In this document: in pieces, positions 1-64,000 of the stretch
Layout of the letters: each line of letters starts with the position of its first letter
Position numbering within the stretch: position 1 is the first letter of the stretch
From: Eledone cirrhosa
Taxonomy: Eukaryota
DNA length: 64,000 bases
Assembly (NCBI GenBank): GCA_964016885.1
Contig: OZ024741.1
Location: forward strand, 146,258,001-146,322,000
Direction: 5' to 3'
Notes under the pieces: model-generated
The model's input: only the letters and a program-made list of their open reading frames with translations
Database searches by the model: none
Told to the model about the DNA's origin: nothing
Made by a program: the position numbers and the translations under genes

Positions 1-3000
1 TGGACCGCCTGAGCATCGGAGCGTGTCCCTTCCACAAAAAGTGAAAGAGCAAACGCTCCAGCGCAGTCGGGCGGGGCTTGGGACAAAGTACGATGGTCCG
101 CTCGATATTTCAGGCATAGTTTCCTCTCGGCCCGTTTCTGGGTGAGAGAAGCCACCCTGCTCGTCACCTCTTCCCAGTTTTTGTCCGTCTGGAGATCCGG
201 ACAGAACCAGACCCCGAGAAATTTAACTGGTCCGTCCGTCCAGCGCCCGACGACGCTGTTGGACGGCATGGACCTGCCTCTCCAGGTGCCGAGCTGCAGG
301 CCCACTGACTTTTCCTGTTTGATCATTGGTCCTGTCACCGCTTCGTATTCTCTTAGTGTAGTGCCGATCGCCTCGATGTGTTTGGCGTTCGACACCACTA
401 CGGTGACATCGTCCGCATATGCTGACACGGATCTTCCCCATCCTAGTTCGCGCGGGACCCCCCTCAACGTCTCCAGTTTGTGCAGTAATGGCTCGAGAGT
501 CAATACGTATAAGAGGGACGAGAGGGGACATCCTTGGCGGACCGAGCGCATGATGTTGAACGGTTCCGAAAGGTGACCGTTCACTCTCACTACAGAGCAG
601 ATGTCGCTGTGCATGGCAGCGATCCAGCCTCTGAAGACGGGCCCAAAGCCAACCGCCCTCAGGACTGCCGCTAAGTAACGATGGTCGACCCTATCGAAAG
701 CTTTCGACCGATCTAAATTGATCAAGGACCCACCCGTGCCAGGTTTCCTAACTACCCTCTCTACGATGTATCGCATGAGGTGGAGGTTGTCGTGGATGGA
801 TCTGTCGGGAATGGCGCATGTCTGCGCCTCTCCCACCAGACCACCAACGACAAGCGCCAACCTATTTGCTAGCACCTTGTCCAAAATCTTGAACTCTGTG
901 TTTAGCAAAGTTATGGGCCTGAAATTATCTATGTTATCCCCCTTGTTCGGATCCTTTCTCAGCAGCGCCACAGCTCCTCGGCTCACAGAGCTGGGAATTC
1001 TCCCGTTCTGTTGCCAGTTGCAGTAGACGTCCGCCAAGAGGCCTCCGAACAAGTCTGGCATCTGTACGTAAAGTTCATAGGGCAGACCATCAAAACCAGG
1101 CGATTTACCCCTTGTGCAGCTAGTCATTGCCTCCCGTTCTTCAGCGGCTGTTATCGGCTTTTCGCAACACTCCGCCTCAGTGGCCGAGAGCCGCGGCAGG
1201 CCGTCGAGGTAGACACTAAAGTCCATCCATCGATCCGGCCCGCCGCTGCCCCCGAACAACTGAGCGAAGTGTCGCTGAAAAGCTTCACACATTTGCCCGG
1301 GATCGAATAGCATGCGCCCGTCGTGGTCCACCAAAGACCGTATCGTGGCTTTGTTGCCACGACGCGTCTCCGCCACTCGGGCCCATTGTACGGCTTTCGT
1401 CCCCTCGTGTCTGAGAGCACGCATCCTAGCTCTGACAACGCAGCCTTCATTGAAGAATTGAAGAATTGGTCAAGGGCCAATTTCGCCGCAAGTACGTCGT
1501 CGCGATACCTTTCCTAAGCGCCTCGTCTAATTTTCTAACTAATTCTCCCTCTGCTCTATTTTTCTCTATTGCTAAAGCCTTACTAAACCTAATGGACTCT
1601 ATTCTAATTGCTCTTTTCAGAGCAAACCTACACTTGTTGTTGACGATGGTCCTCGCTAATCCGGTCTCTGTAGGCCTTGCGCGCTGGTAAGGACGCGTTT
1701 AGCTTCCAGTAGCCGGGTCCTCGTTATGAAGCCTATCTAAGTCAATCACACAGATCACGAATTTGTGGTCCGTGTAGCTGACTATCTTGAATTGTGGACA
1801 GCCTATGCTAGACCTATCTATTTCTCTACAAAATACTCTATCTAGATATGATCTGGATGACCCTATGCGATTTGTCCAAGTTGACATTGGCACATTCGGG
1901 AAATCCAATCGGTACCTGTCAGACAGTTCAAAACACCTGAGCAGGTTGGTGAGGCTCTTGCACCCTCCTCCCCTATCCGCTAATCCCACAGTCCCAGCGT
2001 GCATCTAAGATCCCGTTCCAGTCGCCCACTAACACTAAAAAGAGGGACGTTCCAAGAAAGTCTCCAGACGCCGGAAGAAATCAGGCCGCCCTGCTCCTGT
2101 CGGGGCATAGACGGCCACTAGCCTGAAAGCTTGCCCGTCTCCGCTGGTCACGTCTAGCACCAACAACTTACCTTCAGGGTCCTGGAAGATGGCCCGTATG
2201 GCGAGATCCAAACGTCTCCGAAAAAGCACAATAACTCCTCTCCCCCCGATCCCGGACGGCTGGGAGATGCGTACACATCGTGGTGATGGTGGTGCTAGTG
2301 TGAGTGGTGATGGTGTTGGTGGTGTTGCTGCTGTAAGTCTCTTTGCAGTAGCCTTTACCCTTTTTTCATTTCTTTCCTCCCGTTTCGAAGGCGACGATGC
2401 GCTGCTTCTGCGTTTGTGCCTTCTTACGACCTTTTGCCATCCCTCTCCCACCTCACACTCCATGTCCGATTCTGTGAAGTTGGGGAGGGGTACCAGTTCC
2501 ACTCTTTCACTTGTTGTTGTTGGTGATGTTTGCAGTGGAGTCTCTGTTGCAGCTGCAGTTGGTATTGCTGTTGTTGTTGTTAATACTTCCACTGCTGCTG
2601 CTGTTCTTGATTTCCGTGGCGTGGGTATGGGTGCCACGGACCTAACCTTCCTGGTTGCCGCCTGTCCTGTTGCTGGTAGCAGTGGAGCCGGTTTCGGAAA
2701 GAGGGGGGTTTTCTCCTTTCTCATGGTCTTCTTATTGCAGAAGGCCCTGAGGTGAGTCTTCGATCCACAGCGAAAGCATTTCGGGCGTTTTTCCTCAACA
2801 CTTATGGGCAGTTGAGTGCCGTTATCGAAGTCTATCACATCCGGGATAGCTTAGATGCACTCCTGGTTGGTTTGGATTAACATCTCAATGGAGGTGCCGA
2901 CCCAATCATCTCGTACTTTTTTCTGTACTTGCAGTACAGTTGTTTTGTCCTCGATTCCGACGAGGACAGACGCAGCCAGCCAAGAAGGGGCCATCCTGGG

Positions 3001-4140
3001 GAGGACGTGGGTCAGTTCGAGCCTCACAATTTTTTGTCCGCAGTAGGAGGGCACCAACACCATTTCCTCGCCCCTTAGGTTCACTAAGGATTGAGCCTTT
3101 GCCTCCTGGAGTGTGGCAAAAAGCACGTCCACGGTGGCATATTTCTTTCCTCAGGTGATATGCGTTTTCCGCTGCTACACACACCCTAAGGCTTTTTGTA
3201 TTTGAGCCTCTGTCGCTCTTTCAACCCTACAGGATTTTGTGCTTACTGTACGGTACATGACCGTACAGTGCTGTTGGGTTTCGAAAGATTTTTCGGCTGC
3301 TTTGCAGATTGCTCGGTGTCCGGTTTTCGTCACCATCTTCTTTGCTTCCTGTAATTCCTCATTTGTTATAAGGATGGTTTCCAGGTTCTTTGCGATACCT
3401 GCAATCGAGATTGGTTTTTCTTTGTTGTTGTTGTTATTGTTGTTGTCGTCAGAGCTGCTGTTACTTTTGTTGTTGCTGCTGGTACTACGACTGCCGCTGT
3501 TGCTATGGTTGTTGTTGCTGCTGCTGCTGTTGTTGTTGCTGTTGCTGCTAATGCTGTTGTTGTTTATGCTGCTGCTGCTGATGCTGTTGCGGCTGCTACT
3601 GTTGTTTTCCTTGTCACTGTTGCTGCTACTGCTGTTATTACTGCTATTATTCACGACATCAGACGAATGAAATGGCTTTCCGTATTTACCGCACACATTT
3701 TCCGTCGTTGTCGTCGTGGAGAAATGTTCCACGTTTTGCACGTGCTCTTGGAAACTATCAGAAACTATATTTTTCTTTACTGGCGTCGCTTGCGAAAGAG
3801 AAGGGAGGGAGAGAGACACATTTAGAGAAGGGAGGGAGAGAGACAATCTTCTCTCTGCTGTAGTGACGATTGAGGAAGAAGACGGAATGAGTAGGAGTGA
3901 CTTGTGAACATTCTTTTCTGTAGCCATGTTTTTTTGTTTAAAATAAATATTGGGCACAAAACCCCAATAAGCCGTTATTTAACCCCGAAGGGCCAAATAA
4001 CGGGCAGAAAGACCCCTCTCACGAGGAGGAGGGTGTTTTTGAATACAATTTGGTTAAAGTTTTAAACAATTTACAATTGTTATAGCGGTTAAAAATTACA
4101 ATACCTTACAGAGCCGAGCCTCCGTCAACCATGGCATTCA
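1..4140 (-). mobile_element. Tx1/L1-group non-LTR retrotransposon, copy A (degenerate; 3' part runs out of the window; internal deletion at ~2280)
   Basis: The minus strand carries ORF1 pieces (3175-3957, 2851-3132, CCHC knuckle CFRCGSKTHLRAFC in 2035-2838), followed by APE motifs (RLVAVYAPTGAGR, SYLDRVF, YTDHK) and RT (FRPITLLN, SVRQGCPLS, AYADDVT region near 400-430). The 5' end abuts (AAT)n at 4140-4160. Confidence 0.93.
2280..3957 (-). pseudogene. Tx1-type ORF1 (Asn/Ser-rich N-terminus, RRM-like core, CCHC zinc knuckle, Pro/Thr-rich tail), frameshifted
   Basis: ORF pieces are homologous to ORF 56935-58425 (ATEAQIQKALGCV, VDVLFAT, LVPSYCGQKIVR, QLPISVE..RPKC). Confidence 0.88.
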
Positions 4141-4504
4141 ATAATAATAATAATAATAATTGTTTCTACTTTAGGTACAAGGCCAGCAATTACCCAGTGC
4201 ATTACTGGTACTTTATTTTATCGACCCCGTAAAAATTACAATACCTTACAGAGCCGAGCCTCCGTCAACCATGGCATTCAATAATAATAATAATAATAAT
4301 TGTTTCTACTTTAGGTACAAGGCCAGCAATTACCCAGTGCATTACTGGTACTTTATTTTATCGACCCCGTAAAAATTACAATACCTTACAGAGCCGAGCC
4401 TCCGTCAACCATGGCATTCAATAATAATAATAATAATAATTGTTTCTACTTTAGGAACAAGGCCAGCAATTACCCAGTGCATTACTGGTACTTTATTTTA
4501 TCGA
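4091..4504. repeat. 140-bp tandem repeat, ~3 copies (LINE 5' end + (AAT)n + SINE 3' tail)
   Basis: Unit aaaaattacaatacc...tcgaccccgt starts at 4091, 4231 and 4371. The copies are nearly identical (ggtacaa vs ggaacaa in the third). Confidence 0.95.
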
Positions 4505-4611
4505 TGAAAAGCAAAGTTAACCTGGCAGGATTTGAACTAAGAATGTAAAGGGCCATTATTCCTATACTGCAAATCATGGTGTCTGACGCTCTACAGATAC
4601 TGCCAAACCAC
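4421..4611 (-). mobile_element. tRNA-derived SINE with (ATT)n tail
   Basis: Reverse complement matches the SINE at 46586-46746: head TGGCAGTATCTGTAGAG, B-box-like AGTTCAAATCC, tail GGCCTTGT.CCTAAAGTAGAAACAATTATT. Confidence 0.8.
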
Positions 4612-5170
4612 AGAATTTGGTCTTGACAAATGTGCCAAAGCAATGTTTAAATAAGGAAAGCTAACAAAACAATCATCTGTTAAACTCGATATACATACAA
4701 CCATACAGGAGTTAGTCCCAGAAGATACCTATAGATATCTTGGCATAAATGAGGGTGATGGAATTAAATATAATCAAATGAAGGAGAAAATATGTAAAAA
4801 GTATTACAGAAGAGTAAAGTTGATCCTGAAAACTGAACTAAATACTAAAAACTATTTCCAGGCTATAAACATATTAGCTGTACCAGTGGTATGATACTGT
4901 TATAACATCATCAATTGGAACTTATCTGATAATCAAAGAATGGACTCAAAGACAATTTACAGCCAACAAAATGCATCACCCCAAGGCAGACATAGATTGC
5001 CTATATTTGCCAAATCAACAGGAACTATCATACTAAACAATTACAAATATACCTAGGCTTACAAATATACCTAGGGAGCACCAATGATTGGATGATCATG
5101 TTAGTAAGAAAATACAAAAATCAAAAGAAACTCCATTCAGTACTCAAAGAAGCAGGAAGGTACAGGAAAA
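4612..5170 (+). mobile_element. R4/Dong-clade non-LTR retrotransposon RT remnant
   Basis: Conceptual translation EFGLDKCAK...EDTYRYLGINEGDGIKYNQMKEKICKKYYRRVKLILKTELN...AINILAVPVV parallels the R4-type protein at 63422-63928. Confidence 0.75.
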
Positions 5171-5689
5171 CTAAAAACTGAAAACATACACCTAAATAAT
5201 GAAGCTGACCTAATTCCAATTAAGGTTTCATATATTTTTTCCCATGGAACAGACTCATAAGGACCATTCCAAAGTTTATCTTCTACTAACGTTTTGAAAA
5301 GTTCAACATTTTAACATTTTAAGGAGAAAGCAAAAGTCAGATGACAACTTGTCTATTAGATGCTAGTAGCATTAATAACAGGTTGAACTTTGCTGTATGG
5401 TTACAGAACACAGCACAGACAAAAACAAACACAATAACCACACCTGTTATTATGGTTACAGAATTTTGCAGTGGCAAATACAAAAACAGGATGTTTATAC
5501 AAGGGGAGGGAGAATTTGCAAAAATGAATAAAGAGACTGATCAATAGACATTAAACAAGAAATATAAACTATGGAAGAATGGATTCTATACAGTAGAGGA
5601 ACAGTTAAAACAGAGGATTCGGTTGAAAAGCCAGAAGATATGTGAATAGAAATAAGCAGTTCACAGAGAATAGATTGTCCTATATTATT

Positions 5690-6900
5690 TAAAACAACTC
5701 TTCCAAACTTTGGAAAGAGACAATGGGAAGGATGCTGTTCTTAATGCTTACCAAGCCAAGGAGTTCTGAAGGGGATAGCAAGAGGATAGAAACCATCAAG
5801 GCAAAATTGCAAGGAAGAAATAAACAAAGAGATATCACTATAAGCACAGTTGTTGGCCAAGATACCAAACTGGAAAGGTTCCAGAACCTTTCCAGTTTGG
5901 TATCTTGGCCAGATGGGATCTATGGCTTTTGGTTAAAGAGGTGCAATGTGGTTCAAGAAATACTGGCAACTCAATTGAATGAATGTGTCAAGAGAGGTGC
6001 AGTTCTCTCTTGGGTGGTAACAGGAAGAACAACACTTATAATAAAAGATAGAAGGGGAATGTTGTGGGAAACTGCCATCCCATAGTATGCCTGAGCATAA
6101 TATGGAAGTTACTTACTGGGATATTTGCAAAGAAGGCATATACTTTTCTTTTACGGGAAGGAATAGTACCAAGAGAACAAAAATAATGTAGAAGATCTCA
6201 TGGCAACAAGGATCACATGTAAATTGATAAGACAGATTTGAAAAACATGTATACCATCAAACCAACACCATACCTTTAACAGAGCACATGATATGGTGCC
6301 TCATTCTTGCATTATTGAATGCCTTCAGATGTTTGGTATTGCTGCCAACATCACAATTTTTAGAGTGGAAGACCATGTTGTACTTGTCAATGTATTCCTT
6401 TGAGAAGTAGAAATTAAAAGGAATATCTTCCATGGTGACTCATTTTCACCATTACTATTTGTCATAGAACTTATACTTATAACACTGGCACTTGAGAAAG
6501 TTAAAATGGGTTAGCAATATGGAAAGAAAAGACCAATGATAAACCATCTACTGGTAACCTTTGGAGAAGTGAGGAATTTATGGAGCTTGATAGAAAGAAC
6601 AGGAAAATGATGACACTACAAGGGGCTCTACACTTCCAGTGATGTGGAGAAGTTATATTTATTATCACTGGGAGGAGGAAGAGATCTCAGTAGCTGTGAA
6701 ATGTGTGTGAAGTCTGGGGAAAATAATCTGGTATGGTATGAAAAATACTTAAAAGGAGCGATTGATGGCAGGAGTAAGAAAAGGAAAATAGAGAATTTAA
6801 ACAAGATAAACAGAATGACACCTTGAATAGATAGAAAGAGAAAAGAATGTATGGTCAGTTCTTGTGTGAAATACCTGAGCCAGTTGATGAAGTCACTGTA
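5690..6900 (+). mobile_element. R4/Dong-clade non-LTR retrotransposon RT remnant (heavily degraded)
   Basis: IPNWKG..PDGIYGFWLK, WVVTGRTTLIIKD, DMVPHS, IFHGDSFSPLLFVI and VEKLYL...GGRDLSSCE motifs, with many stops and frameshifts. Confidence 0.75.
5854..5911. repeat. Perfect 28-bp inverted repeat with 2-nt loop
   Basis: tggccaagataccaaactggaaaggttc-ca-gaacctttccagtttggtatcttggcca. Confidence 0.97.
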
Positions 6901-9900
6901 TTTCCATTAATGGAAAATTTGAAGGGATTTAATAAAATGTTTATTATTTCATTATTAAGATAATATCTGTAATATAAAAGGTTTCATTTTGCTGGAAGGT
7001 TTTATTTTAAATAGTAATTCTTTAAAATGTGTGGTTTTGATTGGGCTGATATCAAAAGGGTTAATACAAGTAACTAATTGAAACTTTGTTGTAGCTATTA
7101 TTAGTAACTACAACATAAGGTAAATTAATTCAGTTATCTCTCAAACTTTCTTCACAACATCCATTACCTAATTGCTGTCATCTTCAACAGCTCACATGCC
7201 TAATCACATAGAAATGGGTAGCAGTTTATCTCTCCATCTTTATTTAAACTTCATTCATACATAACCATAAATCCTTAACCAAAGACCTTGAAATCATACC
7301 ATAATAAGGTCATGATAACCCTATCATATTTAACATGAGAACACACAAGCTGTGTATCCCAAGAAAATGTTCTCTCATCAATGGATTTTCCCTACTTATG
7401 ATTACTTCTGATTAAATCTATTAAACATACTTATAACCTCACACATAACCATACAACATTCTTACAGATTCTCTTTTAGGCCCAGGATATACTTCAATCT
7501 TCAAAACCTGCTAATCATAAATAAGCTGGTAGTCTTTAGGGCTTCAGATTAAAATCTTTGCAGTATTTGCTAAGGCTCCCTGCTATCTAACTTCAAATCC
7601 TGTTTAAGTCAACCCCACCTTTTATACTTTCATGGTTAATAAATAAGAGATTGGGAGAATGTTAATGCATTGGGCATTAGAGAAGAGACCTTGCAGTATT
7701 TCTGTTTCAGTTCTGTGTATTATGAGTTCAAACGCAATCTCCTGACACTGTAAAAATCTCAAGTCCTTTGGGATTTGTCAAAATGGTCATAGCTTCAGGA
7801 AAGACCTTAAATAATTCCCCAAATATTTCAACTTACCATTCTCAATGCCAACACACCAACTGTCAGGGGAAGATGGAAGGGAAGATTCAACTCTTGTATA
7901 CACTCTCTTCTGATTATACTCTGCACCCATATTTGACCATACACATGGCTGAATTAATGATTAAGCAAAATAAACACATGCTTGGAGCATCAGCAGAAAA
8001 AGGCACCATTTTCAATGTCGTCCTATAAACGCTAGCCTACAACTAGTCAAGGTAAACACTAAGAGCATTAACTTCATCTAACTCTCTCTACATTATACTC
8101 TAGGTGGCTGATTCATAAAAATGAACTTCCACTCGTTGATATAGGTATGACAAAGGCTTTGCTGCATAACTATATTGTTGCAGTAAAAAAAAAAAACTTA
8201 TGGATATTAATGATGAAAAGCTAATAATGAATTTGTATTTTATCAAAAGATGTGATGGCCTTATAAAACTTTTATGTTCACACGAAATTTATGTTAAAAT
8301 AAAACCCTAAAAACTGAAGAAATGAATTTGGGCAGTTGAAAGTCTGTGATAATGGCTTCAATTTTCCCACAAATATGTCAGTAATTGCTGAAAAAGTCAA
8401 ACTCTAATCACAACATCAAAATCTGACTGATTTAATTCAAAGTTATTCTCAGATTTAATAGTCTTCTTTCTTGTACTAATTAGGTAGTTCATGGAGTTCA
8501 AAAGTATCAGTATTACCGAGTATATTTGCTGCAGTCCATTGCAATCTAGCTAATAATGTACAATGTAAATCTATTAAACAATTTTCTGCATTTTTAAAAA
8601 AGAAATATAGTATAAACCTCAAAGGCAAATCTAGCAATTTTCTACATGTGGTAGAATAAATCTTATTAATTCAAATTAAGGATGGACTGATGCTTTTCCT
8701 TCTTGTTTTAAGGGTTTCATTCCCAGAACAGTAATAGCACTCATACCAATCAAACAATATTAAATGGTACGCTACTATAAAGGGATATGTTAATTTGTGC
8801 CAGAATAATTTCAATTCTTTTATATTGAAGATAGATCAATAAGCAATGTGTTTAATGATAATTTATAAGTCATGCTACACAGAACAAAATATTTCTTGAA
8901 AACATAGCAATTATGAACACATATAAAGTCTACTGATTAACCATTAAGTTGGCAGGAATGGAAAGAGGTTAATTATTTCCTAGTTACAGAGACTTGGTTA
9001 AGAAGTGAAACATCTATTAAAAGATGGCAAAATTTAGTATTGGTACAATAATAAAATACACCTAGCCAAGTCTGTTAAGTGGTCAATTTGGTTTCACAAC
9101 AAAACACATTAAACCTACTCTCTAAAGCGGTAGTGACAAAATACACACTGTAATTCAGTCATAGAAATGAAACTAAAATTGGAATGTATGGGCATGATGT
9201 GGTCATCTGACCAGTCCAGCCTTAGAACATGACAACCTGTCAAACCTAAGCAAGCATGGACTTTAAATAGTGATGATAAGGAGGAGGAGAATGAAGAGAA
9301 TGATGATGATGGTGGTGATGAATTTTATTCTTCTTTTTCACATATTAGGAAACTATTTTCAAATGTCCTTCAGAGCTTTGTGGTAAAACCTTTACACAAA
9401 AATACGTTCATTCTGAAGAGATCTACAATCTGATTTTGATTATCTTTCCTGCATATATTTGGTAAAGATAGGGACCTTTTACAATTCTTTTAATGTAATG
9501 TAAATTTGAGATAAAATGTTTTGATGGGAATTTATGCAAACTCACAAATTGTATGTTCAGGTAAAAGGGTAATAGAAAATTAAACTAACAGAAATGGTTT
9601 TGTATATAATTGAGAATATTCATGAAGTAGAAAATGTTTTTATTCTAAGAAATAACCTGTCAACAGATCAAAGGTTGATATTTGCTCAGAGGAAATTTAA
9701 ATTTTCATAAAAATATGAAGATATAGAAAATTCGGAGAAAAAAAATCTACAAATCCTTCATAACTAACTTTAATTTTTAAAGATTGCATTACTCTAATGT
9801 TTACAAAGAAAAATATATTCAAGCTTCTGTTATGTCAGGACAAAACTATTGATTTTTCATAGATTTCAAAACAAAATATCTGTGTAAAATATACAGAATA

Positions 9901-10699
9901 TAGTTCTTAAGTTGTTTTATTTACTACATTGAACTCATCTATTGCAGGCATTTGATGCTGAAGACCATGGTTAATCATCTAACTATGAGAGCAGCCTGTG
10001 TTATCTGCAATTAGCCAATGTGGACAGGTTAGCCTACAGCCAACACAGAAAATCTGGCAAGTAGATCGACAGTTTAACCCATAATTGTAAGATCATGAGT
10101 TTGATTCCCAGCAGTGCATTATCCCACATTGTGTCACATTGAATCTTCGAGATAACTATGTTAAGGATGTCACATGGGAATGCTCAGCAGTTTGCACATT
10201 AATTTCACAAGCAGGCTGTTCTTTTGATTGAATCAGCTGGAGCATTGTTCACCAGAAATAATAAAGGTCCAATCATATATACAATATAGATATGAACAAA
10301 AAACAAGCTACTGTCCCAATATTATGTCAGTGGCTTGAAGAATATTTACCATATTTATTCATTGTTTGTCATCATTTTATATCCCCTTTCCATATTGGAA
10401 AGGGTTGAATGGCTTGTTATAAACTAAGTCAGTTCTTATCTAATCCTTTAAATACCAATCTGCTGAAAACTGCTTTTGCTGCTATGGTACAAATTCATCT
10501 ATTTTAAACAGTTCCAAAATGAATTTAAATTTTCCAACATAAATTGATATAATAACCGTTATATTAGAAATGTCTTCTTAATAATTGAAATAATTTCAGT
10601 AAATCCCTCCAAATTATTCAGTAATTAAATCAAATAGGTCTATTTTATTAAAAATATGTTAATGAACATATCGAAGTTACTGGGGACATTTCATCATGA

Positions 10700-11400
10700 T
10701 ACAAACACTAAAGACTACTACGGTTGTCACTGATAAGTTTCAGAGTGGGCTATACTAACTAATGTTTCTATATCTATTATAACTTGGTGTCATAGGTTGG
10801 GAGGCTTTTTAAGTTAACTTATCTATAAAAAGTACCTTGGATAAGGTATCATTTCAGTATTCTGAAGAAGCTTTAAGTATTGTTCATTAATAGATAGCTG
10901 GGGGAGCATCAGGCATAATATTTCAAAATAGTTTCTAGCAATATTCTTATGGTGATAATAGTGCAGGTTGATGTAATCTATTGGGTTTGTGGAATGGAGA
11001 ATACAGGGATATTTTTAGGTTTAGTGAATCATCAAGAAATTTAACGCTAATAAGGTTTGTATCCACAGTGATTTACAATTGTAGGTTCATGAATGATCAT
11101 TATAAGATTTTTTTGTAAGATTTATTTGTGGAATAATGTTGTGATGTATCAGTAGACCATCATGTGGGAATAATACTCTATCTATACATGAGAAATTAAT
11201 CTTAAAGTTCTGTAGAAATTATAATCTGATCAGGTTACTGACCTCTACTGATGTTAGTGTCCAGGCTTCCATCAAAGGGACTATTACAATTCTTATTGAT
11301 CCAGAAAGATCCATCAAAGTACACCCAATAGTTTTCCTTAAATGATGAACAATATCAGTCATCATCTGAAATAGTGGTCATTGATTCGGCAGAGTTGAGC
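10700..11400 (-). mobile_element. Penelope-like element RT remnant (very degraded)
   Basis: Minus-strand peptides MGSLD..VEVSNLI, HDGLLI and VKFLDDSLNLKISLYSPFHKPN resemble PLE RT motifs (MGSYDGAEVCEL, RDDGL, VNFLDVTLNL...PYRKPN). Confidence 0.55.
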
Positions 11401-12649
11401 GCTTTAATCAAAAGTGGTTTAGTGATGGATGTTTAATAGCATTCTGGGTTGAATTGTAAATATCAGATAGTGTTTTTATCATTTGCATGCGTGTGTGCAT
11501 GCGTGTGTGTGTTATCTTAGATCTTTTCCTTCTGAGTTCAAATTTTGCTGGGTCAGCTTTGCTTTATTTAATACTACCCTTATGGGTAGTATTAAATAAA
11601 GTGTACCAGTTAAGCAAAATTGTTGGTGTTGTACCTAAATTAGAAACACACACACAATGTGTGTGTGTATGTGTTATTTTTATAGATCACACCTATGTAG
11701 GTTTTGCTGGCCTCCTATGAGGTCGCATCACATAGATTTCCTGGGTGCTTTTCCTACTCTAAATAGAAATCATGATAACAAGAGCCATACAAGTAGTGAC
11801 TGATGACAATATAAGGAATCATAAGAATAAATCTAAAAAGGTGTATAAAAAGTCATAATCCCCACCCCCTCCTCAGTAAAATACAGGAATAGAATAACAA
11901 GTGACAGGTGAGAGAAAAATAACATGTGAACAAAATCTTGAAGGAGAAACAAGACATAAAGACATAGATGCATGCACATACACACACACATTTGCCAAAC
12001 ACATAAGCCTGTGGAATTAGCAACACACAAAGATACACACACAGACACATATATACATGCATCCACAGACCACATACACATGACAAAAAAGCAAAATCGA
12101 GTAAATAGGTCAAAATCAGAACAAATAGGATACACAGAGGAGCAAGAATAGTGATTGACAAGGTCACAAAATGTTTGACAAAAGAGCTTTGACAATTAAA
12201 TATGACAATTAAGCAACCATCCAGTAAACTTAACTAACTGGTGTCTGCTTTTTTAATGTCAGCATGATCCTCCCAAAGAATAACAATATAGTTTCAATAT
12301 ATAATTTCAAGACTCTGGCAAAATATATACAAAAGCCAAGTACATACCATAGATTATTTCTATAAGTATATATTTCACAATCACATGCCCAATTGTTTCA
12401 GTTCATATTTCTGTTATGCATACCAAAGATGCTGATCGAAATATTCGATGGTTATATATCATTCTTTGAATATTAAAAGATACCTATGATGAATGCTCTG
12501 ATGAGCTCTCACATTTTCCATTAAGTCAGCTTTCTTCTATGCATGTATTTCATTTAAATTGCAGTTTATCTTTCCATTTTATAGCTGTGTGCATTAATGC
12601 ATATTCCATTTTACATAATTCCTATCAAAGAAAATAGTAATAAAAGGTA

Positions 12650-12715
12650 ATGCTATACAAACATACAGACATACACACGCACGCGTATTTGTGTATATGC
12701 ATATTTGTAGGAGCG

Positions 12716-12747
<32 letters not shown>

Positions 12748-13040
12748 CATACACACACACACATATATATATAGATATAAATATATGTATATATATTGAT
12801 ATAAATATATGTATATATGTATATACAATATTTATATCATTCATATATATATATATCATATATATATAGATATAAATATATGTATATATGTATATACAAT
12901 ATTTATATCATTCATATATATATATATCATATATATATATATATATGTACAATATTAATATTATATATATATACTATACACACATATATATTAATATGTA
13001 TGTATGTGTATATATATATATGTGTGTGTTTTTGTGTATG

Positions 13041-13138
<98 letters not shown>

Positions 13139-13150
13139 AATATGTGTGTG
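12650..13150. repeat. (TA)n/(TG)n compound microsatellite
   Basis: Direct reading; includes a ~70-bp internal duplication (12770-12870 vs 12870-12940). Confidence 0.95.
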
Positions 13151-13518
13151 TACCGTTACATATTGGATAAGTGGTGATAGAAATCTACACTAATGGAAGA
13201 ACAAAGATAGATTTAATATAAGTATACACCAAAAGTTAGAACTCTATGTGTTATATATAAAAGAACTATATAATTAAAGTTTTCGCTCATGCATAGTGGT
13301 ATACATGTAAGTATTTGAATTTTGTATATCTAATAATATATGGTATCTTTACAAATAAATATTTGGAAAGCCTTCTATCTATTATTGTAAAACTGATGGC
13401 TATCGCCATCTAGCACATCCAGCAGAATTAGTGGGGACAAATGGCAACACGTTTCTGGCTCGCCCTGTCATCAGGACAGTACTTCCCCTGCTCCAGAACT
13501 ACAAAACCCTGTGCCTTC

Positions 13519-13561
<43 letters not shown>

Positions 13562-14088
13562 CACACACACAGCAGGTCAGAGGATATATCTATCCTTCTA
13601 ACTTCAACCCTTATAACTACAAGTCTGGTTTACACCAGGGCAGAGAAAAAGTGATATACAGACAAGACAAGTCGCATTTACAAGCTCTCGTCACGAAAAA
13701 CAAGTCTAATTTCTCACATGACATTACACGCCTGACTGAGTGATTACTACTACTGCTAAAATAAGAAAGTATACTAATACGCATACACAGTAAGTTCACA
13801 CTGCTTGCATTTTTATACGTACCATTTCTGTCACATTGTATCATTCAGACACAATACAAATTATCTTATAATCGTATTCTGTGATACTTGTATTTACGTG
13901 GCTCGAAGAGCCACCTACTTATTGTACGAGTATTTCATGTTATAGATTTTATTATTCAATATTCAATTGAATATTGTTATAATAAAATAAACATTGTAAC
14001 AACACGATACTGGTATTATTCTTTGCATTGAAATCATCATACCAACAATTCCATCTATCCATTTATCGTTACAACCCATATATTCGCT

Positions 14089-14138
<50 letters not shown>

Positions 14139-14139
<1 letters not shown>

Positions 14140-14251
14140 ACGAAGGAAATGTGGTAAGGAACCAGCTGGACCATAACGCACCAAAGTACTCAATACTTGG
14201 GGTAGTAGAGTGGGTAATAGGAACCAGTAAGACCCCGGGGTCTTACTGGTT

Positions 14252-14256
<5 letters not shown>
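14139..14256 (-). mobile_element. Short fold-back insertion in (TA)n (family 2): 78-nt tail + 20-bp palindrome; probable Penelope-like terminal fragment
   Basis: Tail 14139-14216 is the reverse complement of 36855-36932. Palindrome ataggaaccagtaagacccc|ggggtcttactggttcctat. Confidence 0.7.
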
Positions 14257-15187
<931 letters not shown>

Positions 15188-15279
15188 TATTAAAGTTTCC
15201 GTTGAAAATTGAAAAAGTGATAGGAGTGAAGAGTGCTCTGTGTAAGTACCAGAGCTAAATTTAATGTATAATAAACAAT

Positions 15280-15365
15280 ACAATATAATTACCTCATTAC
15301 CAGAGGTTTCCCGAATAAGACGAATACGAAAAACGTTCTCATTCGTTCATCGGACAAGGCAATTT
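15280..15365 (-). ncRNA. Hammerhead-ribozyme-like motif (variant core CCGATGA) in pLTR
   Basis: CCGATGA - stem II CGAATGAGA/TCTTATTCG - GAAA - stem III CCTC/GAGG - TA; stem I is weak. Confidence 0.55.
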
Positions 15366-15931
15366 AAAACATAGTGAAATATTTGAAAAATCTCCTCAAG
15401 AAAGGCAAGAGTTTAACGGGCAAAAAACTATACAAATGAAAGTAATGCAAGAGATATATAAAAAAAAAGGAAATATAGTTAGGGTATGTGTATATGTATG
15501 TATATACACTCACCAATGTACATATGTGTGTATGTACAAATCCATGTGTATGGTGAAAATGTGTGCGTAAGTATATATATGAGGACAAGTATATTTGTGT
15601 ATGTGTGACCACAAATACGTATATAATATGAGTTGAAAAAGAAATTGTAAGATAATATAGTTAACACACATCCAGATACAGATATTAAATATATACACAT
15701 ACGAGTATGAAAGCACGCGTATAAACACACACACACACGCGCGATCCCTTATATGCGGAAGATAAAAAGGGAAGAGAGTGTAATAGTAAAGAGAAGTGTC
15801 ATTCTCGATATATGTATAAAAATGAAACAATATATGAGAATGAAAAACATTTTTTTAAATCAAAGAGAAAGTAAGACGGAGGGGTTGTCAATTAACACTA
15901 GAAAAAAGAAAACAAACATTGGTACGCACGT

Positions 15932-16014
<83 letters not shown>

Positions 16015-16699
16015 TATATACATATAAATATGTACAGACAAAAGCGCATGCATGCGTACATACATACACACGAGGCACGCATATATATATATATATCGCC
16101 ACATGTATATCACACGTACGTACGCGACTATATATATATATACATACACACCCATACATACATATACATATACATATATATATACATACATAAACACATA
16201 CATTCACCCACATACACACACACGTATAAATAAGTATGTAAAAACCATAGATATAAAAACACACATACACACACATATATATACATACGCAGGCACACAT
16301 ACAGAGGCGTTCGTATACATATACAGAACGTATACACACATATGCGCACTCACACGCATAGATACAAATGATAAACCAGCCGTATGAATAAATGAGTACA
16401 AATATAAAGTCGGCTGCGAAACAACAGAATATATCTGGAGTGGAAAACGCAAGTGACCGTGATATCAAGTAGTGAAAGCAAATGGGGAAGTAAAATGTGG
16501 AATGTGAAGATATTAGGTAAGTGAATCAAAAAGTAGGGGGGGGGGGTTCACTGGTGGATGTGAAGTAAAAATAAAAATAAAATTAAAAATAAAGTTAAAA
16601 ATGAAAGTAAATCAGAAAGAGAAGTCTGTAAAGAGGATAATTTAAGGAAAGTGAAGAACAAGAGTTTATGGAGGATAAGTATCTGAAAGTGAGTTAAGT

Positions 16700-17300
16700 T
16701 TATATGAGCTGGAAAGCAAGTGTGATTTCATGTGTGGGCAACTGGTGAAAATTTCGTTTTTGCGTTTAGGCAGGTTTTTGGTGATTTAAGTTTCTATAAA
16801 ATCCAATATGTTTCACTTATGCAGAGTGTGCATCTTCTTGTTCCTCTTGCATATTCTTTAGATTGGTTCAAAACAGACCAATCCAATTTATATTGGATAC
16901 CTTGGTCTTTCAAATCCCATATTCTGCTAGCCAGAGCTGTTGTAAATCTTTTTTCTGGATGTCGGAAAGATGCGACATGTGAGTAATAACGCGTTTTGAA
17001 TTTGTCTTGTGTCATACCCACATATCGTTCGCTGGTGGCTGGTAGGTTGTTGCTGATGGTTGTCACGTTAGCCGCATATACAATGGCTTTGGTGTTGCAT
17101 TTACCTTGTAATGGGCATTCATTTTTTACTCTATAGGAGCAATTTTGATGTCCTCTGGGTGTTTTCTTATTGTTGATATAAGATTTAATAGGGGGACCGC
17201 AGGAGTAGCTAATTTTGACACAGTTTCTATTGAAGATCTTATAGTATCTATGTGTTCAAGGGAAATGTTTATCTAAGGGCTCTAGGAATTTTTTGCCTAC
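16700..17300 (-). pseudogene. Penelope GIY-YIG endonuclease domain
   Basis: IVY...YVG motif pair, R-x3-H, WDLK and C-x2-C-x2-E motifs; RYYKIFNRNCVKISYSC linker at ~17200-17250. Confidence 0.88.
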
Positions 17301-17590
17301 ATTAGTGAACACCTGTGAACCACCCACCTACTTTTTGATTAACTTACCTAATATGTGTGTTTTATATCTATGTTTTTTACATACTTATTTATACGTGTGT
17401 GTGTATGTGGGTGAATGTATGTGTTTATGTATGTATATATATGTATATCTATGTATGGGTGTGTATGTATATATATATATATAGTCGCGTACGTACGTGT
17501 GATTAGATATACATGTGGCGATATATATATACGTGCCTCGTGTGTATGTATGTACGCATGCATGCGCTTTTGTCTGTACGTATTTATATG

Positions 17591-17631
<41 letters not shown>

Positions 17632-18199
17632 ACGTGCGTACCAATGTTTGTTTTCTTTTTTCTAGTGTTAATTGACAACCCCTCCGTCTTACTTTCTCTT
17701 TGATTTAAAACATTTTTTTTTCATTCTCATATATTGTTTTATTTTTATACATATATCGAGAATGACACTTCTCTTTACTATTACACTCCCTTCCCTTTTT
17801 ATCTTCCGCATATAAGGGATCGCGCGTGTGTGTGTGTGTGTTTATACGCGTGCTTTCATACTCGTATGTGTATATATTTAATATCTGTATCTGGATGTGT
17901 GTTAACTATATTATCTTACAATTTCTTTTTCAACTCATATTATATACGTATTTGAGGTCACACACACAAATATACTTGCCCTCATATATGTACTTACGCA
18001 CACATTTTCACCATACACATGGATTTGTACATACACACATATGTACATTGGTGAGTGTATATACATACATATACACATACCCTAACTATATTTCCTTATT
18101 CTTTTTATATATCTCTTGCATTACTTTTATTTATATATTTTTTTGCCCGTTAAACTCTTGCCTTTCTTGAGGAGATTTTTCAAATATTTCACTATGTTT

Positions 18200-18290
18200 T
18201 AAATTGCCTTGTCCGATGAGCGAATGAGAACGTTTTTCGTATTCGTCTTATTCGGGAAACCTCTGGTAATGAGGTAATTATATTGTATTG
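18200..18290 (+). ncRNA. Hammerhead-ribozyme-like motif (variant core CCGATGA), inverted pLTR copy
   Basis: gtCCGATGAgcgaatgaga...tcttattcgGGAAAcctctggtaatgaggTA. Confidence 0.55.
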
Positions 18291-18316
18291 TTTATTATAC
18301 ATTACACACACGCACG

Positions 18317-18369
<53 letters not shown>

Positions 18370-18380
18370 GTATGTGTATG

Positions 18381-18508
<128 letters not shown>

Positions 18509-18515
18509 CACATAC

Positions 18516-18568
<53 letters not shown>

Positions 18569-18596
18569 CATACATACATACATATATATATATATA

Positions 18597-20503
18597 TCAT
18601 CATCATCATCATCATCATCATCATTTTTACGTCCACTTTTCCCTGCTCGCAAGGGTGGGATGGGTCTTATTCAGCACACCATCTCTCCACTTGTCATGGT
18701 CCTTCGTCATCTCCTCCGTGAGCTTCAGCGACCTGAGGTATGTTCTCATCACCTCCGCCCATGTTTTTCGTGGTATACCTCTACCACCTCTTCCTTCAAC
18801 TGGTATTTCCTGGTGCCATCGGTCATCCTCCATGCGCATCACATCTCCATGCCACCTCAGTCTCCTCTCCCGTACCCTACATTCTATCCCTCTCAGACAC
18901 AGTTTCTCTCTCAACACATTCATGCTGGGTCGTTCACTCATTGACATTGCAAATCCAACGGAGCATGCTTGCCTCATTTCTCTCCAGCCGTCGCATATCC
19001 TCTGCAGTTGCTGCCCATGTCTCACTACCATGCAGTATCGCCCTCCTCACAAAGGCATTATGTAACCGGCCTTTCGTACGCAGGGAGAAACCCTTCTTCG
19101 TCTGCAGAGTAAGCAACTCCCTAAACTTCTTCCAACCCGTCCTTATTCTAGATACTATGACTTCTGAACACCCGCCTCCCATGCTAATCTGATCTCCTAG
19201 GTACAGGAAGCTATCCACCACTTCTATAGCACCCGCCTGCATTCGAAAAATGTGTCTATCAAAGCGACTTGTACTATCTAATTTCCCTGTACACTTACTG
19301 CATACGTATTTCTCCCTACCTGTTAGTTTGCCTACTATCCCGCTACATCTCCTGTGTACCCAAGATCTGCATTGTGTGCATTTTATAGAATTTATGCCAG
19401 TTCCTTTTCTGCATATCGAACATGGCCATTTCCCTGACGGAATCAGAGTTTTGTCCTCTTTTCTACTCATCAACACTTTTGTCTTAGCTAGGTTCACTCT
19501 CAGACCTCTTGCTTGAAACTGCTGTTTCCATAGCCAGAATGTATTCTCTAGCTCCTCTACTGATTCTGCTATAAGAACCAGATCGTCAGCATAGAGAAGT
19601 TCCCATGGACAACCAGTCTTAAACTCCTCTGTTATGGCTTGGAGGACTATAATGAACAAGAGCGGGCTGAGGACCGAACATTGATGTACCCCTACTTGTA
19701 TCTGGAATTCATCACTAAACTCCATTCCTACCCTGACTTTACTGACAGTACCTCTGTACAAAGTTTGCACTGTCCTCACAAGCCATTCCTCAACACCTAG
19801 TTTCCTTAGGAACCACCAGATGACAGATTGGGGTACCAAAGGCCTTCTCTAGGTCAACAAAGGCTAAGTATAGTGGCTTATTTTTCTCTAAGAACCTCCC
19901 TTGTAATTGTCTCACCAAGAAGAGGGCATCTGTTGTACTCTTCCCAGGCACAAAACCAAACTGCATCTCATCTAGTTTGACCCTTTCTCTAATTAGTTGT
20001 GCTAATATCCTTTCTGCCACTTTCATAACCTGATCCATCAGTTTTATACCCCTATAATTGCTCCTCCCCAGAGCATCTTCTTCACCTTCGTAGCAATTTA
20101 TGAGAATACTGCTGCACCAGTCTTTGGGTATGACACCACCATATATAGCTTGATTAATGATGCATGCAACCAGTTTAGTGTCTATGTCCCCTGATGCCTT
20201 CAGCATCACAGCAACAATCACCGGTCCAGCAGCCTTACCATTTTTCATTTCCTTAATCGTCTCTTGGATCTTATATTCATCAATCTCAATAGCTGGTCCC
20301 TCTGTCGGATCTACTGAGGGTAATTTCTCCAACTCCCATTCGTTCTCCACATTCATCAGTCTCTCATAATGAGATTTCCAGGCCTCCTCTTTCTGATCAT
20401 TTGTGACACAAAGTACACCGGCATCATTCCGGACACATCTCCAACAACATCCTGATTTACATCTCCAACAACATCCTGATTTACATTGACACACTGCCTT
20501 GCC
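18597..20503 (-). mobile_element. RTE-clade LINE, 5'-truncated, frameshifted, (GAT)n tail
   Basis: ORFs 19790-20494, 18934-19839 and 18627-19031: [58 protein letters not shown]. Tail is (cat)n at 18597-18623. Confidence 0.95.
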
Positions 20504-20510
20504 ATATATA

Positions 20511-20835
20511 TCATCATCATCATCATCATCATCATTTCACGTCCGCTTTTCCTTGCTTGCAAGGGTGGGGCGGGAACTGATTCTGGCTTGATTTCTACAG
20601 CTGGATGCCCTTCCTAACACCAACCTCATTTACAGTGAGTACTGGGTGCTTTTTGCCATGGCACCTCCACGACCACTTTGCAGTGGAATGATACGTACTC
20701 CAGTCCCTATCATCTCATTTTTACAGCTGAGTAAACTGGAGGTGTCTTGCTCAAGGAAACAACACATCACCCGGTCTGAGAATTGAACTCACAACCTTTC
20801 GATTGCAAGCTCTAACCACTAAGCCATGTGCCTCC
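20511..20835 (-). mobile_element. tRNA-derived SINE with RTE-type 3' tail
   Basis: Head GGAGGCACATGGCTTAGTGG (A box), GAGTTCAATTC (B box), CCTTGAGCAAGACAC core, GGAAGGGCATCCAGCTGTAG, tail CCCACCCTTGCAAGCAAGGAAAAGCGGACGTGAAA(TGA)n. Confidence 0.85.
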
Positions 20836-20866
<31 letters not shown>

Positions 20867-20879
20867 TCTACTTCGGTAT

Positions 20880-23694
<2,815 letters not shown>

Positions 23695-26199
23695 AAGACG
23701 ACGTCAGCCAGTAACAGATTTAAAGATATTTTACTCGATGCCAATGACAGTAAAGAAGAATAGATAAAGACATTCAATGTAGAAGAGCACTGGGGGTTCC
23801 TAAAAGATAACTTACTAGAGGCGACAGATGAGATCTGTGGTTGGAGTAAGACCACGGGCAGGAGGAGAGTGACTTGGTGGTGGAACAATAAGGTAGATGA
23901 GGCAAGTAAGGCTAAGAGACAGGCATGGAAAGAATGGAATAACGGGGGAAGCAGGCTACATTACATAGAGACTAGGAGGGATCTAGGCGACAAGTATACT
24001 TAACTAGGAGGGAAGCAGAGGATAGAAAATTCAAGCATGTTTTGCAACGTGAGGACCAGAAATAGGAGGTGTTCAAGATTGTGAGGCAGTGTGTCAGAGA
24101 TAATTGTGATGTCATTGGAGAGAAGTGTATCCAGAATGATAAAGGTGAGCTTGCCCTCACAAGTGCTGATAAGAAAGATGCGTGGAAGAGCCATTCTGAA
24201 AGATTACTAAATGAGGAGAATGCATCGGAAAAAGATACCCTACCCCAAGTAGACTCTATAGAGGGGCCAGCAGTACAAGTCAGGAGCAACGTAGTAAGTA
24301 AGGCAATCAAAGATATGAAGACGGAAAAGGCAACCGGTCCATCGGGTATAGCTGCCGAGATGCTGAAGGCATCTGGGTCGGTAAGTCACACCATAACCAC
24401 ACGTATTGTTAACCAGGTAATACTAGAAGGTGTCATACCAAAGGATTGGTGCAGCAGCATCATTGTCAACTACTACAATGGTAAAGGGGATGCACTAGAT
24501 AGAGGAAACTATAGAGGTATAAAGCTGAATGACCAGGTCATGAAAGTAACAGAAAGAGTTATATCACAGTTGATTAAGGACGAGGTGACTCTAGATGAGA
24601 TGCAATTTGGGTTTGTGCCAGTAAAAGGCACCACTGGTGCCCTCTTCCTTATGAGGCAGTTACAGGAAAAATACCTAGCTAAAAGTAAGCCGCTCTACCT
24701 CGCATTCGTCGATCTGGAGAAAGCCTTTGATAGAGTCCCCCTTGCTATAATCTGGTGGGCTCTTAGAAAACTAGGAGTAGATGAATGGCTTGTGAAAGCT
24801 GTACAAGCCATGTGTAGGGGAGCAGTCAGCAAAGTTAGGATTAACAATGACTATAGTGAGGAATTTAGTATACAGGTTGGTGTCCACCTGGGCTCTGTTC
24901 TTAGCCCTCTCCTGTTCATTATATTTTGCAGGCAATAATGCAGGAGTTTAAGACTGGATGTCCATGGGAACTCCTGTATGTGGATGACCTCACATTTATA
25001 GCTGAATCTATCGTAGAACTAGAGAAATAATTTCAAACATGGAAGCAGGGACTAGAAAGAAGGGGTCTCAAAGTCAACCTGACAAAGACTAAGGTCCTTG
25101 TAAGTAGACAAGAAAACGGAACCCAGATCTCCGCAGGCAAATAGCCTAGCTCAGTATGTAGGAAAGATGTAGGTAGGAACTCCATTCTCTGCCTCAAATG
25201 CAAACAATGGTTACACAAATATGTAGTGGTATCTCAGGAAGCTTAACTAAGAATGTAGGCTTCACATGCAGCAGCTGCGCTGGGACAGCAAGCAGCAGAC
25301 AGCCACAGGAAACAAGTACCACCAATCTCTGGGAGGGCTCTGTAGAAACAGTAGACAGCTTCTGCTACCTAGGTGACCGAATTAGCATCGGAGGTGGGTG
25401 TTCAGAAAGTACAATAACTAGGGTAAGAACGGGATGGAAGAAGTTTAGGGAACTACTGCCACTGCTAACTGCAAAAGGCTTTTCCCTCAAAATAAAAGGC
25501 AGACTGTATGATGCGTGTATACGAACAGCAATGTTACATGGTAGTGAGACCTTGGCGCTGAAGGTGGAAGACTTACATAGATTAGAGAGAAACGAAGCCT
25601 GCATGCTCCGATGGATGTGTAATAGTAATATACGCAAACAGCAAAGCATAAACGAATTGAGAGAGAGACTGAGCATAAGAGGAATCAAATGCTGTGTGCA
25701 GGAGAGGTGGTTGCGTTGGTATGGAAATGTGATGAGTATGAAAGATGACAGTTGCATAAAAAGGTGCAGAGCACTAGAAGTCGATGGAAGCCGCGGAGTG
25801 GAGAGACCCAAGAAGACCTGGGATGAGGTGATAAAAGCCGACTTTAACCAATTACACCTCTCAAAGGCAATGACACACGACCGTGACCTCTGGTGTCACA
25901 CAGTAATACAGAAGACCCGACCCCCCATGGGTACAAGCCGAAGCTGAAGCATATAGACAATATGCCCCCAACCCTTCACACTGCAAAGTGGTCGTGGAGG
26001 TGCCACGGCAAAAAAAGCACCCAACCCACACTGTAGATGAGGTTGGTGTTAGGAAGGGCATCCAGCTGTAGAAATCAAGCCAGAATCAGTTCCCGTATGA
26101 GTACGACATGGTCAGCTGACAGCTACTGCCCACAACAGGACAAACCGTCAAACCCATGCTAGTGTGGAAGAATGGACGTAAAACGGTGATGATGATGAT
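23695..26199 (+). mobile_element. RTE-clade LINE, 5'-truncated, degenerate; inverted partner of 20880-23589
   Basis: ORFs 24069-24938 and 25198-25947 are close homologues of 21184-23202; same long 3' UTR and (GAT)n tail at 26187-26199. Confidence 0.95.
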
Positions 26200-29100
26200 A
26201 TATATATATATATATATTTGCAGATAAGATGAATAGATTCTTAAAAATTCAGATCCTCTATTCTACTATGCAAGATGAAATTATCGAAGTCTATATCATT
26301 TTCCACCAGCCGTGCAGCTGCTTGTATGTTAAGTTGAAAAAAATATTGTATATATCCAATAATATATTTAAAAAATTCATTTCTTTTTCCATGTATCAAT
26401 GGATTCAATTTCACATTTTATCTGTTGCAGTCGAAAATGTATATATTAGGGAAAAAGTAATGCAGAAAATATATTTTAATAGTTTTCAAACAACCCTTTA
26501 TAATAATATCTAAAGAAATAAACCTATCACATGCGTAGATACATGTAAAAATATATTTTGTTTTAATATGTCTACAGTCACATTTACTGTGACTATTGAC
26601 ACGCTGGTTGATTTATTTTCATTTCTGTTAAACTTTTTTTTTTGTTTTTACGAGAATTATTTTGCTGTCCATTGTAAATACAATTCTGAAATATCAACTG
26701 ACATCATTGTTTCTATAAGTCAACCAGAGAACCTAGCCTGCAGTAGTTGACCTGCTAGAAATAGCAGCCAAATCTCTATACTGTCCCATTTTACTATCTT
26801 TAAAATAGGGAAAGCCACATTGGATAATGCGGTCATAAAAACATTATCTGATACGGTCATTGAAGAAATGCTTTTCATCATTGCTCTGCTTGTTCTGGGC
26901 AAAGTTAGGGCTAAACAATACTATTTTTTCATATTGCTAAAACATTGGTATGAAATATAGAACATCCTGGGTAATTATTGTTGCAATATAGAAGATAGAT
27001 ACAAAACTTTAGATGCTTATTTGAAATATATATAAATATGTGTGTATGAGTATGTAATCCAACAACCTAATCATCCACATCATGATGATGATCATCATCA
27101 TCATTTAACATCTGTTTTCTCTGCTAGTATGGATTGGATGGGATGTCACAATCAGAGCTACAAACTTTTCAGACAGCCCAGTGACTTCATTTCACTTACA
27201 TACTTTCCCACACTTTTCTGAGTGCACTGGAGGCATTTTATAATGACACCAGCTCTAGGAAGGTGATCATATCTTTGACATAACTGAAGAGTCCTATCAA
27301 CCCTTTGTTTAACACATTTACTATGGCTGTATGCTTTTCCTATCACCAATCACTTTACAGTGTGTATTGGGTGCATTTTATCATATCACCAACAATAGAA
27401 ACATTGTTTTGCTCTTGTCAGAACTGAAGAGCCCTCTAATCTCTTGTTTGGCCTGTTTTCCACACCTGGATGCCCTTCCTATCACCACCACCTTATAGGA
27501 TGCACTGGGTGCATTTTAAATGGCACTGGCAATGCGTGTAATCTGTAATAGTTGCTGCTGTTGTAGGGATAATAGCAGGGAATAACTATAATTTAATTTC
27601 TTCTTCTTCCCACCACCTTCTCCATGTTTTCCATAGACTGTGTATTTGCAAATCATTTCCAGTAGAAATAAAATCTATTTACAAGTCAAAATCCTTTATT
27701 AATTAAACATTGCAAGTTAAATATTCAAACAATTATAATGTTATTCTTCTTGATAGAGAATAATTATTCTGGAGAGGATTTAAAATGATAAATTTATCTA
27801 TGAAATGTTTCTATTAAATACGATTTGTTCTTGTTAGATCATTACTCAAATCACATCATCATCAACATTAACAACATCATTGACTTTATTTTAATGTTTA
27901 CTTTTTTCTACTGGCAATGGGTTGGATGTGTCTGCAATTTGGACATCTCATTCACAAAGTCTAAATGAATGGAAGCAAACTTTACAGAATGTTCCACCTT
28001 TGTCACCTTTCCTAGATTTATTACTTAAAGTTAAAAGTTCAACCATAGTTTCCAGTATATCATCTAACATTGCTTGTCCACTACTACAGTAATTTGTCAG
28101 ATTGAAATAATCAGAAAATACAATAGCTATTTCCCATAGCTATCGGATTCAGTACAAGCATGAAACAATAGTTCTATATTTCTTAATAATAAAATTTTAG
28201 ATCTAATTTGTGATTTTAATATTCTCCAATAAATGCTTTTCAAATAACAATGTTGAGAAGTATTAGTATAATTGCAATAACTGTTATCTTACAGGAGAAA
28301 ATTTATTTTATATAACTGCAAGTATAGTATAAACATTTCTGAACTGCAAACATTATCTATCATGTTTCTCTGATCTTGGATTATGTTTCATTCAGATCAT
28401 TCGCCAATTATCTTTGACGCTTTAATTCCTGCACACATATACATGCCATCATCATTACTTTTATGGCTGTTTTAACTTGTTTGCATATGTTGGTAAAGGC
28501 ACATTTCTTAGTGGTTATGGTGTCAGTGCACAATTATAAAGTAATGATTTTGATCCCTAGTAGAGTATGTATCCTTGAGCAAGTCACTTTATTTCACATT
28601 ATTCCAGCCCACCAAGTTGAAAAGAAAAATAGTTGTACCTATAATTCAAAGGGTGAGCTTTGTCACAAACTGTGTTATGAGGCATCTATCTGAGAACTAC
28701 ATGCATGATTCATGTCTGTGGAATACCCAACCAGTTACACATTAACTTTATAAGCTTGTGATCAAAGCAATTTGAACATTTGTCATTGGAACTTCTATAT
28801 CTTTCTTCCACTGATATTTTCTGGCATATCTACCCAACTATTATCATCCATCTATACTAATAAAGCTGACGGCCGTATGTATGTAACAAACTTTTCGCCA
28901 AACGGCTGAACCAAACAGCACCAAATTTCACCATAGATTTGCACCATTGATAACTTTTTCCAAGTAAGAAAGTGAGGGTATTTTTGTCTACTAAATTTTG
29001 TTAAAAGATTAAAGATATTATTTAAATATTCAGTTCTTTAAAATTTTCAAATGTCAACACTTCCGATTATACGAAATTCCTCTCTCTTTCTTAGTCTGTC

Positions 29101-29232
29101 TTTTTAGATAGATATATAGCTATAACGTCACGCCCTTATAATATGTCTCTGTATGTCTGGCTGTCTGCATTATGAAAACCATTCTGTACATTGACTTCTC
29201 TATATGTGTGTGTGTGTATATATGTATATATA

Positions 29233-29292
<60 letters not shown>

Positions 29293-29619
29293 CTAGTATC
29301 ATAGATAAGAGACAGTTTAATTTGTACATTTTATTACAACATTAATTTATACGAATATATACGTATATATACATACTTAAACATGTTATTTACAGTTGTA
29401 TAAAAAAGAAGTATAATTGTTTCTACTTTTGGCACAAGGGCAGCGATTATCCCAGTATATAACTGGTACTTTATTATATATAATATATATAATACAACAT
29501 TCCTCTCTCTTTCTTACTCTGTCTTTTTAGATAGATACATAGCTATAATGCCACACACTTATAATATCTGTCTGTATGTCTGGCTGTCTGCATTGACTTC
29601 GCTTCTAACCAACTTTTAA

Positions 29620-29665
<46 letters not shown>

Positions 29666-29668
<3 letters not shown>

Positions 29669-30062
29669 GGAGGTGAGTTTTATTGTAGTACAATAAAGCA
29701 ATGCAGATATCGGATAAGAAGCACTCTACAGTTTGTAGGACTGGAGTATACATAATATAAGATCAAAAGATGGTTAAAGGAGTTCCATGTATTTTATTAT
29801 GCGCATTTCAAAAACAAACATCATCATGCAATAATATTTGTGTTTTCATCAGATAAAACAGGAGAACATGATATGAAGGCTAAAAAACACTTGTGGATAG
29901 TGCAGTTGATTTAAAACTGCACTATCCACAAGTGTTTTTTAGCCTTCATATCATGTTCTCCTGTTTTATCTGATGAAAACACAAATATTATTGCATGATG
30001 ATGTTTGTTTTTGAAATGCGCATAATAAAATACATGGAACTCCTTTAACCATCTTTTGATCT

Positions 30063-30070
<8 letters not shown>
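29666..30070 (-). mobile_element. Hammerhead-bearing fold-back insertion in (TA)n (family 1, copy 1)
   Basis: 86-nt unique tail 29666-29751, 156-bp arms 29752-29907 and 29915-30070 with no mismatch seen, 7-nt loop; homologous to 36955-37378. Confidence 0.85.
29962..30032 (+). ncRNA. Minimal type I hammerhead ribozyme (palindromic stem III); mirror copy on the minus strand at ~29790-29860
   Basis: Stem I tgttttat/ataaaata; CTGATGA 29970-29976; stem II aaacacaaata.../...tgtttgttttt; GAAA 30013-30016; TGCGCA; TA 30023-30024. Confidence 0.85.
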
Positions 30071-30147
<77 letters not shown>

Positions 30148-30339
30148 TATTATATATTATTCATGTACATATTTTCAACAGTAATACTATATTATACTAT
30201 ATATTTTCAACAGTAATACTGTACTATATATTTTCAACAGTAAAACACAGACGGCTTATCGTCTGTTTATCCAAGCGAAGCTAGGTACGTCAGCTATATA
30301 TATATATCTGGATGCCGTAGAACACGGACCAGCTAGTAT

Positions 30340-30560
30340 ACATGTATCACCTTGTCCTTTTTATTCCTGCATGCTACATCTGATTCCACTTATACCCAGT
30401 TTTTCTTTTAACTTAGCTGTGCTTCATTGTTCATGCTCACTAACATTACTTATCTAGTAAAGCATGCTTGCTTCATTTCTTTCCAGCTTTTGTACATCCT
30501 CTGCACTCAATGCCTATGTTTTGCTACCATGCAACATCACACATCATACACATACATCAT
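30340..30560 (-). mobile_element. RTE 3' coding remnant
   Basis: Similar to the MLHGSETW...LERNEASML region of the other RTE copies. Confidence 0.6.
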
Positions 30561-31799
30561 CCCATCTAACATTGTTTTCATATCTCTGTAGTTCCTTCTG
30601 TTTAAAGCTACTTCTTTACACTTGTTGCAGTTGGGGATGAAATCGCTTATCCAGTTTGAACTCTAGACTGAGTAGCATGTTGTGTCCTTCAAAACAACAC
30701 ATCATTTCATATGGTTTTAGCCCACTCAACTGAAAAGATTGAGTAGCAGCAATAGCTTGGTGTTAAACTGTACGCAGTAAAAAAAAAGGATATAAACTCT
30801 AGGTTTGTGAAAAACTTTAAAGATCTATGTTTACTTGCAGCTCATGATATAGTTGTTTTGTTGATGCTGTTATTTTCATTCATTCTTTGTACCAAAAACA
30901 TGTAATTTATAGACAAGACAGACTTTTAAAGATTCATTTCTGTTATGGAAATGGATGTTTTTATTGGATGGAAAATATTCAAAATAGATTTAATTGAGAT
31001 AGTGTGTTCCATACTAAAACCTTTATCAGTTGAATAATGTTAAAAATAATCAATAATTTTTCACAAATATTGTGATGGGTAAAATATTTTGAGAAAATGT
31101 GTTATTTCCCTGTCAAACTTCTATTCTTCTTTGTAGTATAATAGTATCAAAACACACGCCTGTTTTCTGAGTGTTTCCAATAATTGCCTATTGATATTGG
31201 AAAAGAGAAAAAAGAAAATAAAGAGGTAATAATGAATGATACAGCAAAACACTAGAGTAGGTGTATTACTGTGTCTAGTTTTATATCACAAGTTGAAGTG
31301 TAATGAATCATAAGGAAGACCTTTATATCTTCATCATCGTTTTACATCCACTTTTCATGTTGGCATAGGGTAGACTGTGTTTAGTTTTATAGCACTAGTT
31401 GAAGTATAATAAATCATGGTGATGTCCTACATATTAGCACCTTCATTTTATGTCTGCTTTCCATGTTGTCAAGGAGTAGACAGATTCTCGTGGTTTCAGG
31501 TTAGGAAGGGTGGAGAGACCTCATCATTCTCATACAAGTTTGAATTCTATAGCTGAATGCACTTCTTAATATTAACCACAAGATAAATTTTATTGTGGCA
31601 CTAGCACTATCAATTTGCAGAGAATATTATTCCAGATTTTCTAATAGTTTCTTCTTACATCATTAGGGCCAGCCAAAATATTGGTGATACCCTGAGAAAG
31701 CTGTGTCTTGTAGATGTAACAAATGTTCTAAATTAAAAAATAATTGTTTCTACCTTTGGCACAAGGCCAGCAATTACCCCAGTGCATTACTGGTGCTTT

Positions 31800-33080
31800 A
31801 TTTCTATGAACTTCATGAACAGCAAAGCATAAATGAACTAAGAGAGAAACTAGGCATAAGAGAAATCAGATGCAGTGTGCAGGATAGGAAATTGCATTGG
31901 TATGGTATGGTGCAGAGCACTCAAAATCGATGGAAGCTTTGGAGTGGGGAGGCCCAGAAAAACTTGGGATGAGGGGATAAAAGCTAATGCTGCTCAATTG
32001 CACCTCACAAAGATGATGACATAGGACCGGGATCGCTGGCATTATGCAACAATACAGAAGACCCACCTTCCCATGGGCACAGGCTGAAGCTGAAGCATAC
32101 ATATATATAGTATGCTCCACTCCCACTAGACCCTCCCATACATCTCTCATGAGGACAGGCTGTAGCATATATCTAGTGAAGCCTTCAGCCCACACTGTAA
32201 AGTGGTTGTGATAGCGACTCGACTAAAAGCGCCCAGCACATATTTTGGTTGGCATTAGAAAGGGCATTCAACTGTAGAAACCAAGCCAGAAAGAGTTCTG
32301 TGTGAGCATGTCATGGTCACCTGACCCAACTTGCCTCAAATGGGACAAGCTGTGTAACCCATGCTAGTTAAAATGGATGTTAAATGGTGATGATGATATA
32401 TATCTTGAGGGAAAAACCTTTTGTGGCCAGCAGCGGCAACTCCCTGAAATTTTTCCATCCTGCTATATTTTTGTGTACCCATAATTTGCATATGGGATAC
32501 AGGATGGAGTTTCTACCTACTCCTTTTCTGCACACTAAGCAAGGTCATTTCCATGGTGAGATCAGGGCCCTGTTTTCCTTTCTACTCACTAGGAATTTAG
32601 TCTTTACCAAGTTGACTTTAAGGCTGTTTGATTCCAAGCTACTCCTCCATCTCTGATTCTGTCATAGATTAAGCTATGAAGGTCAGATTGTTGGCATATA
32701 GATGTTTCCATGGAAAACTAGTCTTAAATTCCTCTGTTATAGCCTGCAGGACAATAATGAACAGGAAGAGGCAAAGAACTGGTGGATTCCCACTTGCACA
32801 CTAATTCCCTCATTATACTCATTCTTAATTTTGACTTTGCTGGTAGCCCCTCTGTATATGGCTTGTACCACCCTCACAACTCACTCATCTGTCCCTAGTT
32901 TTCTGAGGGCCCACCATGTTATGGAGTGAGGGACTCTGTCATATGCTTTCTCTAGGTCCATAAATGCTAAGTAGAGGGGTTTGTTTTTAGGCAAATACTT
33001 CTCCTGCAGTTGCTTCACAAGGAAGAGAACTTCGACGGTGCTTTTTTTCTGGCACAAATCCAAACTGCATCTCATGTAGG
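31800..33080. mobile_element. Cluster of RTE fragments (plus-strand 3' end ~31800-32397; minus-strand RT fragment ~32400-33080)
   Basis: HEQQSINELREKLGIR, 3' tail ending gatgatgat; minus-strand LQEKYLPKNKPLYLAFMDLEKAYDRVP. Confidence 0.8.
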
Positions 33081-34254
33081 TGTATTTGATCTCTAAGAAG
33101 AAGATGAGAATATAAGGAACTAATAAACAACAGTACAAATCATTAGCAAGCTCATAAGTGTCAAATAGTGTGGAAAAGGATTGTTACACTTGTTACATAG
33201 TCATGTAATAGTCTTTTTGCACAAGCATTAGTGATATATAAATATAGCAGTAGAATCATGTTGAAAAAGAGAGAGATAGCAGATTATTGAAAATCAACAG
33301 TATTCTGGAGTGTAAAATCTTAAATTCTACATAAATATGTGTATTAAAAGTATGGCTTTAAGTTGTTAAATTACACTACTCACACCGAATTATAGGAAAG
33401 TGAAACCCCAAATTCATTTTCGACATGTTTCTGCTGAAATGTGTTGTTATAATAGTGTAGAAGGAAAAGAAATCGAAATATACTGGTGTTATAATTGTTT
33501 CTACTTTAGGCACAAGGCCAGCAATTACCCAGTGCATTACTGGTACTTTATTAGTAATGCACTGGGTGTGACAAAATCGGGACGATATACTCTCCCTGTT
33601 TTTTCTTAAGGAATAAATTTTATTTTTTTTTTTTTTTGCTCTGAAACAGTACTGTCTGACATTCTGAAAATAGACTGGCAACTCTAACATATTCACTGAA
33701 AAAAAAAATGTTTTTTAAGAAAATATATTTTTTTTCGAAAACAAGGCTACTCATATGTTTTTGTATATTAATGCATAATATACATCTATATATGTTTTCA
33801 CATACAGTTCTTCCTTTCTTTCTCTCTCTATGTATGTATGTGTATATATATGTGTATATATGTGTATATATATGTATTATGTGTATATATAACCCATGCT
33901 AGTGTGGAAGAACGGATGTAAAACGGTGATGATGATGATGATGATGATATATATATATACACACACACACATAAACACATATACAATGAAAATATCAATA
34001 TATATATATATTGACTTATTGACCAATAACCTGTCGATGCAAATGAGGTATTAAAAGAACCTCAAGCTGAGGGGCACTTAAATAGATATTGTGAAAGGTG
34101 CAAGAATGTTAATATCTTGCCGAAAAAACAAAAACATATTCTCAATATGTACAATAATACTTACATTATATTCGCAATCTAAAGTTATAATACATGCCCA
34201 GACAACGTTGTTTCTGATCTCGGAGGAACACAATAATCACCACAATACATATAT

Positions 34255-35175
34255 GTCATCATTATTATCGTTTAAGGTCTATCTCCATGCTAGCATTTGT
34301 TAGACGGGAATTGTCCCTCTTGAGGCAAGATTGATTGGGTGAACATGTCTCGCTCATATAGAACTGTATTTGGCAGGTTTTCTATGGCTGGAGGCCCTTC
34401 CTAACACCAACCACATTTACGGTGTGGACTGGGAGCCTTTTTACCGTGTCACCTACATGACCACTTTACAGCGTGGACTGCGTGTTTTTTTGTGTTGTGA
34501 CTCCTACACGCCCTCTTTAGTTTGGACTGGATGCTGTGGTACCAATGTAACTTTACAAAGAAAGGGTAGTGTTAGTGGAAGTGGGAGTATGGAGTAGGGG
34601 TAGTGGGTTGGGGTATATATTTGGTTAAGAAGTGCCTACTGACTGTACGTTAACTTTGTACATAGGAAAGGCAGGTCTTCTGTATTACTGCGCGGCACCA
34701 AAGATCTCGATCCAGTGACATTGTCTTAGAGAGGTGTAAGTGTGCAAGGTCAGATTTTATCATGTCATCCCAGATTTTTCTGGGTCTACCTACTCCGTAA
34801 CCTCCATCAATTTTGATCGCTTTGCACATTTTTATACAGCTGTCGTCTTTCATGCGCATCACATGATCATACCAACGTAATCTTCTCTCAAGTAAACAGC
34901 ATCTGATCCCTCTTATTCCTAATTTCTCTAATTTAGTTCATTTATGTTTTGCCATTTGTGTATATTACTATTACACATCCAACAGAGCATGGATGCTTTC
35001 TTCCTCTCCAGTCTGCGCAGATCCTCTGCACACAATGCCCATGTCTCACTGCCATGTAACATTGCTGTTTGTATACAAGCATCATACAATCTGCTTTCAC
35101 TTTTAGAGAGAAACCTTTTATGGCCAACAGCGGTATTAGCTCTCTGAACCTTTTCCATCCCGTTCTAACTCTGGC
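34255..35175 (-). mobile_element. RTE 3' fragment with long 3' UTR
   Basis: [35 protein letters not shown]...GRPRKIWDD, followed by the 3' UTR module. Confidence 0.85.
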
Positions 35176-36179
35176 TATATATATATATATCATTATCATC
35201 ACCATCATTGTCATCATTTAACAACTACTTTCCCTGCTTGCAAGGGCTGGGTGGGTGTACATGTCAGTACTGAATCAGGGCCACTGACGTTCCAGTTAGG
35301 CTGGGAAGGTCTGTATCCCACTTAAGTACGTTCATCATCAAATTCAGAGAAGTTATCAAATCTTTTGACACCAATTGATTGATAATCGTAACCCGTTGTT
35401 TGGTAAGATTTCTACAACTTGAGGCCCTTTCTAACACCAACTATTTTACAGTGTGTCAGTGTGTACTATATATATATATATATATATTTTTGGCATATTA
35501 TAATCAGTGAGTTTTTGGTTATCATGTTCAGCTCTGCTGATGATCGAATCCAACCGTGACCATCCCCACTGAAAGTTTCGTGAAATAGTCTTTTCAAGAC
35601 TATACAGAGCATGTGTAGTTTTTCCAAATTGAAGGATGAGTATTTTAGACTTTATTTTATCATGAGTTAAGGCTCTATTGATTTTTCCCTGGATTTCACT
35701 AAATTCTGTTGGATGAATCTATATCCTGATTCTTTTTGAATTGAGTTTGAATTATTTTTCCCACATCTTACGTTAACTATTTTCCCATTTTGACGCTATA
35801 GTCACTTATATATTATGAAATACTGTGTGCTTCTTGCTCATAATAATTTTTACACTTTTCATTTATATATATATATAAATAAAGAGAGAGAGAGGGTGGA
35901 GAGTGAGTCATATACATATCCACAAATATAGATAGATATAAAACATGTATATATAAATATATATTATATATTAATGAATAATGAATAACTGAGATTTAAT
36001 TATATCGGTTCAAAGGACAGGAATATTCAGTCCTGCTATATCAATCTCTTCAGAATCTATTAAATAACATTAATATTTACTAACACATGTCCATATGATG
36101 GAAAGAAAACTAGATGAATAAAGGGCAGTTCCGGTAGCAGAGAATTTGCAATTCAAGATGTAAGAAAACCAAGGATAGT

Positions 36180-36545
36180 CATCATCATCATCATTATCAC
36201 CGTTTTACGTCCGTTCTTCCATGCTAACATGGGTTAGACGGGTTGTCCTATGTGGGCAGTGTCTGGTCAGCTGACCATGCCTTGCTCATACAGGAACTGA
36301 TTTTGGCTTGATTTCTACAGCTGGATGCCCTTCCTAACACCAACCGCATTTACAGTGAGTGCTGGGTGCTTTTTTGCCATGACACCTCCACGACCACTTT
36401 GCAGTGGAATGATATGGACCCCAGTCCCTATTATCACATTTCTACAGCTGAGTAAACTGAAGAATGTGAAATAAAGTGTCTTGCTCAAGGAAACAACACA
36501 TCAACCGGTCTGACAATTGAGCTCACAACTAAGCCATGAGCCTCC
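36180..36545 (-). mobile_element. tRNA-derived SINE sharing its 3' ~230 nt with the RTE 3' UTR
   Basis: Head GGAGGCTCATGGCTTAG, CCTTGAGCAAGACACTTTATTTCAC core; 36180-36405 matches 20880-21075 and 25980-26199. Confidence 0.85.
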
Positions 36546-36641
36546 ATATATATATATATATATATATATACTCTTTTACTCTTTTACCTGTTTCAGCCAT
36601 CCGGCTGAGGCCATGCTGGGGCACCGCCCTTATATATATAC

Positions 36642-36674
<33 letters not shown>

Positions 36675-36679
36675 TACTG

Positions 36680-36738
<59 letters not shown>

Positions 36739-36743
<5 letters not shown>

Positions 36744-36932
36744 AAAAAGTATGACCCCGACGGCAGAGCTCAAGCTGTTTCGACGGCTATTTCAGTCCAG
36801 AAATAGCCGTCGCAACGGCTTGAGCTCTGCCGTCGGGGTCATACTTTTTCCTATTACCCACTCTACTACCCTAAGTATTGAGTACTCTGGTGCGTTATGG
36901 TCCATCTGGTTCCTTACCACAATTCCTTCGTT
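36739..36932 (+). mobile_element. Fold-back insertion in (TA)n (family 2, copy 2): ~55-bp arms + 78-nt tail
   Basis: Arms 36739-36793 and 36800-36854 (2 mismatches), loop agtcca; tail homologous to 14139-14216. Confidence 0.75.
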
Positions 36933-36954
36933 ATATATATAAATATATATATAT

Positions 36955-37378
36955 GTAGACGGTGAGTAATATTGTAGAACAATAAAACTATACATAATTC
37001 AGATAAGTAGCACTCAACAGTTAGTAGAACTGCAGTATATATTAAAGAAGAAATTAAAAGATGGTTAAAAAAGTTCAATATATTTTATTATGCGCATTTC
37101 GAAAACAACATCACCCTGGGACAAAAATTGTGTTCTCATCAGATAAAATAAGGTAACATGTTATGAGGCCTAAAAACACTTGTCAACAGGAAAGTGCAAA
37201 ACCTACATATGATATGTAGGTTTTGCACTTTCCTGTTGACAAGTATTTTTAGGCCTCATATCATGTTACCTTATTTTATCTGATGAGACAACGCAATTTT
37301 TGTCCCAGGATGAAGTTGTTTTTGAAATGCGCATAATACAATATATGGAACTTCTTTAACCATCTTTTCATTTCTTCT
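36955..37378 (-). mobile_element. Hammerhead-bearing fold-back insertion in (TA)n (family 1, copy 2)
   Basis: Tail 36955-37045 resembles 29666-29751; arms ~37046-37210 and 37212-37378 with scattered mismatches and a 1-nt loop. Confidence 0.85.
37271..37343 (+). ncRNA. Minimal type I hammerhead ribozyme; mirror copy on the minus strand at ~37080-37150
   Basis: ttattttat-CTGATGA (37280-37286)-stem II-GAAA (37324-37327)-TGCGCA-TA-ataat. Confidence 0.8.
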
Positions 37379-37387
37379 CTCTCTCTC

Positions 37388-37479
<92 letters not shown>

Positions 37480-37514
37480 TGTGTGTGTACTCACATACAT
37501 GTGGTATATCTGTA

Positions 37515-37678
37515 TATATTTTAAGAAAGATCGACTTTCGTCAAATCTTTCCAATTGCTAATACTATCTATCGGTCGCAACTCTAGGTAGAAGGAGCAAC
37601 AGGAAATAAAGTGTCTTGCTCAAGGGCATAACGCATCGCCTGCTCCAGGAATCGAACTCACAACCTCACGATTGCGAA

Positions 37679-37680
<2 letters not shown>
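37515..37680 (-). mobile_element. tRNA-derived SINE, 5'-truncated, internally deleted
   Basis: Reverse complement of 37799-37990. Confidence 0.8.
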
Positions 37681-37746
<66 letters not shown>

Positions 37747-37765
37747 TACACATACACATATATAT

Positions 37766-37989
37766 GTAGGCGTGTGGCTGAGTGGTTAGAGAATTGATTC
37801 GCAATCGTGAGGTTGTGAGTTCAATTCCTGGATCGGGCGATGCGTTATGTCCTTGAGCAAGACACTTTATTTCACGTTGCTGCTTCTACCTGGAGTTGCG
37901 ACCGATAGATAGTATTAGCAATTGGAAAGACCAACGGAAACATTGTTTCCTCGGTCCGATTTGACGAAAGTCGATCGTTCAAAAAATAC

Positions 37990-37990
<1 letters not shown>
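37766..37990 (+). mobile_element. tRNA-derived SINE with intact Pol III A and B boxes
   Basis: A box TGGCTGAGTGG 37775-37785, B box GAGTTCAATTCC 37817-37828, TGTCCTTGAGCAAGACACTT core. Confidence 0.85.
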
Positions 37991-38030
<40 letters not shown>

Positions 38031-38555
38031 CTATTTATAGTTATGTATATATATATAAACGGAAAAAATGAAACGAGATTTCATTTCTCACTCTTAGTAC
38101 GGCGGTTACTTAAATATAAGTATGTATACGTACATACATATATGTATACAGACGTACAGTAGTATGTATATATATACATACATGCACACATATATATATG
38201 TACGTATGGATTCACCGAACATTTATTATAATGCTCGGTGTGTTTGTAAACATACATCTTGAATTAAGCCGTATAGTGTCTAGCAACCATCGTTGCTCAT
38301 TTGTTCAACACTGACAAAGGAACGCTGTACTAGTTTCAAGCTTATTAGCTATCGTCAGCAACGTATACCTTCCTGCCAGATGGTTGAACGTCTGAAAGTA
38401 TATACTTTCCTTATGCATATTAACGGCTGAGCAGTCTAATTTGCATATCGAGTGAGTTAATCGGCCGGGGTACCGAAAATATGTGTGCATGTATGTATAT
38501 ATATATACATACTACTGTACGTCTGTATACATATATGTATGTACGTATACATACT

Positions 38556-38639
<84 letters not shown>

Positions 38640-38977
38640 TATGAGAATCACAGAAAATTGATTATTTCACTAATAATTATTTCATAAATAGTTATTTCAT
38701 AATTAATTAATTATTTCATTAGTATACCATCCTTTGTGAAACAGGTTTATTTTTTGAAGTTCGGACTGATCTGCTGAAAAGGTTTGAATTTTGAAATTTA
38801 AACTTGTCTAGGCACCAGGGCAGTTGCCATTATACGTCTGTAAGTATGGATTTATTATTTTTTAGATCGATACAGGCGGACTATATGTACTTGAATTAAG
38901 GTATTTCTATCTGGCTAAATTATTGTCAATTTGCAAAAAAAAACACATTAGTGTTGATCATAATTTTATATTAAATT

Positions 38978-39050
<73 letters not shown>

Positions 39051-39055
<5 letters not shown>

Positions 39056-39641
39056 TAAAATTAGTCCTTCATCAGTGATCTTCCAGCCTTCATTTGTATT
39101 TTATCGCTTTAAAGATCATATACCTCTGGTTGGTGCGAGCAACGGCTAAAGAAAGTCGTTGGGACACGTAAAATAGGGTGAAACGAGCGAGACAAGTAAA
39201 CAAACAAAGATGGTAATGCAACGAAAAGTGAGGAAGAAGGAGTCAAGTCGCTGAAATCGATGAACATAAGTTCTGTGAAATCGTAGACGAGAGATAAAGA
39301 CAACCCAGAGGGAGTAGCAGAGAGTGAGTGAGTGAAAGTGTGAGGAAGAGGCTAACTGAGAAAGTGACTGGCAGAGGGGGTAAAAAGAAAGTGAGAGATA
39401 CAGAGAAAGGGGAAGCAGTAAGAAAGAAACAGACGGGTCACAGCGGAGGAAAATATATAAATATATGAAAAAATGGCGTGCTGCGTTGTTGCACATGGGT
39501 TACATATGAATAAAATTAGTCCTTCATCAGTGATCTTCCAGCCTTCATTGGTATTTCATCGCTTTAAAGATCATATACCTCTGGTTGGTGCGAGAAACGG
39601 CTAAAGAAAGTCGTTGGAACACGTAAATAGGGGGAACGAGC
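39051..39641. repeat. ~137-bp direct repeats flanking a ~315-bp purine-rich spacer
   Basis: atgaataaaattagtccttcatcag...acacgtaaa..aggg..gaacgagc at 39051-39189 and 39506-39641. Confidence 0.9.
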
Positions 39642-40511
39642 ATAGTAACTGTTTAATCTCCAACCACTTTACAATGTTTACTGTATGCATCTTGCACATT
39701 TATTCCTTGTTGGACATATGGAAATATAAATAGCAGATTATAAGAAATGAACTCCAACATGAAGTTCTGAAAGGTGAATGGACTGCATGAAATAAGTGTA
39801 AATAATAAGAAGTATACATGAGTACAAATGCATTGAATAAGTGACAGATTATAATGAAAGAACACAGGCAAACAATTTATTCAACTAATTGATAAACTAA
39901 TTATCTAACTGATTAATGAAACGGAAGTAGACACAATAAGTGCATATGTTTTTGACTGCCAGTATGCCCCTCCCAAAATACAGCAACATAGGTTTTATGT
40001 TTTAAATTCTGTCAGAAACTTACCTCAAATAAATAAATTTGGCATAAAGCCTGATTCTCATCAGTTAATTCTTTGGTACATGTCAGTTCAAACAGTATTT
40101 ATTTAGGTCATTTTATCTGCCATCGCCAAGACCATCCTTGAAGAATATCGATCATAACTACACTCCCCAAAAAATTAATAAAAACATTGACAATAGAAAC
40201 AACTAAAAAGAACAAGTGGAATTATATAGTAACGATATGAATAGCTTACACAATATAGCTCACACAATTCCTGATTGCTTAAAAGGATGTAAAGTAATCT
40301 CAGGATGTGTGTCTAAAATGTGTAAGCAATTGTGTGAGTGCATTTGCATGCGTATATGCATGTGAGTATGCAGACATTTCAGAATCACAAATATACAAAC
40401 ATATAAAATTATATCTTGACATTTGAGTCTGTTGCTTTATCAAAAAATTAATTCTTAAAGATTGAGACGAAGTTGATATTAAAAATATCAATAATATTGC
40501 TGCTTTAAGCA

Positions 40512-41030
40512 TCATCATTTAATGTCTATTTTTTATGCTAGCATGGGTTAGAGGACCTGTCTCATTTGGGGCAAGTCAGATCAAATGAACATGTCTGGCT
40601 CATAAGAACTGTTTTGGGTTTGGTTTCTATAGCTGGGTGCCCTTCCTAATGTCAACCAGAATTAGAATGTGTGTTGAAAACTTTTTATTATGACACAAAA
40701 ATGACCATTTTACAGAGTGGAATGGGAGCTGGGATGGGGGTATGTGTAAAGACATGGGTGAAGGGTGGGGCATTAGTATATAGGTGGAGTGTTAAAACAT
40801 GGGAGGTATATGGAAGAAGGTGTAGAGGTTAAGTGATGCATACTAGATATATGCTTCAAGCTATGTGCATAGGAAGGTGGGTCTTCTGCATTACTGCATA
40901 ATGCCATAGATCTTGATCCTAAGTCATCGCTTTTGTGAGGTGCAATTGTGGTAGATCAACTATTATCACTTCATCCCAGGTCTTCCTAATCCATAACTTC
41001 TATCAACTTTGATCTGCTTGCACCTTTAAC
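40512..41030 (-). mobile_element. Old RTE 3' fragment
   Basis: Degenerate match to the RTE C-terminus (KTWDEVI) and 3' UTR (GGAAGGGCACCCAGCTATAG), with a catcatcat tail. Confidence 0.65.
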
Positions 41031-41197
41031 CACTATCCAAAATGATATTCATTACATTAGTAGAGTATAGGTATATACATTTTATTACAGAAATGTCTTC
41101 TACAGGACATAAACTGTTTCATTCATTAGAAATCATGAGAAAAGTCCTGATGATTTCTTACGATGAAAGAATTCTAGTCATGTAGAAGTTATTTCTA

Positions 41198-41284
<87 letters not shown>

Positions 41285-41425
41285 TAGTATAAACAAAGTT
41301 CCATACACATGATATGCATGAAAAACTTTGTTTATACTAAATAAGCTCTTCTGCAACAGATTGTGCATGGTTTTCTTTGATCTTTCCTCACCTGATTTCT
41401 ACCAACACATATATATATATATACA

Positions 41426-41439
41426 TGAGAAGATGAGAG

Positions 41440-41521
<82 letters not shown>

Positions 41522-41562
41522 GGGGAGAGACACAGAAAAGGGGAGAGAGCGAGAAAAGGGGA

Positions 41563-41625
<63 letters not shown>

Positions 41626-41637
41626 TGAGAGAGAGAA
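41426..41637. repeat. (GA)n microsatellite
   Basis: Direct reading. Confidence 0.97.
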
Positions 41638-42169
41638 ACCAATTAGTTTTAAGGAGAAATTGGGCAAGTTTAAAATATTGGCCAGGGTGCATTATTGTAA
41701 TAGCTACCAAAACTATATGGTAGATAAGTTGTTTAATTGTTACATTTTCATGTGTATAAACCGTAATAGGTCTTTGGCGCTATGCAGTTATACAGAAAAC
41801 CCTCCTTCCCTTACATACAGATTAAAACCTACAGTGAGTAGGCAACTCTTAACCCAATATACACCCCCACCCTACACCCCTACCCCATCCTCCAACTTCC
41901 ATTCACTGTAAAGTGGTCGTGTAGGTGACACAACAAAAAGCACCCAGTCCACACTGTGGTCATGTAGGAGACACGGTGAAAAGGCTCCCAGTCCACACTG
42001 TAAATGTGGTTGGTGTTAGGAAGGGCATCTAACTGTAGAAAACCTGCCAGAAACAGTTCTGTATGAGTGAGACACGGTCGTGACACCTACACAACTTCCC
42101 ACAGGTACAAACCAAAAGCTGAAGCATATAGACAGCTTTGGCTTGTACCTGTGGGAAGTCAAGTTTCCG

Positions 42170-42203
<34 letters not shown>

Positions 42204-42329
42204 ATAATAAATGTGAAGACTAAAATACAAAGAGGGCTCGATAAGGATAAATATATATCAAATATATAAGAACCATAGAGCAAATATTTATTAAAATAAC
42301 AGATTAAAGTTTAAGCAAAGAATCGCTGC

Positions 42330-42797
42330 TTGTGCAACCCTGTAGCTAGTACTAACTGTAATTGTAGGAATTGGGTTGACTGCCCTCAATCCGGGAAATG
42401 CCTCTCCAATAACATTGTCTACAAATGTAAGGTCAAAACATCCACGTCTATTAGGGCCTACATATGGTTAACCGCCAATAGATTCAAGCAGCGTCTTTAC
42501 ATGCACGACCATTCTTTTCTTAACCCTTTAAGAAGGAATATGACGTCACTTTCAGCTTATATCTGGAGTCTAAAAGACAACCACACCCAATATATGTTAC
42601 ACTGGGAGATCCTAGCTAACGCTAGATCGTATAGTGGAAATAATAGACCATGCGGTCTTTGCGCCGCTGAGGCGTTGGAAACACTCCAAGCCAATGACCA
42701 CATCTTAAACAAAAAATATGAGGCAATTTCGGCTTGTAAACACAAATCGCATAACACTTTCCTGTATTACAGCCCCTCATTATACCCTAAGGGATAG
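42330..42797 (+). pseudogene. Penelope-like GIY-YIG endonuclease domain (5'-truncated element, GT-rich 3' UTR to ~43600)
   Basis: CNCRNWVDCPQSGKCLSNNIVYKCKV...AYIWLTANRFKQRLYMH...TSLSAYIWSLKD...CGLCAAEA...LNKKYEAISACKH. Confidence 0.9.
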
Positions 42798-44327
42798 TAC
42801 GAACTATACGCAGATAATTTACGTCTTGCTGTGGTAGCTAAGTATATTTTATGTTTATACCATTACTTGTTTGTATAGGTAAGTATACCTTACCCGTATG
42901 TTTTGTGGCAGTACGCATACTTTCTCGTACGTATATATGCTTGTATTTGTTATAGATGTATATATTATATATACTGGTATGCGTATATGCGTATATTGTT
43001 ATGTGTATATGCGTATTTCGTATTTGTGTGTGTATGCTTGTTTGCGTGTTTGCACGTATGTAAGGTGTGTATATGTGTACATTGAGTTTTGGTATATGTA
43101 CGTTTGGTGAACATATGTGTATTTACCTGTAGGTGTGTGTGTATGTGCGTTATATACATATTTATATGTGTATATTTATATACGTTTATATAATTATATG
43201 TATACACACACACATATTTTTATATGTGTATTTGGTGTATACGTTCGTATATGTGTGGCTACATGTGTCGCGCAGATTTACGTACTTGTGCGCATGTTTA
43301 TGTGTACGTGCATGTATATGCATGCATGGCGTGTGTTTTCTCGTATGCTTGTGTATGGTATATGTACGTATATAGATGTGTGTATGTATATATTTAATTA
43401 TTATTACTTTTATGATTTTGATAACCTCTGTCCTTTTCGTTCTACTAATTTATTTACATTATTCTTAACTTTGAAGCCGAGAATCATTCGGTTTCCTAAA
43501 TAGAATATTAGTCTACAATTTCATTTATACTATAAACGTGGTCTATATTCATACAAGATTTATGCAGTCTGGAATTTGAATGTAAGAAAGTTTTATACAA
43601 AAAAAATAATTAAATAAAATGGTAAGTTGATCTTTCTTTTCTTTTACATACTACTCTTGCAAGCAGGGAAAAACGGACGTAAACTCATGATGATGATGAT
43701 GATGATGATGACTACATCTCTCACTTGCTTGTATATGCATGTGAAAACATGCATGGACAGCCATATATGTGCAAATATGCACCAAATATATACACACATC
43801 CAAATATACATACACATACACGTGCATGTGAAAATATGCATACAGGTAACTACAATTGTACAGACATATACATGCATACACACACACACATATGCTCATT
43901 CATATACACATGTGCATGTGAAAACATATACTGACAGTCATATTCATTCACACTCATATATGCACATAAATTTACAACCAATCAAACACACACACATGCA
44001 CACACACACACAAACCCACACACACATACACACAAACACACACACACATATATTTATATATATATATTTATTAAATTTTAACAGATTAAAGTTTAAGCAA
44101 GAATCGCTGCTTTCACCGTTAACAGGATCTTCTGAAATTAAAAAAAAATCAATCTGTGAACGCAGAAGTAAATATTTCGAAAAGCGGTGCAACCGAAGGA
44201 AAACAGGAAGTTGATACTTTGGTTCGTGAAGACGTTCCTTGGCAATGAACAGAAAAAAGTGAAGATAATACGTCGTTATGTGGTGCGTGAATCTCTATTC
44301 CATTCTTATCTGACAAAATTCTTTGTA

Positions 44328-44438
44328 CAGGGTGGGCCAAATGTCGTGCAATTAATAAAAAAAATTATTATTTCATTTAGTAAATACATAAAGCAGTTAT
44401 TTGTTTTTAAATGACAATATGAGTTTTGGTCCATCCTG
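44328..44438. mobile_element. Tc1/mariner-type MITE
   Basis: TA-CAGGGTGGGCCAAA ... TTTGGTCCATCCTG-TA: imperfect 14-bp TIRs and TA TSD. Confidence 0.75.
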
Positions 44439-44506
44439 TACATTTAATTCCTGTATCATTTCATTTGTAACAAATAAAACGGAATAAAATAAACCATTTA
44501 ATTTAA

Positions 44507-44712
44507 CACTTTAGCATTTAAATTGGCCATATCCGGCCAGAATTCTCTCACCTCTTTCTGTTCAAACTGGTTGTAACCGGCTGCTCATACTGATGTTAAG
44601 GTATTGTTCTTAAAATAGATAATATCAAAATCTCATAGATTCAATATTATGTGAGGTAAAGCCTTTACCGTGAAAATATAATAGTATAGAGAGTAATGTA
44701 AATGCTACAGGG
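44507..44712. mobile_element. TTAA-flanked (piggyBac-like) MITE
   Basis: TTAA-CACTTTAGCATTTA ... TAAATGCTACAGGG-TTAA. Confidence 0.7.
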
Positions 44713-46139
44713 TTAAGGAAAGTGGGCAAATAGCTTTCAACATCATTCAGCGTCCAATTTTACTGGTTGATGTTTGTGGTGGAAATCATGTAGAAAGAGA
44801 AATCTTTTGATATGTAATTTGTGAATGGAGCAGGTGAGAAAATGCGTTAGATGAAATTCAGACATTTGTATGAAGTAGTTGCACTATCTTATATATGCCA
44901 GTAACATTCTTATGCTGTGTTACATAATAACATCACTAGTGTGGGTTCAACAATAAAATGAACCTAATATACTTTGTAAAGTGGTTGACGATCAAATAGA
45001 GACAAAGTAGAGTAGAGAGGGCTCTTTACATTTGTTGAGGGCCTAGTGCTGGTGCAACAATGAAATGCATACCCATTTCACTCAGTAAAGTGGTTGATGA
45101 TCATACAGAATAAGATAGAAAGAACCCTAGCTTTTGATGAGGACATAACAACCTCTTTAATGCTGGTGAAAAAACAAAATGTGCTCAGTAATGTTGTTGA
45201 TGACTGAATGTGATACAGCAGGGTAGAGAGAACTCTTTACTCTTGTCAAGAACATGACAACCCCTCTAGTTTAAATCCTGTTGAGATCAACTTTGTTTTT
45301 TAATATTTTGAGGTTAATAAAATCAAGTTGTAGTTACAAACTGGGAGTCAATTTCATCAACTGCCCACCTCCAGCCTTAAATGTCTGTCCATGTGTCTAC
45401 CATAGAATCTATTATACACAATGATTATATAAAATTGATTTAAGAAACCATGATATATAACTAACATTGATGCATTCTACTATTGTTTTCTTTATATTGC
45501 TAAGTGTTTCATCTAAACTTCATTCACAATGATTTATTACTTCAGTTTGATAACATTCTTTAAAGCTGTTTGTTAATAAATGAGAGCAAGTTGGCATACA
45601 GGTCCTCTACATACCTACTATTATAGTCATAAAGATTAGAAGTTAGTTCTTCAATAGCACTGATATCCATATAGTATGTTGGAAGATTATGATGATGATG
45701 ATAGATATATAGGGAGGGGCTACAAATAATATTCAGTTATTTATATGTAATGATAAGCTGATTTTCATAAGTTTTACTCCTCTACCAACCATATTAAACA
45801 TGCAAAAATGTTAATGACAAGAAGAACACATGTTAAATGACAAGAAGAACACATCGATCATTCATTTTTGTTTTGAACTGTTTCTGTTTCACATTTAAAA
45901 AGAGAGTAAAAGCCCTGCAATATCATGTTGAAATATAATGGGTAAAACAGTACTTTGTTTTATTTTGTTTTGTTTGTCATCCTTTGCCGTTTATATATTT
46001 TTACCACATTACACTGGCTTTTTAAAACTTATCAGTCATATATTACATATCTCACAATGCTTCATATTATGTATACTATTTTAATATCCTTATAATTATT
46101 ATGAATGTTTCACACAAATAAATTGGAATTTTTGTCCTG

Positions 46140-47175
46140 AAGTTTGGGTCACAACTAGTTTCCTTAGAGCTCAAGGACCTTTCTGATGGTTCTTGCTGTA
46201 CCCAATAAGGCAGACTTTTGGATCAATGCTATTTTTGTTGTTACTCATATGTCTGTCAGAAACCTTTCTATTCTGCAGGTAATACTCATTAACACACTAA
46301 TAACAATGGGAGTTACATTTGTAGAGACATTCCACTATTTTCCTAGAGCCCTAACAATATCCTGGTACTTTTCAATCTTTTACTGCTCCTTGTTGGTCAT
46401 GTTCATGTCAACAGAAATGGCTATGTCAAAAATTATACATTCTGTTCATGCCTGATCTATAATAACTAGATCAGGTCATCTAACCAGTATTTCTTATTTC
46501 TGGTTTGTAAAATCCCAAAGCACCTTGGACCTGTCATTCTCAACAACACTCTTTGTTTGATGTTGGTATTATTTACCAAACACTTTGGTGGATTGGCAGT
46601 ATCGGTAGAGTTACGGCCGTTGCCATTCTGAGTTCAAATCCTGCCGAGGTTAACTTTGCCTTTCATCCTTACGGGGTTGATAAAATAAAGTACCAGTAAT
46701 GCACTGGGTAATTGCTGGCCTTGTGCCAAAATGTAGAAACAATTATTTACCAAACACTTCAAACCTTGTGGTTGCAAGATGTGCATCATGGAAATACTTT
46801 TACCCTTTCTATGTTAAGTAACTACAAACACTTAAAATGTGGATTACAGACTAACCACTACATTGCACATTCTGCTTTTGGTATTCTCACAAGTTTTGTC
46901 TTCTTTACTTTAATAAGATTTATCTCTAAGGCTTGTGATTGGGAAGCCATGATTACATCTTCAGTTTCTTTCTTCAATTCACCATTTTTCAGCCATAACC
47001 AGGATTCCTCTGCTGCCAATTCCATGGTTTGTCTGGAAGCTTTTCCCTTAGTATATCTTTCGTTTTCTCCTTTCTTCCTGTTTTTGTATGATTTTGCACA
47101 TAAACATCTACTTCATTAATCAACCAACCCAACCCCGCTGCTCTAGATGTAAGTCTTTCTGAACTTTTCATCACA
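46140..47175 (-). mobile_element. Degenerate R4/Dong element 3' part (RLE domain), interrupted by a SINE
   Basis: Minus strand: SVVENDRSKVLWDF, DLVIID, IFDIAIS, KEQ.KIEKYQD, IVISVL, QKSALLGTARTIRKVL. Confidence 0.7.
46586..46746 (+). mobile_element. tRNA-derived SINE with Tx1-like tail
   Basis: TGGCAGTATCGGTAGAG, GAGTTCAAATCC, GCCTTTCATCCTTACGGGGTTGATAAAATAAAGTACCAG core, tail GGCCTTGTGCCAAAATGTAGAAACAATTATT. Flanked by an apparent TSD atttaccaaacactt (46571-46585 and ~46745-46759). Confidence 0.85.
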
Positions 47176-47444
47176 TATTATAGTCATAAAGATTAGATAT
47201 TAGTTCTTTAACAGTACTGTCATTTAGATATTGTCTTGGAAGATTCTATAAATAATATATATATGGTGGGGAGTATAAATAATATTCAGTTGTTTTTAAA
47301 TAACAATAAGCTACTTTTCATATTTATACTCATCACCAACCAACTTATAAACATACCTAGTAAAATGTGCAGTAAACTTTGATATTAAGATAATAATAAA
47401 TTTTGTTTATTATTATTATTTTGTTTATTATTATTATTATTATT

Positions 47445-47631
47445 ATTCTTTTGTTTTAATTTTTTTTTAATCGTTTCCTGTTTTTTTTTTTCACGCAGAA
47501 AACCACATTGTCCGGTCCTGATATATCTTTTGTAAACACTATGTGATTAATAAAGAAATAATTATCATTACTGGGTAATTGCTGGCCTTGTGCCAAAAGT
47601 AGAAACAATTATTATTATTGTTATTATTATT
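47445..47631 (+). mobile_element. Tx1 3'-end fragment followed by SINE 3' tail, both in (ATT)n
   Basis: 47490-47560 resembles the 3' UTR of copy C (cacgcagaaa...tgtaaac...taataaagaaa); 47568-47610 is the SINE tail. Confidence 0.7.
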
Positions 47632-50600
47632 GGTCTGATCAGACGTCTTTTTGCTCGCTCCCGTCTATTTATTTACCTGTCATAAATTATTAATTGTTAA
47701 ATTTTTGTTGTTGTGTAAGGGACATAAGCCCTTGGACTTTGCGCCAAGAAGGGGAAAGTATAATATTTGGGCTTTTTGGCCCAAATATTTTACTTTTAAA
47801 AATTATCAAATAAAACATGGCTGAGCCACGCCTCCCAGCGATATGTCTGCTGCCGTGTGACAACAGCATAAAAGATGAGGGTTACGGCGAACACAGAAAT
47901 TGATACAACAAACACCACCACAAACAATGTGAACAAAGACAGCAATGACAACAACACTGAGAACACTAATTTAAAAAAAAAACCACACCAACCACAACAG
48001 TAACAGTGACAACCAAAATACAGACAACAGAAAAAAATGACAACAAATGCAACAATGATGTTAACACCACTAACAAGAAAATAAATAATGACAACACCAA
48101 CAGCAACAATACAAATTGCACCAAGAACAACAACAACAGCAGCACAAAAAACACAACCAACTACAACAGTGATAACAGCAACAACACCATCAACACCGTT
48201 TGTAGCAGTAGCAACAGCAACAGCGCAAAAAACAAGACCAGTAGCAGCAGTAAAAAACAAGACCAGTAGCAGCACTAATGGTGCCGCTGAAAAAGGGGCC
48301 ACTTCTTTCACAGGTGTGGCCCGAAATATAGAGACAGTGCTAGTCACGGAGGAGGAGATGGGAGTCGCAAGGGCCATGGTGACAAGAAATGACAATAGAG
48401 TTTCCCTGAAACTTCCACCCGATTTTTTCAAGGACCAGCAGCTATGGACGGTGACTTACCACACTGCAAGCAAAATGTCACATCGCGTGATGAGAGCCAC
48501 GGAGGCTCAAATCCTAAAGGCCTTGGCGTGCAAAACCCACATCCCCTGAGGCAAAAAGTATGCCACAGTAGACGTACTTTTCACCGAATGTGCCAATGTG
48601 GTCATGGGCAAACTGCATTGGGTCATCCAGATCGTATTTAGATAGGGTATTCTGTAGGGAAACAGGACTTCAGGAGTATGGGTTGCGGTGCATACGTCGA
48701 CAGACTGCCACGGCTCTCGACGACCGCAGTGCTGCGAAAAGCCGATAACAACAGATGAAATATAAGAAGCGATGTCTGACTGCACGAGGGGTAAATCGCC
48801 AGGTTTGGATGGTCTGCCCTACAAGCTTTATGCGTACATGCCAGACATGTTCGGCGACCTCTAGGCAGATGTCTACTGCAACTGGCAGCAGAATGGGAGC
48901 ATTCCCAGTTTTGTGAGCCAGGGAATGGTGGCGCTGCTGAGAAAAGACCCTAACAAGGGTGACGTTATAGACAACTTCAGGCCCATAACTCTGCTAAACC
49001 CAGAGTTCAAGATTTTGGCCAAGGTATTAGCAAAGAGATTGGTGCTTGTCATCGGCGATCTGGTGGGAAAGGCGCAGAAATGAGCCATTCCGGACAGATC
49101 CATCCATGACAACCTCCATCTCATGCAATACATCATAGAGAGGGGGGTTAAGGAACCTGGCACGGGTGGGGCCCTGATCAACTTGGATCAATCTAAAGCA
49201 TTTGATAGGATAAACCATCAGTACCTGGCTGTGGTCCTCGAGGTGGCCAGCTTCGGGCCAATTTTTAGGGGCTGGATCGCTGCAATGCACAGCGACATCT
49301 ACTCGATTGTGAGGGTGAATGGTCACCTGTCGCAGCCGTTCAGCATCATGCGCTCGGCCCACCAGGGTTGTCCCTTCTCGCCCTTCTTATATATACTGGC
49401 CCTCGAGCCATTACTGCACAAATTGGAGATGATGAGGCTGGTTACACGCGAACTGGGGTGCAGGAGATCCATGTCGGCTTATGCCGATGACGTCTCCGTA
49501 GTGGTGGCGAGCACCAAACAGGTCCAGATGCTCGGCACCGCTCTCAAGGAATACAAAGCGGTGAGAGGAGCGAAGATAAACCAGGAAAAGTTGGTGGGCT
49601 AGCCACTTGGCACCTAGAGAGGCAAGTCCATGCCGTCCGACAGCATCGTGGGGCGCTGGACGGAAGGACCGGTAAAATTGCTCAGAGTCTGCTTTGGTCC
49701 GGACCTCCAGATAGAGAAAAACTGACCATCGTACCTTGCCCTTGCCCAACTCTGACCAAAATGGAGCACCATCTCTTCCGCTTTTAAGTGCAAGGGACAT
49801 ACTCCCATGGTCAGACGATCCATCTGTTGTCAGCACCTGTTGTGTGGAGGACAGGGCATTCCGTGGCTGATGATGCAAAAACATGCGCTGAGGCTGCGAC
49901 ATCTCTTGTGCTTCCTTGACGGTGAACAGGTGTGGTCGCCATTTGCTCATCTCCTTACTGGAGCTGCAGTCCTGGATCAGGAAAAGATCACTGGATAGCG
50001 CTTAGAAGCTGAAATGTCTCCAAGCGCTCACCACCCTCTACCAGCTGGGTTCTGATATCGGTGGAACTTCCACTCGGCGTTCTATAGAGGGTTAGTGGAA
50101 GGGAAGAGCGACAACATTCTCGAGGAGAGCCTGTGCATCGAAGACGATCAGCTGTTCGCTCTCTTCAAGAGAACTTTCAGTCCGGGGCTTACGCACAACT
50201 TCCAGAAATCCCTGTCCTGGCAATGCTACCGGAGAGCATTTCCAGCTCGGGATAAGCTCTACAGGCACAGAGGTGCTGTCAGCCAAGCCTGTCCGAGATG
50301 CGCGCAGCGCGACGAAACCGTCTTGCATGTACTCGTTCAGTGCACGAGAATTGCTGACTTGTGGAGCTATGTCGAACAGCTGCTGTCGCGTGTAGTACGG
50401 ATCCAGTTATCAACTGAGTCCATTGTGCAGATAGCCCCGCCATTTTCCTTTAAAGAGGAGGAAGGGCAGGCAGTTTTCATCTGCCTGGTGGCCATGGCGA
50501 AAGAGATTGTGTGGTGGACAAGATTGAAAGGGTTGAAGACGGACACTTTCTCTCCGGCCAATCCCTGAATAACTTTTTCACGTTTCACTTGAAGAGGAAA

Positions 50601-50963
50601 ATCAGGGTGGAGAGGCAAGTGGTGTCTTCTAGTAAGTTTATTGAAAGGTGGGTGAAAGTGGTGAATCTGGTCCGAGTGAATAGGCCCACTCTGAGTATGT
50701 ACCTGTAGACTGAGGAGTGGGAAACTGAGAGAGGGTGCAGCCCTGGGGGTAAGGGTGGCCGTGGTCTTTTGTGTGGTTCTCACCACGAGTGACCCTCGGA
50801 AGTTTCCCCCCTATTGGGGAATTTTTTTTGTTTGAATTTTTTTGATATTTCTATCTGCTTTAACAGCCAAAACCCTCTTTGTATGGTCCTGTACCATTCT
50901 GTGCCGTCTGTAATGTTTTTCTTCATGTTAGCCCTTGTGGCCAATAAAGAAACCATTATTGTT

Positions 50964-50998
<35 letters not shown>

Positions 50999-50999
50999 T
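47632..50999 (+). mobile_element. Tx1/L1-group LINE, copy B (large internal deletions)
   Basis: ORF1 core (SFTGVARNIETVLVTEEE), jump at ~48585 to the APE end, RT ORF 49123-49602 (AYADDV), zinc-finger ORF 50095-50568 (CPRC...ETVLHVLVQC), AATAAA at 50943, (ATT)n tail. Confidence 0.92.
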
Positions 51000-53900
51000 G
51001 GCGACCTACGTAGTAAATCGTATCATCGTGAGCTCCGCAAAGGTTTGTTATTTTCAGTTGTTTAAAATTGCCATTTATGGAAAATTTTTATTGTTAACTG
51101 TATATAAGTGCACATACATTGATTTCTGAAAAGGACACTCAAAATTATTTGGGCCTTGAGCCCAAAATTTAAACTTTTTATAATTATCAAACAAAACAAA
51201 TTTCTTTGAAAAATCATGGACGACTCAGATTCACTCCTTCCTCACAAACTAACACCTCACACCGACACCACCATTGTAAATATTACTACGTTTGCCAACA
51301 CTAAAAATATAAGCAGTAGCAATATTTTAAATTTGTCTCAGGCAGACATTCATTTCCCGCCATTACCAAAGACTGCAGGTGTTAAAGCCCCCCCCCACCA
51401 CCACCACCACCACCACCACCACCACCACAGCGACAAGCCCCACCACCACCACCACAGTGATAACAGAAACAAAAGAAAAAAATAAATGAACTCGTGATAT
51501 CGAAATGAATTCAACCAAAATGTACTCTTCCACACCGAACACCACTGACGCCACCACCACAACTGAAACTAAAATTAACAAAAACAAAAATAACGATAAC
51601 AACAACAGCAACAATGAAATTAAGAAAACTACCCTGAGTTTTGCCAGAGTGGCAAAAACGTGCGAAGCGATCCAGGTAACTCAGGAGGAATTAGAAGAAG
51701 CCAAAAGAATGGTAAAGAAAGATGGGTACGGGGTCAGCCCCCCCCCCCCCCACACACACACACACACCTAATAAAATGGAGCATCGGCGCCTATGCACCG
51801 TGTCTTATCGGACAATTAACATAAAATCGCGCCGAGTGAAACGGGCATCCGAGTCCCAAATCCAAAAAGCTTTGGGACATGTGTGGGGAAAAAAAACACA
51901 TATCAGACGTGGGCAGAAATATGGAACCGTGGACGTGTTCTTTGAAACACCACAGGAGGCCAGAGAACACTCCATGGCCCCATTAAGAAGTGACGACTTC
52001 ACACTCGTTCCAAGCTATTGTGGCCAGAGACTTGTAAAGATCAGGGTGACCCACGTTCCACCGGCCATCGAAATTCCCTGGTAATGGCTGCCGTCCTCGC
52101 CGGCATCAAGGCCAACACCAAGATAATCGAAATAGTGAAAGAAAAGCAGGAGAACTGGTCCGGATCTGGGATGGAGCTCCTGATCCAAGCGGACCATAAA
52201 AGCATTCAGGAGACCCCAGAGGTAATAGACCTCACTGACGGCAGCCACCTCACCGTAATGATCGAGGGCAGAAGGCCTAGGTGTGACGTTTGAGGTGAAG
52301 CAACCTACCTAAGGGCTTTCTGCCCTCAGGCTAAAAGGTTGAGGCCACCTCTCTTACCCACCCCAGTGACTCAACCATCAACGCCACCAGCAGCAGAAAT
52401 GGCAGCAACAACTGTAGCAGCAACAACAGAAGCAATTGTAACAGCAACAACCCCAGCAACAGTAGCAAAACCAACACCACCACCACCCAACGCGCCAGAA
52501 CTGGCACCAGCACCTACACCATCCACCACGCCACAACCAAAACCAACGCCTGTGGAGGATTTTCCACTCCCCGGCTTATCGCAACTGGAGACAGATTTTG
52601 ACGACGAGGAGTGGGAAACGGTATCAGGAAAAAAGAAAAAAAGAAACCAAAAAAGAAAAAATTATCTTCCTTCCCCCTCCAAAAACAAAATACAGAGGGA
52701 AACAAATAAATTATCAAACAAAAAAGTTAGGACAGATATGCCACCATCCACACCCGCATCACCAACCCCATCACCACAAACACCAACACCATCACCATCA
52801 TTAACCCCAACACCACCATCACCAACACCAAAAAAGTCACCAAAAAGCGTAACAGAAACAAACCCACAACAAACGCAAACAAAACAAAACAACCGAAACG
52901 ATACACACTAAACAGCATTAAATTTGAACAACAACCAATTATTACACTACATGCAACACAACACCAGCATCACAGATAAAGACTACACAACAACCCAAAA
53001 GTTCACACCACCTCCACACATACAAATCATTCGCTAACACAGAAAACGTACACGACACTAAAACATAAATTCCCCAAAGACATCGGAGACTTCCGACAAA
53101 CACTCTCCAGGAGGATTTATAAGGAAATCCTTCCGGAGGAGGCCACAAGCAGAGAAAAGGATGGACAAACCATCCTTCCTCTACGCGAAGTAAGGTAAGT
53201 GGTCTTTCCCATTTTTCCACTCCATTTCAACATGACCTCATTCAGAATAGGCAGCATAAATGCGCGTGGCTTGGGGTCGTCATGGAAGCAGGGCCACCTG
53301 CTCAACGACCCCAGGTCACTAAACATGGATGTAGTGGCCATCAGCGAGACCAGAATCTCCGAAGCACGGGTCTTCGCACCGATCTTCGGCGGCTACGATG
53401 TGTACGCATCTCCCAGCCGTCCAGGATCGGGGGGAGGAGTTGCTGTGCTTTTTCGGAGAGGTTTGGATCTCGCCATACGAGCCATCTTCCTGGAACCAGA
53501 AGGTAAGTTGGTGGTGCTATACGTCACCAGCGGAGACGGGCAAGCTTTCAGGCTAGTGGCCTCTATGCCCCGGCAGGAGCAGGGCGGCCTGATTTCTTCT
53601 GGCGTCTGGAGACCTTTATTGGAACGTCCCGCTCTTTAGTGTTAGTGGGCGACTGGAACGGGATCTTAGATGCACGCTGGGACTGTGTGGGATTAGTGGA
53701 TAGGGGAGGCAGGTGCAAGACCCTCATCAACCAGCTCAGGCGTTTTGAACTGTCTGACAGGTACCGATTGGATTTCCCGAACGTGCCAATGTGGACTTGG
53801 ACAAACCGCATATGGTCATCCAGATCATATCTAGATAGAGTATTTTGTAGCGAAATAGATAGGTCTAGCATATGCTGTCCACAATTCAAGATAGTCAGCT

Positions 53901-56735
53901 ACACGGACCACAAATTCGTGATCTGTGTGCTTGACTTAGATAGGCTTCATAGACGAGGACCCGGCTACTGGAAGCTAAACGCGTCCTTACCAGTGCGCAA
54001 GGCCTACAGAGACCGGATTAGCGAACTAGTTAAGCGGGCGTTGACGGGGGCCATCGTAAACAACAAGTGGTGGTTTGCTCTGAAAAGAGAAATTAGAATA
54101 GAGTCCATTAGGTTTAGTAAGGCTTTAGCAATAAAGAAAAATGAGAGAGAACTAGTTAGAAAATTAGATGAGGCGCTTAGCAAAGGCATCGCGACCGACG
54201 TACTTGCGGCGAAATTGGCCCTTGACCAATTCTTCAATGCAAAGCACGAAGGCTGCGTTGTCAGAGCTAGGGTGCGTGCTCTCAGACACGAGGGGACGAA
54301 AGCCCGAGTGGCGGAGGCGCGTCGTGGCAACAAAGCCACGATCCGGTCTTTGGTGGACCACGACGGGCGCATGCTACTCAATGCCGGGCAAATGTGTGAA
54401 GCTTTTCAGCGACACTTCGCTCAGCTGTTCGGGGGCAGCGGCGGGCCGGATCGAGGGATGGACTTTAGTGTCTACCTCGACGGACTGCCGCGGCTCTCGG
54501 CCACTGAGGCGGAGTGTTGCGAAAAGCCGATAACAGCCGCTGAAGTACGGGAGGTAATGACTGGCTGCACAAGGGGTAAATCGCCTGGTTTGGATGGTCT
54601 GCCCTATGAACTTTACGTACAGATGCCAGACTTTTTCGGAGGCCTCTTGGCGGACGTCTACTGCAACTGGCAACAGAACGGGAGAATTCCCAGCTCTGTG
54701 AGCCGAGGAGCTGTGGCGCTGCTGAGAAAGGATCCGAACAAGGGGGATAACATAGATAATTTTAGGCCCATAACTCTGCTAAACACAGAGTTCAAGATTT
54801 TGGCCAAGGTGCTAGCAAAGAGGGTGGCGCTTGTCGTTGGTGGTCTGGTGGGAGAGGCACAGACATGCCCCATTCCAGACAGATCCATCAATGACAACCT
54901 CCACCTCATGCGATACATCGTGGAGAGGGTAGCTAGGGAACCTGGCACGGGTGGGTCCTTGATCAATTTAGATCAGTCGAAAGCTTTCGATAGGGTCGAC
55001 CATCGTTACCAAGCGGCAATCCTGAGGGCGGCTGGCTTTGGGCCCGTCTTCAGAGGGTGGATCGCTGCCATGAACAGCGACATCTGCTCTGAAGTGATAG
55101 TGAACAGTCACCTTTCGGAACCGTTCAACATCATGCGCTCGGTCCGCCAAGGATGTCCCCTCTCGTCCCTCTTGTACGTATTGACTCTCGAGCCATTACT
55201 GCACAAACTGGAGACGTTGAGGGGGGTCCCGCGCGAACTAGGATGCGGAAGATCCGCGTCAGCATATGCGGACGATGTCACCGTAGTGGTGTCGAACGCC
55301 AAACACATCGAGGCGATCGGCACTACACTAAGAGAATACGAAGCCGTGACAGGAGCAATGATCAACCAGGAAAAGTCAGTGGGCCTGCAGCTCGGCACCT
55401 GGAGAAGGTAGGTCCATGCCGTTCAACAGCGTCGTCGGGCGCTGGACGGACGGACCGGTTAAATTGCTAGGGGTCTGGTTCGGACAAAAACTGGGACGAG
55501 GTGACGAGCAGGGTGGCTTCTCTCACCCAGAAATGGGCCGAGATGAAGCTATCCCTGAAAGTTCGAGCGGAGGTGGCTAACGCGTATATCGCGTCCGTCA
55601 TCTACTACCGCCTGACCGTCGTACCTTGTCCTAAGCCCAGCCTGACTGCGATGCAGTATTTGCTATTTCGCTTTTTGTGGAAGAGACGCGCTCCGATAGT
55701 CAGGCGGTCCATCTGCTGTCAACACCCGGTACGTGGAGGGCTGGGAATCCCGTGGCTGTTGATGCGCAGACACGCGCTCAGGCTACGACATCTCCACCTC
55801 TTCCTGGGCGGTGATCAGGTGTGGTCACCGTTTGCTAGACGCGTCTTTCCTCAGCTCGTCTCCTTGACGGAGCTGCAGTCCTGGGTCAAGCGAAGACTGA
55901 GAGGGAGCGCTTGGAGACTGGAATGTCTTCAGGCGCTCACAGCCCTCGACCAATCGGGTAATGTGATCGGTGGAAACTCCACCTTGGCGTTCTATAGAGG
56001 ATTAGTGGAGGGGAAGAACGATGACGTACTTGGGGAAACTCTAGGCGTCGATGAAAATCAACTAGCCAATCTCTTCGGAAGAACTTTCGGGCCGGAGCCT
56101 ATGGACAACTTCCAGAAATCCCTGGCCTGGCAGTGCTACCGAGGAGCTTTGCCAGTTCGGGATAAACTCTACAGGCATGGATGTGCCGTCAACCGGGCAT
56201 GTCCGAGATGCGCGCAGGGCGACGAAATCGTCCTGCACGCACTCATCCAGTGTCCGAGCATTGCTGACTTGTGGGTTTATGTGGAACACCTGATTAACTT
56301 TTATGTGGAACACTGATTAACACCTGATTAACTTTTTCAAATTTCATTTGAAAAGGAAAATCATGGTAGAAAGTGAAGTGCCCTCTTCCCAGCAATTTGC
56401 TGAAAGATGGGTGAGAGAGGCAAGAATGGCCCGAGTGAATGGGCCTACTCTGAGTATGTGTCTGTAAATTAAAGGGGGAAAACTGGGAGAGGGCACTTTC
56501 CCTGGTGGTCAGGGTCACTGTGGCTTTTTAATGGGCTTTCTCCACGGATGTCCCTCGGAAGTCTCCCCCCTATTGGGGAATTTTTTATTTGTTCTATTAT
56601 TACATCCTCTGTTTCTTGTTTTTTACACGCAGAAATGCCCATTTGTACCGTCCTGTATTGTCCTGTACTGTCCTTAATGTCTACTTTATGTAAACTCTTG
56701 TGGTTAATAAAGAAAGCATTATTATTGTTATTATT
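51000..56735 (+). mobile_element. Tx1/L1-group LINE, copy C (near full length, frameshifted)
   Basis: ORF1 fragments 51216-53198; ORF2 from ATG 53232 (IGSINARGL, AISETR, LVGDWN, YLDR, TDHK, FRPITLLN, QGCPLS, YADD, CPRC..H...C); AATAAA at 56706; (ATT)n tail. Confidence 0.96.
53232..56466 (+). pseudogene. Tx1 ORF2: APE endonuclease - reverse transcriptase - C-terminal zinc finger (frameshifted)
   Basis: ORFs 53199-53639, 53639-55411 and 55501-56316 together give the canonical domain order. Confidence 0.93.
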
Positions 56736-56949
56736 GGTTGGTGAAGCCACGCTTCTTATCGCCTCCAGTCTTTTTCAACGTTTTACCTCTTTTTCAACCG
56801 TTCTAAACCTTTTATTCAAGTTTTAAATTTGATAAAATTTAGAAGAAGTGACCCACCTAATACAGGGGATCACTAGTAAATAATACGGCACCCCTTTACG
56901 GGGTGTCGTATTCGTATTTGTGTAAAAATATTTTTTGAAAAATTTCAAC

Positions 56950-58940
56950 ATGGATAACACAAAAAAGAGAGAGAGCGCTGTCAGACAACACAGAGAGAGG
57001 GAGACTTTATCAGCATGTCAACAAGACAGCGTTCCAGCGGAGGTAAATATAAACGAAAATATTACAAAGGAAAAAGAGATTGTTACAGATTTAAAATCAA
57101 CAAATATTTCTAACACAAACAACACCAACAACAACACCAAAAATAACAGCGGTAAAGTCGAGAACGACAATAACAAAAATAACAGCGGTAAGGTCGAGAA
57201 CGACAATAACAGCGGTAAGGTCAAGAACGACAATAACAACAGCCACAACAACAATAATAGTAGGAACAGTAACAACAAAAACAACAATAATAACAACAGC
57301 CACAATAACAGTAACAGCAGCAACAGTATCAACGAAAACAACACCAACAACAACAACAACAACTGTACCAGCGCAAAGAACAACAATGAGACCCATAGCT
57401 GTAATAGTGACCTCAGCACCACCAGTAAGACCAGTAGCGGCAGCAATAGTGGTGCTGCTGAAAAAGGGACCACTTCTTTTGCAGGTGTTGCCCGAAATAT
57501 CGAGACAGTGTTAGTCACAGAGGAGGAGATGGCAGTCGCAAGGGCCATGGTGACAAGAAGCGCAAATAGAGTTTCCCTGAAACCTCCACCCGATTTTTTC
57601 AAGGGCCAGCAGCTACGAACGGTGACTTACCGCACCGTAAGCAAAATCTCACATCGAGTTGAGAGAGCCACGGAGGCTCAAATCCAAAAGGCCTTGGGGT
57701 GCGTGTGGGCACGCAAAACCCACATCACCCGAGGCAGAAAGTACGCCACAGTAGACGTACTTTTCGCCACCCCCAAGGAAGCAAAGTCTCACTCTTTGGA
57801 AACCCTAAAGAGTGAGCAGTTAGTCTTGGTGCCCTCCTACTGCGGGCAGAAAATTGTGAGGGTCAAAGTGACCCAGGTCCCACCCGACGTGCCCATACCT
57901 TGGATGGCCGCGTCTGTCCTTGCTGGAATTGAGAACAGGGCGACCATGCTGCAAGTAGAAAAAATAGGGAGAGAGAACTGGTCAGGTATAGGCATGCAAA
58001 TGCTTATACAAACTGACCAGGAATGTATCGAGGCTATCCCCGATATCATAGACTTTGAGGAAGGACTCCAACTCCCTATAAGTGTAGAAGGAAGACGGCC
58101 AAAATGTTATCTCTGTGGGTTGAAAGGTCACCTCAGGGCCTTTTACCCGCAGAAGACACCGAAGAGGGCCCCTCTCCTTCCAATACCTGGTCCGCTGCTA
58201 CCAAGAGCAGCACAGGCAACAAACAAAGAAGCCCCTTCCACGGTGAGTACGAGGTCAACGTCCGTAGCACCCGTACCAAGGCCACGGATAACTAAAGCAG
58301 CATCATCAGTAGCGGCAACAACAATAGCTACACCAGCAACAACATTGCCGAAGAGGGCTCCTCCACTACCACCACCAACAGCACATACCCCTCCCAGACG
58401 CCACAGAATCCGACATGGAGTTTGAGGCGGGAGTGACGTGGCAAACAGTCTGCCACAAAAAAGAAAAAAGAAAAAACCCTTAGATTCACCCTCCAAAAGC
58501 GAAGGCATACAAAGAGGGGTAAAGGCAGCAAGGAAACTTGCAGCAACACCACCACAAACACCAACAACGCAAACACAAGACACACACACCAAACAACAAC
58601 AAGAAGAAAACGGCAACAAAATCACCCCTCCCCCCCAAAAAGTACACAGCCCTAAACATAGCAAAAAAACGAACTCATAAAATATATAAAGCAGCACACA
58701 GACATCACGGAAAAAAATTACTACACCCCACCAACACCAAGAACTCTCCCGACAAACATAAGCATCATCGAAATCTCATTAGAACAATACAAACCTTTAA
58801 AACAAAAATTCCCCAACGCAGTTGGAGACTTCAGAGGGACGGTTACCAAGAGGATATACACTGACATCCTCTTGGAAACACCCATGACCAGCGAAAGGGA
58901 CGGTTCTACTGTCCCTTTACCACACGAACAAGGTAAGTGA
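56950..58940 (+). pseudogene. Tx1 ORF1 (Asn-rich N-terminus, RRM-like core, zinc knuckle CYLCGLKGHLRAFY, Pro/Thr region, conserved C-terminal segment)
   Basis: 496-aa ORF then frameshifts; homologous to ORF1 of copies A, B and C. Confidence 0.88.
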
Positions 58941-58972
58941 TCCTTTCTCATTTGCCCCGTTTCTCATCCAAC

Positions 58973-61900
58973 ATGGCTGTACTCAGAATAGGAAGTATAA
59001 ATGCACGTGGCCTGGGGTCATCTTGGAAGCAGGGTCACCTGCTCAATGACCTCAGGTCACTAAACATAGATGTGGTGGCCATCAGTGAAACCAGAATCTC
59101 CGAGTCACGGGCCTTCGCACCGATCTTCGGCGGCTACGATGTATACGCATCTCCCAGCCATCCAGGATCGGGGGGAGGGGTTGCCGTCCTTTTTCGGAGA
59201 GGCTTGGATCTCGCGAACGGGCCATCTTCCTGGACCCAGAAGGTAAGTCGGTGGTGCTGGACGTGACCGGCAGCGAAGGCAATGCTTTCAGGCTAGTAGC
59301 CGTCTACGTCCCAACAGGGGCAGGACGGCCAGATTTCTTCAAACGTCTAGAGACCTTTCTTGGAACGTCCCGCTCTTTAGTGTTAGTGGGCGACTGGAAC
59401 GGTATCTTGGATGCACGCTGGGATCGTGTAGGGCTAGTGGATAGGGGAGGAGGGTGCAAGAGCCTCACCAACCCGCTCAGACGTTTTGAACTGTCTGACA
59501 GGTATCGACTGGATCACCCGAATGTGCCAATGTGGACATGGACAAACCACATCGGGTCATCCAGATCGTATCTAGATAGGGTATTCTGCAGGGAACTAGA
59601 TAAGGCTAGTATAAGTTGTCCACAATTTAAAATAGTCGACTACACAGACCACACATTTGTGATCTGTGAGATCGAGATAGACAGACTTCATAGACAAGGG
59701 CCTGGTTACTGGAAGCTGAACGCGTCTTTCCCGGCGTGCAAGGCCTACAGAGACCGGATTAGCGTATTAGTTAAGTGGGCGTTGACGGGAGCGGTCGTCA
59801 ACAACAGGTGGTGGTTCGCCCTGAAAAGGGCAATTAAAGTAGAGTCGATTAGGTTTAGCAAAGGAGTAGTGATAGAGGAAAATAGAGTAGAGGGAGAGCT
59901 AGTCAGAAAGCTGGAAGAGGCGTTTAGGACAGGCATCGCAACCGATGTGCTTGCGGCCAGATTGGCACTCGACCAATTCTTCAACGCAAAACACGAAGGC
60001 TGCGTTGTCAGAGCTAGAGCGCGTGCTCTGAAACACAAGGGGACAAAAGCCGTCCAATGGGCCCGGGTGGCAGAGGCGCGACGTGGCAATAAAGCCGCAA
60101 TTTGGTCTTTGTCTGACGTCCGACCAAAACGGGTGCGTGATGCTCGAACCCGAGCGGATGTGTGAAGCTTTTCAGCAGCACTTTGCTGAACTGTTCGGGA
60201 GCGTTGGCGGCCCGGATCGGGACATGGACTTCAGTGCATACCTCAACGGACTGCCTCGGCTCTCGACGACCGCAGCACAGTGTTGCGAAAAGCCAATAAC
60301 AGCCGGTGAAATACGGGAAGCGATGGCTAACTGCACAAGAGGTAAATCGCCAGGTTTAGATGGTCTACCCTACGAGCTTTATGCATTTATGCCAGACTTG
60401 TTCGGTGACCTCTTGGCAGACGTCTACTGCAACTGGCAGCAGAACGGGAGTATTCCCAGTTTTGTGAGCCGGGGAGCAGTGGCGCTGCTGAGAAAAGACC
60501 CGAACAAGGGGGATGTTATTGATAATTTCAGGTCCATAACTCTGCTAAACGCAGAGTTCAAGATTTTGGTCAAGGTGTTAGCAACGAGGTTGGCGCTTGT
60601 CGTCAAGGGTCTGGTGGGAGAGGCGCAGACATGCGCCATCCCAGACAGATCCATACACGACAACCTCCACCTCATGCGATACATCATAGAGAGGGTGGTT
60701 AAGGAACCTGGCAAGGATGGGGCCCTGATCAACTTGGATCAATCCAAAGCATTCGATAGGGTCGACCATCGGTACCTGGCGGCGGTCCTCGAGGCAGCCG
60801 GTTTTGGGCCCGTTTTCAGGCGTTGGATCGCAGCAATGTACAGCGACATCTGCTCAGTTGTGAGGGTGAACGGTCACCTGTCGCAGCCGTTCAGCATCAT
60901 GCGCTCAGTCCGACATAGTTGTCCCCTCTCGTCCCTCTTGTACGTATTGGCTCTCGAGCTGTTACTGCACAAACTGGGGGCGATGAGGGGCGTCCCACGT
61001 GAACTAGGATGCGGGAAATCCGAGTCGGCTTAGGCTGACGACGTCACCGTGGTGGTGTCGAGCACCAGACACGTCCAGATGCTTGGCACCGCTCTCAAGG
61101 AATACGAAACGGTGACAGGAGCAAAGATAAACCAGGAAAAGTCGGTGGGCTTGCAGCTAGGCACCTGGAGAGGCAAGTCCATGCTGTCCAACAGCGTCGT
61201 GAGGCGCTGGACGGACGGACCGGTTAAATTGCTCGGGTCTGGTTCGGACCGGACCTCCAGATGGAGAAAAACTGGAACGAGGTGACGAACAGGGTGGCCT
61301 GCCTCACCCAGAAATGGGCTGAGAGGAAGCTGTCCCTGAAAGGCCGGGCGGAAGTGGCGAATGCGTACATCGCATCCGTCATCTGCTACCGCCTCACCGT
61401 CGTCCCTTGCTCCAGCCCAACTCTCACCAAAATGGAGCACCTCCTCTTCCACTTTTTGTGGAAGGGAAGCGCTCCCATGGTCAGACGATCCATCTGCTGT
61501 CAACACCCGTTGTGTGGAGGACTGGGCATGCCATGGCTGATGATGCGCTGAGGCTGCGACATCTCTGGTGCTTCCTTGGTGGTGAACGGGTGTGGTCGCC
61601 GTTCGCCAGGCACATTTTCCCACAGCTCGTCTCCTTGACGGAGCTGCAGTCCTGGGTCAGAAAAAGACCAAGGGATAGCGCTTGGAAACTGGAATGTCTC
61701 CAGGCGCTCACTGCCCTCTCCCAGTTGGGCATCAGTATCGGTGGAACATCCACCTTGGCGTTCTATAGAGGACTAGTGGAGGGGAAGAGCGACGATGTTC
61801 TCGGAGAGATCCTGGGCGTTGAAGAAGATCAGCTGCTTGCTCTCTTCCGGAGATCTTTCAGCCCGGGGCCTATGGATAACTTCCAAAAATCCCTGGCCTG

Positions 61901-62387
61901 GCAGTGCTACGGGGGAGCGCTACCGGTTCGAGATAAGCTCTACAGACACGGAAGTGCCGTCAGCCGAGCCTGTCCGAGATGCGCGCATAGCGACGAAACC
62001 GTTGTGCACGCACTCGTTCAGTGCCCGAGCATTGCTGACTTGTGGAGCTATGTCGAACAGTTGCTGTCACGTGTGGGACTGATCCGGTTGTCGACTGAGT
62101 CCATTGTGCAGATGGTCTCGCCGTCTTCCTTTGAGGAGGAAGGGCAGGCGGTTTTCATCTGCTTGGTGGCCATGGCGAAAGAGATTGTGTGGTGGACAAG
62201 GTTAAAAGGATTAAAGACAAACACTTTCCTCTTCGGCGAATCCCTGATTAACTTTTTCAAGTTTCACTTGAAGAGGAAAATCAGGGTGGAGAGGCAAGTG
62301 CTGCTTTCTAGCAAGTTTGTTGAAAGGTGGGTGAATGTAGCGAGAATGGTCCGAGTGAACGGGACCACTCTGAATATACGTCTGTAG
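58973..62387 (+). pseudogene. Tx1 ORF2 (APE-RT-zinc finger); stop codon within YADD and frameshifts
   Basis: gct TAG gct gac gac at 61028-61042 replaces AYADD; other motifs as in copy C. Confidence 0.93.
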
Positions 62388-62674
62388 TTTGAGAGATGGA
62401 AAAATTGAGAGAGGGCGCTTGCCCTAGTGGTCAGGGTGGCCGTGGTCTTTTGTGTGGTTTTCGCCACGAGTAACCCTCGGAGGTTTCCCCCCTATTGGGG
62501 GATTTTTCATTGTTTCAATTTTCATTTTATTGTTTATATATATATATGTTTCATGTCTTTTTTCTTTTCTTATATAAATAATAAAAATATTTACACGCAC
62601 AAAACCCACATCGTACCGTCCTGTTCCGTCTGTGATGTTTTTCTTGATGTCAGCCCTTGTGGCCAATAAAGAAA

Positions 62675-62724
<50 letters not shown>

Positions 62725-62725
<1 letters not shown>

Positions 62726-64000
62726 TTTGAGTCTCACTCATTGATGTTATTTAACTGGAAAGTTTGTTGAAATGAATATCAAGCCGCTACCTGCAGCCTC
62801 AGATATTCAGGACGTATCGGAGGGTTCTTACTGTTCCCAGCAAGCATGCCTTTTGAAGTGTTCCAAAAAGCGGAGCTGGTCTAATCTTCTTTAACTATCC
62901 TTGGAAACTCTTTCAGATAGTACCTAGTGCGCCTATGACAATTGGGACGACCTTGACTTCATGGCAGTTCCAATTCCGTTTTACCTCCCACTTTAAATCC
63001 TGGTATCGGTCAATTTTCTCCCTCTCCTTTTCTTGCACTCTCATGTCAAATGCGCAGGCTACATCTACAATAAGGCACAATCTTTTTTCCTTGTCCAAAA
63101 CCACCAGGTCAGGCCTATTGTGTTCTAATTTCTTGTCCGTCTGTATCCTAAAATCCCATAGCACCTTCAACTGATCGTTTTCTATCACCGACTCTGGCTT
63201 ATGCTCATACCACTTCTCAGAATGTGGTAAATGGTTTACTTTGCATAGATGCCAGTGGATCACCTTGCCTATCACATCATGTCTCCAGCCTTTATAGTGA
63301 GTCTGGGCTAGGTGTTTTAAGGACTCCTCTTTTTAACTAGTTCCATGTCTGTGGATCTCTAAATTCCGTTTTCTAAAAGAAGGTGCTATGAAGGGATTTT
63401 TCATGAAGGTTGCTCTTCCTCCTAGGACATCCCCTGGTCTATTGTCTTCTCCTTCAGTACAATTTTGAGCATTGGCTCCCTACTGTTAGCCACATATTTG
63501 TGCAGGTTGTTTTTCTCCATCTGAACACAGTCCTCTATGCTGATAAGACCTCTTCCACCTTCAAATCTCTTTAAGTAGAGTCTATCAACATCACTCCTCT
63601 TGTGGAATATGTTGTAGATAGTCATTAGCTTCCTAGTCTCCCAATCCATTTCTTTTTGTTCAGCAACATTCCATTTCAGAATTCCTGCACTGTACCTAAT
63701 AATAGACACAACTCAGGAATTTACTGCACTTATGACATTCCTACTATTTAGATGTGATTTTAATATGTTCCTTACTCTCCTTATGTATTCAGATCTTATC
63801 AATTCCTTCATTTTTTTGTTCTTGATGTCATCTGCCTCCAGAACACCTAAATATTTGTATCCCTCTTCAGTGTCAATTTCCTTTATTATCTCACCTGTTG
63901 GTACCTGGATTTCGTTGCTTCTGCTCAATTACCCCTCTTCATCACTAGGACTCCACACTTACTAATACCAAATTCCATACAGATATCATTGCTGAAAATA
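62725..64000 (-). mobile_element. R4/Dong-clade non-LTR retrotransposon (RT C-terminus + restriction-like endonuclease), (AAT)n tail
   Basis: YKYLGVLEAD, DVDRLYLKRFEGGRGL, RHDVIGKVIHW, VLWDFRIQTD...HNRPDLVVLDK...IVDVA...EKIDRYQDL, PIVIGALGTI, QKACLLGT; the 3' end runs into the repeat at 62677-62724. Confidence 0.92.

Follow-up and report, generated by a model that had tools for sequence, protein, structure and literature searches.

The window, a stretch of 64,000 nucleotides of Eledone cirrhosa contig OZ024741.1, contains two hairpin-forming insertions in runs of (TA)n. The original prediction had described for them a shared fold-back layout of tail, arm, short loop and inverted arm with (TA)n as the target, and both layout and target were recovered when the coordinates of the two copies were re-derived. 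Element positions are numbered here from the tail end (0), with negative numbers upstream. In copy 1, the left (TA)n target, a tandem run described as (TA)20 (29625..29665), is followed by an 86-nt tail on the minus strand (29666..29751), which would lie between the two putative start sites of reverse transcription; in intact elements this tail runs on into the 5' UTR, and the ATG is found 81 nt further. The tailed pLTR arm (29752..29907, minus strand) has its 5' end at element position -247 and is joined at the junction (29905..29914, plus strand), by a 3-nt microhomology, to a tail-less inverted pLTR copy (29905..30070, plus strand) that extends from -252 to about -86 and adjoins the right (TA)n target (30063..30157). 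Self-alignment of 29752-29907 with 29915-30070 revealed a perfect 156-bp inverted pair with a 7-nt loop between the arms.

Copy 2 belongs to an older sister family and consists of a 91-nt tail (36955..37045, minus strand), a tailed pLTR arm (37046..37210, minus strand), a single central G (37211, plus strand) and a tail-less inverted pLTR arm (37212..37378, plus strand), with a right (TA)n target at 37390..37476 and a flank reading (CT)n(TA)n. Both arms are complete to the fixed 5' point described below, and they align with 155 identical of 167 columns around the 1-nt loop (37046-37210 with 37212-37378). The G at 37211 is ambiguous: the right arm could have gained it by copying of the cap, or it could be a base that was templated in the left arm. 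Between the two copies, 327 of 435 positions are identical. We also considered that the palindromes might be artefacts of long reads or assembly, since the arms of copy 1 are 100% identical and no contig covers the whole stretch. This is hardly credible: the fixed tail makes the arms asymmetric, the arms of older copies have diverged, and contigs of three public runs, all from one sample that is possibly the source, contain head-to-head joints of various kinds leading into the fixed point.

A minimal hammerhead motif had been claimed for every arm, on both strands, and all four motifs were found: at 29793..29858 (minus strand) and 29964..30030 (plus strand, predicted cut after A30024) in copy 1, both of type I, and at 37083..37148 (minus strand) and 37274-37341 (plus strand, predicted cut after 37335) in copy 2. 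The order is the same in all of them (stem I, CTGATGA, stem II, GAAA, TGCGCA, TA, stem I). The predicted closing pairs of stem II, A-U in copy 1 and G-C in the left arm of copy 2, were confirmed; the right arm of copy 2 has a G-U pair and one mismatch in stem I, and in the active family the closing pair is A-U rather than the usual G-C. When 1.2 Mb of fetched loci, which had been picked for this element, were searched with the motif, 146 distinct matches were obtained versus 0-1 in five shuffles, so that the motif is not due to chance. In RNA folding, the copy 1 dimer with an open core reached -38.7 versus an optimum of -39.3 kcal/mol, and the motif of copy 2 folded poorly, worse than that of copy 1. 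Perfect stem III palindromes (five sequences) occurred in 9 of 14 motif clusters, which had not been selected for palindromy. With core, stems I and II and palindrome in place, the proposed minimal, dimer-type hammerhead with a palindromic stem III is upheld. The Rfam models gave zero hammerhead matches in the 64-kb window or on one arm.

Both hairpins are almost certainly terminal fragments, short and joined head to head, of Penelope-like retrotransposons (PLEs) that encode protein. The tail-less arm of copy 1 is identical in 162 of 163 nt to the terminal repeat of two ORF-bearing copies (L138 and L131), and the pLTR and tail of elements with an 821-aa frame are 96-99% identical to copy 1. 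An intact source unit measures 3,896 nt (about 3.9 kb), with an 800-aa ORF (in L132) covering RT and GIY-YIG regions, and the family, which is young and abundant and has many intact ORFs, has about 10,800 tail ends in the genome. Members of the sister family represented by copy 2 likewise continue into RT and GIY-YIG frames. The suspected link to Penelope thus held, with intact coding elements found that end in the arm and tail sequence, while the idea of a separate non-coding element is not supported, as both copies are ends of coding elements and the same haplotypes are found in short and in long arms.

A structure model of the 800-aa ORF (pLDDT 79; 32 when modelled from the single sequence) resembles reverse transcriptases, with telomerases best by TM-score (0.33), which points to a single ORF with a telomerase-like RT. 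Pfam and PDB sequence searches with the ORF found nothing. We have moderate confidence in the predicted GIY-YIG endonuclease: its motif aligns across 18 proteins, 1 of 18 homologues matches PF01541 (E=0.0012), and it scored 0.95 in the Atlas to a cluster with 11% PF01541. Judged by motifs rather than by a tree against named references, the element appears to be of the Hydra type, with DKT at 123, the CxCX5C linker at 659, CxxC at 759, CxH at 787 and a C-terminal EN; RWT stands in the ORF at a column that reads RWK in 9 of 17 homologues. The pLTR, the tandem and inverted arrangement and the tail on one side only are all present in the family.

The pairing of the arms was examined in sampled copies, taken from the first listed places and mainly from contigs 1-2. 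An inverted partner was seen for 40 of 57 short tailed copies, and none of these 40 partners was tailed; long tailed arms were followed for 600-720 nt only, and their partners were left unscored. The two kinds of arm have distinct 3' ends, at 0 when tailed and at about -86 when tail-less. In most of 50 pairs both arms agree in subfamily, and the few exceptions differ at subfamily sites or bear two tails (L022, L294). That the hairpin formed at insertion, as proposed, is supported by the fact that one and the same junction is shared by several subfamilies and occurs in either orientation. A rival reading is that the Penelope enzyme moves, as a whole, a distinct non-coding fold-back element that has a master copy of its own. 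In its favour, 17 loci match copy 1 perfectly over 245 nt, the exact junction of copy 1 is present 78 times genome-wide and 32 of 40 sampled cases have the tail on the side where copy 1 has it, and the youngest haplotype has 34 short arms versus 10 long ones. However, the 40 sampled junction copies are spread across several subfamilies, and the tail is on the opposite side in 6 of them, on both sides in 1 and on neither in 1; junctions vary widely among copies, and the seven commonest arm signatures are present in long and short copies alike. This reading is largely refuted, and we regard it as very improbable.

Each stub was probably formed from two target-primed cDNAs, giving a tailed and a tail-less copy of the terminal repeat joined head to head. 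The agreement of the arms in subfamily and the frequent perfectly palindromic junctions would also fit self-priming, in which one strand snaps back on itself and serves as the template of the second arm; this strand could be an antisense RNA, as PMC3846280 proposes, or the first cDNA. This is unlikely, since the shorter arm was the tailed one in 18 pairs and the tail-less one in 2, the difference sometimes amounting to 150-200 nt; a tail-less arm that reaches further 5' could not have been copied from the tailed arm without later trimming. Symmetric extra bases on both arms at some junctions and the existence of long tail-less copies paired with short tailed ones (L138) also speak against it.

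On the 5' side, copies share one fixed point. In the sampled loci, 55 tail-ending segments reach -256 and 25 of these stop exactly there, whereas of the 41 segments that come in from the ORF side none does (Fisher p=4.5e-8). Exact 34-mers beginning at -256 number 6,046, but only 2,260 are continued by another 5 nt of the usual read-through form. The base before -256 is G in 1,174 cases versus A or T in 1,206; the G:T ratio of about 1.26, for which the share of T at -257 had to be extrapolated from the 100 rows listed, compares with 6:22 at two control sites comprising 28 ends only (p=3.6e-4). None of 29 sampled G-preceded cases is a read-through copy, and 16 of them could also be explained, by a loose 9-mer test, as the base of the partner arm. 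In L1, full-length ends that were capped carry an additional G (PMC11702581). Out of 100 read-through copies, drawn from both families and despite a differing spacer, 96 have a fixed motif at +28, 27 nt past -256. Since a G that is often untemplated coincides with this exact spacing, -256 is likely to be a capped transcription start. Even with two cDNAs, -256 might be an RNA processing site or a hotspot of breakage and rejoining, as it starts with a self-complementary ATAT resembling the target and about half of the G cases are ambiguous; yet a sequence-driven stop should also catch the segments from the ORF, and the G excess over controls and the +28 spacing fit a promoter, so that we give this reading only a small chance. 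A weak search for a jump scar, a G in read-through copies, in one subfamily context and without a positive control, gave 0 matches. Among the public runs listed for the sequence, none is an RNA run.

With -256 as the start, the template of the stubs would likely be an uncleaved, capped RNA, and two cDNAs would run off its 5' end. A dimeric enzyme would nick both strands of (TA)n and start reverse transcription at 0 and at -86, probably on one RNA; both reactions, primed on opposite strands, would run off at -256, and the two cDNA ends would be joined bluntly or via 1-4 nt of microhomology. A point against this mechanism is that the fixed end begins with ATAT, which by itself would favour joining through microhomology. 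Such stubs are likely dead ends. LTR strong-stop DNA, to which they may be likened, is the short cDNA of an RNA 5' end. Long copies would derive from a template without the -256 end, either a circle made by the hammerhead or a tandem RNA produced by read-through, unless an obligate jump is involved. The family yields base-exact predictions, with transcription starting at -256, reverse transcription at 0 and -86, and a hammerhead cut at -132.

The copies had been predicted to be ribozyme-processed. For the stubs this is unsupported, because their arms span the predicted cut site at -132 and the site is no truncation hotspot: four exact ends looked suggestive early on, but 37 of 6,283 ends fall there versus 42 at a control site. 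The claim that transcripts fold into long dsRNA masking the ribozyme is likewise weak, since the putative start sits at the hairpin centre and faces outwards, so that transcripts made by the element itself would each cover one arm only; A>G changes, as a sign of A-to-I editing, showed no excess (1 of 43 substitutions within pairs and 8 of 111 rare variants). A possible, though rather doubtful, view is that two RNA forms exist, a capped linear one, which both subunits of a single dimeric enzyme would copy from two start sites on one molecule to give strong-stop hairpins, and a hammerhead-cleaved, re-ligated 3.9-kb circle giving all long and tandem copies, which would never stop at the start site because their template is a circle. 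If true, this would be the first genomic evidence of the role of the PLE hammerhead and of how the pLTR is regenerated; the formation of tandem and inverted PLE copies and the function of the hammerhead are treated as open questions in PMC8557442 and PMC2377424.

The layout itself is published for Penelope (PMC8557442): within (TA)n, a copy with a tail abuts an inverted one that lacks it. Hydra clade PLEs have, according to that work and as here, one ORF with RT then GIY-YIG, the DKT, CxCX5C, CxxC and CxH motifs, a hammerhead near the 3' end, a (TA)n target, and an inverted 5'-truncated copy with a one-sided tail (Fig. 2 legend), and Penelope-13_HM is listed with hammerheads on both strands. 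The present family differs in its unit (3,896 nt versus generally under 3 kb), its tail (86-91 nt versus 30-40 described), RWT for RWK, and a hammerhead unlike those listed there, including that of Hydra-1_oBim, as judged by listed hammerheads rather than by consensus. Minimal PLE hammerheads with a palindromic helix III and a predicted dimer were described in 2014 (PMC4209133), with paired motifs on opposite strands, 100-700 bp apart, linked to truncated PLEs, and with circular templates proposed; the usual pair there is G10.1-C11.1 versus A-U in the active family here, and the accessible text contains no end mapping. The end statistics of the stubs, 5' and 3', are the new part, which may nevertheless have been published before: the literature searched, which left out most subscription papers and the supplements of PMC11167929, did not describe a fixed capped end for PLE stubs. 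The thousands of hammerhead hairpins in the genome should be annotated as PLE stubs rather than as miRNA precursors or a new ribozyme element.

PAc, a Poseidon element of Anolis (PMC11167929), resembles the present family in its AT-rich target, the nicking and extension of both strands, two internal start sites that flank the tail, and an uncleaved RNA as template. Its start sites lie inside the ORF, versus the 5' UTR here, and are alike on both strands, whereas here partners almost always have one of each; the accessible text offers no fixed capped end or fold-back model of the kind suggested here. Non-LTR retrozymes (bioRxiv 10.64898/2026.07.22.740005) are also short, non-coding and pLTR-derived with a type I hammerhead, but they form head-to-tail tandems with their own amplification, in contrast to head-to-head stubs of coding elements, and head-to-tail tandem non-coding units with their own lineage were not found in the family. 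L1 twin priming (PMC11702581) shares the two target-primed cDNAs, the microhomology join and the extra G at capped ends; as described there, the two L1 cDNAs copy adjacent, non-overlapping RNA, while here both would copy the same 170 nt, which gives a hairpin.

Copy 1 (29666-30070) consists of an 86-nt tail (29666-29751) and two arms of 156 bp without mismatch (29752-29907 and 29915-30070) around a 7-nt loop, and copy 2 (36955-37378) of a 91-nt tail and arms identical in 155 of 167 columns around a 1-nt loop. Both are set in (TA)n, and the layout originally described for them, with its four minimal hammerhead motifs, was confirmed in the window sequence. An Rfam search did not detect these four motifs; in fetched genome loci the motif gave 146 distinct matches versus 0-1 in shuffles, and stem III was perfectly palindromic in 9 of 14 motif clusters, with five different sequences among them. 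The predicted copy 1 dimer with an open core lies at most 0.6 kcal/mol from the optimum fold, and copy 2 has a poorer predicted fold.

In this 3.0 Gb genome, relatives of copy 2 (~94% identical) often do not stop at the middle of the hairpin but extend into a longer element with reverse transcriptase (RT) and GIY-YIG frames. Using the RT of this older sister family as query, we found a young family with many open frames of 821 codons, whose terminal repeat (pLTR) and tail are 96-99% identical to copy 1; these are Penelope-like elements (PLEs), as had been suspected. Between the right arm of copy 1 and copies that carry the ORF, 162 of 163 nt are identical. The unit measures 3,896 nt and also occurs in tandem; its 5' UTR begins with the tail, and the ATG follows 81 nt later. 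The tail-end 26-mer occurs 10,770 times genome-wide, and in 227 copies the sequence runs on into the 5' UTR. The protein is modelled as a reverse transcriptase fold, telomerases being best by TM-score. It contains DKT, CxCX5C, CxxC and CxH, which PMC8557442 gives as Hydra-clade marks, and would be placed there by these motifs. In the intact 800-aa protein of locus L132, residues 580-658 form an Asn-rich disordered linker joining RT and endonuclease, such as is described in rotifer PLEs (PMC3846280). Related GIY-YIG domain fragments lie at 42315-42797 (+ strand, 39% identical to the 800-aa protein) and 16794-17255 (- strand, 33%). The family is new and active, and of an already known PLE kind; its overall layout is ordinary and its end statistics are unusually clean.

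Since inverted 5'-truncated copies with a tail at one end (PMC8557442; PMC3846280) and opposite-strand hammerhead pairs spaced by 100-700 bp (PMC4209133) have been published, copies 1 and 2 are the shortest version of a form already known. Junctions between arms differ among copies. That of copy 1 occurs 78 times, and 40 fetched cases, from several subfamilies, had the tail left (32), right (6), on both sides (1) or absent (1). Each of the seven commonest arm signatures occurs in long as well as short copies, which, with the varied junctions and several subfamilies, largely refutes a fold-back master copy. The separate non-coding element originally predicted was therefore not borne out: both copies are ends of protein-coding PLEs. 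The two arms of one insertion mostly match in subfamily (50 pairs, 18 of them from a first, query-biased set).

Positions are counted from the tail end (0). On this scale the core begins at -186, cleavage is predicted after -132 and tail-less copies end near -86, and 5' ends accumulate at -256. Exact 34-mers starting at -256 number 6,046 genome-wide, 2,260 of them with the common upstream bases. The sample was drawn from the top of the match lists, with 96 of the 10,770 tail ends and 70 of the 227 copies that run on into the 5' UTR. Once duplicates had been removed, and continuing copies taken out of the first set, 87 tail-ending and 69 continuing segments were scored, four of the 69 sharing one locus. 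Of the sampled segments that extend as far as -256, 25 of 55 tail-ending ones stopped there but 0 of 41 continuing ones did (p=4.5e-8), which argues against a sequence-driven pause, as this would affect both classes. The homologous base is the stop in 14 of 32 segments of the sister family, among them copy 2. Contigs from three public runs of one sample showed varied joints into -256, which speaks against an assembly artefact, although the sample may be the assembly's own source.

Judged from sequence, -256 is likely a capped transcription start. At the base before -256, where the template has C, 1,174 cases show G and 1,206 show A or T; G:T is ~1.26 (T share estimated from 100 listed matches) versus 6:22 at a pair of control sites. 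In L1, an additional G is a mark of capped ends (PMC11702581). Against the cap reading, 16 of 29 sampled G cases are readable as the partner arm's base. A downstream motif at +28 is present in 96 of 100 read-through copies, in both families despite a differing spacer, and Penelope of D. virilis has its promoter inside the pLTR (PMC2377424). The literature covered, which leaves out most subscription papers, does not report a fixed capped end in PLE stubs.

An inverted partner accompanied 40 of 57 short tailed copies and was tailed in 0 of 40; the tailed arm was shorter in 18 pairs, longer in 2 and equal in 20. Stops at the predicted cut site (37 of 6,283) showed no excess over a control site (42), so the stubs would derive from uncleaved RNA, and the "ribozyme-processed" origin that had been proposed is not supported for them. 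PAc nicks and extends both strands from an uncleaved RNA template, two start sites bounding the tail (PMC11167929). Because (TA)n is its own reverse complement, its cut ends are equivalent primers. We propose two cDNAs, one starting from 0 and the other from -86, which would both reach the RNA 5' end and then be joined. If one RNA served both, this would account for the pairing of one tailed with one tail-less arm, for the matching haplotypes and for the tailed arm being the shorter, as its cDNA would need to displace the other one. By snap-back or antisense self-priming (PMC3846280), a tail-less arm longer than its supposed template is hard to produce. Long copies would require a template without the -256 end, which might be a hammerhead-made circle, as proposed in PMC4209133, or a tandem read-through RNA, or else an obligate jump; a weak search for template-jump scars (one subfamily context, no positive control) gave 0 matches. 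Transcripts had also been expected to fold into long dsRNA. With promoters that would point outward from the hairpin centre, a hairpin RNA could arise only by read-through from the flanks, and no A-to-G excess was seen in the copies; the case for this expectation is weak.

Directly left of copy 2, at 36742-36933, lies a third, unrelated fold-back in (TA)n with arms of ~52 bp and a one-sided 80-nt tail, in which scans found no hammerhead motif. It has 293 candidates; most of 20 fetched loci are likewise head-to-head and joined close to a single point, some run into a longer element, and it is likely another PLE family using the same mechanism. A further hammerhead family, with stem III TATATA (L033, L050, L026, L047, L231), has tailed and tail-less arms head-to-head like copies 1 and 2, and its tail has two short motifs in common with theirs, possibly a protein-binding signal; at L026 it adjoins a copy-1-type arm. 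In locus L360 (G000:C2:216011300-216012900), four short pieces in direct and inverted orientation are nested compactly across tail and 5' UTR, which suggests repeated template jumps. Elsewhere in the window, two inverted LINE-type RT copies (21181-25944), 91-93% complementary, flank (TA)n at 23589-23694, and several copies of one element, which from its motifs we take to be L1/Tx1-like, occupy 175-3978 and 47796-62403, three of them in tandem at ~5.8-kb spacing.
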